64,000 nucleotides of DNA from the NCBI GenBank assembly GCA_039028875.1, contig JBCCHE010000018.1:9834-73833 (forward strand), read 5' to 3'. This document shows, piece by piece, positions 1-64,000 of this stretch (positions are counted from its first letter, which is position 1; every line of letters begins with the position of its first letter). This stretch comes from Myxococcota bacterium (GTDB lineage Bacteria; Myxococcota_A; Polyangia; Polyangiales; Houyiibacteriaceae). The position numbers and the translations under genes were made by a program. The notes under the pieces are model-generated. The model was not told the origin of the DNA. It ran no database searches and saw nothing but the letters and a program-made list of their open reading frames with translations.

Positions 1-1
1 A

Positions 2-490
2 CGTCTCGCGCGCACCGATGGCAAAGTCGCCGACCTCAATAACGAGATCAAAGACGAGGAACGTCGGCTCGCTCGGGTGCGCGACAAGCTCGCGCAGAAC
101 CGCCAGGACAAAGCCGCCGTCGAGCAACAACTCTCCGAGACGGAGCGTGATCTCTCGAGCACCGAAAGGCGGCTGACCGATAGCCTCCAGAAGCTGGCCA
201 GCGAAGAGGACCGTTCGCGACAGCTCGATCGCAATCTCGCGCGAGCACGGGAGCGCAAAGTCGAGCTCCAAGCCGACATTGCCGCGCTCGAGGCACGGCT
301 AGAGGCCGAGGCCACCAAGACCGACGAGCTGCAGTCCGCGGTCGCACGCGCGGTGGCAGCGCGAAGCCGCGCAGAGCTCGAGATGGAGTTCCTGCAGGAT
401 GAGCTCGAGTCTCTGCGAATCCGAAATCTCCCGCGCGGGCCGGCAGCGCCGTCGTCGCCCGATATTGAGCCCGCGCCCGGCGACGAGTGA
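2..490 (+). CDS. coiled-coil protein, C-terminal part (5' end lies outside window)
   Basis: Frame is open from base 2 (RLARTDGKVADLNNEIKDEERRLARV...) and runs into ORF-track 77..490. The sequence is E/R/L/A/Q-rich and heptad-like. The stop overlaps the GTG start of the next ORF (GTGA at 487-490). Confidence 0.6.
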   Translation, partial: RLARTDGKVADLNNEIKDEERRLARVRDKLAQNRQDKAAVEQQLSETERDLSSTERRLTDSLQKLASEEDRSRQLDRNLARARERKVELQADIAALEARLEAEATKTDELQSAVARAVAARSRAELEMEFLQDELESLRIRNLPRGPAAPSSPDIEPAPGDE

Positions 491-1020
491 TCGACCGCCT
501 CGCATCGCTGAGCCCCGCGCTCCTGCGTGTCCTGACGATTCGGTTCGGCATGCTGTTCGCGTTCTGCACGGCCTTGATGGCGTTGCTCGGCGTCCCGCTC
601 GAGGGTGAGCTTACCCCATGGGGTATCGTTTCGTTCCAGCTCGCAAGGACGCCGATGCGCGCACTTGCAATCCTACTCCAATGGCAGGCCGACTCTGCGC
701 TCGGGCACGCCAAGCTAGGCCTCCTCGTCGACTTCCTCTACCTCGTCGTCTACAGCGGTTTTTTCGTGACCCTTGCCTTGTGGTTGGGTGCGCTGCTTCG
801 CGACGGAACGTGGAGCGTGAGGGCGGCGTGGGCAGCGGTCGGGGCGGCAGTATGCGACGCACTCGAGAACGTGGTGCTCTTGATTGAAGTCGTTCGGGTT
901 GACTCCCCGAGCCCCTACCCCGAGGCCGCGTTCTCGTTCGCGGTGATCAAGTTCGCCCTTCTCGGCGGGGCGATCGCGTATGTCGTGAGCGCAATTGTTC
1001 GGCTACTGGCGCGTCGCTAG
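487..1020 (+). CDS. integral membrane protein, unknown function
   Basis: ORF-track 487..1020, 177 aa with about 5 hydrophobic helices (FGMLFAFCTALMALLGV, LLVDFLYLVVYSGFFVTLALWLGALL, FAVIKFALLGGAIAYVVSAIV). Translationally coupled to the upstream coiled-coil ORF. Confidence 0.6.
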   Translation: MIDRLASLSPALLRVLTIRFGMLFAFCTALMALLGVPLEGELTPWGIVSFQLARTPMRALAILLQWQADSALGHAKLGLLVDFLYLVVYSGFFVTLALWLGALLRDGTWSVRAAWAAVGAAVCDALENVVLLIEVVRVDSPSPYPEAAFSFAVIKFALLGGAIAYVVSAIVRLLARR

Positions 1021-1193
1021 CGGCGCCCTTTGTAACCCATCATGTCTTGCATGGCCGATTCGCTCATTTCGGCGATCTCGGCTTCTTCGGCGATCCGTTC
1101 GGCGCAGTCTTCGCAGACCTTGATGCGGCGGCCGTCAGCTTTCACCGAAACCAAGTCATCGACCTCGTCTTTGCAGGCACGGCAGGCGGCCAC
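1017..1193 (-). CDS. small CxxC...CxxC zinc-ribbon protein (58 aa)
   Basis: Lies inside ORF-track 1017..1289. I place the start at GTG 1193-1191, one nt after the TGA (1197-1195) of the upstream gene. Sequence is VAACRACKDEV...KVCEDCAERIAEEAEIAEM with an acidic tail. The longer N-terminal extension would overlap the upstream CDS. Confidence 0.45.
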   Translation of the reverse strand: MAACRACKDEVDDLVSVKADGRRIKVCEDCAERIAEEAEIAEMSESAMQDMMGYKGRR

Positions 1194-1194
1194 G

Positions 1195-1881
1195 TCAGCG
1201 CGCCCTCGGGAGGATACGGGCCATCGACGGCAGCACGATGTTCTTGCGCACCGAACGCACGGCGCCCCCGAAGCCCACCGGCAGCGCACGAAAGGCGATG
1301 TCGAGATGCTTGGGGTTCGACTCCACGCCGTGGAGGGTCACGAAGGACGTCAAGAGAGACACCGCGCGACGGACCAGCGGGTTCTTGCCAATCTTGGGGT
1401 CGCGCATGAGGTCGAGCACGATGCGGTTGCCGTTCGCCTCAGCCAAAACAGGCGAGCGGCCGGGCATGAAGTTCACCAGCGTCCCCGGGTTCGTCAGATC
1501 GAGTGCACCTGACTTGATCAATGCTGCCACTGGGCTTTCGGACTCACCGTTGAGTTTGAGGGACACCTCTTCGAGGCGTAGGGCGACGGTGAGTTCCTCC
1601 TCGTTGAACACGACGCGTTCGACAAAGATGATCGAGGACGCTCGAATCGGCGTGGACATCAAGTCGACGTTGCCCGAGACCCTGAGGCCTGGAGGTACCG
1701 AATCGATGTTGAAGTCCTCGACCTTGCCGGAACGCTCGGCCTGAGCCCCTAACCAGCGAAGTGCCGCGAGGGGAACACCAAAACGGAGCCCGAGGGCGCT
1801 TCGAACGGCGCGACCAAATTCTTCGGGGTGCGAGCGCAGGTACGAGCGCACGGCGTCGACTGTTTCTTGGGGTGTGGGCAT
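1195..1881 (-). CDS. hypothetical protein (228 aa)
   Basis: ORF-track 1195..1881 with an ATG start and balanced, protein-like composition. The competing same-region ORFs are R/S/P-rich antisense artefacts. I recognise no family. Confidence 0.6.
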   Translation of the reverse strand: MPTPQETVDAVRSYLRSHPEEFGRAVRSALGLRFGVPLAALRWLGAQAERSGKVEDFNIDSVPPGLRVSGNVDLMSTPIRASSIIFVERVVFNEEELTVALRLEEVSLKLNGESESPVAALIKSGALDLTNPGTLVNFMPGRSPVLAEANGNRIVLDLMRDPKIGKNPLVRRAVSLLTSFVTLHGVESNPKHLDIAFRALPVGFGGAVRSVRKNIVLPSMARILPRAR

Positions 1882-1923
1882 GACCCGGGGGAGTCTAATG
1901 TCGCGGTCCGCCCACGTAAATGA

Positions 1924-2523
1924 TCAATCGGGCTGGCTCGTGCTGGGGTCGCAAAAACCCCGTCCGTTCCCGAGATCGACGCAGGCTTGCTGAAACGGGC
2001 AACGGTTGACCATGGTGAAGTCGCACACCTCCACGCAGATGGGCCCGGCTCGGTCGGGATTGTCCAGGTCGCAGTCTTGGCCGTCGAGGCAGACGCAGGC
2101 GCCGCCAAGTTCGCAGTCGATGCTGTAGGTACACACTTGCCCGATCAAGACCGGTTCGAAGTCTGGGGCGTTCAGCGTACCCGGAAGGCACACGAAGAGT
2201 CCGGTCGCGTCGTCTCCCCCGGCGCCGCCGCTGCCGCCCGCACCGCCGCTGCCGCCCGCACCACCGCTGCCGCCCGCGCCACCGGTACCGTCGATGAAGG
2301 GCGCGCCTTCGAGACACGCTTGCGCGTCATCGCAACGAACCGTGTCCTCCGAGCATGTCTCGAGGCAGAACTTGCCGTAGACCGTCTCGGTACAAACCCC
2401 TCCCGAGCGGCATTCTTGCGTGTCGAAGCAGTTGGATCCGATCGCGACGCGGTCATTGCAACCAGCGGTCGCGACCGAAAACACGACCGCGAGCCAAACA
2501 CACCACCGGGTCCGAACGTTCAT
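1924..2523 (-). CDS. Cys-rich lipoprotein with (GGAGGS)n linker
   Basis: ORF-track 1924..2541. Start moved to ATG 2523 (MNVRTRWCVWLAVVFSVATAGC, lipobox ATAGC). About 20 Cys in C-x-x-C-like spacing. Internal GGAGGSGGAGGSGGAGGSGGAGG. Confidence 0.7.
   Translation of the reverse strand: MNVRTRWCVWLAVVFSVATAGCNDRVAIGSNCFDTQECRSGGVCTETVYGKFCLETCSEDTVRCDDAQACLEGAPFIDGTGGAGGSGGAGGSGGAGGSGGAGGDDATGLFVCLPGTLNAPDFEPVLIGQVCTYSIDCELGGACVCLDGQDCDLDNPDRAGPICVEVCDFTMVNRCPFQQACVDLGNGRGFCDPSTSQPD
2217..2288 (-). repeat. 18-nt in-frame tandem repeat (about 3.5 units) encoding GGAGGS
   Basis: Plus strand reads ccgccgctgccgcccgca repeated with single-base variants, inside CDS 1924..2523. Confidence 0.8.
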
Positions 2524-2562
2524 CTGGTGCGTATGTAGCAAGAGAGTGCGGTCGGCGCGATT

Positions 2563-5547
2563 TTATGGCTTGGTTCGGAGCGGTGGCTGCGCATCTGGCG
2601 GCGCAACGTACTGAGACGTATCCGGATCGAGCGTAAAGGTCTCGAGCGCGCCACGAAGCGCAGCAGCCTGCAAGCCAGCATGGTCGGGGCGAAAACCGTC
2701 GGTCATGGGGATCCGGTCGACCCGCTTGATCCACGCGGGACGGTCTTCGCACGGAAGTGTTTCGGTGAACCGGTTCAAGGACTGCAGCGAGAGTGGGCGG
2801 TCGCCCTCGGTGGTCACGACCGCGACCGGGGGACCGACCGAAGAGCCACCGGCCCCGAGAACCACGACCTGTCGAAAGCTTGGAAAGCCGTAGAGCTGGT
2901 CCTCGAGGCTTCGGGGGGACATCGTGCCGTGAGGTGTCCGGAGCATGCGGCGGACTCGATCGACAAACCAGAAGTCCCCGTCGCTGTCACGGCGGAGGAC
3001 GTCCCAGGTGACGAACCAGGTGTCGTTGGGCTCGAACACGCCCTGAAGCAGCCGGGAGCCAGCGTCGTCGCCACTGGCGAAACTCGCGACCGGGTGGTCG
3101 GAGTCAAGACGTGCGAGTAACACCCCGGGCTCGTCGACCTCACTCTGCGCGAGAAGGCCGTCCGGCGAGCGAACGAAGTCGCGCTTGTCGAAGTCGTAAC
3201 GGACCAGGGTGACCTCGGCGCTACCGGGCAACGGCTGACCGAGCGCCCCTTGTTTTTCACCGGAGGCGTTCGCAAGAACGGCGTTGCCCTCCGTCGATGC
3301 ATAGAACTCGAGGATGCCCATCGGCCCGAAGCGGTCGACGATGCGCCGCCACACGTCTTTTCGTAGGCCGCTTCCGGCGAAAAGCCGGATGGGATTGTCG
3401 TGATCGGCGGTCGATGGTGGGGGTGAAAGCAAGGCGCGAAGCATGTCCCCCGCGTAGAAGACGACGGTCGCGCCGTAGCGACGGACATCTTGCCAAAATC
3501 GGGTGGGCTCGAATGCGTCGGCGAGCGCAAGGCGTGAACCGCCGACGAGGCCTCCCCCCACCGCCACCAACATCCCAGCCGGGTGATGAAGAGGCAGGGC
3601 GCAGTAGACGGTGTCCTTGGGTGAGAGCGTGCACGCGGCGGCCGTACCGTAAGCTGAGAACGCCCAGCGCTGGTTGGTGATCTTGGCGGCGCGAGGCTTC
3701 TTGCCACGGCCGGCGGTGAGCATGATCATGGCGAGGTCGCGGGCGCAACCTGGGTTGGGTTCGTACCACGCTGGGATCGGGACTTGGTCAGGGTCGATCT
3801 GCTCCATGTCGACCGAGCCACGAGGCAACGAACGTTCCTCTCGCGCGCCACCGAGCACCAAGACTTCCGACGAGAACTGCATCCCGAGTTCGACGCTCTC
3901 GGGGTCAGCGACGAGGTAGCGGGGCGCGAACTGTTGGATCATCTCTTCGAGGGCTTCCTTCGGACGGGTCGGGCTGAGCAAGATGGGGACCGCCCCAAGT
4001 CGACTGAGCGCGGCTGTCATCGAGAGGTAGCTTGGCCGCGGCCCCATCAACACGGCGACGCGTTCGCCGCGACGGACGCCGCAGCGAATCAGACCGCGCA
4101 CGACGTTGTCGACTCGACGATCGGCCTGCGTGTAGGAGAAGGCGCGTCCTTCCCACAAAAAGAAGGTTCCCTCGGGGTCTTGATGGGCCTGCTCGGTCAA
4201 CGTGAGGCCGAGGCTGATCCGGGTTTCGGGTTTGAGCTGTTGAAGGACCGCCAGGCGGGGAAGCTGCCATCGCAGGCTGTCGAGCTCCTCGCCGGCGTCG
4301 GTCGCGGCGCGGCCGATGCGATCCCACCAAGCGCCGGCGGCGCCGACCATGGTTTGGTAGAGCAGCCCGAGATCGAAGTCGACGTCGTCGAAATCCGCCT
4401 CCTCGGGCTCTTGGATGGTTGGAGGCTTGCGTAAGGCTTCGGGTCGCTCGCCGATGCCTTCGCGCCAACGCACCCAGGTCGCAACCGTCGGCCAGCTGAA
4501 GCTCATGGCCTGGCGGCCGACCACGAGCCCAAAGTGGCCGGCTGGCATCGCGACCTCGTACCCCTCGGCGTGAGGGGCAGCCCCGAGAATCCCGCGGATC
4601 GCGTGCTCGCTGGCGATGGTGTCGTTTGTGCCGACGAAGAAGAGTACCGGGCAAGTGATGTCCGCTAGGCTGACCGCTCGGCCGTCGACGACGAAACCGC
4701 CGGATAGCATCCTGTTGTGCACGACAAACTCGTCGATGAACTTCTTGAGGGCTGGACCGGGCCACGCCACGAATCCTTCGCCGCCGAGGAATCGACGCCT
4801 CGCCTCGCGCTTTTCGAGGGCTTGGCGGTCGTGGAGTTTGCGTACGAAGTCGACGAGCTGGCCGACCTCTTTGTGAAGCGCGAGGACCTTGAAGCCGTTG
4901 CTTGTCAGGAATCCGGGGAGTCCTTCGAGCTTGTCGAGCGGGACATCGACGACGCCTTGCAACGCTTCGAAAACCCGACCTGCGATCGAGTCCTCGAGCA
5001 GCGGGATGTTGCGATGGATGTCGACCGGGCTACCGAACGTCACCACGGAAGCAATGCCTTCGGACCGCCGATACGCCGCGGTTTGGTACGCGAACATGCC
5101 CCCCTGGGAGTAGCCCACGAGATGCACGTCTTGCCCGGTGTGCTCGCGAATGAACTCGACTGCACCATCGACCGCTTTCACGTGGTCGTCGAAGGTGCGT
5201 TCCATGCCCCCCTCTTCTGACTCGGGAGATCCGAAGTCGATCACCCACGTGTCGAGGCCCTGCGCCACGAGCGCGCTCACGCCACTGATGTCCGGTGCGA
5301 CGTCGTAGATCTCGGCCGTCACCATCAGGGGCGGAATCAGGAGGAGCGGGGCGCGCACCGTGGGTTGATGATCGTCCCGGCCGTAGCGACGGAGGCGGGC
5401 GATCTCCATCGTGTGCAGGACCCTGTAGGGCGCATGGACGGGATCGGTGAATCGCCCGAGCCTCGCCAACTCGAACGCGTTCTCTGCGGCGCGCGCCACG
5501 CGCCGAAGCGACCCGCGCCACCCAGCCTCTCGACGGCCCGAACCCAT
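2563..5547 (-). CDS. fusion protein: N-terminal alpha/beta-hydrolase (lipase/PHA-synthase-like) plus C-terminal FATP/acyl-CoA-synthetase-like AMP-binding domain
   Basis: ORF-track 2563..5718. Start moved to ATG 5547 because the upstream 171 nt consist of repeat copy A. The N-terminal half has the GYSQGG nucleophile elbow. The C-terminal half has PRAAKITNQRW, LPLHHPAG and EFYASTEGN (AMP-binding family). The architecture recalls mycobacterial Rv1683-type lipase/acyl-CoA synthetase fusions. Confidence 0.8.
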   Translation of the reverse strand: MGSGRREAGWRGSLRRVARAAENAFELARLGRFTDPVHAPYRVLHTMEIARLRRYGRDDHQPTVRAPLLLIPPLMVTAEIYDVAPDISGVSALVAQGLDTWVIDFGSPESEEGGMERTFDDHVKAVDGAVEFIREHTGQDVHLVGYSQGGMFAYQTAAYRRSEGIASVVTFGSPVDIHRNIPLLEDSIAGRVFEALQGVVDVPLDKLEGLPGFLTSNGFKVLALHKEVGQLVDFVRKLHDRQALEKREARRRFLGGEGFVAWPGPALKKFIDEFVVHNRMLSGGFVVDGRAVSLADITCPVLFFVGTNDTIASEHAIRGILGAAPHAEGYEVAMPAGHFGLVVGRQAMSFSWPTVATWVRWREGIGERPEALRKPPTIQEPEEADFDDVDFDLGLLYQTMVGAAGAWWDRIGRAATDAGEELDSLRWQLPRLAVLQQLKPETRISLGLTLTEQAHQDPEGTFFLWEGRAFSYTQADRRVDNVVRGLIRCGVRRGERVAVLMGPRPSYLSMTAALSRLGAVPILLSPTRPKEALEEMIQQFAPRYLVADPESVELGMQFSSEVLVLGGAREERSLPRGSVDMEQIDPDQVPIPAWYEPNPGCARDLAMIMLTAGRGKKPRAAKITNQRWAFSAYGTAAACTLSPKDTVYCALPLHHPAGMLVAVGGGLVGGSRLALADAFEPTRFWQDVRRYGATVVFYAGDMLRALLSPPPSTADHDNPIRLFAGSGLRKDVWRRIVDRFGPMGILEFYASTEGNAVLANASGEKQGALGQPLPGSAEVTLVRYDFDKRDFVRSPDGLLAQSEVDEPGVLLARLDSDHPVASFASGDDAGSRLLQGVFEPNDTWFVTWDVLRRDSDGDFWFVDRVRRMLRTPHGTMSPRSLEDQLYGFPSFRQVVVLGAGGSSVGPPVAVVTTEGDRPLSLQSLNRFTETLPCEDRPAWIKRVDRIPMTDGFRPDHAGLQAAALRGALETFTLDPDTSQYVAPPDAQPPLRTKP

Positions 5548-5634
5548 ACCCCGCAACCCTACCACCCCGGGGTCACTCCGACCCTCCAGGAACCCTTTGT
5601 TTTCAAACACCTCCACACCGCACCGCGAAAACCC
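5548..5634 (-). repeat. repeat family copy A (66-nt core 5569..5634, extended to 5548), inverted relative to copy B
   Basis: The reverse complement reads GGGTTTTCGCGGTGCGG-N37-CGGAGTGACCCC followed by GGGGTGGTAGGGTTGCGGGGT, then ATG 5547. Confidence 0.8.
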
Positions 5635-5744
5635 AAAACCACCGTTCCAACGACGCCACCGCCGACGCCACTCCGACCCCAAAAGCAGCGCCCTTGTCGG
5701 GCCGCAGCGCTTCGGCATGCTTAGGCCGCCGATGGGTGCGAAAT

Positions 5745-5826
5745 GGGTTTTCGCGGTGCGGCTTGTAAGCCTTTGAAGTGGCTGGGGTTTTGGGGGGGCG
5801 GAGTGACCCCTAGGGTGAGGGGGGGA
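5745..5826 (+). repeat. repeat family copy B (66-nt core 5745..5810, extended to about 5826)
   Basis: GGGTTTTCGCGGTGCGG (5745-5761) ... TGGGGGGGCGGAGTGACCCC (5791-5810), then TAGGGTGAGGGGGGG. The TAG complement (5810-5812) is the stop of CDS 5810..6334. Confidence 0.8.
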
Positions 5827-6334
5827 TGCCTAGGGTGATGTCGACCATGAGGTCGGCGGCGATGGCTTCGAGGCCTTCGCGGAGTTGGTCGATGTCGAGG
5901 GAGCTGGGGGCGCGGAGGCGGGCGGTGGCTTTGAAGAGGGCGTCGCCGGACCAGGGGGCACCTTCGCACTGGGTGTCGAGCTCGTCGACATTGACGCCAC
6001 GCGCGGCCAAGGCCTCGGAAATCTTGTGGATGATGCCGGGTCGGTCGCTCCCGATCAGCTCGAGGAGGATCAGGTTTCCTTCTTCGGACGACGCCGAGAA
6101 GCCGCGTTCGATCGTGACCTGAAGGCCATCGTGCACCAGCGCCTGAAGCGCGTTCGTCAGCCCCTCCACCGCCGACTCTGGGACACTCGCCCGGAGGATC
6201 CCCGCGAAGTGACCTGCCAGATGGGCCATGCGGCTCTCCACCCAACTTCCGCCATGCGACTCGATCGCCCGGGACACCGACTCCACCAACCCAGGGCGGT
6301 CTGTTCCGATGATAGTAACGACGAGAGACTCCAT
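5810..6334 (-). CDS. gcvR: tandem ACT-domain protein, GcvR-like (glycine cleavage system regulator family)
   Basis: ORF-track 5810..6334, 174 aa. Two ACT-like halves, each opening with a DRPG motif (VVTIIGTDRPGLVESVS and LELIGSDRPGIIHKISE). Confidence 0.7.
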   Translation of the reverse strand: MESLVVTIIGTDRPGLVESVSRAIESHGGSWVESRMAHLAGHFAGILRASVPESAVEGLTNALQALVHDGLQVTIERGFSASSEEGNLILLELIGSDRPGIIHKISEALAARGVNVDELDTQCEGAPWSGDALFKATARLRAPSSLDIDQLREGLEAIAADLMVDITLGIPPSP

Positions 6335-6475
6335 GCCGGTCCACGTCCATACCTGTAATCACACGACATTCCAAGGTTTTTGAGAGGCGCGGATCGCGAC
6401 CAGGGGGCGACTGCCCAAGACCGCACGAGGATTGCGGCTAGATCTCGTGGAGTTAGCGCCGTAGAGCATTGCCCC

Positions 6476-9804
<3,329 letters not shown>

Positions 9805-9815
9805 TTAAGGAGGGG

Positions 9816-12416
9816 ATGAGGGAGTACGAGCAGGTGGTCCGAGGAGGCCCGGATGCCGACGCCAACCATCGGCGACGGCTCGAGGACCAGGTACGCCTGC
9901 GGTCGCTCCACGCGCTCTCACACATGCTTCCGGTCCTTGCCGGCATCTACGCCGCCGCGGCGATCATGTTCATGGTGGCGCCGCCCCTCTCACCGGCCGC
10001 GCCCCATATCCTGCTGTGTTCGTTGGCCTCGGGGATGGTCTGCCTCGTCTGGGCCGCCATCCGGGTCGACGACCCGCGCTACGACACACCGATTTCGCTC
10101 TACACGATCGCGGTTGCGGCGGGGCTCGGCCTCGCCATGTTCGCCGTCAGCGACGAGATGGCCAACACGACCACCCTGGCCATCTCGATCGTCGCTGCCG
10201 GTGCTCTCCTCTACCGAGTCCCGACGTATCTCGCGATGGTCGGGATCGTCGCGGTAGGTTGGCCGATCATCGCGGCTGGCGCTCCGCGTGACGAGTACGT
10301 CTTCGCCGCGTTCCAGCTCTGCGCCGCGGCCGTCGTCGGCGGGCTCGTACTCTGGTCGCGACGGAGCTTGATGGTCAAGCTGCTCGAGGAAGCCGACGAA
10401 GCCCGAGAGATGCGCACCCTCGCGACACGCCAGGCGCAAAGCCTCGGACGAGCACGTGACGCGGCCCTCGCTTCCGCACAGGCCAAGGGGCAGTTCCTCG
10501 CCAATGTAAGTCACGAAGTCAGGACGCCGCTCAACGGAATGCTCGGTTTACTACAGCTGATCGACCCCTCGGCGCTACCCGAACCTCAGAGCGGTTACCT
10601 AAGCGACGTCCACAAATCGAGCCAGGCGCTTCTCGCCATCGTGAACGACCTTCTCGACCTATCGAAGATCGAAGCGGGCGAGATGCGACTCGAGTCGGTC
10701 CCTTTCGACGTGGCCGCGATGATTCGCGAGCTTGCCATGAACTACGCGTCCGCAGCCGCGGCGAAGGACATCCGGCTCACGACCGAAGTCGAAGACGATG
10801 TCCCAACCGAGATCTGTGGCGACCCATTGCGCTTTCGTCAGGTGCTCTCGAATCTTTTGAACAACGCCCTGAAGTTCACCAACGACGGCCAGGTGGCGGT
10901 TGGCGTTCGTGTACTCGATCACGACGGCACGCACGTGGAGCTCCAGGTCACTGTCGCCGACACTGGCGTCGGCATCTCGTCTGAAAAGGCAGCGGACATC
11001 TTCAGGCCGTTCTCGCAGGCCGACGCGTCGACGACACGCGAGTACGGGGGCACGGGGCTTGGCCTCCCGATCTGCACGCAACTCGTCGAACTGATGGGAG
11101 GGACGCTCCGCCTCGAGAGTCCGAAGAGCGGCGGAAGCAAGTTCTACTTCAACGCGCGGTTCGAACTCGAAGAGCAGCTCAGCGACGAGCTCGCCGCGGT
11201 TGCGGAGGGCCTCTCCGGAATGAAGGTGCTCTTGCTCGAGAGCAGTCACCGCGCGCGTGAGACCCTCGAAGCCCAGTTTAACGCGTGGGGCGTGTCGGTA
11301 TGGGCAACGACCACGTTCGATGGCGCTATGCGCACGTTGCGCGCCCCCCCTCACCCGGACGTGACCCTGATCGACCTGCGGAGCCTCGGCAAAGACTGGC
11401 GGACTCGTGCACCGGACCTCGCCACCGCAGCCAACGCGGTCGGGAGCTCGGCGATCGTCATCTGCGAACACCGCCACGAGGTCAGCGAGATGGCGGCCGC
11501 AGGCGTGGACGTCTGCGTCCAAAAACCGATCCGACGCGCGAAAGTCATCGCCGCGATGCTTCGGGCACTCGACAAGTCGCCCCAAGAGGATGCCAAACAC
11601 CAAAACGCCGAGCGCCTGTCGATCCCTTCGCTCGCGCCGGCCAACTCGCAGTCGACCGGAATGCGCATCCTCGTCGCCGAAGACAACACGATCAATCTTA
11701 CGGTGGTCGAGGCACATCTTGTCGCCCTCGGCTACGAAGTCGACAGCGTCGAGGATGGCGAGGCGGCGCTCGACGCACTCGGTCCGGACCACGGTTACGC
11801 CGCGGTCCTGATGGACGGGCAGATGCCAAAGATGGACGGCTATCAAGCCACACGAGTCCTGCGCGAACGTGAAGCCAGCACCCGGCAACGGCGCGTTCCA
11901 GTGATCGCGCTCACGGCACACGCGATGGCAGGAGACCGCCGCACCGCCTACGCGGCCGGGATGGACGACTACCTCTCGAAACCGTTCACCCGTAGCCAGC
12001 TCGGGACAACTCTGCGGCGCTGGGCATCGCGGCCAGACGCCCGGTCGTCGACGTTCCCATCGAACGTGCTCGATACGAGCATCACGTCACAGCTTCTGGA
12101 CCTCGAGAAGGAGGAGCCGGGGTTCCTGTGCGAGGTCATCGACAGCTTCTTCACGACTGCCGAAGACAGTCTTGCGCGGATGAAGAGCGCCACCCTGAGC
12201 GGGGACATCCAGAGCCTTCGCGAAGCGGCGCACATGGTGCGGGGAAGCAGTCAGCAACTCGGCGCACACCGGTTCGGAACCACCTGCCAAAAGCTCGAGG
12301 AGCTACCGAGCACAGACGCGGCGCCTGCATTGCTCGTCGAGCTCGAATCGGACCTCGAAGGCGCGCGCGAGGCCCTCATCGGCCTCGCCGATCGCGCCCT
12401 CGACGCGGCGTCGTAG
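9816..12416 (+). CDS. hybrid sensor histidine kinase / response regulator with HPt domain
   Basis: AAGGAGG lies 5 nt upstream of ATG 9816. Multi-TM N-terminus. H-box FLANVSHEVRTPLNGMLG. HATPase boxes NLLNNALKFT, DTGVGI, GGTGLGL. A receiver-like segment lacks the acidic pair (VLLLESS), followed by a canonical receiver (ILVAEDN, LMDGQMPKMDG, SKPF) and an HPt (AAHMVRGSSQQLG). Confidence 0.9.
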   Translation: MREYEQVVRGGPDADANHRRRLEDQVRLRSLHALSHMLPVLAGIYAAAAIMFMVAPPLSPAAPHILLCSLASGMVCLVWAAIRVDDPRYDTPISLYTIAVAAGLGLAMFAVSDEMANTTTLAISIVAAGALLYRVPTYLAMVGIVAVGWPIIAAGAPRDEYVFAAFQLCAAAVVGGLVLWSRRSLMVKLLEEADEAREMRTLATRQAQSLGRARDAALASAQAKGQFLANVSHEVRTPLNGMLGLLQLIDPSALPEPQSGYLSDVHKSSQALLAIVNDLLDLSKIEAGEMRLESVPFDVAAMIRELAMNYASAAAAKDIRLTTEVEDDVPTEICGDPLRFRQVLSNLLNNALKFTNDGQVAVGVRVLDHDGTHVELQVTVADTGVGISSEKAADIFRPFSQADASTTREYGGTGLGLPICTQLVELMGGTLRLESPKSGGSKFYFNARFELEEQLSDELAAVAEGLSGMKVLLLESSHRARETLEAQFNAWGVSVWATTTFDGAMRTLRAPPHPDVTLIDLRSLGKDWRTRAPDLATAANAVGSSAIVICEHRHEVSEMAAAGVDVCVQKPIRRAKVIAAMLRALDKSPQEDAKHQNAERLSIPSLAPANSQSTGMRILVAEDNTINLTVVEAHLVALGYEVDSVEDGEAALDALGPDHGYAAVLMDGQMPKMDGYQATRVLREREASTRQRRVPVIALTAHAMAGDRRTAYAAGMDDYLSKPFTRSQLGTTLRRWASRPDARSSTFPSNVLDTSITSQLLDLEKEEPGFLCEVIDSFFTTAEDSLARMKSATLSGDIQSLREAAHMVRGSSQQLGAHRFGTTCQKLEELPSTDAAPALLVELESDLEGAREALIGLADRALDAAS

Positions 12417-12423
12417 AGACCCG

Positions 12424-13233
12424 CTAGTTGCCCGTGGGCGCACCGGACAGACGCATCGCATCGACGATCCAGCTGTCGCGAATCGTATCGGCCGGCAAAC
12501 CTTCGACGTGCTCGGCAAGCCATTCCACATCGGAGGACTCGAAGCGAGCGATCTGATGGTAATGATAGATCCCGAGACGGTTGAGCGTGCGCTCGAGGCT
12601 TGGGTCGACCCCTTCGAGTCGCTGAAGGTCGTCGCGCGCGCCGAACGGCTGCACCATAACCCAAGCGGGAGGACGTGATTCGCCGCTGCTCTTGACCTCG
12701 AGCTCGCTCTCGCGGAGGCGGCCTTTCAACGTCTCGATGTCGTCGAGCATGCGTTCGTGAATCCCATGCAGCACCTCGAGCTCGGTCCGAAGCCGTTCGA
12801 TGCGGGCTTCGGCATCACGGAGCGTCGATTGTGAAGCGTCTCTCTCCTCGACGGCGAGACGAAGCTCGCGTCGAAGGTCTTCAGCCGACTCCCGCGAGCT
12901 CGGCTGTGTCGCGTCGGGGATCTGCGAGAGCCTGCTCTCGACATCGCGCATGGCGTGATTGCGCGCATCCAGCGTGGCCGTCAGCTGGCGCTTGGCGCGC
13001 CGGAGCGTCTCGACCTCGTTGTCGGCCTTCTTGAGTTGCCGCCGAAGCGACTCGATCCGTTCGTCCCGGTCAGCCATGTCGGTGCGGGCTTCGTCGAGCT
13101 CGTACTCGAGGGTTTTGGCCCGCACCGGGGCACCCAACCGGCCCCAAAGCGTCTGGCCCAGCCAAAGCATGATCGCTCCGAAGCCCGCGGCAATGAAGAG
13201 CGCGCCGACCATTTGCATCACGAGATAAGTCAC
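12424..13233 (-). CDS. membrane-anchored coiled-coil protein with C-terminal helix-hairpin-helix-like module
   Basis: ORF-track 12424..13233. N-terminal TM helix (VGALFIAAGFGAIMLWLG), about 170 aa of E/R/L-rich coiled coil, and a C-terminal LEGVDPSLERTLNRLGIYHYHQIA...WL motif. Its start overlaps the stop of the upstream BON gene (13230-13233). Confidence 0.7.
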   Translation of the reverse strand: MTYLVMQMVGALFIAAGFGAIMLWLGQTLWGRLGAPVRAKTLEYELDEARTDMADRDERIESLRRQLKKADNEVETLRRAKRQLTATLDARNHAMRDVESRLSQIPDATQPSSRESAEDLRRELRLAVEERDASQSTLRDAEARIERLRTELEVLHGIHERMLDDIETLKGRLRESELEVKSSGESRPPAWVMVQPFGARDDLQRLEGVDPSLERTLNRLGIYHYHQIARFESSDVEWLAEHVEGLPADTIRDSWIVDAMRLSGAPTGN

Positions 13234-13553
13234 TGGTCCCCTCCCCCTTGGCCCCGAGGAGCCTCATCGGCCACGACGAGCGCCGATCGAACCACGCGCA
13301 CCCCACCGACGTTGCGAACGATCCGCGCTGCCCGCGCCGCGTCAGCCGCAGAGGCAACCTGCCCCTCGAGCTCGACGTCTCGGCCATCGACAACCGGCAT
13401 CACGCCGTCGAACCCCGTGTGCTCGAGGACCTGGCCCACCCGAATGGCCACGTCCCACTCGATCTGATGCCTGGTCGGGCTGAGAAACGCGACCCATGCG
13501 ACGTAGCCGAGGAACGCCGCCAAGACCGCGCCAAAGATTCCCTGCTTCCACAT
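13230..13553 (-). CDS. BON-domain membrane protein
   Basis: ORF-track 13230..13643. Start moved to ATG 13553 (MWKQGIFGAVLAAFLGYVAWVAF, a TM helix). BON-like VDGRDVELEGQVASAADAARAARIVRNVGGVRVVRSALVV. Confidence 0.7.
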   Translation of the reverse strand: MWKQGIFGAVLAAFLGYVAWVAFLSPTRHQIEWDVAIRVGQVLEHTGFDGVMPVVDGRDVELEGQVASAADAARAARIVRNVGGVRVVRSALVVADEAPRGQGGGDQ

Positions 13554-13637
13554 ACTCGCGTGACCTAGGGGGATTGAACCCGATTTGCCGACGAAAAGCC
13601 ATGTTCCGACAACGCGCAGCGGCTGGCGCGCGAGCCA

Positions 13638-13666
13638 ACACACAAAACCGGGCGATCGCTCGCCCG
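13638..13666 (-). terminator. candidate intrinsic terminator after the 2H-phosphoesterase gene
   Basis: On the minus strand, CGGGCGA-gcga-TCGCCCG (13666-13649) is followed by GTTTTGTGTGTT. It starts 24 nt after the stop at 13690. Confidence 0.45.
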
Positions 13667-13689
13667 ATCGGGTGCCGATTCCGCGAGGT

Positions 13690-14238
13690 TCAGGCCTGGC
13701 AGGGGTGCTCGTCGACGATCTGAAAGAGGCGCTGCGCCCGATCGTTCGCCCAGGTGTAGAGCCCGAGCGACGTCACCCGAAATGACGCCCGCCGAACCTC
13801 GAGGGCCTGCGCCCATGCGAGGGCGGCTCGACGGTCTTGGACAGTCGCTCTTCGTTGGATGCGCGCGACGGTCATGTGCGGAAGGGGCGGTCGCGTGTCA
13901 GCACGGGCGCCGGCGGCCCGGGCGATCGGCCCCCGCACACGATCGATCATCGCGGCAAGTTCGTCGGCCCCATCGCTGACGATCGCAGACAGGGCCGACG
14001 GTCGCGACGGGTTCCCGAGTGCACGCACCTCGCCAAACCCGCCCTGCACCTGGGCGAACGCAATGTCGCGGGCGACCGACCACCCTCGTTGGGCCTCCTT
14101 CGCGCCGACCGCCCCGAGGAAGACGACGGTGCAATGGAGGTCCTCCTGGGCGAACACGCGCACGCGGGACGGCGGGTCGGGCCATCGGGAGAGGCCCTCG
14201 ACTTGCATCGGGAAACCGATGAACCAATTAGGGGTCAC
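13690..14238 (-). CDS. 2H phosphoesterase / 2'-5' RNA ligase (LigT-like) family protein
   Basis: ORF-track 13690..14238. Carries the two H-x-T/S motifs of the 2H superfamily (HCTVVFLG and HMTVARI). Confidence 0.7.
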   Translation of the reverse strand: MTPNWFIGFPMQVEGLSRWPDPPSRVRVFAQEDLHCTVVFLGAVGAKEAQRGWSVARDIAFAQVQGGFGEVRALGNPSRPSALSAIVSDGADELAAMIDRVRGPIARAAGARADTRPPLPHMTVARIQRRATVQDRRAALAWAQALEVRRASFRVTSLGLYTWANDRAQRLFQIVDEHPCQA

Positions 14239-14279
14239 GCCGCGAGTCTAAACGTTACTCGGACACGCTGCGACAGCCC

Positions 14280-15074
14280 ATGTCGGTCATCGAAGCGTTC
14301 AACGAATCGGCCTCGGCCCACCCGCTCTACACGTGGACCATTGCCGGCGTCGTCATCCTTGGGGCCTTGGCGTTTCTGGTGCTCCTTTTTATTTCCGCAC
14401 CGTATGGACGGCACCTCCGCGACGGGTGGGGCCCAACCATGAACGCGACCGCGTTGTGGGTGCTCATGGAGGCGCCCTCCCCGATCTCCTTCGCGGTCGT
14501 TTACTTCATGTCCGACAACGCGTTCAAGCCCGTGCCGCTCGTGCTCTTCGCGATGTACATGGGCCACTACACCTATCGATCGTTCATCTACCCGTTTCGG
14601 ATGCGGGGGGGCCACAAGCGAAAGCCCATCTTGACGGGCGCTCTCGCGTTCGCGTTCAACATCGCAAATGGCTCCACCAACGCTTTCGCGATCACAGAAC
14701 TGGCACCGCACTTGCTCGACCCGCGGTGGTTCTCCGACCCGCGCTTCATCGCGGGGGCGATCATCTTCGCCACTGGCTACGCGATCAACCACCAGTCAGA
14801 CGCGATTTTGCGCAACCTGCGAAAGCCCGGAGAGAGCGGCTACAAGATTCCCCACGGGGGCTTCTACCGTTGGGTGTCGAGCCCCAACTACTTCGGTGAA
14901 CTGGTCGAATGGACCGGCTTCGCGCTGTGCGCCTGGACGGTCCCTGCAGTCGTCTTCGTCTTCTTCACGGCCTCGAACCTCGTGCCAAGGGCGTTTTCCA
15001 ATCACCGTTGGTACCTCGAGAACTTCGAGGACTACCCAAAAGACCGCCGTCGGGTCATCCCCTTCCTGCTGTAA
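14280..15074 (+). CDS. 3-oxo-5-alpha-steroid 4-dehydrogenase (steroid 5-alpha-reductase, SRD5A) family membrane protein
   Basis: ORF-track 14280..15074, 264 aa, polytopic. Family motifs YKIPHGGFYRWVSSPNYFGELVEW and NHRWY..FEDYPK.RR..IPF. Confidence 0.85.
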   Translation: MSVIEAFNESASAHPLYTWTIAGVVILGALAFLVLLFISAPYGRHLRDGWGPTMNATALWVLMEAPSPISFAVVYFMSDNAFKPVPLVLFAMYMGHYTYRSFIYPFRMRGGHKRKPILTGALAFAFNIANGSTNAFAITELAPHLLDPRWFSDPRFIAGAIIFATGYAINHQSDAILRNLRKPGESGYKIPHGGFYRWVSSPNYFGELVEWTGFALCAWTVPAVVFVFFTASNLVPRAFSNHRWYLENFEDYPKDRRRVIPFLL

Positions 15075-15101
15075 GGCCGGGGGCTTGCATCCTGAGGCCG
15101 A

Positions 15102-17612
15102 TTGACGCGACAATGTCCGACCAGGGCGACTGTCGTCGGGGAGGGATGCGCGTTGGCCGACAAGAACTCGAGCGTGGGGAATGAACCGTCCGACCTGTTT
15201 CAAGTGGAGGAAGCAGGTACGTCGATCTCACCGGTCGACAAGATCGTGCTGCCACCCGAAGAGCAGCTCAAGCGACGCATCCAGCGCCTAGTGGTCGCGG
15301 CACTCGTGGCCCTCGCCGTCCTGTACCTCATCTACCTCGTGCTCGGTTGGATACACGCGAGCCGCGTGTCATCGGCGCTCGACGACGTCATCGAAGTCGC
15401 GACCCCTCAAACGATCGACCAGGCGCTAGCCCTCGTTCCCGATGACGCGGAGGATGGCGGCGACAGCGCCGTCCGGGCTCGACTCTTGGCCACGGCCGCC
15501 CTCGGCGGCGACCTCGAACGCTTGGAACAAGCCAAAGCGATGCTGGCGGATGCGCCTCAGGACGACGATCCGGACCGACGGATCGGTCGGATGTACGTGA
15601 TGCTGGCCCAAGGGAACCCGCGCGCGGCGCTCGCCGAATCGGAGAAGGCAGCCAAGTACGACGAACAGAAGGCGGCGTTCCTTCGGGGGCGCGCGATGAT
15701 CGCCATGGCGCGGGGGCAGTGGCCACAAGCGGTCCAAGACGCCAAGAGCGCAGCCGCGATCGAACCCGAGGCTCCCGCCCCCGCCGCACTGCTCGCGTTG
15801 GCCACGGCCAAGAGCACGAGCACCGAAGAGGCGCTCGCGGTTCTCGACGCGACAACGGACACGCCCGCAGTCCGTATTGCACGCGCACGTATTCTGACGT
15901 TCGACGATGGGAGTCCCGAAGAGATCCTGCCGCTCACGGCGAGCGTTCTCGGAGACGACCAGGCGACCCCACTCGAGAAGTCATGGGCGTCCCTGATCGA
16001 AGGCATGCTCGCTTACCGGCGCGGCGCCATCGACTCGGCCTACGAGCACGCGCGCACCGCGGCCGATCTCGATCTTCGCATGGACGAAACCCTGATCGTC
16101 ACCACCGCACAGCTCTTCTTGGCGCTAGGACAACCGGGCGACGCGCGGCGGCTACTCAAGCGCCTCTCGACAGGGCCGTCCTCTGATCTGGCATCCCGCG
16201 CGCACGTGATCGCGTGGTGGTACGCGGGGGCCGGGGACGACAAAGCGGCGATCGCGACGCTCGAGGGCGCTGGCCTCGAGCCAGAAAAACCGGTCGATTC
16301 CGCGTTCAGGGCATTGACCCTCGCCGAAATCTCGAGACTGTCGTCCGACACCCGGCCGCGCGCGGAGACGCTCTACCGACAGGCCACAGACGATGCGACG
16401 TGGGGAGTGGCAGCCTCGAACGCGCTCGCACGAATGCTCGCCGAAGACGGCAGGCCCGATGAAGCGCTCGCGGTCCTCGAGGCGGGCCTTGGTGTGCACC
16501 CGAACCATCTCACCTTGGTCGACACGGCGACCGAAGTGGCCCTCCGGAGCGGCGACGTCGACGGCGCGGACACACTGACGCGAGCAGCCCTCGATGCTTT
16601 TCCCGACGAGGGGTGGGCACACGGGAGTCGTGGTCGGGTCCTGCTGGCGAAGCGCGAGGCGACAAAGGCCGTCGCCGAGCTCGACCGCGCGGTCGAACTG
16701 AGCCCCAAGGACGCAAGGCTCCTCGCTCTGCGGGGAGACGCCGCGCGCGCGGTCGGTGACGTCAATCGCGCAAAGGCCAGCTACGAGAGCGCGCTCGCGA
16801 TCGACCCAGCACAGCCCCGCGCCCTCTCGGGGCTTCTGGCGCTCTTGATCGACACCGGTGACTTCGCCCGAGCCGGTGAGGTGATGAAAACGATGGACAG
16901 CGCCAAGGTGCGTGACCTTCGGGCGGACGAGCAGCGCATTCGCTACCTCGTTCGGACCGGCGCCGGGCAAGCCGGGCTGACGACACTCCGCAATGCGGTC
17001 GCTCGCCATAGTCGGAACGCGGGCCTTCGACTTGCAGGCGCCCGTGTGTATCTACAGGCCGAGCGATACGCGAGCGCGGCAAGCTACTACCAACAGGCGA
17101 AGCGCCTTGGCGCCGACGCGCGCACGGCCGAAACCGGCCTCGCGCTCGCGCAGGTGTACGACCGCCGCCGGCTCGGCGCCGAGAAGACCCTCGAGCGCGC
17201 CGCCGAGGTGGGGAAGGACGCCGAAGAGCCACCGCCGCCGCCGAGCACCCTCGTTCAGGCCTGGGAGCTCGTCGTGAAAGCACACCTCGCGTTGGCCGAT
17301 CAGAAACGGGGCCTGGCCGTGCGCTACGCGAAGCGCGCCGCCGAGCTCGTGCCGAACGATGCCGATGTGTTCTTGTTGCAGGCCGACATCGAGGTCGACC
17401 GCGATCGCCCGTCCGAGGCACCGCTTCGGCTCGCAGCCATCGCACCGATCCCGATGCCGGTGGCGCTAGGCCGGTTGGCGCACGAGCTTGGGCCCACCGA
17501 AGAAGGCTGCGCCATGGCGGCGGCCTATTTGAAAGCCAATCGGGGCGGGAAGTACGCCAGGAAGGCGCGTGACGTCGCGCGCCAATGCGATGCGGCGACC
17601 GAGTCGCCTTGA
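15102..17612 (+). CDS. TPR-repeat protein with N-terminal membrane anchor
   Basis: ORF-track 15102..17612 (TTG start; the true start may be an in-frame GTG a few codons downstream). TM helix LVVAALVALAVLYLIYLVLGWI, followed by A/L/R-rich TPR-like repeats throughout. Confidence 0.75.
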   Translation: MTRQCPTRATVVGEGCALADKNSSVGNEPSDLFQVEEAGTSISPVDKIVLPPEEQLKRRIQRLVVAALVALAVLYLIYLVLGWIHASRVSSALDDVIEVATPQTIDQALALVPDDAEDGGDSAVRARLLATAALGGDLERLEQAKAMLADAPQDDDPDRRIGRMYVMLAQGNPRAALAESEKAAKYDEQKAAFLRGRAMIAMARGQWPQAVQDAKSAAAIEPEAPAPAALLALATAKSTSTEEALAVLDATTDTPAVRIARARILTFDDGSPEEILPLTASVLGDDQATPLEKSWASLIEGMLAYRRGAIDSAYEHARTAADLDLRMDETLIVTTAQLFLALGQPGDARRLLKRLSTGPSSDLASRAHVIAWWYAGAGDDKAAIATLEGAGLEPEKPVDSAFRALTLAEISRLSSDTRPRAETLYRQATDDATWGVAASNALARMLAEDGRPDEALAVLEAGLGVHPNHLTLVDTATEVALRSGDVDGADTLTRAALDAFPDEGWAHGSRGRVLLAKREATKAVAELDRAVELSPKDARLLALRGDAARAVGDVNRAKASYESALAIDPAQPRALSGLLALLIDTGDFARAGEVMKTMDSAKVRDLRADEQRIRYLVRTGAGQAGLTTLRNAVARHSRNAGLRLAGARVYLQAERYASAASYYQQAKRLGADARTAETGLALAQVYDRRRLGAEKTLERAAEVGKDAEEPPPPPSTLVQAWELVVKAHLALADQKRGLAVRYAKRAAELVPNDADVFLLQADIEVDRDRPSEAPLRLAAIAPIPMPVALGRLAHELGPTEEGCAMAAAYLKANRGGKYARKARDVARQCDAATESP

Positions 17613-17646
17613 GCCCTGTCAGCCGGCCGTTACGCCGTCGTCGCGG

Positions 17647-18780
17647 TCACTCGGAGCTCGACAGTAGCGTAGAGACGCGTTCGACAGCATCGATGTACTC
17701 ACCGACCATCTCTTCGACGACCTGGCGAGCCGACTTGCGCGTGTTCATCTGACCAACGACCTGCCCCACCGGTGTACCGAGCAGCGACGCGGACCCTTCC
17801 GCACCGGTTTGTGCGAAACGCGTGATGCGCTGCGTGGCCTCGGCGGTGGCCATGAACTGAAGCGGCATCGGCAGGTACCCAGGACACTCTGGGTCTTCGT
17901 CCCAGGCCCGCGTGTAGTCGGTCTTGAGTTGCCGCGCGGGCTTACCACTGATGCAACGTGAGCGAACGGTCTCTGTGGAGTCGGCCACCAAGAGCTTGTC
18001 GACGAGGGACGGAATCGAGTCCGACTCTTCGGTCGTGAGCCAAATCGACCCCGTCCAAACGCCCTGCGCGCCCATGGCAAGCGCGGCCGCCATCTGACGA
18101 CCGGAACCAATCCCCCCGGCGCCCAACACCGGAGTAGGTGCCACCGCGTCCACGACTTGGGGCAGAAGCACCATCGAGCCGATCTCGCCCGTGTGCCCGC
18201 CGGCTTCGAAGCCCGAGGCGATGACGATGTCAACGCCAGCATTCTTTTGTTTGATCGCTTGCCGGACCGTCCCACAAAGCGCGGCCACCACGACGCCGCG
18301 GTCGTGCGCTTGGCTGATGATATCTTCTGGCGGCGGCCCAAGGGCGTTGGCGATGAGGGCAATCGGGTGATTCATCGCAACATCGAAATGCGCGCGACCT
18401 CCACTGGCCGACCAGCCGAGGAGGCTCTCGATCTGCTGGACGTCGTCCGGAAGCGGCGGTACCCCGTGCCGGCCGAGTAGATCGTTGATCCACTTCCGGT
18501 GGGCCGGCGTGATCATCTGCTCGAGCTGTTCCTTGGTGATGTCGCCTTGGTCGCGGCCGATGTACTTCGCAGGGATGACGGTGTCGACGCCGTAAGGCTT
18601 CCCGTCGACATGCTCGTCGATCCACTTGAGTTCGAGCTCGAGCTGCTCCGGACTGTAGGCGACGGCCCCGAGCACCCCGAGACCACCGGCCCGACTCACC
18701 GCCGCAACGACGTCCCGGCAGTGGCTAAACGCAAAGATCGGAAACTCGATCCCAAGCCGCTCACAAATCTCAGTCTTCAT
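17647..18780 (-). CDS. nitronate monooxygenase (NMO / 2-nitropropane dioxygenase family, FMN-dependent)
   Basis: ORF-track 17647..19071. Start moved to ATG 18780 (MKTEICERLGIEFPIFAFSH). Also GGLGVLGA, ASGFEAGGHTG and GAGGIGSGRQMAAALAMGAQGVWTGS. Confidence 0.85.
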   Translation of the reverse strand: MKTEICERLGIEFPIFAFSHCRDVVAAVSRAGGLGVLGAVAYSPEQLELELKWIDEHVDGKPYGVDTVIPAKYIGRDQGDITKEQLEQMITPAHRKWINDLLGRHGVPPLPDDVQQIESLLGWSASGGRAHFDVAMNHPIALIANALGPPPEDIISQAHDRGVVVAALCGTVRQAIKQKNAGVDIVIASGFEAGGHTGEIGSMVLLPQVVDAVAPTPVLGAGGIGSGRQMAAALAMGAQGVWTGSIWLTTEESDSIPSLVDKLLVADSTETVRSRCISGKPARQLKTDYTRAWDEDPECPGYLPMPLQFMATAEATQRITRFAQTGAEGSASLLGTPVGQVVGQMNTRKSARQVVEEMVGEYIDAVERVSTLLSSSE

Positions 18781-18839
18781 GACACTCCCAAGCCTCACGC
18801 CGTGCGACGAGGGAGAATTCCCTGGTGCCGGCCCAAAAA

Positions 18840-18853
18840 TAGAACGCGTTCTA
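18840..18853. promoter_or_regulatory. perfect 14-bp palindrome TAGAACGCGTTCTA (TetR/KstR-type operator shape TnnAACnnGTTnnA)
   Basis: Read directly from the sequence. Extends to an imperfect 28-bp palindrome at 18833-18860 (CCAAAAA...TTTGG). Sits 60-73 nt upstream of the NMO start codon, in an AT-rich patch. Confidence 0.45.
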
Positions 18854-18934
18854 GTTTGGGCGAAAGCGCACGTCGGGTCAACGCCAAAGTGCGCGAAACA
18901 GGGCCCAAGAGCGGTGGTGCGCCGATGGGGCGCG

Positions 18935-20158
18935 TTACTCGACGCCGTCTTCGACCAGGTTCTGCCAATCGTCGGTACCGTTGACGTAGGCGGAGAACCA
19001 GTCGAGGACCGAGGTGCCGTCGATGGAGGTGGCGAGGCTGCCAATCTCGAGCCCACCCAGGACTGCCTCACCTGGCTCGGCGCGAAGCAAGGTGGTGTGC
19101 GCTGCCCCTTCGGCGATGAACCGGCGATAGCGATCTGGGAAGCGGTCGGTGATGCGGCCGGTCTCCGCCAAGAGCTCGGTCGTGAAGTCGGCGGCGGGGA
19201 TCATCAGGAACGTGGTCGCGATCACAAAGTCTGCGCTGAAGCTCAGGGCGCTCATCGTGACGTTCGGGTCGGTCTCGAGTTGCCATTCCAAGACCCGGGT
19301 GACGTGACCGTTGCTCGTGCAGTCCGGACAAGACGCTGGGGCCCAACCCTCTGCGTTCCAACCGGCGAGGAGCGTTTCGTTGACGAAGTCAGGATCGTCC
19401 TCTCCCTTGGCGACACCGATCCCGGAATCATTGAAGACGAGGATCTCGGCGTCCGGGTAGTAAAAGCGGACCAGCGGAAGGGCGACGATCGTGCCGAACG
19501 CGCCGCCGCTAACCCCGGTCAGCACGATGCGCGGCGGATTCGGAAACTGCGCCGCGGTCACGTCGAGCGCGGACGTGAGGTTCTGAAGGCCTCGCTGGTA
19601 GCTCTGCCCGCCACCACCCTCGCCGATGATGCTGCCTGGCAGGTCGCGGTCGACGTCACCGACGAAGAGCGAACCGTCGCAGTACGGAAGATAAGACACG
19701 TCCCAATCGGCCAGCGGGTTGCCGGCGAGTTCGGGGTCGAGAATGCCCGCGGCCGTCAACGGCCCAGCGTTCTCCGCGGCCGAACAAAACTCGGGCCAAC
19801 AGGCGCCGCCGCCCTGCAAGAAGATCATGAGGTTGTCGGACGCGCCCTCTCGGGTGTCCATCGTCCACTGGCCACCGCGAATGCAAACCGGAACGCGCGG
19901 CCCAGTGCTGAGGTCGTCGGGAACCGCAAACTCGTAGTGCCTCACCCCTTGGTCGTCGGGCTCCGGGTCGTTCGACGGCGAAAACTCGCCCACGTAGCGG
20001 GTCAGGCCTTGGTCGTAGAGTTCCTGGAACACGGCGTTGCTATCGCTGCCGCCGCTCCCACCGGTTCCGCCGTCGCTGCTACTGCTATCGTCGGAACATC
20101 CCACAAGGACCAACGCGCCCACCATCGCGAGGGTCCACATCAAGCTAGTCGTCTTCAT
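18935..20158 (-). CDS. pectin-acetylesterase (PAE/Notum-like) family lipoprotein
   Basis: ORF-track 18935..20158. Lipobox LVLVGC followed by an S/G/D linker. Family-like IFLQGGGACW, YCDGSLFVGD and LTGVSGGAFG. Confidence 0.7.
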   Translation of the reverse strand: MKTTSLMWTLAMVGALVLVGCSDDSSSSDGGTGGSGGSDSNAVFQELYDQGLTRYVGEFSPSNDPEPDDQGVRHYEFAVPDDLSTGPRVPVCIRGGQWTMDTREGASDNLMIFLQGGGACWPEFCSAAENAGPLTAAGILDPELAGNPLADWDVSYLPYCDGSLFVGDVDRDLPGSIIGEGGGGQSYQRGLQNLTSALDVTAAQFPNPPRIVLTGVSGGAFGTIVALPLVRFYYPDAEILVFNDSGIGVAKGEDDPDFVNETLLAGWNAEGWAPASCPDCTSNGHVTRVLEWQLETDPNVTMSALSFSADFVIATTFLMIPAADFTTELLAETGRITDRFPDRYRRFIAEGAAHTTLLRAEPGEAVLGGLEIGSLATSIDGTSVLDWFSAYVNGTDDWQNLVEDGVE

Positions 20159-20304
20159 TCGAGCCTCCTGCCGCCGAGTCGCGCCGGCGGCGCCTATTGG
20201 TACGCGCGAGTGCGGCGCCCGTCAATGGCGGTATTGCCGAAAAATCTCGACCCGACAGGACCGGACATCACCGCAGCCCAATGCCGCCAGTCGCCGCGCG
20301 GGTG

Positions 20305-21612
20305 TCAAAACGCGGGTGGCGGTGGCGGCGTGCAGCCGAAGGGCAGCTTGAGTTGAGCGCCCTTGCGGGCGTTTGGAACCGTGTCGACCATCGCGGAAAC
20401 GACGTTTGCGGGCTGCGCCTCCCAGGTCGCGAGCGCCGCGTCGCTCTCGGCGGCAATCACGAACGACTCGTCACCGTCCACGACAGCAGACCAGAACACG
20501 TCCCGCAGAGACTGCGCGATCGCGTCTTCCATGAACGACGCGTCGGTGGCAAAGCGAATGCGCCACACCACGACAACCTCGGACCCACTCTCGAAGATTC
20601 CAAGGCGATCTCCACGCCACTCGAGGGCGTTGGCCCACGCGTCTTCCTCAGCGAACCCGGCACGTAGAAGGGTGGCATAGACATACCAGGCGCCGCTTCG
20701 ATCCTCGAGCGCCAGGGCGCCGCCGTTTGGGATCTGGGGCAAGAGTGCGTCCGGTTCGTCGACCGACGCGAAGCCATCCGCCCGAAATGCATCGTAACCG
20801 GCCATGGCGTCTCGGGCAGAACCCGGAGGCGCGTCGAAGAGCTCTGCGCGACCCGGGAGCCCTCCCCCTTGGGTGGCTCTTCCGAGCATCTCGTACCCGT
20901 AAGCGTACGGGAAGAACCCTGCGGACGCCTCGATAGAGGTGTCGATGTCCGCGGCATCGTCTTTGGCGAACTGCTGAAAGTCATCGTAGCTCTCGTCCCA
21001 GTCCACGCCGGACACCGACTGACCGGCCTGATCGACGAACCAAGCGGAGGCCGCGTAGGTGGCGTCACCTTCGATGACGACACGCGCCCCCATCACACCG
21101 TCGGTCGAGTCGACACCGGAGAACACGTTGCGGATACCGAACTCCCGATCCTGGAGCGCATGGACGAACTCGTGGGCAAGAATCGATTGCGCGTTGCCGT
21201 CTTCGTAATCGCGATCGATGATGGTGATCCCCCGACTGTTGGAGCTGTAGTACGCCGCGACCGAGGTGACCTGTCGGTCGATCTCGGCTTGGGTGGCACT
21301 CGAGGCAGCGTCCGGGATGAACCCGATGAGTCGAAGGCCGCGGCTTTCCGGATCGTCACCGACCAGATCATCGGGCGTGACACCGTCGCGCACTTCCTCC
21401 TCGAACTCGGCGACGCTGATCGTTCGGATCGGGGGGACCTCGGCGGCGTCTTGCTCGAGCTGAGCGGCCACAGACTCGAAGATCCCAAGCTGACAACCGG
21501 CCGCGGTGATGTCGCAGGTGGTGAGGTCTTGCGGGATCATCGGCGGCGGCGGCGAGTCCCCACAAGCGGCAAGGAGTACCGCCAACCAAGTAAGAAAATG
21601 AACCGCCCTCAT
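20305..21612 (-). CDS. putative zinc-metalloprotease-like lipoprotein (HExxH)
   Basis: ORF-track 20305..21735. Start moved to ATG 21612 (MRAVHFLTWLAVLLAAC, lipobox). HEFVHALQD motif. Confidence 0.6.
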   Translation of the reverse strand: MRAVHFLTWLAVLLAACGDSPPPPMIPQDLTTCDITAAGCQLGIFESVAAQLEQDAAEVPPIRTISVAEFEEEVRDGVTPDDLVGDDPESRGLRLIGFIPDAASSATQAEIDRQVTSVAAYYSSNSRGITIIDRDYEDGNAQSILAHEFVHALQDREFGIRNVFSGVDSTDGVMGARVVIEGDATYAASAWFVDQAGQSVSGVDWDESYDDFQQFAKDDAADIDTSIEASAGFFPYAYGYEMLGRATQGGGLPGRAELFDAPPGSARDAMAGYDAFRADGFASVDEPDALLPQIPNGGALALEDRSGAWYVYATLLRAGFAEEDAWANALEWRGDRLGIFESGSEVVVVWRIRFATDASFMEDAIAQSLRDVFWSAVVDGDESFVIAAESDAALATWEAQPANVVSAMVDTVPNARKGAQLKLPFGCTPPPPPAF

Positions 21613-21689
21613 GTTTACAAGCCTAAGGGAAATCGGGTGCTTGGGTAGTGCACCGCTTGGTGGGCGCGACGACGAAAGGCGAACTTCTT

Positions 21690-21746
21690 GGAAACCGTCG
21701 GGTTTCCGCGAGGGTCGAAGCGGGCCACGGCGCACGGAAACCCGAC
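21690..21746. promoter_or_regulatory. mutually exclusive hairpins built from three GGAAACC/GGTTTCC units
   Basis: GGAAACC (21690-96) gtcg GGTTTCC (21701-07) forms one hairpin. GTCGGGTTTCCG (21697-21708) is perfectly complementary to CGGAAACCCGAC (21735-21746). Confidence 0.3.
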
Positions 21747-21848
21747 CTTTGGAAAGGCTTGATTTGGTCTCCAGCCAGGGGCCAAAAAACGGTATCGTCA
21801 GGGTCTTTCTCGATCATCGACGCAACTTCGTCGACGACAGGCCGATGA

Positions 21849-23408
21849 ATGGACATCCCTGGTTTTCCACAATCGACGCTGCTCCAAGGTCGCCGTCCAA
21901 GGTGGGTGCGCCAAAGGCTCCTCGAGGCGCTCATCGCATGCCTCGTAGGCGCGTGCGGCGACCTCGGTTGCCCAGACGCCTTCGTCGATGCGTCGGGTGT
22001 CTGCGTGCCGAGCGCGATCAACGAAGGACCGCCCGAACCGGAACCGGAGCCTGAACCGGAGCCTGAACCGGAGCCCGAACCGGAACCGGAACCGGAACCC
22101 CAACCGGAACCCAAGCCCGAGCCACCGTCCGAACGTTGCGACGGGGTCGACAACGACGAAGACACCCTGGTCGACGAAGACTGGCCCGAGCTCGGAACCC
22201 CCTGCGGCGAAGGGCAAGGGGTGGGCGAATGCGTCGCGGGGGTCGTCGAATGCACCGAAGACGGCGCTGGCGTCGAATGCGTGGGCGCAGTGGGTCCCAC
22301 CGAAGAGACCTGCGATGGCCGGGACAACGACTGCGACGGCATCACAGACAACGGGCCTGAGGAAGTGTGTGACGGCCGGGACAACGACTGCGACGGGCTC
22401 CAGGACGAAGGGGTCCTGTCGGTCAAAAAGGATGCAGTGTTCGTCGGCCTCGCCTCGCTCACGGGAATCCCCGGAGGCTTCGCGGTCGCGCGTACGGTCA
22501 ACGGGCAGTTACGGCTCGAAACCTATGACACCCGCGGCAACCGAACAGGTCACCACGACGACGTCGCGCTGATCGACGACCCGGACTACGTCGAGTCGAG
22601 CGCACGTGGAAACGAGGTCGTCGTCACCTGGGGTAGCACCGACCCGTCCGCAGCGGCCGCCGAGGTCGATACGAACCTCATTCCGACGATCGTCGATTCG
22701 GTCGAGCTCCACACCGTATGGAAGCAACCGGGCGTTTTCCGTGCGACCCCTCCGCCCTACCATCCCAAGGTCTCGGCTTCGCCCAGGCGCATCGTCGGCT
22801 ATCACGAGATCGGAAAGTTCGCCGTCGTGCCATTCGGTGCCGACTTCGATGCCCTCACCGAACCACCGATATCCGTCCCCCAGTTCCCGGAGATCGTCGT
22901 TTGGGACGCCACCAACGCGTGGATCGTCCGTGAAGATGGAGACAACCTCCGCGCGTCGTTTCTACTCGACACTGGGAGTCTGCTGTTCGATATCGACATC
23001 GGTCGAGGGCGAAGACCGAGCATCGCCGAATCGAGAGACGCGCTTGGCGTCGCATCCATCCGCGGCGACGACCTCCAAATCACCGAAGTCGAAGGATTGA
23101 ACTTCCAGTGCGTCCCGAACCTCTTCTGCAACGAGCTGATCGACGCCGACGAGCTCTTCGAGGGGCCCGACAAGACCACGGGCCTCGACTACCTCGCCTC
23201 TCTCGACGTATGGGTTGTCGCTGCCGACGCACAGATCCTCGTCATCGGCCGACAGGATCAGCGCGCCGTCCTCCAGCAGCTCGAGCGCCGGACCGGCCTG
23301 CCCGGCACGGTCGACCGGGCAGACGTCGCCACCAGCGGCGGCAGCATCGCGGTCATGCAGTCGACCACAGAAGGCTCCTCGGCGTTGACGTTCCTCGGGT
23401 GCGACTGA
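21849..23408 (+). CDS. lipoprotein with (PE)n linker and MopE-like CDGxDNDCDG putative metal-binding repeats
   Basis: ORF-track 21849..23408 (an alternative GTG start at 21906 gives RQRLLEALIACLVGAC, lipobox). Repeats RCDGVDNDEDTLVDE, TCDGRDNDCDGITDN and VCDGRDNDCDGLQDE. C-terminal 330 aa are of unknown fold. Confidence 0.75.
   Translation: MDIPGFPQSTLLQGRRPRWVRQRLLEALIACLVGACGDLGCPDAFVDASGVCVPSAINEGPPEPEPEPEPEPEPEPEPEPEPEPQPEPKPEPPSERCDGVDNDEDTLVDEDWPELGTPCGEGQGVGECVAGVVECTEDGAGVECVGAVGPTEETCDGRDNDCDGITDNGPEEVCDGRDNDCDGLQDEGVLSVKKDAVFVGLASLTGIPGGFAVARTVNGQLRLETYDTRGNRTGHHDDVALIDDPDYVESSARGNEVVVTWGSTDPSAAAAEVDTNLIPTIVDSVELHTVWKQPGVFRATPPPYHPKVSASPRRIVGYHEIGKFAVVPFGADFDALTEPPISVPQFPEIVVWDATNAWIVREDGDNLRASFLLDTGSLLFDIDIGRGRRPSIAESRDALGVASIRGDDLQITEVEGLNFQCVPNLFCNELIDADELFEGPDKTTGLDYLASLDVWVVAADAQILVIGRQDQRAVLQQLERRTGLPGTVDRADVATSGGSIAVMQSTTEGSSALTFLGCD
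22032..22127 (+). repeat. hexanucleotide (CCG GAA-type) microsatellite, 16 units, encoding (PE)11-PQ-PE-PK-PE-PP
   Basis: Read directly from the sequence: ccc gaa ccg gaa ccg gag cct gaa ... in frame with CDS 21849..23408. Confidence 0.9.
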
Positions 23409-23414
23409 GGCACC

Positions 23415-25169
23415 ATGCGCGGGTCACTTGTCGGAGGGTTCATCGGGCTCTGCACCATCGTGTGCGCGGCGTCGCCGCTCCGCGCGCAGCAGGCAAACGG
23501 TGGCGGGTCAGGATTGTGGGTCGTCATCCCCGCGGCTGTTGGAAGCCAGGCCCAGGCACTCGAAGGCAACGCCGAAGTCATCCGCCAGGCCCTCACGGAT
23601 CGCGGCCTGCGGGTGTGGCCGCCGAGCCGAGCCGCCGAGAGGTTCGAGGTCCTCGGGTCGGCGCCTGCTCCAGAGGTGAGTCAGCGCGACATCGATCGCT
23701 GGGTCGAGCGATCGAGAGCCGCAGTGCGATACTTGGCACGGGCCGACTACAAGGCCGCTCGACGGGAGCTCAAGGCGGCACAACACCTGGCCGACCGCGC
23801 CGCCGAAGAGCTCAACCGCGAGGCGGCTCGTGCCCAACAGGTGCTCGACACCTGCCTTTTCATGGTTCGCGCGTACGTCGAGACCGGAAACGGCGCCGAG
23901 GCTCGCGGCCAAGCACGGGAGTGCCGCCGCTTGGTACCTCGGGTCGAGCCCACGGCCTTTCGCCACACCCCGGAGGTGCGCGATCTGCTCTCCGAGGTCG
24001 ATCGCGAGATGGCGTCCGAGGCCCCCGGGTCGCTCACGGTTCTCAGCTCTCCGACCGACTGCCTGGCACGAATCAACGGCGTGGAGTTCGGGCAGACACC
24101 GATGCGCGACATCGAGTTGCCGGTTGGCAACTACCGGCTCCAAGTCGAGTGTGACCGAGAGCAGCGTGGACGCATCCACAGGGTTGCCGTCGAGAGTGGT
24201 CCGAACCGCATCACCATCGACGTCAACCTCGACCAGGTCGTGCGGACGCGCCCAGACCTTCACCTTGCGTACAGCACCCACCAAGCGTGGGACGAGGACC
24301 GGATGCGCGACGCCCGCCAGCTCTCCGCAGCGCTCGACAACGCCAACCGGTTGGTGGTGAGCGAGCCAGGGGACGGCGTTGTTCGCATGGATCTCGATGC
24401 GGCCGACCGTGAACCCGCCACCGTGTGGCTCGGCGAAGTCGGCGGCGTTGTGCCACCCGAAGACGCGCGTCGCGGGGTCGACGCGCTTCTCGAGGGGCGT
24501 TCGGTGGACTTTTCGACGGCACACCCCACGGCCAAGCCGAGCTGGTTCATGGCCGAGCAGGCGAGGTCCGGTTCGCTCGCCGAGGGACGCGTCACCACGG
24601 CGCAACGGGCCGCGCGTCGCGCGCAGCAGGGCCCTCGGCCGAGAGGACAACGGGTTGCCGGTTGGTCACTCTTGGCGGTTGGCGCGGCCAGCATGGGCGC
24701 GAGTGTGGGCTGGCACGTACGCCGGGGAACACTGGGTGACCGGTTTGTCGCCGCCCCAGCAGACCTCGCCGTTGGCCAGGACTGGCAAGACGCGCGGATT
24801 CCCGTGTGGACGCTGGCCGCGGTTGGCGGAGCTTCCGCGACGGCGGCGATGCCTCTTCTTCTCCCCAACGAACCGCGCACGCCCTGGTGGGGGTGGACGC
24901 TCGGCGCTGCCGGTCTCGGCCTCGGCGCCTACGGGGTCTATCAAGCCGTGACGATGACGCGCTGCCCAAAGCCCTTCGTCACCGACGAAGTCGCCGTCGG
25001 CCAATGCGTCGACCGAGGCCAAGAAGCGGGTCGGGTCGCGCTGTCGATCGGTGGTGCGGTGCCTCTGTTGACCGTCCCCCTGGTGTACCTGTTTCGCCCG
25101 CTGCGGCTCGACCCCACCGTGTCGGCCAACCGAAACGGGGCGCGACTCGAACTCAGGCGAGTCTTCTGA
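23415..25169 (+). CDS. PEGA-domain protein with signal peptide and C-terminal multi-TM region
   Basis: ORF-track 23415..25169. Signal peptide ...CAASPLRAQQ. PEGA-like LTVLSSPTDCLARINGVEFGQTPMRDIELPVGNYRLQVE. Four C-terminal hydrophobic helices. Confidence 0.75.
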   Translation: MRGSLVGGFIGLCTIVCAASPLRAQQANGGGSGLWVVIPAAVGSQAQALEGNAEVIRQALTDRGLRVWPPSRAAERFEVLGSAPAPEVSQRDIDRWVERSRAAVRYLARADYKAARRELKAAQHLADRAAEELNREAARAQQVLDTCLFMVRAYVETGNGAEARGQARECRRLVPRVEPTAFRHTPEVRDLLSEVDREMASEAPGSLTVLSSPTDCLARINGVEFGQTPMRDIELPVGNYRLQVECDREQRGRIHRVAVESGPNRITIDVNLDQVVRTRPDLHLAYSTHQAWDEDRMRDARQLSAALDNANRLVVSEPGDGVVRMDLDAADREPATVWLGEVGGVVPPEDARRGVDALLEGRSVDFSTAHPTAKPSWFMAEQARSGSLAEGRVTTAQRAARRAQQGPRPRGQRVAGWSLLAVGAASMGASVGWHVRRGTLGDRFVAAPADLAVGQDWQDARIPVWTLAAVGGASATAAMPLLLPNEPRTPWWGWTLGAAGLGLGAYGVYQAVTMTRCPKPFVTDEVAVGQCVDRGQEAGRVALSIGGAVPLLTVPLVYLFRPLRLDPTVSANRNGARLELRRVF

Positions 25170-26074
25170 TGCGGGAGGCGGGGGGGGTGTCGGCTGCGCT
25201 GCCCTCGGCCGACGCAGTGCTTGTCCAAGCTGCGGTGCTTTGGTGTAGCTCGGGTCTCTTGGCCTTGGCGGCACATGCATCGGCACAAGGGCCGGGCCGG
25301 GCGGACGAAGGTCCGCTCGGTCCCGAGACGGTCGTCGTTGCGCGGGTACAGGGCACCGAAGGGGTTCGTCAGGCCAACGGCCCACGCGTCGCGGGTGCAG
25401 TCTCGGAGGCGCTTTTTCAACGTGGGTACGCCGTGGCCGAGGCCCCCCGAGCCGAGGAGGCGATCCCGCGGTGCGCAAGCCCGGAGTGCGTGGAGTCTGC
25501 GCTCGGGCGGGCCGATGCGGTGTTCGCGATCGTCCCGGCGGTGTGGGCACGGGGCGGACGTCGTGAGCTCACCCTCACCCTGGTTGGAAAATCGGGCCGG
25601 AACCTAAATGCGGGTACTGTCCTCAACGGTGACCTGTCGACTACCGTGGCGAGCCTCGTCGAGCAGTTGCTGGCCAAGCGTCGAAGTCGCGCCGGAGGAG
25701 CACGCACGCAAACCCCAAACCTATCGGTCGCCGAGCCGATCACGGCACCGCACCTCTCCGCACACCATCCTTCTGCCACAGCGGGTCGCGACCACCCCAA
25801 CGCTTGGAAAGCGGGGCCGGTTGCTCTCCTGTTCGGAGGCGCCGTGACCATCATCTCCGTCGGCGCGGTGGCGGCGACGCGCGACGATACCCAGCAACTC
25901 AACAAGGGGGCCTCGGCCGCGTGGTGGGTCGTCGGCGGCCTCTGTGTCGCGGGCGGAACCGCGTGGTGGGTCGTAGGGCACCGCCGCCGTACCCGCTCGA
26001 GCGACGCGGCGGCACGCCACGAGACGTCGGTTCGTGTGAGCCCACGTGGGTTTGACTTGCGGGTGCGGTTTTGA
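25169..26074 (+). CDS. secreted/membrane protein, unknown function
   Basis: Lies inside ORF-track 24806..26074. ATG 25169 overlaps the upstream TGA by 1 nt (TGATG). Signal-like LLALAAHASAQ. Two C-terminal TM helices (GPVALLFGGAVTIISVGAVAA, AAWWVVGGLCVAGGTAWWVVG). Confidence 0.55.
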   Translation: MREAGGVSAALPSADAVLVQAAVLWCSSGLLALAAHASAQGPGRADEGPLGPETVVVARVQGTEGVRQANGPRVAGAVSEALFQRGYAVAEAPRAEEAIPRCASPECVESALGRADAVFAIVPAVWARGGRRELTLTLVGKSGRNLNAGTVLNGDLSTTVASLVEQLLAKRRSRAGGARTQTPNLSVAEPITAPHLSAHHPSATAGRDHPNAWKAGPVALLFGGAVTIISVGAVAATRDDTQQLNKGASAAWWVVGGLCVAGGTAWWVVGHRRRTRSSDAAARHETSVRVSPRGFDLRVRF

Positions 26075-26088
26075 GAGAGGTTAGGCTC

Positions 26089-27048
26089 ATGGTTCGTCTC
26101 GCTTGCTTTTCTCTTGGGCTGATCGTCGCAGCCGGCTGCGTCCTCGAGGACCAACCCGTTGACCCCGACGGCGGCGTCGCGGGTTCGGCGGGCTCTCCGG
26201 CCACTGGAGGCGTTGGTGGCGGAATTCCTTGTGGTCCGTGTTCCGGAGACACACCCGTCTGCAACGATGCAACCGGCGCATGCGTCGAATGCACCGATGC
26301 CGACACGAGCGCATGCACCGCCCCAACACCTGCGTGTGACGCGACCACCTTCACCTGCGTCGCATGCCTCACGAGTCAAGATTGCCAACAGGCCGACGCG
26401 GCGAGGTGCGATCCCGTCACCCTCGAATGCGTGGGGTGCGAAACGGCCAACGACTGCAGCGACATCCCAGGGGCCCCTGCCTGCGGCGACGGCGTGTGTG
26501 TCGAGTGCACGCCAGCCAGTGAATCGGTCGACTGCCCTGGAACCAGTTGCAACCCGGCCACTTTCAGGTGCACTGCAACACCGATCGGTAGCCGCGCCAC
26601 GTGCGAGACGTGCCAGAGCGACACCGAATGCAGCGACGACGCCGACCGATGCGTCGCAATGAACTACCAGGGGGAGGCGTTCCCGGATGAGGAAACGGGA
26701 TTCTGCTTGCGTCAACGGAGCGCAAGCTGCGAGAGGCCGTTCTCAATCACGCTAGAGGACCGGTCGAGTTTCTCGGGGCCACCGACCGAGGACTACTGCG
26801 GCATCAACGAAGAACTCGCGACTTGCCCAGCGGTGCTGGCCCTCCTCGCGGACGACCGCTGTGCTCAAGACGAAGACTGCCCTCAGCCGAGTGGACTGTG
26901 CAGAGATGTGGGCGGCCTTCCGGATCGATGCACCTACGCTTGCTCGACAGTCGTGGAGTGCCTCGACGACCTTCCACCAGGACGACCGGGGGCAACGTGC
27001 GGGCCGCCCGCACCGATGGGCGCCAGCTACTGCGGCGGGCCCGACTAG
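26089..27048 (+). CDS. Cys-rich repeat lipoprotein (Myxococcus-type cysteine-rich repeats)
   Basis: ORF-track 26071..27048 (TTG start). I prefer ATG 26089 (MVRLACFSLGLIVAAGC, lipobox), preceded by gagagagg. About 30 Cys in repeated C-x-x-C / DC patterns (ACVECTDAD, TCVACLTSQDC, ECVGCETANDC, VCVECTPAS). Confidence 0.7.
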   Translation: MVRLACFSLGLIVAAGCVLEDQPVDPDGGVAGSAGSPATGGVGGGIPCGPCSGDTPVCNDATGACVECTDADTSACTAPTPACDATTFTCVACLTSQDCQQADAARCDPVTLECVGCETANDCSDIPGAPACGDGVCVECTPASESVDCPGTSCNPATFRCTATPIGSRATCETCQSDTECSDDADRCVAMNYQGEAFPDEETGFCLRQRSASCERPFSITLEDRSSFSGPPTEDYCGINEELATCPAVLALLADDRCAQDEDCPQPSGLCRDVGGLPDRCTYACSTVVECLDDLPPGRPGATCGPPAPMGASYCGGPD

Positions 27049-27250
27049 CGCGCCCCACGCACGCAGGGCCGGCCGTCGCTACCCGACACGTTGGGGCGGC
27101 CCCGCCGAGGCGTGTATTCCAGCCGTCTCACTGAGGTTGGGTGCTTCGGGGCTATCGGGTCCAAGCCCGACCGCGGGGACGCACGACGGCACGCACCTGC
27201 ACGGGCGTTCAACGGCGCCGCTGGAACCGCGAGGAACGGTCGGGGTCCGC

Positions 27251-27262
27251 TCGGCCGAAGAA
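27251..27262 (+). repeat. 12-nt direct repeat TCGGCCGAAGAA, copy 1 (contains palindrome TCGGCCGA)
   Basis: Exact 12-mer, repeated at 27383-27394 within the same 440-bp intergenic region. Confidence 0.7.
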
Positions 27263-27293
27263 CGGTGCAAATCGAGGCGCCCACGGGAGGACT

Positions 27294-27309
27294 TGTGATC
27301 TCGATCACA
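27294..27309. promoter_or_regulatory. CRP/FNR-type binding-site candidate TGTGATC-TC-GATCACA (TGTGA-N6-TCACA)
   Basis: Perfect 7-bp inverted arms read directly from the sequence. Matches the E. coli CRP consensus TGTGAtctagaTCACA at 15 of 16 positions. The centre is about 186 nt upstream of ATG 27488. Confidence 0.5.
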
Positions 27310-27382
27310 GTGGGGTCAGGCGAATGGGATGCGCTTTTGGCGAGGGTGAAGTGAGACCGATCCGCGGTGTGAGAGACGTGTT

Positions 27383-27394
27383 TCGGCCGAAGAA
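27383..27394 (+). repeat. 12-nt direct repeat TCGGCCGAAGAA, copy 2 (within 10-bp palindrome TTCGGCCGAA, 27382-27391)
   Basis: Exact match to 27251-27262. Confidence 0.7.
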
Positions 27395-27487
27395 TCGCGC
27401 AGTCGCGTGCTGGTGAGCTAAGATGTGAACCTAGGCCCCGTGGGGGGGCTCGGATCGCGATGGGGTTGTCGCGATGGAGCAGGCGGC

Positions 27488-28624
27488 ATGACAGCACACG
27501 TTTTATTCGTCGATGATGAAGAACCGAACCTGGTCGTTTTCGAGGCGGTCTGCGGCGATGAGTTTCCCGTTTTGACCGCGTCGAGCGGAGCCGATGGCTT
27601 GGCTCTGATGAAGGAGCACGAGATCGGTGTCGTGCTCACCGACCAACGGATGCCGGAAATGACCGGCATCGAACTCCTCGAGAAGGTCGAGCACGAATAC
27701 CCGGAGACGATCCGACTGTTGATCACAGCCTACTCCGACCTCCAGGCAGCCGAAGATGCCATCAACCGCGGACACGTCCGACGCTACATGCGAAAGCCCT
27801 GGGAGCCCGAGGTTCTGCGCGCCGAGCTGCGTGACGCGATCGACCTCTACAACCTCAACTCGCGTGTCAAAGAGCTCGAGCAACGACTGCTCGAAACCGA
27901 ACGCGCGTACTCGCTGAGCGTGGTCGCAAGCGGCTTGGCTGAAGAGTTACGGAATCCGGTCGGTTGGATACGGAACAACCTCACCGTGATCGAGACTTCG
28001 ATCGGAGCCGCCAGTTCGGCGCTGCAGGAAACCTCGCCTGACATCACGCGCGCACGCGGCGTGCTGGCCCAGGTCGACACGGCGGTCACCGACGCCAGGG
28101 ACGGTGTGCAGCGCATTCTCGAGCTCACCGAGCAGATGGCGAAGGCGCCCGAAGAAGTCGAAGCAGAGATCGTCGACTTGGCCGACGCCGTCCGCGTCGC
28201 GCTTCGCAAAGCAGAGAGCAGCGGCCTTCGCGGGCGCGCCCTCATCGAAGTGGCCACCGGGGTCGAGCCCAAGGTCCTCGCAACGAGAACCAACTTGGTG
28301 CAGATCGCACTGAACCTTCTCGCCAACGCCATCCAACGAGCCGCGAGCCGCGCGGAAGGCCAAGGGATCGTGCGGGTCACGACTGCAGTCCTCGACGGAA
28401 AGGCCGTGCTCGACGTCTCCGACAACGGCCCAGAGCTCGAGGGAGACCAAGCCAGCAGCGTCTTCAAGCCCTTCGGTACCGGAGGCCGCCTGCAAGGTGC
28501 GGGCGTAGGCCTCGCCATCTCGAAGCGAATCGCGGAGGAGCTCGGAGGCGAGCTCGAAGTCGCGACGACCGAGAGCCAGGGTACGCGCTTCCGTCTCACC
28601 CTGCCCCCGGCAGGAGACGCGTGA
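27488..28624 (+). CDS. response-regulator receiver fused to a histidine-kinase-like core lacking the phospho-acceptor His
   Basis: ORF-track 27425..28624. ATG 27488 chosen (MTAHVLFVDDEEPN). REC motifs DDE, TDQRMPEMTG and RKPW. The DHp helix reads ASGLAEELRNPV, with Glu (GAA 27941-27943) where canonical H-E-L-R-N-P has His. HATPase_c elements NLLANAIQ, DNGPE and GAGVGLAISKRI. Confidence 0.85.
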   Translation: MTAHVLFVDDEEPNLVVFEAVCGDEFPVLTASSGADGLALMKEHEIGVVLTDQRMPEMTGIELLEKVEHEYPETIRLLITAYSDLQAAEDAINRGHVRRYMRKPWEPEVLRAELRDAIDLYNLNSRVKELEQRLLETERAYSLSVVASGLAEELRNPVGWIRNNLTVIETSIGAASSALQETSPDITRARGVLAQVDTAVTDARDGVQRILELTEQMAKAPEEVEAEIVDLADAVRVALRKAESSGLRGRALIEVATGVEPKVLATRTNLVQIALNLLANAIQRAASRAEGQGIVRVTTAVLDGKAVLDVSDNGPELEGDQASSVFKPFGTGGRLQGAGVGLAISKRIAEELGGELEVATTESQGTRFRLTLPPAGDA

Positions 28625-28631
28625 GCCGCGG

Positions 28632-29093
28632 GTGGCGCCGAACCAGAACCAGTTCGGGCTGACTTTCGACGACTCTGCTTGGCCGCTCCTGTATGTGCGC
28701 TTCCCGTCGAAGCCTCTGTCGGATGAGGGTTTCGAGCACTTCATCGAGCGCTACACGAGCTACGTCGAGCGGCGTGTCCTCTTTGGCTCGATCATCGACT
28801 CACGTGGACTGAGCACGGCGATCACGCCGAGCCAACGGCGAAGGCTCGCCACTTGGTTCGAGGTGACCGGCCCGCTCGCGGCAGACGTCCATTTCGCGAT
28901 CGCTGTCCTTCTGAGTAACCCCTTGATCCGAGGCGCGTTGAAAGCCGTGACCTGGGTCGCCCCGATCCCGGTTCCGGTTCAAGCGTTTGGCTCGATCGTC
29001 GACGCGGCACCCTGGGTCCGGGAACGCTTTCAAGAGTTCCAGGTCCCCGTGTCGACCGCCGTCGAAACGCTCCTCGAGGGCCGAGGCGGCTAA
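28632..29093 (+). CDS. hypothetical protein (153 aa), possible partner of the REC-kinase-like protein
   Basis: ORF-track 28632..29093. GTG start 7 nt after the upstream stop. Globular composition. I cannot assign a family (a STAS/SpoIIAA-like fold is only a guess). Confidence 0.55.
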   Translation: MAPNQNQFGLTFDDSAWPLLYVRFPSKPLSDEGFEHFIERYTSYVERRVLFGSIIDSRGLSTAITPSQRRRLATWFEVTGPLAADVHFAIAVLLSNPLIRGALKAVTWVAPIPVPVQAFGSIVDAAPWVRERFQEFQVPVSTAVETLLEGRGG

Positions 29094-29106
29094 CCCACGC
29101 GTTCCG

Positions 29107-30693
29107 TTAGTCGATCCGTCGGTACCGAGGATCGAGGACGATGGCTTTTGCCATCTCGATGAAGTCGTAGTTGTTGCCGCCGAACGCGGCGACTTGTTCG
29201 GGCAGCCAAGTGCCCTTCTCGTTGGTGGTCAGCTCGCGGCTGAACAGGAACTCCGAGAAGTTCTGGACGGCGCAGCTGGCCAGCTTGCCCTGGGTCGTGG
29301 CGTCCTCGAAGAGCCCGCTCGGGCCCTTGTCGATCGCTGCGGCCTCCTCGGGGGTTCGCCAAGCCGTCGTCAGGAGTTTGCCCGCTTCGTCTCCGAGAGA
29401 CCCAGGCTCGGTCTCGAGATCGCGCGTGACATAGTCACGTCGACAGGTGTTCGAGCACTCGCCAGGTTCGCAGGTCGCACAGTTCTCGCGGAACAAGTCC
29501 ATGTCTGCCCGGTAGTTGAAGTCGCCCTCTTCCCAGCGACCGAAGTACGTGGTCGCGGGCTCGATCGTGGTGTGGCAGGCCGCGCATCCGCAGCGTTCGG
29601 AGAGGTCCGGGTTCTGCGAACAGGGGTCGGTGGCCGACGGAAGGCCGCCGGCAGGCGCCACGAACGGGTCGCAGAGGAACGCCGTATAGAGTCGGTTGAC
29701 CCGAGCGCGTTGCGACGTGTGGCGAAGCAGATAGCCCATCGTGGTGAGGATTCCACTGTGGTGTTCCGGCCGCTCGATGAGCTCCCAATCGGCTGTGTAC
29801 GGGGCGTCCGTGATATCGCTGAGCTCCCCGCCCGCATCGCGACGCAGATAGCGATAGTAATGCCTGAGCGCGCCGTTGAAGTACGTCTGGTTGGTCGAGA
29901 ACGCGTCGGTGTAGGGGCGTCCCGCCTTGATGATGCCTTCGAAGATGCGCGCGGGCTCGTTGGTCAGCGCCTCTCGGATATCGGCAACGTTGCCGTCGGA
30001 CCCTTCGGCGGCGCAGTAGCGCAGACCCGGCCCGCACCCACAGCCCGGGTCGGAGTTACGTCGCGTACAATCGGTGAAGGCGCCTCCCGAGCTCTGGTCG
30101 AGGCCGGTCGCGAACTCCTGTGCATCGAACGCGCACACGCGGATCGAAATATCCGGATTCCAGTAGGGGGACATCTCGACCCAGCCGTCCATGTTGCAGC
30201 CTTCGGCCGTTTGCTCGCACTCTCCGCCGGTGTAGCCCGTCTGCATCGGCAGCGGGCGGCCGTCCGTGTCGTAGTTGGTGTGTTGCATGTCTAGGCACGG
30301 TTCGTACGCACCACGAAACTGGATCTGCTTGTCGAATACCGACCAGACCTGACTACCCCCCGATTCGAACTGTTCGATGAACGTTCCGAAGAGATCGCCA
30401 TTCGAGGGGAGCGCGGTCCAGAGGAAGCCACGGTGATAGGCAGCGAGACGCTCGAAGAACTCGGGTGATGCCAGCATCTCGTCGACCTTGGCCTCGTCGA
30501 CGTCGGCGCCACCATGAAGCTGCTCGTACTCCTCGACGGTGGGCGGACGCCCGTAGAGATCGAGTGTGACCTGCCGGAGGAAGCGGTACTTGCCGAGACG
30601 ATCGGTGGGTGCGCACTGCTCGGGGGACTGTGCCAACGAGACGAGCGGCAAGACGGTCATCGCGGCGATGGCAAGAATCAAGAGCCGTTTCAT
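29107..30693 (-). CDS. secreted DUF1588-like protein (Planctomycete-type, CxxCH-containing)
   Basis: ORF-track 29107..30693. Signal peptide MKRLLILAIAAMTVLPLVSLAQS. Motifs DLYGRPPTVEEYE, HSGILT, RLYTAFLCDPF and CGCAACHTTIEP. Start overlaps the DUF1501 stop (ATGA at 30690-30693). Confidence 0.7.
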   Translation of the reverse strand: MKRLLILAIAAMTVLPLVSLAQSPEQCAPTDRLGKYRFLRQVTLDLYGRPPTVEEYEQLHGGADVDEAKVDEMLASPEFFERLAAYHRGFLWTALPSNGDLFGTFIEQFESGGSQVWSVFDKQIQFRGAYEPCLDMQHTNYDTDGRPLPMQTGYTGGECEQTAEGCNMDGWVEMSPYWNPDISIRVCAFDAQEFATGLDQSSGGAFTDCTRRNSDPGCGCGPGLRYCAAEGSDGNVADIREALTNEPARIFEGIIKAGRPYTDAFSTNQTYFNGALRHYYRYLRRDAGGELSDITDAPYTADWELIERPEHHSGILTTMGYLLRHTSQRARVNRLYTAFLCDPFVAPAGGLPSATDPCSQNPDLSERCGCAACHTTIEPATTYFGRWEEGDFNYRADMDLFRENCATCEPGECSNTCRRDYVTRDLETEPGSLGDEAGKLLTTAWRTPEEAAAIDKGPSGLFEDATTQGKLASCAVQNFSEFLFSRELTTNEKGTWLPEQVAAFGGNNYDFIEMAKAIVLDPRYRRID

Positions 30694-32024
30694 GGCTGCA
30701 CCTCCTGATCGAGGATCAAGTCGTCGAGGGTAATGTCGCGGAAATCGAAGGGGTCGCCGCCGATACTCTTCACGAGCGTCCCAAGGACCATCTCGGGTTT
30801 GAGTTGAATGCCGTTGTCGTTCGGCGCGCCCGTCGACGGGTCGACCGAGATGATGCCGAGGTCCTGGTCATTGCTGGTACCGAACACTCCGCTTCGGAGG
30901 GTGTTGCCGATCACGATGATCGAATCGTTGAACCAATGATCTCGTCCGCCGTTGCCGTTGATGCGAGGTGTGCGAGAAAACTCGGAGTAGACCACGACCG
31001 TCGTTCGATCGAAGTTCGGATCGTCCTCACGTAAGTGCGTGACCAGCGCTCCCACGGCATCGAACGAGCGCTGCAAGCGATCGGGCTGGTTGAAAGCCCA
31101 CTCGTTGCCGTGCGTATCGAGGCCGCCCGACAGGCGCGCCGTCACCGCGGTGCTCAGGTCGGTACGAAGGAGCTGGGCCGCGGTTGCAGCCGCCTGGTGA
31201 GCACCATCGTTGACGTTGTAAATCGCTTGGATCTGTTGGGCTTCTTCGGAGCCACCCCGCAGGTCGAAACGACTGATCAGGTCTTGGTCTTGAATCCGTT
31301 TGAGCCTGTCGCGGCTGAGGACCATCTGGTCTTCGGGGAGGCGCCCCTCGTACTCCGGAGAGACGCACGAGCGCGCGGCGTCCAGGGAGGTCTTGACCAA
31401 GTCCTCGAGATAGTCAGGCAGCCGGTCACGGTTTTGGCCAATCAGCTGCCCGATCTCATCGGGATTGTTCATCTGAAACGCGGTGACGCGGTTATCGAAG
31501 CTCTTATTGAAGTTGGCGACGTCGATCGCGGCGTTTGGGATGAGCTTGCCGTCGTCGAAGGTCGCAGCGGCGATCGTGCTAAGCGAGTCGCCTTTGGCCA
31601 ACGTGTTGTCGGGTTCGATGCCGGTATGGCTGTAGAGGGTCGCACTCTCGTGCGACACCGTGTTCATGTTCATTCCGCGGAAGATCGTCACGAGGTCGGC
31701 ATGCGGCATCAGGGCCGTCATGGTGGGGCCCCACAACACCTCGGACCCACCGCTCATCACGGGGATCGGGTCTTGGTACAGCGTGTCCAGCCGCTCGGTC
31801 CCGAGGTCGATGCCGTCGTAGGTTCGTAGCGGGTCACGGGGGTCGGGGCCGAGGAGGACGTCCCATCCGCCAGAGAGGTAGCACGCGACGAGGCGTCGCC
31901 CGCCGGGTGCCTGGCCGAGGACACGGGTGATGGGAGCGAGGGTGAGCATCCCCACACCCGCCAACGCCCCTCGGAAGAAGAGCCTTCTGCTGAACTCGAG
32001 CTTGTGGTCGTTACACATGGTCAC
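30690..32024 (-). CDS. DUF1501 family protein (sulfatase-fold) with Tat signal
   Basis: ORF-track 30690..32024. Twin-arginine leader SRRLFFRGALAGVG. Family signature YSEFSRTPRINGNGGRDHW. Confidence 0.85.
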   Translation of the reverse strand: MTMCNDHKLEFSRRLFFRGALAGVGMLTLAPITRVLGQAPGGRRLVACYLSGGWDVLLGPDPRDPLRTYDGIDLGTERLDTLYQDPIPVMSGGSEVLWGPTMTALMPHADLVTIFRGMNMNTVSHESATLYSHTGIEPDNTLAKGDSLSTIAAATFDDGKLIPNAAIDVANFNKSFDNRVTAFQMNNPDEIGQLIGQNRDRLPDYLEDLVKTSLDAARSCVSPEYEGRLPEDQMVLSRDRLKRIQDQDLISRFDLRGGSEEAQQIQAIYNVNDGAHQAAATAAQLLRTDLSTAVTARLSGGLDTHGNEWAFNQPDRLQRSFDAVGALVTHLREDDPNFDRTTVVVYSEFSRTPRINGNGGRDHWFNDSIIVIGNTLRSGVFGTSNDQDLGIISVDPSTGAPNDNGIQLKPEMVLGTLVKSIGGDPFDFRDITLDDLILDQEVQP

Positions 32025-32027
32025 ACC

Positions 32028-32636
32028 TCAGTACGTGAGAAAATCGGGGTGGGTGACGAGGCCGACGCAGACCGCTTTCCATCGGTCGCGGGCCTGGGCT
32101 TCGCGCTCCCCAGGCTCCGTCGGCAAGTCGGTACGAAGAATCGTCGTCCACGGCTCAAGACGGGAGTCGAGGTCGTCGGTGAGATAGGTGCCGTGAAAGC
32201 GGAGAACCAAGTACCGTAGGTTCTCGAGCGCCGAGTCATCCTCCGGGTCGAGGCCGTTCAGATGCTTCAGCAGAACACGGTCCGTGGATTCGCCCATCTC
32301 GAGGTCCGCATCGACCGCCCGGCCGCATACCTCGCGCGCCGCGTCTCCGGCAAGCTTGACGAAGCTGACCGAGATTTCGCGGGCCTCCTGAGTGGACTGG
32401 TTGAAGTCGGGTTTGCCGAGCGTGGACGCGTACTGGTTCTCGCGCGACCATCGCTGTCCAGTCGTCACTTCGAGTGAGCGAAAGAACTGGTCTGCGGTCA
32501 AACGAACGAGGCGCTTCGTCTCTGGCTGGGCGTTGGTGTCGTTCGGGCTTCGCGGTTCAGATCCCGAAAGCTCACCGGTACAACCGAAGAGCAGCGCGGG
32601 AATCAGAACTCCTAGTGTCGTCCATCTCGGCATCAT
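32028..32636 (-). CDS. lipoprotein with DUF1587-like N-terminal motif
   Basis: ORF-track 32028..32822. Start moved to ATG 32636 (MMPRWTTLGVLIPALLFGC, lipobox), which overlaps the upstream stop (ATGA at 32633-32636). Motifs VRLTADQFFRSLEVTTG and C-terminal THPDFLTY. Confidence 0.6.
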   Translation of the reverse strand: MMPRWTTLGVLIPALLFGCTGELSGSEPRSPNDTNAQPETKRLVRLTADQFFRSLEVTTGQRWSRENQYASTLGKPDFNQSTQEAREISVSFVKLAGDAAREVCGRAVDADLEMGESTDRVLLKHLNGLDPEDDSALENLRYLVLRFHGTYLTDDLDSRLEPWTTILRTDLPTEPGEREAQARDRWKAVCVGLVTHPDFLTY

Positions 32637-34111
32637 GGTGCCATTCCTTCCTGGATCCACGTTTCGATCAGACCGATCTCCGCCTGGGTGGGCCCAGACA
32701 TCGGAGGCGGCGGCATTTCGCGACCCTTGATCAGGTCGAGTGCACTCTGTGAGGTCTCGACGAACGAGTCGTAGTCTCCAAAGAAGCGCTGCACCCCGCC
32801 TTGGCCGTGGCACTGCGCACAATACATGTCGAAGATCGGCTGGATGTCAGCCTCGTAGAACACCGTTGGATCGTTGCCCTCGATGATGACCTCGCCGTCG
32901 ATGCGAAACGGGACGGTTCGCTGGACGGGCCCAAGCGGCCCCGAAAGGCTGAGGGTGAGCTCGTGCCACCCCGCTTCGACCGCGCCGAGGTCGCCGAGGG
33001 TCCAGAGCCCGGAGCCTCCGTTGACGGCGAGGCGGCGCCCGTCGAGACTCGCCGCAAGCGACATCGAAGCGGTCGGGTCCGCGATGATCGTCAGGGCCGC
33101 GGGAGGGTTCTCTTCGTCGACACGCTCATGCGGACGCATCCCGTGGACGACCACCGATTCCCGATGACCCAGGTGGCAGGCGCGCGTGCCCTCCACAACC
33201 CATGCACCACCGGCCGGGTATGCGACGACGTCGTCGATGAAGGTGAACTCGGTGTCGGGCTCGATCTGCTCCCAGCGCGCGAATCGATCACGACGAAAGA
33301 TCTTGTCGCGTACCGTGGCCCAGATGACGCCGCCAGCTGCGTCGGCTTGCCACACGAATCCGCCTGCGAACGGAACGTACTCCCAGCCCTCTTCGTAGCG
33401 ATACAGAGCGCCGAGATGCACGCGCAATACGCCGTTGTCCGCGTCGAGCGCGATCTCTTGGGCGTCTTCGATCGATGCGATCTCTCGGTAAAATGGGTTA
33501 TCGCCAAACCGCAGCTCCCAGAGCGCACCTTCGGTGGTGGTGAGGTAGAGGGTGTCGTCGGCGGTGCCGCACGAGCCCTCGAAGTGCTGGATCTCCATGC
33601 TCTCGAACACGTCGATCGGTACATCCCAGCGGAACCACTGGTCGGCCCGGCGCTCAAACAGGCCGCGTGTCCCGAGCACGAACGCACCCGAGCTTGCCGT
33701 CGGATCGCCACACGCGTAACGAGGCCTCCCGAGATTGTCGGGGAGGATGAACGGCTGCGAGGAGTCCACGCTTGTGTCCCAGAGCTGGCTCTCGCTGATG
33801 ACGAAAGCGCGATCGGCCGTCCAAGCAATGAGCTCATCGGCCTCACCGAAGCGCACCGTGAGTTCGCGTTCGTCGCCGTTTGGCCGAACCACACGGACTC
33901 CGTCGATACTGGTCAGCCATGCACTGCCGTCCGGCGCGACACCCGACAGCGACTCGCCCTCGGCGAGGTCGATACAGGTAGAGAGCCCGACAGTGCTGGA
34001 CGACGTGTCACCCGCATTGCTGTTGGAAAGGGTCGGGTCGGCGCACGACACCGCCAATAGAGACAGCAGTGCCGCCCCAGCGGGGAGCGAAGACCTCGAC
34101 AACATGGTCAT
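32633..34111 (-). CDS. lipoprotein with C-terminal Planctomycete-cytochrome-c-like (PSCyt1-type, CxxCH) module
   Basis: ORF-track 32633..34141 (GTG start). ATG 34111 gives MTMLSRSSLPAGAALLSLLAVSC (lipobox). C-terminus IQPIFDMYCAQCHGQGG...GREMPPPP...LIETWIQEG. Confidence 0.7.
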   Translation of the reverse strand: MTMLSRSSLPAGAALLSLLAVSCADPTLSNSNAGDTSSSTVGLSTCIDLAEGESLSGVAPDGSAWLTSIDGVRVVRPNGDERELTVRFGEADELIAWTADRAFVISESQLWDTSVDSSQPFILPDNLGRPRYACGDPTASSGAFVLGTRGLFERRADQWFRWDVPIDVFESMEIQHFEGSCGTADDTLYLTTTEGALWELRFGDNPFYREIASIEDAQEIALDADNGVLRVHLGALYRYEEGWEYVPFAGGFVWQADAAGGVIWATVRDKIFRRDRFARWEQIEPDTEFTFIDDVVAYPAGGAWVVEGTRACHLGHRESVVVHGMRPHERVDEENPPAALTIIADPTASMSLAASLDGRRLAVNGGSGLWTLGDLGAVEAGWHELTLSLSGPLGPVQRTVPFRIDGEVIIEGNDPTVFYEADIQPIFDMYCAQCHGQGGVQRFFGDYDSFVETSQSALDLIKGREMPPPPMSGPTQAEIGLIETWIQEGMAP

Positions 34112-34241
34112 CAACGTAGCAGCGGGGCTTACAAAATTCACCCTTTTGTGTCTAAAATGGAGGCGAATTGAGCCGCTTCGGTGATGTATCAGCCTCTTTC
34201 AGGGTGAGAGCGAAGCCTCCGCACGGGAAGTGCGAGACACC

Positions 34242-35786
34242 TTACAGATCGATCGCGCCGCTGACTTCGCCGAGCGAGTCGCCTGTGTACCCAGCGGCCT
34301 GCATCGCGCGCACCAGCACCCGCGCCGGATGCTGTCGGGCGCCATCGATGTGCGCGCCCGGGTTGAGCCCGCCGGCGCGCCCCGCGACAAGCAACACCAT
34401 GTTCTCGACCGAGTGGGTCTGATTCTGCGACGAGCCATCGTTGAGCTGGAGCCCGTGACCTGCCTCGGCGGTGAAGACCAACACCGTGTTGTCGAGCGCA
34501 TTGCCGCCCGCCTCCGGGGTGTTCCGAAGCTTGTCGATCAAGTAGGCGTAGTGGGAGATGTGCCAGCCGAGGAGCGCGGCCGACGGAATCTGACCGCGGT
34601 TGTTTGGGTCTCCGTTGTGACCCACTTCGTGAAGGTCGCCACCGACCGAGGCCCATTGCGCTGGCCGGGTCGTGCCCTCGAGTGTCCCGAGGCCGTCAGC
34701 GATCGGGCGTACGTTCATGTGGGACTGGAACGCGGTGATCTGGAGCGACGCTGCCCGCGAGAGATCGCAGACAAACGCCATGTGAATCAGATCGGCGAAC
34801 AGCCGTGACCGAGTATGCTCGTCGCTGTAGCCCGTTCCCGGCGCCACCGACCCGGTACCGCCGCCATCGTGGTCTCCGCCGATCGGCGGATCGGAGCCTG
34901 GGTCCGGCGGCACGAAGCAGGTGCCGGTGACGACGGGTGGCAACGCACTCAGCCGGTTTTCGAGGTCACGAATCTCGTCGAAGTGTCGTTCGAGTCGCGC
35001 TTCATCCGCACGGCCGACGCTATTCATCAACTTGGCGCGCTTTTCGAGGACCAAGTCGAGCACGCTACGGCGCGACCGAAGCGCAAAGTCGAACCGCGCA
35101 GCCTCGTCACCGTCCTCGGGAACGAAACCCTGGAAGAGCGAACGATAGGCCACCTCGGGGCTCGCCTGCGCCTCGATGCGAGCACCACTGCCGCCTCCGG
35201 CGCCGTAGGAAATGTACTGGCGACCGGCGAAGCCATAGCCACTCACGTAGAAGCCCGGCTGCGACCGAAAGACCAACGAGCGATGGGTGGTTTGCCCGGC
35301 GTTCAGGTCCGCGATGACTTGGTCGGAGGTGATCCCGTTGCAGGTGAAGCTCGGGGTGGTCGAGCGGGTCCCAGACAGCAGGGGACTCGCACCGCCGCCG
35401 TGAAAGTCACGGTAGGCACCCCCCGAAGGCACGGCGCTCCCGGCAGTCGAGCTCGCGTTGAAGGGAATGGCGAGGTTCGAGACCATCGTGAAATCGTCCT
35501 GCATGCCTTGAAGGGGCATCAGGGCTGTCGTGAGCGGATAGTCGCGACCGAGCGCCGTGTCGGCGATGTAGTGACCCCCTTCGGTGATGTTCTGGCCGCC
35601 CACGCGACTCGCGTTCTTGGCGTATCCGTCGCCGCCAAGCGCCTGCCCTGCGAACAGGATGGCGTAACGCGCAGGGGTCTGCTGCGCACGACCCTTCGCG
35701 GGCATCATGCACTCGAGCCACGGGAGAGCGACGGTCGCGCCGGCAAGGCCTCGGAGAACGGCTCGTCGGTGAATCTTGACGGCCAT
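34242..35786 (-). CDS. DUF1552 family protein with twin-arginine-like leader
   Basis: ORF-track 34242..35786. N-terminus MAVKIHRRAVLRGLAGATVALPWLECM is the family hallmark. The start shares base 35786 with the upstream stop (TGATG). Confidence 0.85.
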   Translation of the reverse strand: MAVKIHRRAVLRGLAGATVALPWLECMMPAKGRAQQTPARYAILFAGQALGGDGYAKNASRVGGQNITEGGHYIADTALGRDYPLTTALMPLQGMQDDFTMVSNLAIPFNASSTAGSAVPSGGAYRDFHGGGASPLLSGTRSTTPSFTCNGITSDQVIADLNAGQTTHRSLVFRSQPGFYVSGYGFAGRQYISYGAGGGSGARIEAQASPEVAYRSLFQGFVPEDGDEAARFDFALRSRRSVLDLVLEKRAKLMNSVGRADEARLERHFDEIRDLENRLSALPPVVTGTCFVPPDPGSDPPIGGDHDGGGTGSVAPGTGYSDEHTRSRLFADLIHMAFVCDLSRAASLQITAFQSHMNVRPIADGLGTLEGTTRPAQWASVGGDLHEVGHNGDPNNRGQIPSAALLGWHISHYAYLIDKLRNTPEAGGNALDNTVLVFTAEAGHGLQLNDGSSQNQTHSVENMVLLVAGRAGGLNPGAHIDGARQHPARVLVRAMQAAGYTGDSLGEVSGAIDL

Positions 35787-37426
35787 CAGAGTTCTTCCTC
35801 GACTTTGCGAACGAAACGGTCAGAGGCGACGAAGGACAGAACGAATTCTTGGAAATCGTGACCCCCACCGCGGAACTCCTCGGTGACCTCGTCGAGCAGC
35901 GCGTCCTCGTACTGGGTAGGCGCGCGACCCCATGCGTAGGTGAGGAACTGCTCCACGGCGCAGGCGTCCACGTAGCCGTTGTCGACCAGAAGCGAAGAAA
36001 GCTCGGCCGGGCTCGAGAAGCCTCCAACCCCGACGATCTCCCCGTCGCCCGAGATTGTGCACTCGGGAAGCCCGTCATCGAACTCGCGAAAGCGACCGGC
36101 GATGTCGTAGTTCTCTAGTCCGAACCCGATCGGATCGACCAAGCTGTGGCACCCGGCGCAACTGCCCGATTGGTCTCGGTGCTCCGCGTATCGGTCGTAT
36201 TTGCACACCGCATCAAGGACGCCCTCGGGGGGCTGGTCGACGTCCACGTCTGGCGGGGGTCGAGGCACGTCCTCACACATGAGACGCGTGCGAACCATGA
36301 TCCCGCGCTGTGTCGGACTCGTATCCTCGAACTTGCTGAACGCGGCCAACAGGGTGCCGTGCCCCAGGATCCCGGCGCGCCCGGTCCCCTCGTACGACAC
36401 CCAACCCTCGCCGCCCTCCGGCCGGGGAAGGCCGTAGTGATCGGCGAGTGCGTCGTCGACGAAGGTCTCGCCCATCGTGAAGAGCCGGAGGTAGTTCCCG
36501 GGCTCGTCGAGGATGACACGGTCGATCAGCGCCGACGTCTCTCGGTTGAATGCGGCGACCAGCTCCGGGGGATGCGGAATCGATCGATACCCGAGCCACA
36601 TCGCGTGAAACCGTTGTAGCTGCGTGCGCGCGCGGGGGTCCTGAAGCATGCGGGCGGCTTGGTCGCGCCGGCCCTGCACCGTGTCGAGCTCACCCGCCCC
36701 TGCTGCGGCGCGAAGGGTGTCGTCGGGCATGCTGGCCCACAACAAGTACGACATCCGACTGGCGATCTCGTACGAATCGAGCTCTACGAGACCGGGCTCG
36801 GCGCCCGGACGGCCGTCTTCGATCCGATACAAGAACTCGGGGTCTTGGACGGTCGCGGAGATGGCGAGTTCCACGGCGGTGAAGAAGTCGTTCTCGACCG
36901 CGGGGTTGTTCTCTGACGCGAATGCGAGGAGCGGCAGGTAGGCGTCAACGTCCTCGCTGGTGACCGCACGTCGAAGGGCGCGCGGGAGGAACTCGTCCAA
37001 GAACGCCCGGAAGCACGCTTCGTCGCCGGAGCCCGCCGGGCTGCACGGCACCAGCGCGGCACGACGCTCGGGGGTTGCGACAGCCCGCTCCGCGACTTCT
37101 TCGGCAAGCAGCTCGAGCGAGTCGACGAGGGCCTCGGACGCTTGCTGAATGGTGTAGTCGTTGTCGAAAGGACGGAATTCGTCCTCGTTGAGCAGGCGCG
37201 ATGCCGGCGCGGTATCCTCGCCCAGGAGATCGCGCAGCGTATTGTCGAGCTCGGCCTGGGAGAGCCGTCGGGCGCCACTCTGGACGGCGAGTAACGGATC
37301 GACCGCGGGCGGCCCATCGATTCCGCCTGGACCACCGGGCCCTCCTGGATCAGCCCCTTGGCCTATCTGACCCGTGCAGGCACCTAGCGCGAAGCAGGCG
37401 AGAACGACAAAAAGACGCCGATACAC
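35786..37426 (-). CDS. DUF1587/DUF1592/DUF1595/DUF1588/DUF1585-type multi-domain lipoprotein
   Basis: ORF-track 35786..37426. Lipobox LACFALGAC. Motifs RRLSQAELDNTLRDLLG, VQDPEFLYRIE and CAGCHSLVDPIGFGLENYDIAGRFRE. Confidence 0.85.
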   Translation of the reverse strand: MYRRLFVVLACFALGACTGQIGQGADPGGPGGPGGIDGPPAVDPLLAVQSGARRLSQAELDNTLRDLLGEDTAPASRLLNEDEFRPFDNDYTIQQASEALVDSLELLAEEVAERAVATPERRAALVPCSPAGSGDEACFRAFLDEFLPRALRRAVTSEDVDAYLPLLAFASENNPAVENDFFTAVELAISATVQDPEFLYRIEDGRPGAEPGLVELDSYEIASRMSYLLWASMPDDTLRAAAGAGELDTVQGRRDQAARMLQDPRARTQLQRFHAMWLGYRSIPHPPELVAAFNRETSALIDRVILDEPGNYLRLFTMGETFVDDALADHYGLPRPEGGEGWVSYEGTGRAGILGHGTLLAAFSKFEDTSPTQRGIMVRTRLMCEDVPRPPPDVDVDQPPEGVLDAVCKYDRYAEHRDQSGSCAGCHSLVDPIGFGLENYDIAGRFREFDDGLPECTISGDGEIVGVGGFSSPAELSSLLVDNGYVDACAVEQFLTYAWGRAPTQYEDALLDEVTEEFRGGGHDFQEFVLSFVASDRFVRKVEEEL

Positions 37427-37464
37427 ACGATCAAGATTCCAGACTTCAGAGTGAGAGTCTAGAA

Positions 37465-37470
37465 ATTATA
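37465..37470 (-). promoter_or_regulatory. perfect TATAAT hexamer in a 64-bp AT-rich island upstream of CDS 35786..37426
   Basis: Plus strand reads attata at 37465-37470, about 40 nt upstream of ATG 37426. No convincing -35 element at 16-18 nt spacing. Confidence 0.25.
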
Positions 37471-37490
37471 ACCCTAAAGTGTGAAATTCG

Positions 37491-37949
37491 TTAGTGGCCT
37501 TTCCAAATCCATAGGGCGCGCAGGTGCATCGCGGCGGGCGCGGGGTCGCCACGGAGCCACGCGATCGCGCCCTTCTTGAAGCGAACCCAGGTTCCCAGTG
37601 GATCCCCGGTGGTGAGCAGGGCCAGGGTGTCGCTCATCCAGGGCTCGTGACCGACACAAGCCACAGACCGACCTTCGAGGCTGGCGAAGAAGCTCGGCTC
37701 AGGCGCTTGGGCCAAGCCGGCCGTTTGCACGACGGGGCCGACCGTGACCGGATCGAGAAGGGCCGCGGTCTGCGCGGCGCGCACCCAGGGGCTCGTGTAC
37801 ACGCGATCGAACTGAATGTCGGCGCGCTGAAGGTCGGCCACCATTTGCGTAAACCGTTGCCGGCCGACGTCGGTGAGGGCGCGTTCATGGTCGGGCAAAC
37901 CGGCTCGACGCTCTTCTGCGATCGCATGGCGGATCAGGAACACATCCAT
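37491..37949 (-). CDS. sixA: phosphohistidine phosphatase SixA (histidine phosphatase superfamily)
   Basis: ORF-track 37491..37949. Catalytic motifs FLIRHAIAE and VGHEP. About 150 aa, typical of SixA. Confidence 0.8.
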   Translation of the reverse strand: MDVFLIRHAIAEERRAGLPDHERALTDVGRQRFTQMVADLQRADIQFDRVYTSPWVRAAQTAALLDPVTVGPVVQTAGLAQAPEPSFFASLEGRSVACVGHEPWMSDTLALLTTGDPLGTWVRFKKGAIAWLRGDPAPAAMHLRALWIWKGH

Positions 37950-37955
37950 GACAGC

Positions 37956-39449
37956 TCACTCTGCCCCGTGGGTTTCGAGTCTGAAGCCGACAGCCTTGAG
38001 GAGCTTCTGCTCACGTTCTAGGTCGGCGTCAACCAAGGGGTGAGAGGCGAGCCAGCTCGGCTCGAAGTCGAGCTCGAGCTTGTTGTCTTTCGCGGAAATC
38101 TTGGGAACAGGCACGTTTTCCGGGTCGCGGGTGCGGTTGAGCAAGACGGAGAGCCGAAGGAGCACCGTAAGGCGCTTGGCGGCGCGACGAAGCTCCCGCG
38201 GAAGCGTGTCGAAGAAGCTGTCGTCGAGCTTGCGGCGGTGCCCGCGGATCAACGTCGCCACGAGCTGCTGCTCGTCGCGCGAAAACCCGGGCAAGTCAGA
38301 CGACGCCACCAGATAGGCGCCGTGCTTGTGGTGCCCCGTGTAGTTCACCGCGAGACCGATTTCGTGAAGCTGCGCTCCCCAGGTGAGTGCGTGCACCATG
38401 TCGGGCGAGTCTTTTCCCCACTCGTCGGCCAACTGTTCGAGCAAGGCCAATGCCGTCGCTTGCACGCGGTCTGCGTGATCCTGGTCGATCGAGTAGCGGC
38501 TCGAGAGCATGGCGATCGTCCGGTCGCGGGGATCCTCGTCCTGGATCCGACCGATCATGTCGTAGATCAGGCCCTCGCGAAGTGCGGTGGGCGAGACCCA
38601 CATCTCGTCGATCGCCAGCCGGTCGAAGACCGCACTGAGAATGGCAACGCCGCCCGGAAAGACCGCTCGTCGGTCGGGATCGAGGCCGGGGAGCTCGAGG
38701 CGGTCCAAGCGTCCGGTGGTGATCATCGCTTGCTCGAGCTTCGTCAGGCCCTCTGCCGTGATCGTGCCGTGGGCCCAGCCCGCCTCTTCGAGGATTGCGG
38801 CGACCGCCCGTATCGTGCCGGACGCCCCGATGGCCCGTTCCCATCCGTACTGACGGAGCGTGGCGCGCACCGGTTGGAGTTCGAGGGAAGCCGCGAGCTT
38901 CGCGTGGTTGAAGCGCTTGCGGCTGACCTTCCCCTCCGAAAAGAACTGCGTGGTGAAACCGACGCAGCCCATGTAGAGCGAGTGAACCGCGACGGCTTCG
39001 AAACTGTCGCCAACGATGCACTCGGTACTGCCGCCGCCGATATCGACGACGAGGCGCCGAGCAGGCGCGCCGGCGATCCCGTGCGACACGCCAAGGTAGA
39101 TCAGCCTGGCCTCCTCACGGCCCGGGATGATCTCGATCTGGTGACCGAGCGCAGTACTCGCGTCATCTAAGAACTCCCGGGCGTTCTTGGCCTTTCGGAG
39201 GGTATTGGTGCCGACCGCACGAACTTGGTCGGCGCCGAAGTCTCGGAGTCGCTGACCGAAACGGGTAAGCGCTTCGTGGGCCCGTTGTTGAGACTCTTCA
39301 TCGAGGCCGCCATCGTCCTGGAGGCCGGCCGCGAGCCGGACCGGCTCTCGAAGGCGATCGACGATCTGTAGGCTGTCGTGGTCGAGCCGCGCGATCACCA
39401 TGTGGAAGCTGTTCGACCCCAGGTCGACTGCCGCGAGCGACTCCATCAA
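37956..39449 (-). CDS. ppx: exopolyphosphatase / guanosine pentaphosphate phosphohydrolase (Ppx/GppA family)
   Basis: ORF-track 37956..39449. Motifs AAVDLGSNSFHMVIARL and VDIGGGSTE. HD-like C-terminal half (LHEIGLAVNYTGHHKHGAY). Confidence 0.9.
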   Translation of the reverse strand: MMESLAAVDLGSNSFHMVIARLDHDSLQIVDRLREPVRLAAGLQDDGGLDEESQQRAHEALTRFGQRLRDFGADQVRAVGTNTLRKAKNAREFLDDASTALGHQIEIIPGREEARLIYLGVSHGIAGAPARRLVVDIGGGSTECIVGDSFEAVAVHSLYMGCVGFTTQFFSEGKVSRKRFNHAKLAASLELQPVRATLRQYGWERAIGASGTIRAVAAILEEAGWAHGTITAEGLTKLEQAMITTGRLDRLELPGLDPDRRAVFPGGVAILSAVFDRLAIDEMWVSPTALREGLIYDMIGRIQDEDPRDRTIAMLSSRYSIDQDHADRVQATALALLEQLADEWGKDSPDMVHALTWGAQLHEIGLAVNYTGHHKHGAYLVASSDLPGFSRDEQQLVATLIRGHRRKLDDSFFDTLPRELRRAAKRLTVLLRLSVLLNRTRDPENVPVPKISAKDNKLELDFEPSWLASHPLVDADLEREQKLLKAVGFRLETHGAE

Positions 39450-39464
39450 CGAGCTTACTTTACC

Positions 39465-40292
39465 TTAGTTTGCGGCGGACGCCGCTGCTTTTCGGAGCCA
39501 GTCGCCAGTAGCATCATCGGCGGGGAAATACGACTCGATCCGCAGCTCCTGCGCGGTGACGTCCATCGGTGTGCCCAAAGTCGTGAGGGTCGTGAAGAAC
39601 TCCAACTGCACGTCTCCCTTCTTCAACTTGACCGTGATGCAAACCTCCGGGGTGCGTGCGAGGTCCACGTTGCGAAGTTTCGTGGACACGCCTGGATACT
39701 CGAGCAGCGCGTCCACGAGTTTTCGGATCTCGCTCGTCTCGAGCTCGACGATCGACTCTCGGTAGAGACGATCAAGCAAGATCCCGGCGACTTCTTCCCA
39801 GTTGACGACGAAGGGTCGGACTCCGGCGGGGTGGAACAGAGAGTGCACTACGTTCTGCATGATGATCGGATCGATGGGTGGCGTATCGAAGAAGAGCGTC
39901 ATCAGTCGCGCGAACGCCTGGTTCATGTTCAACAGGTCCCAGGTCCGCGAGAGAACGACGGCCGGGTAAGGCTCGTGATGCGCGAGCATCGCGTCGAACG
40001 CGCGACGGACGGGCTGCATCTCGGGTGCAGCCAGGTTGCTCTCCCGGTAGACCGGCGCGAAGCCGGCCGCGGAGAGGAGGGAGTTGCGCTCGCGCAGCGG
40101 GAGGTCGAGCGCGCTCGCCAGGATGAGGACCATCTCGCGGCTCGGTGAAGACTTCCCGTTCTCGACATAGGAGATGTGTCGCGTCGAGACCTCGGACTCG
40201 ATCGCCAACTGCTGCTGGCTCATGCGCCGGGCCGTGCGCCATTGGCGCAAGAGCGGCCCGAACCCGGTCGGGGCCACGTTGAGAGAGGACAT
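39465..40292 (-). CDS. XRE-family HTH regulator with MmyB-like ligand-binding domain
   Basis: ORF-track 39465..40292. HTH segment LRQWRTARRMSQQQLAIESEVSTRHISYVENGKSSPSREMVL, followed by an MmyB-like C-terminal domain. Confidence 0.85.
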   Translation of the reverse strand: MSSLNVAPTGFGPLLRQWRTARRMSQQQLAIESEVSTRHISYVENGKSSPSREMVLILASALDLPLRERNSLLSAAGFAPVYRESNLAAPEMQPVRRAFDAMLAHHEPYPAVVLSRTWDLLNMNQAFARLMTLFFDTPPIDPIIMQNVVHSLFHPAGVRPFVVNWEEVAGILLDRLYRESIVELETSEIRKLVDALLEYPGVSTKLRNVDLARTPEVCITVKLKKGDVQLEFFTTLTTLGTPMDVTAQELRIESYFPADDATGDWLRKAAASAAN

Positions 40293-40323
40293 AGCGCGAG
40301 TTTACCTTCTTCTTTCAGGCAGC

Positions 40324-40344
40324 CCATGACCTCCGAGGTCATGG
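40324..40344. promoter_or_regulatory. 21-bp palindrome CCATGACCTC-C-GAGGTCATGG, operator candidate for the MmyB-like regulator
   Basis: Perfect 10-bp arms read directly from the sequence. Lies in the 100-bp divergent region between 40292 (regulator start) and 40393. Confidence 0.5.
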
Positions 40345-40392
40345 CTGAACGCGCGAGACGGGCCCAAACTGATCCGAAACAAGGAGGTAGCC

Positions 40393-40719
40393 ATGAAATT
40401 ACAGAACTTTTTCCTGATCGCAGTCTTCGTCGTGTTCACCGGGTACTCCGCGACGGTGGTGATCGACCACGGCGTCACCGGGTTCGTTGACGTGGCGATG
40501 GCCGGCGGATGGGCGCTCCAGATCCTCATCGACCTTTGCATCGCGCTGACGGCGTTCATGGTCTGGATGTTCGGCGACGCCAAGGAACGCGGGATCGCCG
40601 CGTGGCCCTACGCGATCGGAATCGTCTGTACGGGATCGGTGGCCGCGCTCGCCTACTTGGTGCACCGCTCGTTTCGGGAACGGAGTGGCGCAACGGGCGC
40701 TCGACCCGCGCACGCCTAG
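40393..40719 (+). CDS. small integral membrane protein (108 aa)
   Basis: ORF-track 40393..40719. AAGGAGG lies 6 nt upstream of the ATG. Three to four hydrophobic helices. Confidence 0.65.
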   Translation: MKLQNFFLIAVFVVFTGYSATVVIDHGVTGFVDVAMAGGWALQILIDLCIALTAFMVWMFGDAKERGIAAWPYAIGIVCTGSVAALAYLVHRSFRERSGATGARPAHA

Positions 40720-40734
40720 TCCGGCGCGTCCTAC

Positions 40735-43716
40735 CTAGCGCTCCATGTAGCCAATGGCTTCGAGGTGTGCGGCGACATCTTCGTCGAGGGCGACCGAGTC
40801 GGCGACCGCCGCGCCCTCCCCGGCTTGTGCCCGCTGCCGGACCAACGTCTTGGTCGCCGCCACGACGTCGCTGGCCTGGCTCTCGGCCAGGTTGCGGGTC
40901 TCGCCGGGATCCAGATCGACACGGTAGAGCTCCACGGGATCGAGCCCGCGCGGGTTCTTCGGGTTGGCGGTGATCAGTTTGAACTCGTCAGTCCCACGGA
41001 GCTCACGGACCGATTCGAGCACGTTCCCCTCGTGACTCTCTTCCGCGTAGATCACATCGGTACCGGTGAAGGCGTCGCCACCCTGGACCTCATCGGGCAC
41101 ATCGAGATCGAGAAGCCCGAGCACGGTCGGCATCAAATCGATGCTCTGCACCCAATGACGAACGGCCGTCCCGCCACGTCGCGCGCCCGGAAGTTTCACG
41201 AAAAGCGGAACGTGGACCTGCTCGTCGTAGAGGGTCGTGCCATGCCAAAAGCCTCCGTGGTCATCGAACTCTTCCCCGTGGTCGCTCGTCACCACGATGG
41301 TGAGGTCGTCGTAGAGACCGCGTTCCCGTAGCGCGTCGAGGAGTCTCCCGAACTGGGCGTCCCAGTAGGTGATCTCCCCGTCGTAGAGGGCACGTAGGGC
41401 GGGCGCTTCCGAGGGCTTGGGATGCTGGTGCGCCGCCCGGGCGTAGCCGCTGCCATCATACGGATGCACAAAGTAGGGATCATGCGGATCCATGTAGCCC
41501 ACAAACAGAAACCACGGGGCGGCGGAATCGGTACCGCGGTCGATCCAACCGAGCAGCGCCCGATTCACGGTTTCGGCATCTTGATACGCTGTGCCCGGCA
41601 AGACGTCGCCGCGGCCAGCACGGTACCGTTCGATGCGCTGCCGAATGAACTGCATGAGGAGTAGCTTGGCGCTTGCATCGTCGGCGCCGAGGACGAACTC
41701 CGGCTCGAGGAAGTAGTACTCGTCAAAGCCTTGTTGGAAGTTGAAGTACGGCGCGACGTTAAAGTTCGTCGCGTACCCGGCGGTCCGGTACCCGGCCGGC
41801 TGGAGGACCTCTGGCAGCGTGGTGACGGATCCCGGGAGCGCATCGCTCTTGGCCATCACACCGTGGCTCGAGGGCAATCGGCCGGTGAGGATCGATGCGA
41901 AGCTCGGGCGAGTCCAACTGGCATTGGTGAACGCTTGATCGAACCGGACGGAGTCCTCCGCGAACCGATCGAGGTTCGGTGTCGCACCGCCTTGATATCC
42001 GTACCCCGGCAAGTGATCGGCACGGAGGGTGTCGACGACGATGAAAAGGACGTTCGACTGTGCACCGGCATCGACGGCGCCGGCGGTCGCCGAGACTGAC
42101 CCTTCGGTGTCCGTCGCGAAGCGCATGTTCACCAGAAGGGCAACGCCCAGCACCCCCAGCACGCCGAATGCGACCGGCACCCGCATGAGCCTGCCGAGAG
42201 CCGGCCGTGAGACCAGCGCCCGCAGCACCCAAGCGAACGCGGCGCTCAGGAGTGCAACAACGACAGCGCAACCGACCAACACGCCGAGCCCGAGAACGCT
42301 CTTCCATACGAGCTCTTCATGGAAGACATCGCGACGGAGCCGAAACGCGGAGAGCGCAAACAAGAATATCCCAAACACCGTCGCCGCGAAGTAGGAGAAC
42401 GCGTCACCGTCAGGCAACGCGCGCCGCTTCATCAAACGTCCGCTCGTCGCCGAGGCGAGTCCGAGGCCGGCGCCCACAAGCGCGCAGAGCACACCGTAGG
42501 CCACGGGGCCATAGAGGAAGACGCGGGCACCCGTCGAACCGGCAGACGAGCTCGCGATCGCAATCGCCTCGGCGATCCCGACGCCCAAACCTGCAACCAC
42601 GCCCGCGCTCAACCCGAGCGCCATGCCGCGCAGGGGCCTGGGCCAAGCCTCGGGAGGTGCCTTCTCGATCGCGTCCGTTGCGAGCCGCTCGCGATCGGGA
42701 TCTTCGACTCGGATCTTCGGGTCGTAGCCTGACTTCCGGAGCAAGAAGATGGCGCCCCCGAATGCCGAAACGAACATCTCGCAGGCAAAGCCGAGCGTGG
42801 GAATGAGGACTGCGACGGCAAGCGGCAAACCGACTGCGGGTGACGTGTACAAGGCGACCGCAGCGGCCTCGCGAAGCCCGATGCCGTTGATCGACGCCGG
42901 GACCAGGGTGGCCAGGATCTGCAGGGAGGAGGCAAAGAACACTTCGCCGAGGCTCAGTTCGACGCCGAGGGCGCGGGCCGCGCACACGTAGATGAGGTTG
43001 TTGAACGCGTGCGTTCCGACCCCGAGCGCCGCCGCCTGGATCAGCAGCCCCGCTTTGCCCCGATACGCGGCCACCGCATCGATGAGGGTCTGGATGCGGG
43101 CACGAATCCCGGCTGGAACGAAGCGTGCGAAGAAAAGAAAGAGCTGGGGTTGGGCCAGAAACGCCAAGCCGACCACGATGATCCCGACAAAAACCCCGTT
43201 GACGAGGAGCACGCCTTCGGTGCCGATGAAGCGCATGCCGAAGAGGCTCCCGAGCATCACGACAACCCCGAACGCGAGCTGGCCGAGAATCATCTCCACG
43301 CCGATGGTCGCGGTGGCGCGGGCGGTCTTCCCGGTGTGCTTTGCCACGTCGTAGATCCGCCAACCTCCAAAGCCCGTAAAACCACCGGGCGTGAAGGCGC
43401 CCCAGAAGCGCGCGATCATGATCGACCCGCCAAGGAAACGCCACGACGCGAAGATTCCCTGCCCGACCAACAGGCGCTGCCAACGGACGGTGCTGAACCC
43501 AATCGCGATCAGCTGCATCAAGACGGCGGCCGCAACCCAGCCCCATTCGAGATCCGCAAGACGGGCGACGAGATCGTCGGCGCCATCGCGGCGTATGACC
43601 TTGCGGAAAATGAACGCCAGCATGCCGACCGAAAAGATCAGCTTGGCTGCGAACAAGAGCAGTTTCTTTGGGTTCTCGCGCACGGTTCCCCTCGTCGGCT
43701 GCCGTAACCGTTGCAC
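40735..43716 (-). CDS. fusion: flippase-like (lysyl-PG-synthase TM-region type) domain, additional TM block, and sulfatase-fold phosphotransferase-like domain
   Basis: ORF-track 40735..43716 (GTG start; an alternative GTG is at 43683). N-terminal half is polytopic. C-terminal motifs NVLFIVVDTLRADH, SWTRPSFASILTG (Thr at the nucleophile position) and VVTSDHGEEFDDHGGFWHG. Confidence 0.8.
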   Translation of the reverse strand: MQRLRQPTRGTVRENPKKLLLFAAKLIFSVGMLAFIFRKVIRRDGADDLVARLADLEWGWVAAAVLMQLIAIGFSTVRWQRLLVGQGIFASWRFLGGSIMIARFWGAFTPGGFTGFGGWRIYDVAKHTGKTARATATIGVEMILGQLAFGVVVMLGSLFGMRFIGTEGVLLVNGVFVGIIVVGLAFLAQPQLFLFFARFVPAGIRARIQTLIDAVAAYRGKAGLLIQAAALGVGTHAFNNLIYVCAARALGVELSLGEVFFASSLQILATLVPASINGIGLREAAAVALYTSPAVGLPLAVAVLIPTLGFACEMFVSAFGGAIFLLRKSGYDPKIRVEDPDRERLATDAIEKAPPEAWPRPLRGMALGLSAGVVAGLGVGIAEAIAIASSSAGSTGARVFLYGPVAYGVLCALVGAGLGLASATSGRLMKRRALPDGDAFSYFAATVFGIFLFALSAFRLRRDVFHEELVWKSVLGLGVLVGCAVVVALLSAAFAWVLRALVSRPALGRLMRVPVAFGVLGVLGVALLVNMRFATDTEGSVSATAGAVDAGAQSNVLFIVVDTLRADHLPGYGYQGGATPNLDRFAEDSVRFDQAFTNASWTRPSFASILTGRLPSSHGVMAKSDALPGSVTTLPEVLQPAGYRTAGYATNFNVAPYFNFQQGFDEYYFLEPEFVLGADDASAKLLLMQFIRQRIERYRAGRGDVLPGTAYQDAETVNRALLGWIDRGTDSAAPWFLFVGYMDPHDPYFVHPYDGSGYARAAHQHPKPSEAPALRALYDGEITYWDAQFGRLLDALRERGLYDDLTIVVTSDHGEEFDDHGGFWHGTTLYDEQVHVPLFVKLPGARRGGTAVRHWVQSIDLMPTVLGLLDLDVPDEVQGGDAFTGTDVIYAEESHEGNVLESVRELRGTDEFKLITANPKNPRGLDPVELYRVDLDPGETRNLAESQASDVVAATKTLVRQRAQAGEGAAVADSVALDEDVAAHLEAIGYMER

Positions 43717-43798
43717 GCAAAAGGGTCAAATTGGCGGCTCGGAGCGGCCGCGCCGGCACTTAGTTGCGCGGACGGACGGTGGTTGGTAGCGACGCAGC

Positions 43799-45184
43799 AT
43801 GCGCAACCATGCGGCGATTCGATGGACGCTCTGCGCGTCCTTTTTTCTCCTGTCCTGCGAACGAAACCAGGCGGCGCCGGAACCCACAGCCGAGGGAGCC
43901 CCGGCGCAACCGTCGGGCGACGCGGAAGCTACCGCCGAGGACGGCGCGCCCCGGGACAAGGACGTGGCTCCGGAACCATCGCCGCTGGGTGTCCCCGACT
44001 CGTTGCCGAAAAGCCTGTTGCTCGCGTTCTCGCAGTTTGAAGTTGTCGATGGGCAGGCGACGGCCAAGCCCGGTCCGGCGCGACTCGAGATTCTGACGCG
44101 AGAGGATGGAGCGTGGAAGACGCAAGTGATCGAGGATCCACAGAGCAACGTCTTTCACAAGGCCATGCCGCTGAAGCCCCGGGGGCAACCGCCTGGTATT
44201 CTGACGCTCGGCGGATCAGGCGCCCACGTGAAACTGTGGCGACCGGTTAAGGGAGAGCCCAAAGCGACGACGCTCTGGAGTGCGGAGTTCGGCGGCAAGT
44301 TCAACCGGATGCGCGACGCCGAGGTCGCGGATGTGTACGGAGACGGGACGGAGGAGCTCGTCGTGGCGACGCACGATCAAGGGGTCGTCGCCGTGATGCG
44401 ACAACGCCCCAAGAACAAGTGGAAAGTTGAGCGCATCGATCAGAAGAAGGACACCTTCGTTCACGAGATTGAGATTGGCGACCTCTCCGGCGATGGGGTG
44501 CTCGAGGTGTACGCGACCCCGAGCGACCCCAACAAGCTCGACGCGGAGGCCCAGCACGGCGAAGTCGTTCGGTACGTCCCGAAGACTGGCGAAGGACCGA
44601 CGGTCGTCGCCGACCTAGGGAACCGACACGCCAAGGAGATCTACGTCGGCGATGTCGACGGGGACGGACGCGACGAGCTCTACGTGGCCGTCGAGGCACT
44701 GACGAGGGGGCGTGGCGCCAGTCTCGAGATCGTGGAGCCAGTGGAGATTCGGAGATACGACGCGGACACTGCGCCGGACGCGGGTGCAGTCATCGCGACG
44801 ATCCCGGATCGCCTGTCGCGGTTCCTGACCGTGGGCGACGTCGACGGCGATGGGAAGAAGGCGATGGTGGTTGCGTCGTTCAGTACCGGGCTCTGGTTGT
44901 TGCGGCCGGGCAAGGACCCAAAGGGCGAGTGGGGCATCGAGAACATCGACCGGGATTCTGGGGGGTTCGAACACGCGGCCCTATTCGCAGACCTCGACGG
45001 TGACGGCATCGACGAGCTGTATGTCGCGGCTGACACCCAGGGGGAGCTGCGACGATACGTATGGGTCAACGGCAGGGCCAAGCGGGAGGTGATCCAGAAG
45101 CGAGACATCCCGATGTCGCGCATGACCTGGAACATCACCGAAGCCCCGAAGGACCCGTTTGCCGCGGTGCCTGAGACGAAATAG
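43799..45184 (+). CDS. FG-GAP/VCBS-repeat lipoprotein
   Basis: ORF-track 43799..45184. Lipobox FFLLSC. Five DxDxDG-type repeats (DVYGDGTEELVV, GDLSGDGVLEVY, GDVDGDGRDELYV, GDVDGDGKKAMVV, ADLDGDGIDELYV). Confidence 0.75.
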   Translation: MRNHAAIRWTLCASFFLLSCERNQAAPEPTAEGAPAQPSGDAEATAEDGAPRDKDVAPEPSPLGVPDSLPKSLLLAFSQFEVVDGQATAKPGPARLEILTREDGAWKTQVIEDPQSNVFHKAMPLKPRGQPPGILTLGGSGAHVKLWRPVKGEPKATTLWSAEFGGKFNRMRDAEVADVYGDGTEELVVATHDQGVVAVMRQRPKNKWKVERIDQKKDTFVHEIEIGDLSGDGVLEVYATPSDPNKLDAEAQHGEVVRYVPKTGEGPTVVADLGNRHAKEIYVGDVDGDGRDELYVAVEALTRGRGASLEIVEPVEIRRYDADTAPDAGAVIATIPDRLSRFLTVGDVDGDGKKAMVVASFSTGLWLLRPGKDPKGEWGIENIDRDSGGFEHAALFADLDGDGIDELYVAADTQGELRRYVWVNGRAKREVIQKRDIPMSRMTWNITEAPKDPFAAVPETK

Positions 45185-45202
45185 CGACGTGGCTGATGCG
45201 GC

Positions 45203-45739
45203 CTAGCGCTCGACGAGACGCGGGATGAGCTCTGCGAAGTTACAGGGTCGGTATCGGATGTCGAGTTGGTAGCGTAGGATCCCGTCCCATGCGTCTTGAC
45301 AGGCGCCCGGTGAACCTGGAAGCGCAAACAGATAGGTTCCCCGGGCGACGCCGGCCACGGCACGCGACTGGATCGTGGACGTACCGATCTTGTCGTAACT
45401 GAGCATTCGAAATAGCTCCCCGAAGCCCGGGATCGACTTCTCCCATATGGCTTCGAACGCTTCGGGGGTGACGTCTCGGGCGGTCACACCGGTCCCGCCC
45501 GTCGCGAGGACGACCTCGACATTGGGTTCGTTGACCCACCGCCGAAGTTGCACCTCGATGCGCTTTCGGTCGTCTGGCACGATGACCTTGTCCATCACGT
45601 GGTGGCCCGCGGTTTGGGCGAGCTCGACGAGGAGCGCTCCCGATTTGTCGGTCTCTTCGGTGCGCGTGTCAGACACCGTCATCACCGCGAGTCGCAGTCC
45701 CTTGAAGGGGATTGATTCGTCAAAGTGCGGGCCTGGCAT
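45203..45739 (-). CDS. moaB: molybdenum cofactor biosynthesis protein B (MoaB/MogA family)
   Basis: ORF-track 45203..45958. Start moved to ATG 45739 (MPGPHFDESIPFKGLRLAVMTVSDTR). Motifs ATGGTGVTARDVTPEA and LPGSPGA. Confidence 0.85.
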   Translation of the reverse strand: MPGPHFDESIPFKGLRLAVMTVSDTRTEETDKSGALLVELAQTAGHHVMDKVIVPDDRKRIEVQLRRWVNEPNVEVVLATGGTGVTARDVTPEAFEAIWEKSIPGFGELFRMLSYDKIGTSTIQSRAVAGVARGTYLFALPGSPGACQDAWDGILRYQLDIRYRPCNFAELIPRLVER

Positions 45740-45741
45740 GG

Positions 45742-46161
45742 TCAGTCCTCCACCTCGTGACTGAGTGCAGTCGCGAGTTTCTCGGCCTCTTCCGGATCGA
45801 GTTTGCCAGCTGGCCACTTGATGCCGAGCCCGTGGTCCTCGCTCGGGCGCGGAATGATGTGGAAGTGGACGTGAAAGACCGCCTGGTGGGCCAGCGGCCC
45901 GTTGTTCTGCAGAACGTTGTACTGCTCGATCCCGGTGACCTTCTTGATCGCGCGACACAACCTCGGGAGCACACGACCGATGGCGGCCGCGGAGTCGTCG
46001 GACAACTGGTCGAGGGTCGCGACCTCCTCTTTCGGGATCACGAGGGTGTGACCGTAGCTCAGGGGGCCGATGTCGAGGAAGGCGAGGACGTGCGCATCCT
46101 CGTAGACCTTATGACAGGGGATGTCCCCACGGAGAATCTTGCTGAAGATCGTGTCGGCCAT
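45742..46161 (-). CDS. HIT-family (histidine triad) nucleotide hydrolase
   Basis: ORF-track 45742..46161. N-terminus IFSKILRGDIPCHKVYED. Histidine triad HVHFHIIP. Confidence 0.9.
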   Translation of the reverse strand: MADTIFSKILRGDIPCHKVYEDAHVLAFLDIGPLSYGHTLVIPKEEVATLDQLSDDSAAAIGRVLPRLCRAIKKVTGIEQYNVLQNNGPLAHQAVFHVHFHIIPRPSEDHGLGIKWPAGKLDPEEAEKLATALSHEVED

Positions 46162-46257
46162 CGCCCGGAGCTTATACGCTCGCCCAGGGGCAGACTAGAC
46201 CCGGTCGAGGCGGTTCCCACCTTTACCGATGGGTTCATCAGCACTAGGGTCGTCGCC

Positions 46258-47193
46258 ATGAAAAGTCTTCCCTTGACGCAGCTCATCGGCCTTCTGGCCG
46301 TATCTCTTGCCTTTGGATGCGGCGATGGTTCGTCGGGCACGGACGGGACCGGGGGCACCGATGTTGTGTTCTCCGCCGACCCGCCCCTCGTCCTCGACGC
46401 CGGAGAGAGGCCGGCAGAGGTCGCCATCCCGGGCGACTACGACCCGGAGGTCACCTACCCGTTGCTGGTGATCCTCCACGGCGCGGGCGTCACTGGGTCA
46501 ATCCAGGCGGGTTTCTTCCGACTGTTCGACGCGGTCGATGAGCAACAGTTCGTGCTGGTGTATCCGGACGGGATCAACAACGTATGGAACGCGACCGATG
46601 CGTGCTGTGATCCGACCAGGTCTGTCGACGACGTCGACTACATCAGCGGGCTCATCGAGGAGGCCCTCCAGACCTACAACACCGACCCCGACCGTGTGTA
46701 CCTGATGGGGCACTCGAACGGCGGGTTCATGTCATTTCGGATGGCATGTGAGCGGTCGGACCTGGTGACGGGTATCGTCACCCTGGCGGCCTCCGTCTTC
46801 CAGATGCCCGAGGACTGCCAGCCGTCCGAACTCCCGGTCAGCGCGCTGATGGTGCACGGGACCGACGATCCAACGATCCTCTTCGAGGGAGGAAGCACAG
46901 GACTTGGCCCGTACCCGAGTGCGGATGAGACCGTCGCCCGGCTCGCCACGAGAGCGGGGTGCGATCTCGGCGACACGACCGCGCTCGACAACATCGACTT
47001 GTCGGGGGACTGGGATGGCGCCGAAACCGAGCGCGTCGTCTACAACAGCTGCGACGAAGGGCTGCAGATCGAACGTTGGACCTTGCGGCAGGAAATCGGG
47101 TGCTCCTCGTTCACCTGCAACCCGCACATCCCGGTGTTCACGGCGGATTGGGCGGAGCGGACGACGGACTGGCTGTTCGCGCTTAGTCGCTGA
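46258..47193 (+). CDS. PHB-depolymerase/LpqC-like esterase lipoprotein
   Basis: ORF-track 45712..47193. Start moved to ATG 46258 (MKSLPLTQLIGLLAVSLAFGC, lipobox). Nucleophile elbow GHSNGG. The upstream part of the ORF is antisense to the HIT/moaB genes. Confidence 0.75.
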   Translation: MKSLPLTQLIGLLAVSLAFGCGDGSSGTDGTGGTDVVFSADPPLVLDAGERPAEVAIPGDYDPEVTYPLLVILHGAGVTGSIQAGFFRLFDAVDEQQFVLVYPDGINNVWNATDACCDPTRSVDDVDYISGLIEEALQTYNTDPDRVYLMGHSNGGFMSFRMACERSDLVTGIVTLAASVFQMPEDCQPSELPVSALMVHGTDDPTILFEGGSTGLGPYPSADETVARLATRAGCDLGDTTALDNIDLSGDWDGAETERVVYNSCDEGLQIERWTLRQEIGCSSFTCNPHIPVFTADWAERTTDWLFALSR

Positions 47194-47195
47194 GC

Positions 47196-47281
47196 GGGTT
47201 TTCGCGGTGCGGCGTGCAAGTATCTGAACTTGCTTGTGATTTGGGGGGGCGGAGTGACCCCGGGGTTAGAGGGTGCGGAGG
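47196..47281 (+). repeat. repeat family copy C (66-nt core 47196..47261, extended to about 47281)
   Basis: GGGTTTTCGCGGTGCGG (47196-47212) ... TGGGGGGGCGGAGTGACCCC (47242-47261), then GGGGTTAGAGGGTGCGGAGGT. Fills the gap between two convergent stop codons (47191-93 and 47266-68). Confidence 0.8.
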
Positions 47282-48720
47282 TGGGCGATTAGGGACTGTT
47301 TTTCTTCGTTGGTGAGGTTGTCGCAGGTGTAGGGGTGGCCTTGGTCGCTGAAGGGGGAGGCCGTGATTGTTGGGCGGTTGGTGCCTAGGCAGAAGAGCGC
47401 CTCGAGGGTGTCGATCGAACCGTTGTGGAGGAGGCGCTTGGCCGACCAGACGCCGACGAGGCGCTGGGCCCGAATGCCGCCAGTCAGTGAGTCGCGACCG
47501 GTCAGGTCGATGTCGCAGCAAGGCCGGCCGTCGAGATCCGGGTCGAGCCAGCGTTGCATTGCAGCGTCGGTTCCGATTTCGTCGAACCCGTAGACCACTC
47601 GGCTCGACCCTCGCGCGCCGTCGTGACAGTCCGCGCACCCGGCGCTCACGAACAACTCGGCGCCACGGTCGGCCAAGTCGGCTGGAGGTGGGCTCAGATT
47701 GTCTGGCGCCCGAAGCGACAACAAGAAGTCTTCGAGCGGGCCGAGACGTTCGTCGGTCCACGCCTCGGTGTCGCCTCCTCCAAGAACGACGAAGCCCTGA
47801 AGGAAGTTCAACACACTGGTCGAGACGCCCGTATGGCCGAGCAATGCGCCGTCCATCCCGAAGGCGTCGACCTCGTCGTCACTCGCGATGCCCCAAAGTG
47901 ACATGATCTTGCTGACGGTGTGGACCCCATCGTCGATCGGTAGGGGAACGATCACGAAGTCCATCGTCCCCGGCTTCCACGCGGCGTACTGCGATTGTAG
48001 CTCCGGTGTGAAATCGGGCAGACCCACCCCCGACCCGGCGAGCGGCGCGAGCGCGGCCAGCATTCGCGTCTCGATGGTCGGGTCCGCCTCCATCTCGGCG
48101 AGGTAAGGCGCGAGTACCGCGGCGGCGCTCGGCTCCGGTTCGGTCCCAAGCAGCGCACTGAGCGGCAAGACCGCGCTCGCCAGGTCCATCTCGCCATACT
48201 CGTAGTCGTGGTTGGGGGCGCCGACTGCGTAGCGGCCGTCCGAAAGCTGGCCGAAGTGACAGCTCGCGCAGGTGAACGCCAACGCCGGGACGCCCTCGGC
48301 GGATTCGCGTCCCGGTCCGAAACCAAGCGGCAGCCCCGTTTCCGAGGTCGGGTCGGGAATCATGCCAACCCCCGATGCCCCGGGGCCCAATTGATTTGGG
48401 AACAGGTCGAGCATGGTGGTGAGCAAGACAGTGGGGACGCCGACCGTGTCGAAGCCCTCGTAGAAGAACATCTCTTTGCCACAAAGAAGGCGCTGCCTAC
48501 GCGTCGCGTCTCCGACAGACACATCGGACCAGTAGGCGTCGCAAGAGCCGGCGAGCGCGCCGCCCTCGAGTACCGCCATGAGGTCCGACGACAGGTTGGT
48601 GAGCCCTTCGCTCGTGTCCGCCTGCGGTGCGAACGGGCCACTGGAAAAGGAGGTGCCACCGCTGCACGCTGAAACGAGCAGCGCGGCGCTCACCAACGTA
48701 GCGAACAGCACCATCCTCAT
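47266..48720 (-). CDS. di-haem cytochrome-c-peroxidase-like lipoprotein (two CxxCH)
   Basis: ORF-track 47266..48780. Start moved to ATG 48720 (MRMVLFATLVSAALLVSAC, lipobox). Haem motifs CASCH and CADCH. Confidence 0.75.
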   Translation of the reverse strand: MRMVLFATLVSAALLVSACSGGTSFSSGPFAPQADTSEGLTNLSSDLMAVLEGGALAGSCDAYWSDVSVGDATRRQRLLCGKEMFFYEGFDTVGVPTVLLTTMLDLFPNQLGPGASGVGMIPDPTSETGLPLGFGPGRESAEGVPALAFTCASCHFGQLSDGRYAVGAPNHDYEYGEMDLASAVLPLSALLGTEPEPSAAAVLAPYLAEMEADPTIETRMLAALAPLAGSGVGLPDFTPELQSQYAAWKPGTMDFVIVPLPIDDGVHTVSKIMSLWGIASDDEVDAFGMDGALLGHTGVSTSVLNFLQGFVVLGGGDTEAWTDERLGPLEDFLLSLRAPDNLSPPPADLADRGAELFVSAGCADCHDGARGSSRVVYGFDEIGTDAAMQRWLDPDLDGRPCCDIDLTGRDSLTGGIRAQRLVGVWSAKRLLHNGSIDTLEALFCLGTNRPTITASPFSDQGHPYTCDNLTNEEKQSLIAHLRTL

Positions 48721-48792
48721 CCGAACCTCACGGGCGACCCGGCGAGCCGATGTGTACCATGCGCGCGCTCCGAATCCCAACCGCAGTAGCGC

Positions 48793-50049
48793 CTACGGCG
48801 CGGGAAACTCGTTGACCGCGTCCTGCTTGCGCCAATAGCGACGATGCAGCCAAGGCCGCCGTCCACCCTCGACACGGCAAACCCGAGAGAACCATGCCCG
48901 CGTGTGATGAAGGTGGTCCGCCCACAACGCCGCGGGGTCGACTCTTGGGGCGAGGCAAGCGTCTTGGAAGCGGCTGCGATCGTCCGACAGCGCTGCACGA
49001 CGGTCGGTGTAGTTCTCGAGGCATGCGCGATGTAGGCGCTCGTGGGCCCACCAGAGATCCCGCTCGCGAAAACGAGTATCTTTGACCCGACGCGGGACAA
49101 ACAAGACCGGATCAAACGGGGTGGGCTTGAAGACGCTCAAACACGGCGACGACGTTCCGGTCGCCCAAACCGTTGCCCCAGTGTCGTCGAGCCGAGCGAT
49201 CATGGAAGAGGTGGTTTGAGCGGCGTGCATCGTCGCGGGCCAGCCAGCGTGCGCACATGGGGATTCGCTCCGCCAGCCCCGACCCGGCTGCACGCCCGCA
49301 TGGTCGCTGAGCGCGTCGATGAACTGGGAGAGCGCAGGACGTGGATAGCCGCCAATCGCCGACGCGGTACACGCCCGGCGAGTGGCTGCACCAGTCAGGC
49401 TCGTCATGAAGCGATCGGAGAACGCATCGGCGAACCGGAAGGTTTGGTTCTTGTCGAGCCAGCCGCGGGTCCGCGCGTACGACGCGGCGCCCCGATGCAC
49501 CCGGTCGTAGTCGTCTTGGATCGTGAGGCCGTTGGAGATCGACGCAACGCCCCTGACACGCCTCGCGGCCCAGTAGTGCCCGGCCGTTTCGAGAACCCAT
49601 GCCCCGTGGCGGTCCGCGACGACGAACGAACTGTGGTAGCGAAATCCGCGTTGCTGGTGCCCCATCGGGCCACCCTGGAGGAGGTTCTCGGTGAGCTCGA
49701 TCAACTGCTCAAGTGCATCTGCGGCGCTTCGGCACGAACCAAGGGCGACCCGCAAGAAGTCCATCCCGGAATGGCCCGTCCTCTCGACGGGGAGTCGCGT
49801 GAACACGGCTTCGTTGCCGATCACCACGCCGTGTTCGTTGGCCCCGATCTCGGCCCCCCACATCCAGGCGGGACGGCTCACGAGAACGCGACCGTGGTCT
49901 TCCGCACCCGGCAAGCCGCGAGGACGCGCGATGGCCGACGACGAGCGGTCGTGGCATTCGATGAACTGCGCCTCGCTCGGTTCGCGATTGCTGTTCTTGC
50001 CAAACCAGACCGCTCCTTGCTCAGGAACGAAGACCACAGTGTCACACAC
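48793..50049 (-). CDS. C69-family (secernin-like) Ntn-hydrolase dipeptidase
   Basis: ORF-track 48793..50238. Start placed at GTG 50049, directly before the Cys codon, giving (M)CDTVVFVPEQGAVWFGKNSNREPSEAQ, the typical family N-terminus with Cys as nucleophile. Confidence 0.7.
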   Translation of the reverse strand: MCDTVVFVPEQGAVWFGKNSNREPSEAQFIECHDRSSSAIARPRGLPGAEDHGRVLVSRPAWMWGAEIGANEHGVVIGNEAVFTRLPVERTGHSGMDFLRVALGSCRSAADALEQLIELTENLLQGGPMGHQQRGFRYHSSFVVADRHGAWVLETAGHYWAARRVRGVASISNGLTIQDDYDRVHRGAASYARTRGWLDKNQTFRFADAFSDRFMTSLTGAATRRACTASAIGGYPRPALSQFIDALSDHAGVQPGRGWRSESPCAHAGWPATMHAAQTTSSMIARLDDTGATVWATGTSSPCLSVFKPTPFDPVLFVPRRVKDTRFRERDLWWAHERLHRACLENYTDRRAALSDDRSRFQDACLAPRVDPAALWADHLHHTRAWFSRVCRVEGGRRPWLHRRYWRKQDAVNEFPAP

Positions 50050-50135
50050 GACGTCGACCTCGCGTTTCGAGCGCGGACGGTAGCACGCGGGAACCAGCCG
50101 ACACGAGCCGCCATATGGCGTACACTCGCGCCTCC

Positions 50136-51068
50136 ATGAAGCAGTACTTTCTTTCTTTGGCTGCGGCGTTGACGGTCGCGGCGGTTGGGTGTGGTGACGG
50201 CTCGAGCGGGGCTGGCGGCGACGGCGGCACGGGGGCAACCGCTGGAGACGACGGGACCGGAGCGACGGGCGGAGAGCCTTGGGTGCTCAGCGTTCCCATC
50301 GACGAAGCGCGGCAAGTCGATGATCGCGAATACCAGCTCTACGTGCCCTCGGGCCTCGACCTCAACGAACCCACGCCGTTGGTGCTCAGTTTTCACGGAT
50401 CGACGCCCGGCGACATGCCTGCATCGGTGCTCCAACGTGGCGTGAGTGGTGGCAACCCCCACGCCCAAGACAACGGCTACATCATCGTCTACCCACAGGG
50501 GCTCGTCCGCGGACAGAACCAAGGCTGGGACACGGGCCCGATCAGCGCCGACATCGACTTCGTCGACACGATCATCGCCGAACTCGATGACGAGTTCGGG
50601 ATCGACGAACGCCGAATCTACGCGGGCGGCATCTCGAACGGAGGCGCGTTCTCCTACACACTGGCCTGTACGCGAGGCGAGGTCTTCGCGGCGATTGCCC
50701 CCGTTGCAGGCGCGCTTCCAACGGACTGCCCGCTGGTCGAACTGATCCCCGCGATCGTCTTTCACGGGACCGACGACGAACTCGTGTCCTACGACCGGGG
50801 CTCGACGAGTGCCGAGGCTTGGGCGCTTCGCAACCGGTGTGCCGAGCGTACTGAGACGGTGTTCGAGAACGGCGACAGTACCTGCGAGGCTTGGATCGAT
50901 TGCCAAACGCCCGCCGATGTCGAGCTATGCACCGTGGACGGTGGAGGCCACACGTGGCCGGGGAGCCCCTTCGCCGATATCTTCGAGAGCTTCGGGGTGG
51001 GGTTCACGACCCAAGACCTCGACGCAACCGACCGCATGTGGGCGTTCTTTCGAGCGCACCCGAAGTAG
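50136..51068 (+). CDS. PHB-depolymerase/LpqC-like esterase lipoprotein (paralog of 46258..47193)
   Basis: ORF-track 50115..51068. ATG 50136 gives MKQYFLSLAAALTVAAVGC (lipobox). Nucleophile elbow GISNGG. Also FHGTDD and GGGHTWPG. Confidence 0.8.
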   Translation: MKQYFLSLAAALTVAAVGCGDGSSGAGGDGGTGATAGDDGTGATGGEPWVLSVPIDEARQVDDREYQLYVPSGLDLNEPTPLVLSFHGSTPGDMPASVLQRGVSGGNPHAQDNGYIIVYPQGLVRGQNQGWDTGPISADIDFVDTIIAELDDEFGIDERRIYAGGISNGGAFSYTLACTRGEVFAAIAPVAGALPTDCPLVELIPAIVFHGTDDELVSYDRGSTSAEAWALRNRCAERTETVFENGDSTCEAWIDCQTPADVELCTVDGGGHTWPGSPFADIFESFGVGFTTQDLDATDRMWAFFRAHPK

Positions 51069-51077
51069 CACTCGCCT

Positions 51078-51542
51078 TCAGCTCGTGTGGAACTGATAGC
51101 GCGCGCCCATTCGGGGCGCCCCAAACTCGGGGAACTTCACGTCTTCGACGACGCCCACGATGCACGTTCGAAAACGAGGGCTTCCTGGCGATACAGTTGC
51201 ACCCTGAACCGTGCCGTTTCCGAGGATCGCAATGTCGATGGTCACGGTGTCGAGCTTGCCGCCACGCTGATACTCGGAGACCACACATCGTTGGAACATG
51301 GTGTCGAGATGTCGGTCCATCTCAGCGACGACTTCCGTGTCGCTCAGCTGTCCTTCGGGACACTCGTCGGTCGCGTCGCCGACCTCGACCGGCTTCTGCA
51401 TCGCTTCGTCGTAGGACATGAGCGCGGCCTGACTGCTCCGGACTCCGGGAGACGACGCAGGAGCCTGGCTACCGCCGCAGGCTGAGACAAGAAGTCCCGC
51501 AGCACAAAGTGCCACGTTCCGCCAAACTCGAGTTCCCCTCAT
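51078..51542 (-). CDS. lipoprotein with AgmX/PglI-type (TonB-C-like) C-terminal domain
   Basis: ORF-track 51078..51914. Start moved to ATG 51542 (MRGTRVWRNVALCAAGLLVSAC, lipobox). C-terminal FQRCVV...GKLDTVTIDIAILGNGTVQGATV...FRTCIVGVVEDVKFPEF. Confidence 0.65.
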   Translation of the reverse strand: MRGTRVWRNVALCAAGLLVSACGGSQAPASSPGVRSSQAALMSYDEAMQKPVEVGDATDECPEGQLSDTEVVAEMDRHLDTMFQRCVVSEYQRGGKLDTVTIDIAILGNGTVQGATVSPGSPRFRTCIVGVVEDVKFPEFGAPRMGARYQFHTS

Positions 51543-51642
51543 GGCTCCAGGGTAGCGAGCCAGTCGACGACCCCCCAAACGGGGTCCCTCTTGGTTCCGT
51601 CTCAAACACGGGAATATCGAGCCCTTCTGGTAGGATGGCCGC

Positions 51643-52557
51643 ATGCCACGGGCGCTCTTGGTCGGGTTGCTGCTTGGGCTGATCGGATGTCGATCGGCCG
51701 CAGAGCCCGCCACCGCAGAGACACCCGAGCCCGAGCCCTCAAAGGGGGCTGCCGAAGTCGCGGAGGACATCCCCCCCGAGCTTGCACAACCGATCGAGGA
51801 ACGCCTTGCCGAGGTGCCACCGCAAGATCCGAATGCATGGCTTCGCGAGATCGAGAAAGACCCGATCGCTGCGCTCGACAAGCTCGACCCCGGAGCCCTC
51901 TCGCCGAGCCGCACAGGACGTCCCTCGGCCCCCAGTCAGAATCAGATTCGACCAACATCACGGCCGGGTCCGGCAGTCGCGAAATACAACGCAAAGGCCC
52001 CGCTCGAAGGTTGGCCTCCGGTGGTCGGTCGTCCTTATCCGGAGATCGCACTCCTCGACCAAAGCGGGAGGGTCACCTCGCTGAGCGAGCTCCGGGGCAA
52101 GGTCGTACTCGTCGAGTTGGTCGGGATGACGTGCAAAGCGTGTCACGCGTTCGCCGGTGGCAACGAGCCGTCGACCGGACGCTTCCGCAGCATCACCCCA
52201 CAGAAGGGGCTTGGGTCGATCGATCACTACGCCCAGCGGTTTGGAAAACTCTCGCTAGACCACCCCGACGTGGTGTTTGTGCAACTCGTGTTGTACGGCA
52301 TGGACGGACAGACCCCGCCATCGCTCGAAGACATCCAGGCTTGGTCGCGGCACTTCGGCATGGACCGGTACCGCAACGAGATCGTGCTTCTCGGCGACGA
52401 GCGCTTCATCAGCCCGCAAACACGGCGATTGATCCCCGGGTTTCATCTCATCGACCGGCAGGGGATCCTGAGGGCGATGAACAGCAACGACCCGCGAAGC
52501 GACAACCTCTACACGTCGCTGCTGCCGAGCATGGGACAGCTTGCCAACACGCGATAG
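51643..52557 (+). CDS. thioredoxin-fold (TlpA/redoxin-like) lipoprotein with CxxC
   Basis: ORF-track 51643..52557. Lipobox LLLGLIGC. P/E-rich linker. Redoxin-like LRGKVVLVELVGMTCKACHAF. Confidence 0.65.
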   Translation: MPRALLVGLLLGLIGCRSAAEPATAETPEPEPSKGAAEVAEDIPPELAQPIEERLAEVPPQDPNAWLREIEKDPIAALDKLDPGALSPSRTGRPSAPSQNQIRPTSRPGPAVAKYNAKAPLEGWPPVVGRPYPEIALLDQSGRVTSLSELRGKVVLVELVGMTCKACHAFAGGNEPSTGRFRSITPQKGLGSIDHYAQRFGKLSLDHPDVVFVQLVLYGMDGQTPPSLEDIQAWSRHFGMDRYRNEIVLLGDERFISPQTRRLIPGFHLIDRQGILRAMNSNDPRSDNLYTSLLPSMGQLANTR

Positions 52558-52574
52558 GCTGCGGCCAGCCTGGG

Positions 52575-53336
52575 CTACTGCTCCCCGTGCCGTCCCGCAC
52601 CGGCCGCGAAACGGGCGGCTCCAGACACGGTCTCACCGCTCTGAATGGTCTCCATCCCGAGCGCGAGCTCGTTGCGCATGGCTTGGTCGGCATTGAGCGA
52701 CCACTGCTCGAGCGCCGAGCGCCGGTCGTTGCGCATGCAGGTCTGAGGATGCCGCGAGATCTGTTCGGCCAGCACAAGCGCTTCCTCGAGCGCCCGTCCC
52801 GACGGCGCTACGCGATTGGCGAGCCCCATCTCGGCCGCTTCGTCGGCCCCCACCGGCCGCCCGGTGAGGATGAGGTCCATCGCCCGACTCTGGCCTATCA
52901 GGCGAGGCAGCCGAACCGTCCCAAGATCGATGAGCGGCACCCCGAAACGCCTGCAGAACACACCCATGACCGCGTCCTCCGCCATGACGCGGAGGTCGCA
53001 CCATACGGCGAGCTCCAGACCGCCGGCCACGGCGTGTCCCTCGATCGCAGCAATCACAGGCTTCGAGAGCTGCATCCTCGTCGGGCCCATCGGTCCGTCC
53101 TGCTCCGGCCCAAAGTCGCGGGGCTGATTGGATGCAACCGCTTTCAGGTCGGCGCCTGCGCAAAACGCGCCGCCCGCACCTGTCAGGATCGCCACGTCGG
53201 CGCTGTCGTCGGCGTCGAACCGGCGGAACGCATCGGCCAAAGCAGATGCCGTCGCGGGGTCTACCGCGTTACGCACTTCGGGCCGATCGATGGTGACCAC
53301 GGCCGTGCGTCCTCGAGCTTCGTATCGAACTGTCAT
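52575..53336 (-). CDS. enoyl-CoA hydratase/isomerase (crotonase family)
   Basis: ORF-track 52575..53336. Motifs AVVTIDRPEVRNAV, LTGAGGAFCAGADLK and AIEGHAVAGGLELA. Confidence 0.9.
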   Translation of the reverse strand: MTVRYEARGRTAVVTIDRPEVRNAVDPATASALADAFRRFDADDSADVAILTGAGGAFCAGADLKAVASNQPRDFGPEQDGPMGPTRMQLSKPVIAAIEGHAVAGGLELAVWCDLRVMAEDAVMGVFCRRFGVPLIDLGTVRLPRLIGQSRAMDLILTGRPVGADEAAEMGLANRVAPSGRALEEALVLAEQISRHPQTCMRNDRRSALEQWSLNADQAMRNELALGMETIQSGETVSGAARFAAGAGRHGEQ

Positions 53337-53340
53337 CGAC

Positions 53341-54024
53341 TCAACTCCTGATGAGGTACTCGGTGCAATAGAACGTTTCGACCTTCTTCATGTCGAGGAA
53401 GCCCTGAATGTCGTTGGCCACCCGAATCATGTTTGGGATCATCTTCAGCGCGCCCCCAAAGAACCGCACCGGGTTGAGCAAGTCTTGCTTGGTCGGACAC
53501 GCCTCGAGCACGAGGCCATCGCACGGTGCGGCTCCCTCGGTGACCGGCCCCTTGATGACATTGCGCTGATAGTACCAGAGGGGATGGATCTTGAGCGACA
53601 GCGGCGTGTGACCGCCATGCCAACGCTCGATGTACTCGTCAAATGTGATCCCGGGCTTCTGGTGCAGCACCGTCAGCAAGATCGGCGTTGGGGTCGGTGC
53701 CCCGTCGTCCCACGACTTGTTGTACTCGACCGGGAAGCTCTCTTCGACTTCATACCCGGAGCAAGTCGACGCCGCGCCGGACAGGGCGTCTGTGAAGCGC
53801 GAGGGTTCATTGTCGGCATCATGAACGGCAAACACGGCAACCGGATCTCGCTTGAATGGGAAAAGGGCCAACTTGGGTGGCGGGGTCTCGGTGAGCGTAA
53901 GCGAGAGTCGAGACGGGTCGAGGTCGAGCAGTGTTCGGGTGACGTCCTTGCGCATCCGTTCACCAAACGCCGAGTGCCCCTCGCCGTTCGCGCGAAGCAC
54001 ATACATCCACTTTCGGGCGGTCAT
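53341..54024 (-). CDS. hypothetical protein, possibly EthD-like (dimeric alpha/beta barrel)
   Basis: ORF-track 53341..54024. The segment HQKPGITFDEYIERWHGGHTPLSLK resembles EthD-domain signatures. The stop is 4 nt upstream of the crotonase start. Confidence 0.55.
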   Translation of the reverse strand: MTARKWMYVLRANGEGHSAFGERMRKDVTRTLLDLDPSRLSLTLTETPPPKLALFPFKRDPVAVFAVHDADNEPSRFTDALSGAASTCSGYEVEESFPVEYNKSWDDGAPTPTPILLTVLHQKPGITFDEYIERWHGGHTPLSLKIHPLWYYQRNVIKGPVTEGAAPCDGLVLEACPTKQDLLNPVRFFGGALKMIPNMIRVANDIQGFLDMKKVETFYCTEYLIRS

Positions 54025-54134
54025 CGAGGGGTTCTAGTCTGCCGCGAACCCGCGTTCAATGGGCTGCCAAACGTGTGGAAAAGTGGGCTTGAGCGCTTAC
54101 CGATGAAGTTATAGTCTCGCCGCGGAGGTTTGGT

Positions 54135-56168
54135 ATGCGTGGTTCTTTCCTTTCTTGTGTGTCGGTGTTGGTCCTTGGGTTGGTCTTCGCGGGTTGCAGC
54201 GACGGCGAATCGGCGCCCGAGCCCGGGCCCGAGCCCGGGGACATCACGTATCCCCTCCTCGACTGCGATCCATTGGTGCCGGAGTTCTGCTCCTTTCCCT
54301 TCCCGTCGAACGTGTACGCCGTGGACGACGACACCACCCCAACCGGCCGAAGGGTGTCGTTCGGCTCGGAGTTCATGCTCGGCAACGACCCCGCACCATG
54401 GAACAAGAGCGACGGTTTCTCCGCTGGGTCACCGATCATGACCGTGCTCCCGGGCATTGCGATCGACCAGTTTGGCGGCCCGGAAAACATCGAGGAATCG
54501 CTGTCGGCCGACTCGCCGAGCCTTCTCCTCGACGCCGAAACCGGTGAGCTCGTTCCCCATTTCGCCGAGATTGACACGCGCGCTCCCACGGCGGAGCAGC
54601 GTTCGACGATGATTCGCCCGGTCGTGCGTCTGCGCGACAACGCGCGATACATCGTCGCGTTTCGCAATCTCGAGAACGAAGACGGCGAAGTCATCGAGGC
54701 ATCGCCAGGGTTTGCCGCGCTTCGAGACGGCTCCGAGAGCGAAGACGAATCGATCGAAGAGCGGCGCGCCCTCTACGAAGACATCTTCACCCGGCTCGAC
54801 GCGCAAGGGTGGGCACGCGAAGACGTCCAGATCGCATGGGACTTCAACACCGCAAGCGATGCGAACAACACGCAGTGGCTTCTCCACATGCGCGACACGG
54901 CGTTCCCTCTCGTGGAAGACGGCATCGAGTACACGATCGACACGGTCGAAACCGACTACAACACCGACACCATCGCCTATCGGATCTTCGGATCGTTCCG
55001 GGCGCCGAACTTCATGACCACGCCCGACGCTGGCGCGCTTCTGGTTTTCGGCGACGACGGGCTTCCGGTGGTCAACGAAGAGATCCCTTGGGTCGACGTT
55101 CCTTTCGAGGTCCTCATCCCGAACAGCGCCACCGAAGAAGACCCTGCCGCGATCGTCGAGTACGGCCATGGGCTCCTCGGGCAGTTGACGCAGATCGAGT
55201 CCGGGCACTTCCGTTCGTTCATGAACGAGTACAACTACACGTTCTGTGCGACCGACCTGATCGGGATGTCGGACGGAGACTTCAACACCATCGGGGTCAT
55301 CCTTGCCGGTGGGAATGCCTCCCGGCTTCAAACGATGTTCGATCGGCTGCACCAGGGGTTCTTGAACTACGTCCTCTTGCTCCGAATGATGAAGACGACC
55401 TTCGCCGAGGACCCGGAGTTTGGGAAGTACATCAAGGGCGACGAAGCGTACTACTACGGCATCAGTCAGGGAGGGATCATGGGCGCCGTCGTGATGGCGC
55501 TCAGTCCGGACATCGAGCGAGGCGCCCTCGGCGTGATGGGGCAGCCCTACAGCATGCTCCTCTTCCGTAGCGTCGACTTCAATCAGTTCCTCGACGTCAT
55601 CAAGATGACCTACACCGACTTTCGGGAGCAACAGTTCTTGGTCGCTCTCTTTCAGATGCTCTGGGACCGCGCCGAACCGAACGGCTACAGTCATCACGTG
55701 ACGAGCAACCCGCTCGCGGGAACCAACGAAAAAGAAGTGCTCGCGCGTGTCGCCATCGGCGACCACCAAGTGTCGACCTACGCGGGCCACATCATGGCGC
55801 GCACGTTGGGCGCACCCCACCTCACGACGGGCCTCCGCGACATCTGGGGGCTCGACCCCGTCGACTCGACAACCAGCGGGAGCTTCTACACCGAGTACGA
55901 CTTTGGGCTGCCCGGCGAACCGCTGTGCAACGTCCCGATGTCGCTCTGCCGCGACCCACACGAGTGGCCGCGCCGTCGAGAATCGGCACGCAAGCAGCTC
56001 GACGCGTTCCTGAGGAACGGTACCGGCGACAACTTCTGCATGCCGGGTGATGGGGACGAGCACCAGGTCCCGTCGGTGGGCGTATGTAGCTACCCCTCGC
56101 TCAGCGAATGCAACTCGGGCGAAACCTCCGAAGACACCCAACTGCTGTGCACCCCGGGCTCGGAGTAG
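54135..56168 (+). CDS. large lipoprotein, putative secreted alpha/beta-hydrolase (lipase-like)
   Basis: ORF-track 54135..56168. Lipobox LVFAGC. Nucleophile-elbow-like YYYGISQGGIMGAV. The 602-aa antisense ORF (54429..56237) is R/V/H-rich and is rejected. Confidence 0.7.
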   Translation: MRGSFLSCVSVLVLGLVFAGCSDGESAPEPGPEPGDITYPLLDCDPLVPEFCSFPFPSNVYAVDDDTTPTGRRVSFGSEFMLGNDPAPWNKSDGFSAGSPIMTVLPGIAIDQFGGPENIEESLSADSPSLLLDAETGELVPHFAEIDTRAPTAEQRSTMIRPVVRLRDNARYIVAFRNLENEDGEVIEASPGFAALRDGSESEDESIEERRALYEDIFTRLDAQGWAREDVQIAWDFNTASDANNTQWLLHMRDTAFPLVEDGIEYTIDTVETDYNTDTIAYRIFGSFRAPNFMTTPDAGALLVFGDDGLPVVNEEIPWVDVPFEVLIPNSATEEDPAAIVEYGHGLLGQLTQIESGHFRSFMNEYNYTFCATDLIGMSDGDFNTIGVILAGGNASRLQTMFDRLHQGFLNYVLLLRMMKTTFAEDPEFGKYIKGDEAYYYGISQGGIMGAVVMALSPDIERGALGVMGQPYSMLLFRSVDFNQFLDVIKMTYTDFREQQFLVALFQMLWDRAEPNGYSHHVTSNPLAGTNEKEVLARVAIGDHQVSTYAGHIMARTLGAPHLTTGLRDIWGLDPVDSTTSGSFYTEYDFGLPGEPLCNVPMSLCRDPHEWPRRRESARKQLDAFLRNGTGDNFCMPGDGDEHQVPSVGVCSYPSLSECNSGETSEDTQLLCTPGSE

Positions 56169-56187
56169 GCGCGGCGGCGTAGCCCAC

Positions 56188-56724
56188 ATGCACCCGCAGA
56201 AGAAAACCTGGCTCGTCATCAACGTTGTGGGCGGCATCGCCGTCCTCGGCAGCTACGTGCATGGGCTCACGACCCACCCTGACACCCGCCAGATGCTCTG
56301 GGGCACCATCCCCGAAGAGCTAAAGGGCGTCTACAACGTGACGATGCTGCTCGCGGCGGCGGGCTACTTCTTATTCTCTTATCACTTCGCGGTGCGGACC
56401 GACCCGGCCGCTTGCAGGGTGGGTCCGTTCGGGTTCGGTTTCATCAACGCTTGCTATGCGTTGATCATGGTCACTTCGGCGTTGTGGATGCCATTGACCT
56501 TCGCGTACTTCGACCAGCCGACTTCCGGACTGTGGCTGGTCATTCGGTTCGAACTCCTTGCCGTGGGCGTGGGCTCGCTCGGGCTCCTGGTGGCGCTCTT
56601 GGTCATGGAACCTCGAGCCCGGGGCGTCGCGGGAGTCTTGGCGTTGCTCGGGTTAGTGCTCTTCGCCCTTCAGACGGCCTTCTTGGATCCGATCGTCTGG
56701 CCGGAGTTCATCCCGGGAACTTGA
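56188..56724 (+). CDS. integral membrane protein, unknown function
   Basis: Lies inside ORF-track 56047..56724. ATG 56188 gives MHPQKKTWLVINVVGGIAVLGSY. Five to six hydrophobic helices. Confidence 0.6.
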   Translation: MHPQKKTWLVINVVGGIAVLGSYVHGLTTHPDTRQMLWGTIPEELKGVYNVTMLLAAAGYFLFSYHFAVRTDPAACRVGPFGFGFINACYALIMVTSALWMPLTFAYFDQPTSGLWLVIRFELLAVGVGSLGLLVALLVMEPRARGVAGVLALLGLVLFALQTAFLDPIVWPEFIPGT

Positions 56725-56733
56725 GGTCGCGGG

Positions 56734-57621
56734 CTAAGCGCCCTTCGGGAACCACGGCACCAGACCGTTGACGCGCTTCATGTGCTCGGCATACTCGGGG
56801 CGTCGCTCGCAACTCCGTCGGTCCATCCAAGGGATCGAAACGCCAAAGAACATGATGGTCATGGCGATCGGGCCGGCCACGGTCCAAAGGTAGCTCGGGT
56901 CGGCCGCAAGACCGAACAGGTAGAGACCCCACCAGAACATCAACTCACCGAAGTAGTTGGGGTGGCGCGAGTACTTCCAGAGCCCGGTCTTGATGATCTC
57001 GCCTGGCTTCTTGGTCTTCGCAAACGCAACGAGCTGTTGATCGGCGATCGTCTCGATGGTGATTGCCCCTGCGGTCACCACCAGGGCAACGACGTCAAGC
57101 CAGTTGAGCGGGCGGGTCCCGACCACGAGGGCGACCCAGGCGCCCGAAAGCGCGAAGAAGACCTCCACAGTTGGAAACATGTGAATGCCAAAGAGATCAC
57201 TCAAGAACCAGATCTTGGGCGCCTTGGCGCGGGTCTCTTCGTAACGCCAATCGGTGTGGTGCAGCCCAGGCCAGCTTCGACACCAGTTGTAGGTCAGGCG
57301 AACCCCCCACCAAGTCACGCAGAACAGCACCGCGCCTGCACGGATCGGGTGAATCCCCGGCTCGGCATGGAAAACCCAGTAGAACACGATGATGATTGGC
57401 GCGACTGACCAATAGGCATCGTACATGCTCGAACACCGGAGGCCCCGCGAGAAGCCAAAGATCACGAGCGTAGCTGCCACATCAGCCGCAAAGACGGTCC
57501 AGAGAACTGACCAATCGTCGGGCACCAGAAGCACGGTCACCCAGGCGACGGCGAAGGCCGCAAGATAGCCTCCGGCCACCCACCCAAACGAGGCTTGGCG
57601 ACTCCATCGGGGGTCCGACAC
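56734..57621 (-). CDS. DUF1295 family membrane protein (steroid-reductase/ICMT-like superfamily)
   Basis: ORF-track 56734..57621. Polytopic. Signature GLWKYSRHPNYFGELMFWWG. Confidence 0.8.
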   Translation of the reverse strand: MSDPRWSRQASFGWVAGGYLAAFAVAWVTVLLVPDDWSVLWTVFAADVAATLVIFGFSRGLRCSSMYDAYWSVAPIIIVFYWVFHAEPGIHPIRAGAVLFCVTWWGVRLTYNWCRSWPGLHHTDWRYEETRAKAPKIWFLSDLFGIHMFPTVEVFFALSGAWVALVVGTRPLNWLDVVALVVTAGAITIETIADQQLVAFAKTKKPGEIIKTGLWKYSRHPNYFGELMFWWGLYLFGLAADPSYLWTVAGPIAMTIMFFGVSIPWMDRRSCERRPEYAEHMKRVNGLVPWFPKGA

Positions 57622-57626
57622 GGAAC

Positions 57627-58205
57627 TCAGCCGCTCAAGTTTTGGTTCGCGAAGTCCCAGTTGACCAGCGAATCGAGGAATACTTGGATGTAGTCGGGAC
57701 GCGCGTTGCGAAAGTCCACGTAGTAGGCGTGCTCCCAGACATCGATGGTGAGCAACGGCTTGGCGCTGGAGGTGATGGGGGTCTCGGCGTCTTTGCTCTT
57801 CTCGATGGCGAGCTTGTCACCCTCTGCGACGAGCCATGCCCAGCCTGAACCGAACTGCGTTGCGGCTGCGCTGGCGAACTCCTTGGCGAACGTGTCGTAG
57901 CTGCCAAAACTGCCGTTGATCGCGTCGGCAATGGCACCCGAAGGCGCCCCACCCCCACCCGGCGCCATGCTGTTCCAATAGAAGGTATGATTCCAGATCT
58001 GGGCGGCGTTGTTGAACGTTCCACCGCCGGCACGAATGATGTCGACGAGCGACTTGCTCGCGAGGTCGGTTCCCTCGATCGCAGTATTGAGCTTCTTGAC
58101 ATACCCGGCGTGGTGCTTGCCGTAGTGGTACTCGATCGTCTCAGGGCTGATATGCGGCGCCAGCGCGTCTTGGGCCCACGGAAGGGCGGGCAATTCGATC
58201 GCCAT
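57627..58205 (-). CDS. sodB: superoxide dismutase, Fe type
   Basis: ORF-track 57627..58220. Start at ATG 58205 (MAIELPALPW). Motifs HYGKHH, AAQIWNHTFYW, FGSGWAWLV and DVWEHAYYVDFRN. Confidence 0.92.
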   Translation of the reverse strand: MAIELPALPWAQDALAPHISPETIEYHYGKHHAGYVKKLNTAIEGTDLASKSLVDIIRAGGGTFNNAAQIWNHTFYWNSMAPGGGGAPSGAIADAINGSFGSYDTFAKEFASAAATQFGSGWAWLVAEGDKLAIEKSKDAETPITSSAKPLLTIDVWEHAYYVDFRNARPDYIQVFLDSLVNWDFANQNLSG

Positions 58206-58324
58206 GTCTTTCTCCCTCATAGCTTTGGGGCTGCTTCTCAGCCCACGGGGAGGTTCTACGGCCGAGGGTATGCCGAATCAACCCCTAAAAAGGAAGGGAC
58301 CGCGTGGTCAAGGACGCGACGCGG

Positions 58325-59950
58325 CTAGGGCGCGAGCGGCGGCGTGTCGGGGTTGTCGGCCTCCGGGCCGGTCATCTCGCTGATGCGCGTCCGCCCGTCC
58401 AAAGTGGCCCACGAGGGCCCGGCCACCTGGGCCCCTTGGCCCTCCTCGATGCCGTCGATGAAGAACCAGTCGGCCTGGGCCTTGTCTTGCTGAAGGTCCA
58501 GGACGAGGTATCCGCGGCGCAGCTCGCGATCGAAGTACCGGATGTGCGGGCTGTTGCGCTCGATCGCCTCGGCGACGCCTCCGAGTTCGAACGGCGAGGT
58601 GATGCCCGGCGTCACGAACTCGACCGCCACCGCCCCGTCCTGCGAGGCGGGATCATAGCTCCCGTCGCCGATGGTCACGTCCATCGCCCAGGAGCTGTGT
58701 ACATCGCCGGTGACGACCAGCACGTTGGCGATCTCGTTGTCCCGGATGAAGCCGGTGAGTCGGTTTCGCGAGCCGGGATACCCGGTCCACTGGTCTTCGT
58801 TGGCCACGCGGTCGTCGGAGAACTGCCAGATCCCCATGACCACCTGGTTTCCAAGCACCTTCCACTTTGCGGTGCTCGTCGAGAGCTGCTCCTGAAGCCA
58901 GGCCTCTTGTTCGGCGCCCAGCAGTTCGTCCGGAAGCGTTGGGTCGTCAATGGCGTAGAGCGCGGCGCCGGACTGCTCTTCTCGCCCTTCGATCCGGGTG
59001 TCGAGCATGATGATGTCGGCGAGGTCTCCGTACTTGAGGTTGCGGAACAACCTTTGCCCCGGGTTGTCGCGAATCGGAATCCACTCGAAGAACGACTGGC
59101 GCGCCGCAGCCACCCGATCGTCCCAGTCGCCTTCCGCGCCGGGCGTGTGGTTCTGGGCGCCGCCGGCCCACGAGTTGTTTGCGGTCTCGTGGTCGTCCCA
59201 CACGACGACGAACGGAAACTGCCGGTGGAGCTCTTGGAGATCCGGGTCGCGCCGGTACTGACTTAGCCGCATTCGGTAGTCTTCGAGTGTGATGGTCTCG
59301 GTCGCGGGTTCTCTCAGCCGGAGTTGCCGAGAAGCGACAGGGAACACGCCATCTTCGTAGTCGTAGTAGTAGTCGCCGAGGTGGAGGATCGCGTCGAGGT
59401 CGTTGCGCTCCGCCATGTTGCGGTATGCATGAAAGAAACCGAACGCATAGTTCGAGCACGAGCACACGCCGAACCGGAGCTGACTCGCTTCGTCGGCCGC
59501 CGGCGCAAGGCGCGTTCGGCCCGTTGGGCTCTCTCGGCCCTCGGCGAAGAACCGAAAGAAGTACGCTCGACCCCAGATGAGATCGGTCGCGTCGAGCTTG
59601 ACGGTGTAGTCGGCATCAGCGTTCGTGGTGACGGTCCCCGCGGCGACCCGGTCGTTGAAGGCGGTGTCGAGTGCCATCTCCCAAAAGACCTCGACCTCAC
59701 CGTCGCTGGCCGGGCTGACGCGGGTCCATAGGATCACTGCGTCGGTGAGGGGATCGCCGCTGGCAACCCCGTGCTCGAACAAGTTCTCGGGACCGGGCGT
59801 GCCGCTGAACTCATAAGTCGGGAGATCTTCTGGGAGCGGGGGCAGGTCGCTCGCGTTGCCGCCATCACCACACCCCGATGAGTGAACCAACAACGGCGTG
59901 AGGCCCGCTGCCCCCATCCCCTTGATGACTGCTCTTCGGCTAAACTTCAT
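58325..59950 (-). CDS. phoD: alkaline phosphatase D family (PhoD-like metallophosphatase) with Tat signal
   Basis: ORF-track 58325..59950. Tat leader MKFSRRAVIKGMGAAG. Motifs VASGDP, LHLGDYYYDYE, VWDDHE and TGDVHSSW. Confidence 0.85.
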   Translation of the reverse strand: MKFSRRAVIKGMGAAGLTPLLVHSSGCGDGGNASDLPPLPEDLPTYEFSGTPGPENLFEHGVASGDPLTDAVILWTRVSPASDGEVEVFWEMALDTAFNDRVAAGTVTTNADADYTVKLDATDLIWGRAYFFRFFAEGRESPTGRTRLAPAADEASQLRFGVCSCSNYAFGFFHAYRNMAERNDLDAILHLGDYYYDYEDGVFPVASRQLRLREPATETITLEDYRMRLSQYRRDPDLQELHRQFPFVVVWDDHETANNSWAGGAQNHTPGAEGDWDDRVAAARQSFFEWIPIRDNPGQRLFRNLKYGDLADIIMLDTRIEGREEQSGAALYAIDDPTLPDELLGAEQEAWLQEQLSTSTAKWKVLGNQVVMGIWQFSDDRVANEDQWTGYPGSRNRLTGFIRDNEIANVLVVTGDVHSSWAMDVTIGDGSYDPASQDGAVAVEFVTPGITSPFELGGVAEAIERNSPHIRYFDRELRRGYLVLDLQQDKAQADWFFIDGIEEGQGAQVAGPSWATLDGRTRISEMTGPEADNPDTPPLAP

Positions 59951-59980
59951 GGTTTCCTCTCACAAGCTGCCCTAGCCGGC

Positions 59981-60028
59981 GTTGTCGCACATGCTGCGCC
60001 GTTCCGGCTGTAACGCTCGTGTGACAAC
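59981..60028. promoter_or_regulatory. candidate phosphate-regulon operator in the phoD/phoX divergent region
   Basis: Inverted 10-mers GTTGTCGCAC (59981-90) and GTGTGACAAC (60019-28) match 9 of 10. Direct 7-4-7 arrangement CTGTAAC-gctc-GTGTGAC (60008-60025) has the Pho-box architecture. Confidence 0.3.
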
Positions 60029-60106
60029 AGGCGAAACGCTCTCCGGACGAGACTATTCTCAATCGTCAGAAAGTGCTACCGATGTGTCCTGCAGTTGAGG
60101 AAGAGC

Positions 60107-61402
60107 ATGCCCGTAAAAAAGACGATTCGATCCGCCGACAAGAGCCGGCGTCAGTTCCTTCGCAAGAGCTTCGCCGGCGCCGGCTGGATCGCCGCGGGCG
60201 GGATGCTGAGCCGGTGCGGAGACAACAGTGGCACGGGTGGCACCGGGGCCTCCGGGGGAGGCGCGGGAACCGGAGGCGCGGGCGGCGTTGTGGGAACCGG
60301 AGGCGCGGGCGGTACGCCACCCCCGAGCAGCATCGCGACACTTGGACCGCTTCAAGACCCTGACGAGAACGGGCTCCGGCTTCCCGAGGGGTTCACGAGC
60401 CGCATCATCGCACAAGCCGAGATGGAAGTCGCCGGCACTGGGCACACTTGGCATTCGGCCCCCGATGGAGGCGCTGTCTACGCGGCGAGCGACGGCGGCT
60501 GGGTCTATGTCTCCAACTCGGAGACGCTCGCACCGCTCGGCGGCGGCGTCGGCGCAGTGCGCTTCTCCTCGAGTGGCGACATCACCGATGCGTATCGAAT
60601 CCTCGCCGACACGAACCAAAACTGCGCAGGCGGTCCGACCCCGTGGGACACCTGGCTCTCTTGTGAAGAGCGTCCAGACGGGCGCGTCTGGGAGTGTGAT
60701 CCGTTCGGCATGACGGACGCCGTGGTACGGGAGGCGCTCGGCGTGTTCGAGCATGAAGCCGTCGCGGTCGACCCCGTGACCCAGAACCTCTACCTGACCG
60801 AAGACGAGGGAGACGGGCGTTTCTATCGCTTTGTGCCCGACGGTTTGATCGACGGAATAGCCGACCTCTCCGCGGGAACGCTTCAAGTCGCCGAAGTCAT
60901 GGGGGGTGGCCCGGAAGGCACGATCGAATGGCGGGACCTCTCCGACCCAAGCGCCACAAGTCAGCCCACGCGGCTGCAGGTTCCGTCAAGCACACCATTC
61001 GATGGCGGCGAGGGGATCTGGTACTTCAACGGCATGGTCTACTTCACGACGAAGGGCGACAACCGCGTATGGGCACTCGAGACGGCAAGTTCCGAACTCA
61101 CGCTTCTCTACGATCGTGCAACCTCGAGCAATCCAATCCTGAGCGGCGTCGACAATGTGACGGTCTCTCCAAGCGGCGACGTGCTGGTCGCGGAAGATGG
61201 CGGCGACATGGAAATCGTCGCCTTGGCGCCCGACGGGACGATCTTGCCGATCGTGCAGGTCATCGGTCAAGACGCGTCGGAGATCACCGGCCCTGCGTTC
61301 AACCCCGGGTTTGATCGCCTGTACTTCAGCTCGCAGCGCGGGTTCAGCGGCAACCTCACCGACGGCATCACGTACGAGGTCTCGGGACCCTTCGGCGGCT
61401 AG
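60107..61402 (+). CDS. phoX: PhoX-type alkaline phosphatase (DUF839) with Tat signal
   Basis: ORF-track 60095..61402. ATG 60107 is preceded by gaggaagag. Tat leader KSRRQFLRKSFAGAG. G-rich linker. Also NCAGGPTPWDTWLSCEE and a beta-propeller-like remainder. Confidence 0.75.
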   Translation: MPVKKTIRSADKSRRQFLRKSFAGAGWIAAGGMLSRCGDNSGTGGTGASGGGAGTGGAGGVVGTGGAGGTPPPSSIATLGPLQDPDENGLRLPEGFTSRIIAQAEMEVAGTGHTWHSAPDGGAVYAASDGGWVYVSNSETLAPLGGGVGAVRFSSSGDITDAYRILADTNQNCAGGPTPWDTWLSCEERPDGRVWECDPFGMTDAVVREALGVFEHEAVAVDPVTQNLYLTEDEGDGRFYRFVPDGLIDGIADLSAGTLQVAEVMGGGPEGTIEWRDLSDPSATSQPTRLQVPSSTPFDGGEGIWYFNGMVYFTTKGDNRVWALETASSELTLLYDRATSSNPILSGVDNVTVSPSGDVLVAEDGGDMEIVALAPDGTILPIVQVIGQDASEITGPAFNPGFDRLYFSSQRGFSGNLTDGITYEVSGPFGG

Positions 61403-61414
61403 CGAGCGCAAGCG

Positions 61415-62578
61415 TTAGGGTGCGAAGACGCGGGTGACGAGGGCGAAGGTTCCAACGGCTGCGCCCGCGAACGAGGTCCATTCGACAAGCGACGCGCTGC
61501 GGCCGCGGCGTCTCAGCCACCGGATCGCTGGCCAGGCGAGTGCAACGATGGCGAGCTGCCCGAGCTCGACGCCCACGTTGAACCCGAACAGCGCTTCGAC
61601 GAGCTGCGCGCGCGGAAGATCCTGTTCGAGCAGCACGCCTGAAAAGCCGAGCCCGTGTACGAAGCCGAAGAGACACGCCAGCGCCCAACGTAGTCGCCCT
61701 GCGCGATCGGAGACCCCAAGGAACCCGAAGTAGCACGCTGCGAAGAGTGCGAGCCCCCAAAACGCGGGCACGCGACCAACCGAGGCAGCCAACACGAACA
61801 GGGCTAGCATTCCGATCAGGACCCATCGCCCCCCGCGACTGCGTTCGGCCCCCACGTTCTCGACGGCAACCACCAGGATCGACGCGGCGATGATCGACTC
61901 GACGGCGCGGGGGTTTGGAACGATGGCACCGAGGGAGGCGGCCGCGAGGGTGATGCTGTGGCCCACGGTGAAGCCCGTGACGAGCAACACGACCTCACGG
62001 AGGCGGCTCGCGACGACGATCAGCAGAAGGAGGAACGCCAGGTGGTCCCAGCCACTCAGAATGTGCTCGACGCCAAGGCGCGCGTAGCTCAATACACCCG
62101 TGGGTTGCGCTACACCGGACGAGGCGAACGTCGCGGACGGCGTCGCGGACGACAGCACGACGTCGGTGCCGATGTCGCCCAGCATGGTCGCGAAATGCAC
62201 GTGGTTCGCGAGGCCCGCGAAGAGATCGCTTCGAATGGAAGTGGGTTCACCGTCACACGACACGCGCCACTCCACCCGCATCCAGCCCCGTTCGGCGGGC
62301 AGGACGGTCGAGGTTGCGTCGACGACCTCGCAGGGGCCCTGGTCGGTGCCGAGTCGCAGGTGCTCCTGCAAGTACGCGATGAAGGTCAACGAATCGAAGC
62401 CCCCGGCACGCACCCCTCGGGCTTCCGGAAGTGACGTGAGATCGAACCAGCTCACCTTCGCTTGCACCAAGGCGCCCTCGGCGAACGGAGTCCACTTGGA
62501 GTAAGAAACACTCTTCTGGTGGGCAGCTGCCGGTGCCGCGAACACCAAGCACAGCAAGGCCACGAGGAACCGATTCAC
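61415..62578 (-). CDS. HupE/UreJ-family membrane protein with N-terminal periplasmic extension
   Basis: ORF-track 61415..62578. Signal peptide LVFAAPAAAHQ. Family motifs HILSGWDHLAFLLLL, GFTVGHSITL and FVHGLGFSGVL. Confidence 0.8.
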   Translation of the reverse strand: MNRFLVALLCLVFAAPAAAHQKSVSYSKWTPFAEGALVQAKVSWFDLTSLPEARGVRAGGFDSLTFIAYLQEHLRLGTDQGPCEVVDATSTVLPAERGWMRVEWRVSCDGEPTSIRSDLFAGLANHVHFATMLGDIGTDVVLSSATPSATFASSGVAQPTGVLSYARLGVEHILSGWDHLAFLLLLIVVASRLREVVLLVTGFTVGHSITLAAASLGAIVPNPRAVESIIAASILVVAVENVGAERSRGGRWVLIGMLALFVLAASVGRVPAFWGLALFAACYFGFLGVSDRAGRLRWALACLFGFVHGLGFSGVLLEQDLPRAQLVEALFGFNVGVELGQLAIVALAWPAIRWLRRRGRSASLVEWTSFAGAAVGTFALVTRVFAP

Positions 62579-63312
62579 GGCCCACTCTCTCGTCGGATAT
62601 CGCTCGTTGCCCGGGCTCGATCGAGGAACGCGCGGACCGCCTCTTCGCCCTGGGCTCGAAGGTATGCGGCTCGAATCGCCTCTTTGGCTTCGTCGAAAGG
62701 CGCGACCCCTCCCCCTCGCCGCTCGAGCAACGTGAGGGTCCCGCCACGATCGAGCTCGAGGACGTCGCCAACCTGGAGCTCGGCAAGTTCTCGAGCAACG
62801 GTGGGGCCCAACCGCTGCGCGATCTCCCTCTCGATCAGGAAACCCTCTGGGAGCGGGAGTGCCGCGCCGTTCACGCGCACGCGGTACTGCGGGTTTCGCT
62901 CGAAGCGAAAACGCTCACGTTCGTAAAAGGACTCAAGCTCTTCGTCCGTGACTTCCTGTGCATCGTCTTCGGCCTGCCGAACGAGGAACTCGATCATGGC
63001 AGTCGCAAGCTGGTTGCGAAGTTGAGGGTCACGCTCGTGGAGTCCCAACTCGATCGCACGACCGACGAGTAGCTCCTGATCGATGAGGCGGCCGAGCACA
63101 CGCTCGCGATCGTCGTCGCGGAGGGTGCCGCCCTTTCGATCCGCAGCGACCGCCGCGAGGGCCCGTTCGTACGAGTCGCGGGAAACCGGGCGATCGTCCA
63201 CCCACACCACCACTTGAGCCATTGGAGGTGCCTCGTCCGGGACTCGAACGATCGACGCCACCGCCAGGGCACCTCCGACGACCATGCCAAGCGCCAACAG
63301 CCAGGTGCGCAT
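62575..63312 (-). CDS. SurA-N/parvulin-like chaperone (peptidyl-prolyl isomerase-like), membrane-anchored
   Basis: ORF-track 62575..63417. Start moved to ATG 63312 (MRTWLLALGMVVGGALAVASI), sharing one base with the upstream stop (TGATG). Its stop overlaps the HupE start (62575-62578). Confidence 0.55.
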   Translation of the reverse strand: MRTWLLALGMVVGGALAVASIVRVPDEAPPMAQVVVWVDDRPVSRDSYERALAAVAADRKGGTLRDDDRERVLGRLIDQELLVGRAIELGLHERDPQLRNQLATAMIEFLVRQAEDDAQEVTDEELESFYERERFRFERNPQYRVRVNGAALPLPEGFLIEREIAQRLGPTVARELAELQVGDVLELDRGGTLTLLERRGGGVAPFDEAKEAIRAAYLRAQGEEAVRAFLDRARATSDIRRESGP

Positions 63313-64000
63313 CAGGGGGCCTGGGGAGACAACAGGAAGATCGGCGAGGACCAAGCGCGCTCCTCGTTGTCGACGAGGCAGTCGTCGTTCTCCTCGGTAC
63401 GGTAGTTGCCGTAGCAAGGTTCGCAGGCTTCCCCTTGGCAGCGTAGTCCGCCGCCGTTGACCGTCGGGGTCGGCTCCTGAATAGCCCGCACGTAGTACAC
63501 GACGTCACGTCCGAGCGCCGTGTACGTGGGATCCTCGAAGTCGACCTTGCACAGCTCGTCCCCTTCCGGGCAGGGAATGCTGAGCCAAGGGTCCTCGATC
63601 AACTCGGCGACACGCTCGTCCTCGGTTTGTTGGCGCTGAATACGAATCACTTCGATCCGCGCGATGCGTCGACGTCGGTCACCCGGGTTGTAGCATTCGC
63701 CGGCACAGATCCTCTCGACCCGGGCTTCGCCGAGCGCGCGAACGACATCGGGCGGACACCCCGGCTTTTGCTCGAACGCCCCTGCCGCTCTCACGGTGAA
63801 CTTGGGGGTCTTGGAGAACGCGAGCTCACTCCCCATGTGACGCACCCCCTCGGGGCCGTTCTCGAGGTCGAACCACAACAAAATGCGATCGCCGGAGGTG
63901 CCGTACACATCGCGCTCCTGGAGCGCCTCCCAAATCGCTTCGCGGGTACGCGCCTGAGCGTGAACCGCGACCAGGCCTCCGGTAATGAAGAAAGATGCCT
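63312..64000 (-). CDS. DUF3604 family protein, C-terminal part (5' end outside window)
   Basis: ORF-track 63312..63908, but the frame stays open to base 64000 (FFITGGLVAVHAQARTREAIWEALQERDVYGTSG...). C-terminus ...ERAWSSPIFL is typical of the family. Confidence 0.75.
   Translation of the reverse strand, partial: ASFFITGGLVAVHAQARTREAIWEALQERDVYGTSGDRILLWFDLENGPEGVRHMGSELAFSKTPKFTVRAAGAFEQKPGCPPDVVRALGEARVERICAGECYNPGDRRRRIARIEVIRIQRQQTEDERVAELIEDPWLSIPCPEGDELCKVDFEDPTYTALGRDVVYYVRAIQEPTPTVNGGGLRCQGEACEPCYGNYRTEENDDCLVDNEERAWSSPIFLLSPQAP

Follow-up and report, generated by a model that had tools for sequence, protein, structure and literature searches.

AsgA of Myxococcus xanthus is a protein of ~385 aa in which an N-terminal receiver is joined to a C-terminal histidine kinase with neither an input nor an output domain; it retains its phospho-acceptor His and works in a phosphorelay. 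The prototype of the "Rec-controlled histidine kinases" is LvrB of pathogenic Leptospira (structure 8vc9), which consists of a receiver domain (REC), a signalling helix, DHp and CA, measures ~380 aa and has no sensor or DNA-binding domain. Transfer of phosphate from LvrA to Asp56 of LvrB has been shown (PMC5863495), and the release of the CA domain that is induced by phosphorylation of the REC has been shown structurally (PMC13269768). LvrB has a phospho-acceptor, His161, autophosphorylates, and passes the phosphate to LvrC, which consists of a REC and an RsbW-like anti-σ domain. Histidine pseudokinases are, to our knowledge, known from few studied cases only, namely DivL and PsmA. In this article, we describe a protein that has the layout of LvrB and a domain order like that of AsgA; its phospho-acceptor His has been replaced, and its gene is followed by a gene for a small orphan protein. 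Both genes lie in a stretch of 64,000 nucleotides of Myxococcota DNA, which we refer to as the window.

The pseudokinase gene occupies positions 27488..28624 of the forward strand (start ATG at 27488, stop TGA at 28622-28624) and encodes 378 aa, for which Pfam, PDB matches and an AF2 model give the order REC, αS helix, DHp, CA. A longer open reading frame that starts from the GTG at 27425 was considered and rejected, because the homologues begin with MTAH and because the start ATG in relatives overlaps the stop codon of the upstream gene (ATGA). Pfam detects Response_reg at aa 5-114 (66 bits) and HATPase_c at aa 268-374 (76 bits), HisKA scores 13 bits, which is under its cut-off, and the NCBIfam LvrA model covers aa 3-373. 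The AF2 model (pLDDT 82.8) contains a canonical REC, an α/β CA domain at 227-372, one long helix (107-179) that is continuous from REC α5 into DHp α1, and a second helix at 186-218; the ATP lid (330-337) is of low confidence, as is usual for lids. The best PDB fold match to this model is full-length LvrB (8vc9), with which the window protein shares only ~18-19% identity, and DivL (4q20) is also among the fold matches. The name that annotation pipelines currently give to every member of the family of the window protein, His-less or not, is "hybrid sensor histidine kinase/response regulator". A promoter and terminator scan of 26900-29300 yielded nothing usable, the sole promoter-like site being located on the start codon.

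By its architecture and its operon, the pseudokinase is an LvrB-type Rec-controlled kinase, which is normally found 3' of an LvrA-type double kinase. In relatives, the upstream gene has the architecture MASE8–HisKA–CA–REC–HisKA–CA and is followed by the REC–DHp–CA gene. The double kinase is adjacent in >30 related loci and retains both of its His in all 22 complete loci (22/22) of the same operons, whereas the window has only a relic of it. The relic is a frameshifted 3' end of ~105 nt at 27382..27487 on the forward strand, identified by tblastn and nucleotide homology, and corresponds to roughly the last 29-35 codons, from past the G2 box to the stop; the remainder of the gene is deleted. Residues 780-808 of the upstream kinase of locus L047 match 27382-27468 of the window at 69% identity, and nucleotide homology to loci L046, L047 and L006 begins at ~27386. 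In a DNA alignment, the deletion has the same junction in the window and in the independent MAG contig L004, and the relics of both have lost the same 1 nt. A hybrid kinase encoded at 9816-12416 was considered as the missing upstream kinase and rejected, since its order is HisKA–CA–REC–Hpt and the identity is only 36-40%. A tie to lipid synthesis through neighbouring aminotransferase, ACP and AMP-ligase genes was dropped, as those genes are present only in L046, L047 and L002.

The DHp-like helical hairpin (aa 125-218; 27860..28141, forward strand; from alignments and the AF2 model) carries a degenerate H-box, ASGLAEELRNPVGW. A preliminary description, made from the sequence alone, had read Glu at the position of the phospho-acceptor His, and this reading holds: the codon at 27941..27943 on the forward strand is GAA, encoding Glu152, and two alignments agree on the register. 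A phmmer comparison with the PDB sets the query segment "vasglaEelrnpv" against "laagvaHEIRNPL" of ZraS, and when 120 homologues are aligned with MAFFT, the column of E152 is His (AHELRNP) in the six nearest His-bearing relatives. Among 113 orthologues (57-100% identity, from uncultured Myxococcota/Polyangiales) the residue in this column is Asp in 67, Glu in 36, Asn in 6, Ser in 2, Gly in 1 and Gln in 1, and His in none; the nearest relatives of the clade, at ~48% identity, carry His. Codons found at the site are CAC (His, in the outgroup), GAC/GAT, GAA/GAG and AAC; Asp (GAC) is ancestral and Glu derived, along the path CAC→GAC→GAA. Because His is absent from 113/113 orthologues, L004 has the same Glu and these are the codons seen, the loss is attributable neither to chance nor to sequencing error. 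The suggestion of the preliminary description that Glu could mimic a permanently phosphorylated His fares less well. Glu is not the conserved feature, Asp being both the majority and the ancestral residue and N, S, G or Q occupying the site in 9% of orthologues, so what remains of the suggestion is at best an acidic tendency, seen in 91%.

The window protein has no His at all in residues 120-378, and the same residues are free of His in 44 of the 97 full-length clade members, with no His-rich column outside the REC. An alternative acceptor His was consequently rejected, and canonical His autophosphorylation, which the preliminary description had also ruled out, should not be possible judging from the sequence. 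A second, independent His-less lineage exists in the same family, with Arg, Gln or Asn at the site, so these cascades may have been rewired repeatedly by losing the His.

In contrast to the acceptor itself, the residues around it are kept, E153 being found in 112/113, R155 in 110/113, P157 in 113/113 and N or T at position 156 in 83/113 orthologues; E153, R155, P157 and W160 are conserved under strong purifying selection. The window protein reads E153-L-R-N156; in ~27% of orthologues, position 156 is taken by H, S, Q, P or some other residue. The receiver domain (aa 4-118; 27497..27841, forward strand), delimited by the Pfam Response_reg match, an alignment with the REC of HupR and column counts, looks functional, as had been stated, with the acid pocket D9/D10, the phospho-acceptor D52 (codon GAC, 27641-27643), T80 and K103 invariant in ~100-110 orthologues. 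In the alignment, D52 falls on the acceptor of HupR, an Asp in entry 2jk1 that is replaced by Glu in the variant 2vuh.

The CA domain (HATPase_c, Bergerat fold; aa 227-374; 28166..28609, forward strand), defined by the Pfam HATPase_c match and column counts, has the N box QIALNLLANAIQ, the F box VFKPFGTGG and the G2 box GAGVGL. Residues N276/N280 of the N box, D312/G314 of G1 and G337/G339/G341 of G2 are kept. G1 reads DNGPE as first described (D312-N-G-P-E316, 28421-28435), with its second Gly replaced by E316 (28433-28435), and this position varies across the clade (P/A/Q/R/L/T/E). The earlier claim that the N, F and G2 boxes are all preserved applies to the N-box Asn and to G2; the F box and ATP lid are remodelled, "FFTTK" of the His-bearing relatives having become "FG[VT]GGR" in the clade, with loss of the "TTK" Lys. 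Nucleotide binding by the CA domain is plausible from these residues, and catalysis is doubtful. The retained pocket and the frequent acidic residue at 152 would suit a His-independent phosphorelay in which the CA domain phosphorylates Asp/Glu152 to an acyl phosphate that is passed to a receiver. We consider this extremely unlikely: N, S, G and Q variants are found inside otherwise conserved orthologues, with G1 and the lid altered, an efficient delivery of the γ-phosphate is not to be expected, and we know of no precedent among histidine kinases.

The main rival to the explanation that we prefer below is that the protein acts only as a phosphatase or as a phosphate sink, which we regard as somewhat improbable. 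When HK853 and EnvZ act as phosphatases, their catalytic His is the general base, and ADP has a stimulating effect (PMC7005713). In the pseudokinase, the carboxylate at the position of the His would be the general base of a kept E/D-x-x-N/T motif, the substrate would be either the REC of the protein itself or the one inside the LvrA-type kinase, nucleotide would stimulate the reaction, and the effect would be to drain or reset the upstream kinase. The conservation of E153, R155, P157 and N/T156, the prevalence of acidic residues at 152, the retained nucleotide-binding residues and the apparent function of the pseudokinase in lineages that lack the partner protein all speak for this reading, against which stand the unsuitable residues at 156 in about a quarter of orthologues (the ~27% above) and at 152 in the 9% with N, S, G or Q. 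Moreover, a pure sink has no need for a conserved CA domain or a co-evolving partner, and a role limited to draining makes it hard to explain why strong selection on the pair persists after deletion of the upstream kinase.

The strength of this selection is apparent from pairwise dN/dS values, which over 39-42 loci are 0.05 for the REC, 0.10 for the DHp, 0.12 for the CA domain and 0.13 for the partner. Between the window and L004, the pseudokinase gene has 107 synonymous and 6 non-synonymous differences (dN/dS 0.014), and the partner gene has 46 and 7, respectively (dN/dS 0.038). These numbers bear on the possibility that the locus is a decaying relic, that is, a kinase pseudogene in progress followed by a spurious open reading frame or an unrelated orphan. 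Individual loci do look decayed: L040 carries a frameshift, the C-terminus of P0108/L050 has diverged and its neighbours are in fragments, and L045 and L046 have a shortened partner. However, values of 0.05-0.12 across the domains of the pseudokinase are not those of decay, >110 intact orthologues are known from marine, sediment and soil metagenomes, and the fold of the partner is predicted with confidence. Decay is highly improbable and is already contradicted by the selection analysis.

The partner gene lies at 28632..29093 of the forward strand, its GTG start at 28632 being located 7 nt past the stop of the pseudokinase gene, as first described, and encodes a lineage-restricted orphan protein of 153 aa. 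The AF2 model (pLDDT 83, pTM 0.81) and Foldseek predict a STAS/SpoIIAA-like α/β fold, the matches being SLC26 STAS domains, DUF3478 (2q3l), RsbS (6jhk) and SiaC (7e6g and 6kko, the latter being SiaB–SiaC). Foldseek probabilities are 0.95-1.0 with TM-scores of 0.5-0.66, and E-values are only 2.5e-3 to 4e-2; with E-values this weak, the STAS likeness is predicted at the level of the fold only. No sequence match was found in Pfam (query and 49 members) or NCBIfam, or with a profile against the PDB, and when 5.8 billion proteins were searched with a profile, the family closed at ~200 clusters, all at least ~59% identical. In the loop before helix α2, D56-S57-R58-G59…T62 are invariant and T65 is nearly so.

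The tight linkage asserted in the preliminary description is borne out: at every partner locus with upstream sequence, among 42 genome loci, the pseudokinase gene is directly upstream (11-48 nt), the partner was never found away from it, the two are translationally coupled in relatives (in L051 the genes overlap by 4 nt), and purifying selection acts on both. Among the His-less lineages, the basal ones L001, L002 and L049 have no partner, and in L045-L048 it has been lost or truncated, which makes at least four lineages with loss or truncation. This distribution indicates that the partner was gained after the loss of the His and was then lost again several times. Since it came later and was lost repeatedly, it is an accessory and not the reason for the pseudokinase state, and since it is missing from basal as well as secondary-loss lineages, the pseudokinase has a function that is independent of it. 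Eleven kinase residues are specific to partner-bearing lineages or changed after loss of the partner (positions 27, 51, 162, 194, 199, 208, 297, 302, 309, 332 and 338); they are scattered, and no clear interface patch was seen among them.

Bergerat-fold proteins, RsbW, SpoIIAB and SiaB among them, usually bind a protein with the STAS fold. The CA domain could have been repurposed as a Ser/Thr kinase that uses ATP to phosphorylate the STAS-like partner on the S57/T62/T65 loop, in a switch like those of SpoIIAB–SpoIIAA, RsbW–RsbV and SiaB–SiaC. Conservation of the N-box Asn, the G1 Asp and G2 is in keeping with such an activity, as are sub-threshold HATPase_c_2 matches (24 bits in the pseudokinase), the fold of the partner, and the invariant Ser and Thr of its pre-α2 loop. 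We nevertheless consider it distinctly unlikely. In GHKL protein kinases (SpoIIAB, RsbW, PDK), the residue four places N-terminal to the Mg-binding Asn is a Glu (ExxxN); here, 105/109 orthologues have Asn276 at that place, which is also the residue of ordinary histidine kinases. The lid Lys is lost and the second G1 Gly is relaxed. Lineages to which the partner never belonged show the same degree of conservation in the nucleotide pocket. An hhalign comparison of the partner profile with B. subtilis SpoIIAA was not significant (probability 0.4%), and its sole local match, likewise not significant, puts the invariant Arg58, not a Ser, on the phospho-Ser58 of SpoIIAA. Finally, no PP2C/SpoIIE gene occurs among Pfam-annotated neighbours in ten loci or among the flanking genes of the window.

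The explanation that we find best, and to which we assign about an even chance, is that the protein is kinase-dead and works as a conformational switch, gated by its REC, which exerts its effect by binding the partner. The His has been lost and yet the pair is under strong selection, so the protein probably signals by a change of shape and by binding, not by phosphate transfer; the upstream kinase of the same operons keeps both of its His. D52 of the receiver would still be phosphorylated, in relatives presumably by the adjacent LvrA-type double kinase. With that gene deleted in the window, the donor would be a different one, perhaps another kinase or acetyl phosphate. Phosphorylation of the REC would zip the signalling helix and free the CA domain from the DHp bundle, as in LvrB, and with autophosphorylation impossible, the conformational change itself would be the output. 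It may gate the binding or release of the co-transcribed STAS-like protein in a manner resembling a partner switch, and the CA domain may have kept nucleotide binding as a cofactor for its conformation. Against the conformational switch, a phosphatase accounts no less well for the retained E/DxxN motif and nucleotide pocket. The absence of the partner from several lineages, the scatter of the residues specific to partner-bearing lineages and the limitation of the STAS likeness to the fold also count against it. The three roles proposed in the preliminary description, pseudokinase scaffold, phosphatase-only protein and ATP sensor, look alike at the level of the sequence.

A broader evolutionary reading would be that a two-component kinase gave rise to a partner-switching module: after the loss of the His, the CA domain would have recruited a newly arisen STAS-like protein, whose binding or Ser/Thr phosphorylation, instead of a His→Asp relay, would be controlled by the receiver. 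The intermediates exist in related genomes, which include His-bearing forms, His-less forms without the partner, His-less forms with it, and His-less forms with the partner and without the upstream kinase. We judge this reading unlikely.

Comparison with the known partner switches indicates both the similarity and the distance. In RsbW–RsbV, SpoIIAB–SpoIIAA and SiaB–SiaC (6kko, 7e6g), the gene for a Bergerat-fold protein lies beside a small STAS gene, as is the case here. HsbR–HsbA is a partner-switching pair in which the module is under receiver control in HsbR. However, partner-switch kinases are of the RsbW type (HATPase_c_2), have the catalytic Glu and work with PP2C phosphatases, whereas the Bergerat domain in the window arose recently from a two-component CA domain, lacks the catalytic Glu and has no PP2C gene nearby, and its partner has no sequence similarity to STAS families.

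The LvrA/LvrB operon has the same order as that of the relatives, a sensor–DHp–CA–REC–DHp–CA kinase followed by a REC–DHp–CA gene; the sensor is PAS in LvrA (PAS–DHp–CA–REC–DHp–CA) and a membrane MASE8 domain, deleted in the window, in the relatives. Compared with LvrB, the window protein has its His replaced, G1 and the lid altered and a STAS-like orphan 3' of it, with no response regulator seen downstream. The clade offers a clean natural experiment on a well-understood type of switch, of which LvrB has shown the structure of either state: loss of the catalytic His happened a single time, receiver and nucleotide pocket remained, the small partner joined afterwards, and all intermediates are sampled. 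With soluble proteins, the role of a kinase-dead DHp–CA module can be put to a direct test.

Like histidine pseudokinases of the DivL and PsmA kind, the window protein has a histidine-kinase fold, a non-His acceptor site fixed in orthologues and a history of purifying selection. PsmA of Streptomyces is likewise a lineage-conserved histidine-kinase-like protein, in which the position of the His is Glu (S. venezuelae), Asp, Gln, Val or Tyr and the residues after it are conserved, and it acts through protein–protein interaction (PMC12963549). Its order is a histidine-kinase-like part, a disordered region and a REC whose receiver Asp is dispensable (PMC12963549), whereas the window protein has an N-terminal REC, which is its most conserved part, and retains both ExxN and the nucleotide pocket; the two proteins are homologous only at the level of the histidine-kinase superfamily. 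DivL, the pseudo-histidine kinase of Caulobacter (4q20), shows how a DHp–CA module can be reused as a binding and sensing surface in "reverse signalling" (PMC4211667). It differs from the window protein in having Tyr at the position of the His, multiple PAS domains and no N-terminal REC, and it senses DivK~P and controls CckA (PMC4211667).

The gene at 27488-28624 (+; ATG at 27488, TGA at 28622-28624) encodes a 378-aa protein in which Pfam recognizes a receiver domain (66 bits, aa 5–114), a HATPase_c domain (76 bits, aa 268–374) and HisKA with a score of 13 bits only. Its AF2 model (pLDDT 82.8) comprises a canonical receiver, an unbroken helix at aa 107–179, a further helix at 186–218 and an α/β CA domain with the lid at low confidence. 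The register of the H-box is secure from alignment: phmmer against PDB places 'vasglaEelrnpv' opposite 'laagvaHEIRNPL' of ZraS, and among 120 aligned database homologues the six closest relatives that bear His have it in the residue-152 column (AHELRNP). Codon 152, at the acceptor position, is GAA (Glu; 27941-27943, +), and the G1 box reads D312-N-G-P-E316. No other His could be placed at the acceptor position: residues 120–378 contain none and the clade has no conserved His column outside the receiver, therefore there is no alternative acceptor. As judged from sequence, autophosphorylation of this pseudokinase on His is impossible, and we hold it very probable that the protein is kinase-dead. 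The preliminary description of a receiver kinase with Glu in place of His, followed after 7 nt by a 153-aa ORF (GTG at 28632 to 29093, +), proved correct in every element, including the ORFs, the Glu codon and the G1 box.

Orthologues (n = 113, 57–100% identity) were obtained from uncultured Myxococcota/Polyangiales in NCBI, JGI, ENA and Logan; all relatives are metagenome-assembled. None of them has His at the residue-152 column, which holds Asp (67), Glu (36), Asn (6), Ser (2), Gly (1) or Gln (1); the relatives next in line, at ~48% identity, have His. The codons are CAC in the His outgroup, GAC/GAT, GAA/GAG and AAC. Since the outgroup codon is CAC and every basal lineage without His has Asp in NJ trees, which are simple distance trees, the path led from CAC to GAC by one transversion; GAC→GAA followed later in some branches, including that of the window. 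As to whether Glu is conserved or His restored among orthologues, the absence of His stood and the fixation of Glu did not. Glu itself is thus not what is conserved; the residue is usually acidic (91%). An acyl-phosphate relay via residue 152, a column that also admits Asn, Ser, Gly and Gln, is unlikely.

The His-less state is fixed and selected rather than an error. Conservation among orthologues is at least 95% at N276 and N280 of the N box, D312 and G314 of G1, G337, G339 and G341 of G2, the H-box neighbors E153, R155, P157 and W160, and all five receiver catalytic residues. The changes accompanying His loss are at the second Gly of G1, which is free to vary (P/A/Q/R/L/T/E), and at the F-box/lid, where 'FFTTK' became 'FG[VT]GGR'. 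The dN/dS ratios (Nei–Gojobori, 39–42 loci), approximate because dS is ~1.1, are 0.05 for REC, 0.10 for DHp, 0.12 for CA and 0.13 for the partner, the 153-aa protein. These comparisons show a pseudokinase that has been kept by selection, along with its receiver and nucleotide pocket, and decay of the system is unlikely. Possible signs of decay, or assembly errors, are seen in three related loci: L040 (6837-7956) has a pseudokinase frameshift at ~aa 224 and no upstream kinase, L024 has no upstream kinase, and L050 (5001-6359) encodes a homologue (P0108) with a diverged C-terminus and neither neighbor, near fragmented Ppx and sulfatase genes.

The best full-length structural match of the pseudokinase is LvrB of Leptospira (8vc9), followed by HK853, DivL, YF1 and ZraS, and the NCBIfam LvrA model covers aa 3–373. 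On related contigs a gene for a ~850-aa MASE8–HisKA–CA–REC–HisKA–CA kinase lies just upstream, in most cases overlapping by 4 nt (ATGA); the C-terminal REC–DHp–CA half of this kinase is a paralogue of the pseudokinase (26–29% identity). This dyad has the layout of LvrA (PAS–DHp–CA–REC–DHp–CA) and LvrB (REC–DHp–CA), which are encoded in a single operon and for which transfer from His218 of LvrA to Asp56 of LvrB has been demonstrated (PMC5863495). Both H-boxes of the upstream kinase, SHELRTP and AHEVKNP, keep His at 22/22 loci where this gene is complete, therefore the loss is specific to the second gene. A His-bearing sister operon (L003) has a MerR/HTH–REC response regulator gene (1408-1989) upstream of the dyad; none was found in the His-less loci examined, a hint that loss of the His went along with loss of the terminal regulator.

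In the window the upstream kinase is deleted. Nucleotide homology to the related loci L046, L047 and L006 starts at ~27386, the final 29 codons of the L047 kinase gene are recognizable at 27382-27468 (69% identity), and DNA alignment delimits a frameshifted relic of ~105 nt from the 3' end of an LvrA-type kinase (27382-27487, +), ending in the ATGA overlap. This relic and ~330 nt of unrelated intergenic DNA before it make up a deletion scar (27049-27487) downstream of a Cys-rich DUF8331-like gene (26071-27048, +). At this position relatives have >4 kb with an unknown ~500-aa gene and the upstream kinase, and L046/L047 additionally have aminotransferase, ACP and AMP-ligase genes; as the DUF8331-like counterpart lies several kb further off in relatives, a deletion of >4 kb removed the kinase. 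The same junction is present in L004, an independent MAG contig with 89% nucleotide identity. Between L004 and the window the pseudokinase has 107 synonymous and 6 non-synonymous differences (dN/dS 0.014) and the partner 46 and 7 (dN/dS 0.038), thus both are still strongly constrained without the adjacent kinase.

An 866-aa hybrid kinase (HisKA–HATPase_c–REC–Hpt) is encoded 15 kb upstream (9816-12416, +); it was rejected as an orthologue of the deleted kinase and is conceivable as an alternative phosphodonor. The DUF8331-like gene is the last in a series (21849-27048, +) whose products look secreted and are Cys-rich or repetitive, among them a MopE-like metal-binding motif protein (21849-23408, +) and a PEGA-domain protein (23415-25169, +). 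The segment 37494-43683 (-) is a conserved chromosomal neighborhood common to most related loci, with genes for a SixA-like His_Phos_1 protein (37494-37949, -), Ppx/GppA (37974-39446, -) and an LPG_synthase_TM–sulfatase protein of ~980 aa (40738-43683, -); the proximity of a phosphohistidine-phosphatase-like gene to a kinase cascade could be fortuitous or meaningful.

Homologues of the partner number about 200; each shares at least ~59% identity, is labelled 'hypothetical' and is devoid of Pfam domains; a profile search added none, and no match was found in Pfam, NCBIfam or PDB sequences. AF2 predicts a confident β-β-α-β-α-β-α-β-α domain (pLDDT 83, pTM 0.81), for which Foldseek returns SLC26 STAS domains, the DUF3478 'SpoIIAA-like' protein 2q3l, RsbS and SiaC with probabilities of 0.95–1.0 but E-values of 2.5e-3 to 4e-2 and TM-scores of 0.5–0.66, and more weakly Sec14/CRAL-TRIO. 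From these models a STAS-like fold is likely right, as a fold-level call rather than a family assignment. Residues 53–64, SIIDSRGLSTAI, resemble the identically numbered phosphorylation motif of SpoIIAA, SFMDSSGLGVIL, with an invariant Arg58 in place of phospho-Ser58, in a match that is statistically insignificant.

Scanning a single genome for each species gave 42 loci with the partner gene; wherever sequence upstream of it is available, the gene immediately before is that of the pseudokinase, at 11–48 nt, or with a 4-nt overlap in L051. No partner gene is present in L002 (57% identical), L049 (65%) and L001 (80%), the basal lineages without His, therefore the partner was gained after His loss; it is also absent from L047 (93%) and L048 and truncated in L046 (aa 1–67) and L045 (aa 3–33), therefore it was lost repeatedly. 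A PSCyt2 (DUF1549) and DUF1501 gene pair (29107-32024, -) converges on the partner gene with 13 nt between stop codons; it occupies this spot only in the sub-lineage of the window (L004–L009, L047), and in L047 it lies downstream as in the window.

Bergerat-fold proteins usually have STAS-like partners. If the system works as LvrA/LvrB does, the receiver would be the input, and its phosphorylation would flip the helix–DHp–CA module between clasped and released states; in LvrB, phosphorylation of the receiver has been shown to zip up the signalling helices, freeing one CA domain from its DHp bundle (PMC13269768). With no phosphoryl group to hand on, the conformational switch itself would be the output and, to go by linkage and fold, may govern binding of the partner. 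We give even chances to this composite of a receiver-gated, kinase-dead switch controlling partner binding. Its main rival is a phosphatase-only or phosphate-sink role, which would suit a protein that retains the ExxN motif and the nucleotide pocket and has a carboxylate at the His site, but is weakened by the variation of positions 152 and 156 and by selection continuing after loss of the upstream kinase; in HK853 and EnvZ, His serves as general base in the phosphatase reaction, which ADP stimulates (PMC7005713). The protein might instead be a SpoIIAB-like Ser/Thr kinase, but the catalytic Glu is missing (the ExxxN position is Asn276), the lid is not intact and there is no nearby PP2C gene.

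Histidine pseudokinases are already known: the His is replaced by Tyr in DivL; in PsmA the S. venezuelae protein shows Glu, and those of other species Asp, Gln, Val or Tyr (PMC12963549). In the wider REC–HK family (148 representatives, most with His), a phylogenetically separate lineage of the same ~380-aa type carries mostly Arg (P0242, P0244, P0247, P0249, P0261, P0263, P0266), otherwise Gln (P0246) or Asn (P0257, P0262), with degenerate G1/F boxes in several members, so His loss is recurrent. Our literature search found no description of the present His-less clade. It differs from DivL and PsmA in being an LvrB-type Rec-controlled kinase, in retaining a receiver that looks functional together with the ExxN motif and nucleotide-binding residues, in having an orphan partner that is STAS-like at fold level, and in a stepwise history that is fully sampled.

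Follow-up and report, generated by a model that had tools for sequence, protein, structure and literature searches.

Inspection of the window, a 64,000-nucleotide stretch of DNA from a bacterium of the Myxococcota, revealed an uninterrupted open reading frame (ORF) on the reverse strand (40735..43716) that encodes a fusion protein of 993 aa, starting with GTG at 43716 and ending with the stop codon TAG (40735-40737). It is separated by an intergenic spacer of 82 bp (43717..43798) from a divergent ORF of 461 aa on the forward strand (43799..45184), and all of these coordinates agree with a preliminary description of this DNA. A second GTG at 43683 (aa 12) is preceded by the Shine-Dalgarno-like sequence GAGGGGA. 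Based on this, the latter codon is more likely the real start, which would give a protein of 982 aa and extend the spacer to 115 bp, so that the length of 82 bp holds for the 993-aa ORF only. The annotated protein has 982 aa and is 100% identical to the fusion product. Residue numbers throughout refer to the 993-aa ORF, and all features of the fusion gene lie on the reverse strand. No match to a sigma-70-type promoter was found in the spacer (43717..43798).

The divergent gene encodes a predicted lipoprotein with FG-GAP/VCBS repeats, which matches the Pfam families FG-GAP_3 and FG-GAP and displays a lipobox (FLLSC) and five DxxGDG repeats. It adjoins the fusion gene in all close relatives (28/28), but is present at only 10 of the 36 loci encoding fusion proteins with 50-70% identity and at none of the four loci below 50%. 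The FG-GAP lipoprotein is thus a lineage-limited neighbor and not a required partner. While its adjacency and repeats were described correctly, the functional link that had been proposed is confined to one lineage and weakly supported. A conserved operon partner of the fusion gene was not found in the loci compared, which is consistent with a self-contained unit, and no genes for acceptor synthesis are conserved in its vicinity.

The fusion itself is a real, conserved inner-membrane protein of the Polyangiales (Myxococcota). The full-length fusion occurs in at least 183 species-representative genomes and, with unchanged architecture, on hundreds of metagenomic contigs. Hundreds of full-length homologs share the two Pfam domains, which exceeds chance by far and speaks against a frameshift. 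Of the 33 long, distant relatives, 31 possess both Pfam domains. Architecture and active-site signature are also retained by about ten subfamilies that have diverged to 24-40% identity. If an assembly error or frameshift had artificially joined two genes, a continuous ORF in the window and the same architecture in these independent species-level genomes, contigs and distant relatives would still have to be explained. As no point was found in its favor, we regard this explanation as refuted and its residual probability as negligible. Our literature search found no characterized example or description of such a protein, as had been presumed from the sequence.

The N-terminal part of the protein (aa 16-326; 42739..43671) constitutes a translocase module of the MprF Subdomain-1-like or PplT (PF03706) type. 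The Pfam profile LPG_synthase_TM (PF03706) matched residues 23-316 with 89.8 bits compared to a gathering cutoff of 33.4. Correspondingly, a profile of the family's transmembrane (TM) region aligned by hhalign with an alignment of genuine MprF proteins at a probability of 91.2% (E 1e-6), spanning residues 17-305 of the query and 6-274 of SaMprF, within MprF Subdomain 1. When the AF2 model of the TM half (pLDDT 88.5, pTM 0.81) was compared to the PDB by Foldseek, six MprF structures were the top six and the only significant matches, with global TM-scores of 0.34-0.38. The modeled order of helices (TM1, TM2, hairpin 3a/3b, TM4-6, hairpin 7a/7b, TM8) agrees with the published description of RtMprF Subdomain 1. 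Invariant columns and hhalign further delineated the conserved G-x-G re-entrant hairpin motif PASINGIGLRE (aa 273-283; 42868..42900), which aligns with PGGFGAFDL of MprF and contains the invariant residues P273, G278, G280, R282 and E283. The latter four, together with R78, W79, Q86, R103 and H236, are among the polar or charged residues of the PF03706 helices that are invariant in all subfamilies. The YRxxY motif of MprF with its Arg could not be aligned in the family, the hhalign alignment ending at residue 305. Profiles and model support the homology of the N-terminal region to the flippase Subdomain 1 of MprF, and the flippase-like assignment, for which profile searches had been named as the test, was borne out. 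The MprF membrane domain has been demonstrated experimentally to be a lipid flippase or promiscuous scramblase (PMC8131360, PMC11980842), and PF03706 proteins are repeatedly fused with, or encoded next to, lipid-modifying enzymes (bioRxiv 10.1101/2022.03.11.483950, PMC12713373).

A charged cytoplasmic loop (aa 327-360; 42637..42738) joins this module to a second membrane block (aa 361-537; 42106..42636). As already noted from the sequence, this block comprises five further TM helices, which hydropathy and the AF2 model place at residues 361-390, 398-428, 436-464, 474-502 and 513-537. In the model of the TM half, they pack with the PF03706 module as one confident unit. The five-helix block has no Pfam match and no detectable homolog; hhalign gave no match between it and MprF Subdomain 2, and it shows no homology to the anchors of EptA and LtaS, including no match to EptA_B_N. 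Where TM11 is predicted to end at the periplasm, the block carries the invariant charged motif FRLRRDVFHEE (aa 458-468; 42313..42345), of which F458, R462 and D463 are invariant in all subfamilies and which may represent a candidate lipid-phosphate or domain-docking site. A poorly conserved linker of low confidence follows (aa 538-553; 42058..42105; pLDDT <50). With an odd number of helices (five) following the cytoplasmic loop, the C-terminal domain should lie on the non-cytoplasmic side. Family-wide, Lys and Arg residues number 18.9 in the predicted cytoplasmic loops compared to 5.6 in the periplasmic ones, and together helix parity and charge bias predict the periplasmic location that had been proposed for the catalytic domain. 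The full-length model reached a pTM of 0.48 and hence does not fix the spatial relation of the translocase to the active site.

The predicted periplasmic catalytic domain (aa 554-993; 40738..42057) adopts the fold of sulfatases and phosphonate monoester hydrolases (PMH) and includes an SGSH_C C-terminal subdomain. It matched PF00884 (Sulfatase; aa 554-870, E 5e-47) on the same polypeptide as PF03706, and PF01663 (type I phosphodiesterase/NPP) above cutoff (53.7 bits vs. 23). Both the best sequence matches (E 1e-29 to 1e-19) and the best fold matches (Foldseek E ~1e-16, target TM-score 0.6-0.7) are S1 sulfatases and PMH. The NCBIfam sulfatase equivalogs all remained far below their cutoffs (66-137 bits vs. 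433-900), the models for EptA, LtaS and OpgB reached 17-29 bits (cutoffs 500-970), and a weak similarity to LapC/YejM/PbgA was detected (E 6.5e-10). With these scores, and with sequence and fold pointing to the S1 clade, we rejected an LtaS/EptA/OpgB homolog.

The active-site residues tell a different story. Thr602 in SWTRPSF (aa 600-606; 41899..41919) occupies the nucleophile position, where it aligns with the formylglycine Cys of a solved PMH and the Thr nucleophile of E. coli EptA; the replacement of Cys/Ser by Thr had thus been recognized correctly. The formylglycine motif C-x-P-x-R is replaced by T-R-P-S-F, with Phe instead of the Arg recognized by FGE. VVDTLRAD (aa 560-567; 42016..42039) provides the first metal ligand, D562, whose counterpart in EptA is a metal-ligand Glu. 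Within the SDHGEEF..HG motif (aa 811-826), DHGEEFDDHGGFWHG (aa 812-826; 41239..41283) contributes the metal ligands D812/H813 as well as H825 and aligns with SDHGESLGENGIYLHG of EptA; sulfatases carry Lys where H825 (or G826) sits. In the family HMM, D562, T602, D812-H813 and H825 align with the metal ligands, the Thr nucleophile and the DHGE..HG motif of E. coli EptA, and they are conserved to at least 90% across the about ten subfamilies, the Thr in all of them. A further motif, YMDPHDPY (aa 741-748; 41473..41496), contains a family-invariant His (H745) and Asp. By descent, the domain belongs to the S1 clade but has an EptA-like active site, so that of the LtaS/EptA-like transferase initially proposed the active site stood and the ancestry did not.

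Based on these findings, the protein most likely works as a self-contained flip-and-modify enzyme on a lipid headgroup phosphoester, which it would either transfer or hydrolyze. Translocation and chemical modification of an envelope lipid or polymer are thus probably combined in a single polypeptide. We lean slightly towards a stand-alone bifunctional inner-membrane enzyme combining an MprF-type translocase with a Thr-nucleophile headgroup transferase. The data show which domains are present, that active-site residues and architecture are conserved, and which topology is predicted; both lipid translocation and transferase chemistry are inferred. The first ~326 residues would act as MprF-type (PplT) lipid translocase or scramblase, while the five extra helices would complete the membrane body and orient the C-terminal domain towards the periplasm. 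There, a metal-dependent enzyme of the alkaline phosphatase superfamily, built on an arylsulfatase/PMH scaffold with Thr602 instead of formylglycine, would attack the headgroup phosphodiester of a membrane lipid, as in EptA/MCR-1, LtaS, OpgB and BcsG. The resulting covalent phospho-Thr602 intermediate would hand the headgroup, e.g. phosphoethanolamine or phosphoglycerol, to an acceptor in the envelope; the identity of the moved or decorated molecule, i.e. donor and acceptor, is pure conjecture. By carrying the lipid substrate to the outer leaflet, the fused translocase would supply the adjacent active site, or it would take the lipid product back, or both. Several observations speak against this reading: the sequence is much closer to hydrolases than to any transferase, with EptA/LtaS/OpgB scores far below cutoff; the five-helix block lacks homology to the anchors of EptA and LtaS and to MprF Subdomain 2; the global TM-scores to MprF and the full-length pTM are low; acceptor-synthesis genes are not conserved nearby; and phospholipid donors already reside in the outer leaflet, making the need for an own translocase questionable.

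With the same architecture and topology, the periplasmic domain may instead be a hydrolase, such as a lipid phosphodiesterase/phosphatase or phospholipase C/D-like enzyme, that trims or removes headgroups once the translocase has presented the lipids, serving membrane remodeling or lipid turnover, comparable to the Thr-nucleophile NPP enzymes. We give this about one chance in four. The proteins closest to the domain in sequence and structure are hydrolases throughout, PF01663 scores above cutoff, acceptor-related genes are not conserved nearby, and the LpiA/AcvB pair provides a precedent for a periplasmic hydrolase working with an MprF-type flippase; the arrangement of Thr and DHGE..HG, however, agrees with EptA-type transferases. 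As transferases of the alkaline phosphatase superfamily also hydrolyze in vitro, sequence cannot separate the two activities. That the protein is a true sulfatase, with a sulfated lipid or polysaccharide at the membrane surface as its substrate, appears highly improbable: although sulfatases provide the best matches in Pfam, NCBIfam, the PDB and Foldseek and the JGI label of the family reads 'arylsulfatase A-like enzyme', Thr is not convertible to formylglycine, the C/S-x-P-x-R motif and its FGE-recognition Arg are lost, His/Gly stands in place of the sulfate-binding Lys that follows DHG, and the equivalogs score far below cutoff.

The membrane half could also be a mere anchor or lipid-sensing scaffold without translocation, as has been suggested for PbgA/YejM, making the protein a regulatory or lipid-binding factor rather than a coupled enzyme. 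The mostly predicted translocase activity of stand-alone PF03706 proteins, the YRxxY Arg that could not be aligned and the weak LapC/YejM/PbgA similarity are in line with this idea. We nevertheless consider it unlikely, as the invariant polar and charged intramembrane residues exceed the needs of a passive anchor and the catalytic residues are fully conserved, unlike in a degenerate sensor.

Among known systems, MprF (7DUW, 6LVF, 7F47, 9GOE, 9J8Q) shares the homologous N-terminal ~310 residues including both re-entrant hairpins, more TM helices at the position of Subdomain 2 (361-537 in the fusion; 334-530 in RtMprF) and the coupling, proposed for the fusion, of lipid translocation with lipid modification in one polypeptide. 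In contrast, the fusion lacks the aminoacyl-PG synthase domain (PF09924), and neither sequence similarity to Subdomain 2 nor the YRxxY motif was detected. Its translocase module is followed by five helices instead of six, and hence its catalytic domain is predicted to be periplasmic whereas that of MprF is cytoplasmic. The implied order would be reversed: the fusion would flip and then modify, while MprF flips lipids already modified in the cytoplasm. EptA/MCR-1, LtaS, OpgB and BcsG likewise possess five TM helices, a linker and a periplasmic alpha/beta metalloenzyme domain. In the alignment with E. coli EptA, the fusion matches its Thr nucleophile, its Asp/Glu...Asp-His metal ligands and the His further downstream. 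Overall similarity to EptA, LtaS and OpgB is marginal, however, and the fusion has an arylsulfatase-type C-terminal subdomain, an unrelated TM anchor and a complete MprF-type translocase module that precedes the enzyme in none of the others; all known membrane-anchored headgroup transferases of this superfamily consist of four to five TM helices and then the periplasmic domain (bioRxiv 10.64898/2026.09.23.753746). S1 sulfatases and PMH (e.g. 4UPK, 4UPH, 2VQR, 8DI0) likewise consist of two subdomains and bind metal through the same Asp and Asp-His, but they are soluble, while the fusion is membrane-bound with T-R-P-S-F for C/S-x-P-x-R and Phe and His/Gly for the conserved sulfate/phosphonate-binding Arg and Lys. 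Finally, the PplT/UPF0104 (PF03706) proteins YbhN, GpgF and AglD-like carry the same translocase-like domain with or beside a lipid/glycan-modifying enzyme. Known PF03706 fusions involve GT-A, GT-B, kinase, HAD and other partners; the text of that survey names 'phosphotransferases (cl37506)' among them but no sulfatase-fold partner (bioRxiv 10.1101/2022.03.11.483950), whereas here the partner is a periplasmic sulfatase-fold domain connected via five extra helices.

The fusion gene occupies positions 40735..43716 on the minus strand as one uninterrupted reading frame of 993 codons, whose numbering is used for all residues here. It probably starts 11 codons further downstream, at the second GTG at 43683, since a GAGGGGA Shine-Dalgarno-like element is located 5-11 nt upstream of this codon (43675-43716) and the identical database protein of 982 aa is annotated from there. 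The spacer to the divergent FG-GAP gene (43799..45184, plus strand, 461 codons) would therefore be 115 bp, compared to 82 bp for the longer reading. In the product of this neighbour, Pfam detects FG-GAP_3/FG-GAP repeats; the sequence also has the lipobox FLLSC and the DxxGDG motif five times. In the composition profile, an AT-skew spike of +0.27 at 42001-44000 is accounted for by the many TM segments encoded on the minus strand: codons of the TM half have T as second base at a frequency of 0.39, those of the catalytic half at 0.26. A small convergent membrane ORF of 108 aa (40393-40719, plus strand), with sub-threshold DUF2834/DUF1475 matches, ends 15 bp from the fusion-gene stop; it is kept in place in most close relatives and missing from distant ones.

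The preliminary description had proposed a true single-polypeptide fusion, and the distribution of relatives bears this out. Among 5.8 billion proteins searched, 332 matched the fusion protein; the best 120 of these are all about 960-1095 aa long, have the same PF03706 plus PF00884 content and stem from Myxococcota/Polyangiales/Sandaracinaceae MAGs, and carry no more specific database names than 'sulfatase-like hydrolase/transferase' or 'arylsulfatase A-like enzyme/YbhN (UPF0104)'. When one genome per GTDB species was scanned, at least 183 genomes encoded a relative, and the best 80 of these were nearly all full length, with a few interrupted by contig ends. With the membrane half (aa 1-553) as sole query, an exhaustive HMMER search yielded 2284 proteins at E<=1e-3, among which some 30 representatives with lengths of 965-1100 aa aligned over query positions ~16-530 at only 27-36% identity. 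PF03706 was matched in all of the long distant relatives (33/33) and both Pfam domains in 31/33; the few members with names are called 'flippase-like domain-containing protein [Deltaproteobacteria bacterium]'. About 10 subfamilies can be distinguished, all of which retain [VI]D[TA]LRxD, SWT[KR]PS, NxN, YMDPHDP[YF], DHGEEFxxHxGWWHG and VPLxxKxP. As divergent subfamilies share both architecture and signature, the fusion is, as judged from sequence, an old, coherent and uncharacterised family. Among the relatives of the TM half, one protein of 707 aa (P0239) combines PF03706 with a GT4 glycosyltransferase, another partner of the same module. One contig from a MAG labelled 'uncultured Coxiellaceae bacterium' (L010, CAXMND010000014.1) bears an 80%-identical fusion gene with full Polyangiales synteny and is probably mis-binned.

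The N-terminal half had been described as flippase-like, and profile and model comparisons agree. PF03706 (LPG_synthase_TM; MprF flippase/'PplT'/UPF0104) covers aa 23-316 and scores 89.8 bits, where the gathering cutoff is 33.4. For comparison with MprF, an alignment was gathered using S. aureus MprF as bait; this sequence scores 835.6 bits on the NCBIfam MprF equivalog (NF033480) and has 100% identity to a database cluster with 6098 sequences. A TM-only profile of the fusion family matched this MprF alignment in hhalign with a probability of 91.2% (E 9.8e-7), spanning query 17-305 and S. aureus MprF 6-274 and pairing PASINGIGLRE of the family with the PGGFGAFDL hairpin of MprF. HMMER gave no connection of the membrane half to solved structures. 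AF2, run on aa 1-553 with 48 diverse sequences, gave a confident model (pLDDT 88.5, pTM 0.81), whose sole significant PDB matches in Foldseek were six MprF cryo-EM structures (7DUW, 6LVF, 7F47, 9J8S, 9GOE and 9J8Q; probability 1.00, E 1.6e-5 to 2.4e-2, all others at probability <0.15), with the caveat that the global TM-score to MprF is just 0.34-0.38. The helix order of the model (TM1, a short periplasmic helix, TM2, a hairpin at 92-128, TM4, TM5, a cytoplasmic insert, TM6, a hairpin at 256-290, TM8) has the pattern published for RtMprF Subdomain 1 (TM1-2, hairpin 3a/3b, TM4-6, hairpin 7a/7b, TM8). The predicted module at aa ~16-326 is tied to MprF Subdomain 1 by three independent lines, namely Pfam, hhalign and AF2/Foldseek.

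This module is followed by five helices at aa 361-537, a linker and the catalytic domain. As MprF Subdomain 1 starts and ends in the cytoplasm (PMC8131360) and five more helices follow here, the C-terminal domain is predicted to lie outside the cytoplasm. The charge distribution supports this: across 48 family members, Lys plus Arg average 18.9 in cytoplasm-assigned and 5.6 in periplasm-assigned loops. The same layout, with 4-5 TM helices directly preceding an extracytoplasmic domain, occurs in EptA/MCR, LtaS, OpgB and BcsG; the five helices have no homology to EptA_B_N (E = 2). A charged motif, FRxRRDVFHEE (42313-42345, minus strand; aa 458-468), which is invariant and kept in every subfamily, lies where the third helix of this block is predicted to reach the periplasm. 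Since it runs contrary to the positive-inside trend, it is probably functional, as a candidate site for lipid-phosphate binding or domain docking.

The catalytic domain matches PF00884 (Sulfatase) at aa 554-870 (E 5e-47) and PF16347, the sulfatase C-terminal subdomain. Its best solved sequence relatives are phosphonate monoester hydrolases (PMH) and choline, aryl and carbohydrate sulfatases (E 2e-29 to 1e-19), with LtaP appearing only at E 3.5e-8, and Foldseek with the full-length model (pLDDT 74.6) retrieved S1 sulfatases and PMH at E ~1e-16 and target TM-scores of 0.6-0.7. The best partial NCBIfam matches were likewise sulfatases, all well under their cutoffs (choline sulfatase 137 versus 433 bits, arylsulfatase 131 versus 481, PehA 116 versus 900), while the EptA/LtaS/YejM models reached 17-38 bits against cutoffs of 500-970 (LtaS 29 versus 970, the pEtN-transferase domain model 28.8 versus 500, EptA 26.5 versus 561) and OpgB barely aligned with the domain. 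The protein therefore fails all curated EptA/LtaS/OpgB and sulfatase thresholds, and sequence, NCBIfam and Foldseek matches place its predicted scaffold in the arylsulfatase/PMH clade, not in that of LtaS/EptA.

The active site gives a different picture. T602-R-P-S-F606 aligns with C-G-P-S-R of the PMH 4UPK, so that formylglycine is impossible and the Arg for FGE recognition is gone; Thr in place of the formylglycine Cys/Ser, as originally noticed, is a family trait. By its sequence, the protein is not a formylglycine sulfatase. When an HMM of the catalytic domain, as found across the fusion family, was aligned with E. coli EptA, D562 fell on the metal-ligand Glu and T602 on the Thr nucleophile, and sDHGeEf..WHG paired with SDHGESLGENGIYLHG (Asp-His ligands D812-H813, downstream His H825). 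Sulfatases have Lys at or beside the position of this downstream His. Across subfamilies, conservation is >=90% for Thr602, for the metal ligands and for this His. Of the LtaS/EptA-like transferase initially suggested, the nucleophile and metal-site residues hold, whereas the scaffold is of other descent. Outside the fusion family, the closest relatives of the catalytic domain (P0309-P0318), joined to TPR, HEAT or MopE modules, likewise carry Thr or Ser in place of the formylglycine Cys, which points to the switch from Cys as a mark of a wider uncharacterised branch of the arylsulfatase-like clade.

The MprF membrane domain is a lipid flippase by experiment (PMC8131360), and that of P. aeruginosa MprF is an energy-independent, promiscuous scramblase (PMC11980842); PF03706 proteins recurrently occur beside or fused to lipid-modifying enzymes (bioRxiv 10.1101/2022.03.11.483950, PMC12713373). 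By analogy, the simplest synthesis would be a flip-and-modify enzyme. The translocase would bring a lipid to the outer leaflet beside the periplasmic Thr602/metal site, or clear a lipid product from it; this site would cleave a headgroup phosphodiester via a phospho-Thr intermediate, and the headgroup would, in the reading that we favour by a modest degree, then pass to an acceptor. If it passed to water, the protein would be a hydrolase, as are the PMH among its best solved relatives; its Thr nucleophile is the one that aligns with EptA, and we consider this outcome unlikely. That the membrane part is instead a passive anchor or sensor appears improbable, as many charged and polar side chains within the PF03706 helices do not vary between subfamilies and the catalytic residues are fully kept. 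A genuine sulfatase would suit the fold, and with formylglycine impossible it has very little probability. An assembly or frameshift artefact joining two genes is practically negligible given the uninterrupted ORF and the same architecture across relatives. These last three are less likely than both the preferred reading and the hydrolase.

A bolder version of the flip-and-modify reading, which we put forward tentatively and with some doubt, reverses the logic of MprF and would make the family a class of envelope-modifying machine not recognised before. The MprF-type module would carry a lipid of cytoplasmic synthesis across the membrane and pass it straight to the phosphotransferase domain of the same polypeptide. 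This domain, with its Thr nucleophile, would descend from a sulfatase/PMH enzyme in which Cys changed to Thr and Lys to His. In Polyangiales, the product would be an as yet undescribed lipid with a modified headgroup or a polymer with phospho-decoration. MprF Subdomain 2, remodelled and minus one helix, would have given rise to the five helices, and the catalytic domain would thus come to lie on the opposite side of the membrane.

In close relatives (>=75% identity) the neighbourhood is syntenic, with HIT, MoCF and FG-GAP genes on one side of the fusion gene and, on the other, the small DUF2834-like membrane ORF, an MmyB-type regulator, Ppx/GppA, a His-phosphatase and a PSD-domain protein. In the window, the surrounding genes (35786-39449 and 45203-48780) encode a PSD1-5 (DUF1585-1595) multidomain protein, a His-phosphatase, Ppx/GppA, an MmyB-like HTH regulator, MoCF-biosynthesis and HIT proteins, an alpha/beta hydrolase lipoprotein and a protein with weak RoxA-like/cytochrome c matches, and have no evident functional tie to the fusion gene. 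A functional link to the FG-GAP neighbour, considered possible at the outset, may hold only within one lineage. Where at least 1.8 kb of flank upstream is available, an FG-GAP orthologue is present there in 28/28 loci at >=75% identity, in 10/36 at 50-70% (directly adjacent in 5 of the 10) and in 0/4 below 50%, so that adjacency is not conserved across divergent genomes. The two genes are always divergent and never co-transcribed. That FG-GAP outlasts the other neighbours hints at an association within one lineage; for the family it is clearly dispensable. In one 68%-identical relative, two small 23S_rRNA_IVP-family genes lie between the two (L005, 7211-7749). In distant subfamilies, the genes flanking the fusion gene are unrelated at all loci examined, and it behaves as a stand-alone unit. 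At single distant loci it is found near polysaccharide export genes (Wza/Wzc/CpsB-like; L089, 2731-7818) and near GT2/epimerase genes (L090, 13914-18668), which is compatible with a polymer acceptor and does not recur elsewhere.

The PplT preprint reports 148 PF03706 architectures and names glycosyltransferase, kinase, HAD, O-antigen-ligase, methyltransferase and 'phosphotransferase (cl37506)' partners, and its text makes no mention of sulfatase (bioRxiv 10.1101/2022.03.11.483950). A targeted full-text literature search found no description of the fusion, in line with the initial remark that no characterised example was known. Neither the parts nor the general logic is new; what is undescribed is their combination, the inverted topology and the chimera of sulfatase scaffold and EptA site. 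Function is predicted by analogy only, and most hosts have not been cultured. Little is understood of bacterial phospholipid flippases, and MprF is the sole PF03706 protein with demonstrated translocation; a widely conserved natural fusion with the catalytic domain on the translocase exit side would lend independent genetic support to an outward movement of lipids by PF03706 modules for modification, and would offer a tractable flip-then-modify system for comparison with the modify-then-flip of MprF. An EptA-type Thr/His site on an arylsulfatase/PMH scaffold represents convergence in the alkaline-phosphatase superfamily, with a bearing on the origin of envelope-modifying and polymyxin-resistance-type enzymes. 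The fusion also predicts an unknown envelope modification for Polyangiales, an abundant, mostly uncultured group of soils and sediments.

Among known systems, MprF has a C-terminal cytoplasmic aminoacyl-PG synthase domain. The fusion protein had no Pfam match to PF09924, the aminoacyl-PG synthase, and NF033480 was not among its NCBIfam matches; lacking the synthase domain, it is not MprF proper. With Type I S1 sulfatases it shares the alpha/beta fold and the C-terminal subdomain, without their C/S-x-P-x-R motif. In its predicted working it would be a hybrid of MprF and an EptA/LtaS-type enzyme, belonging to neither.
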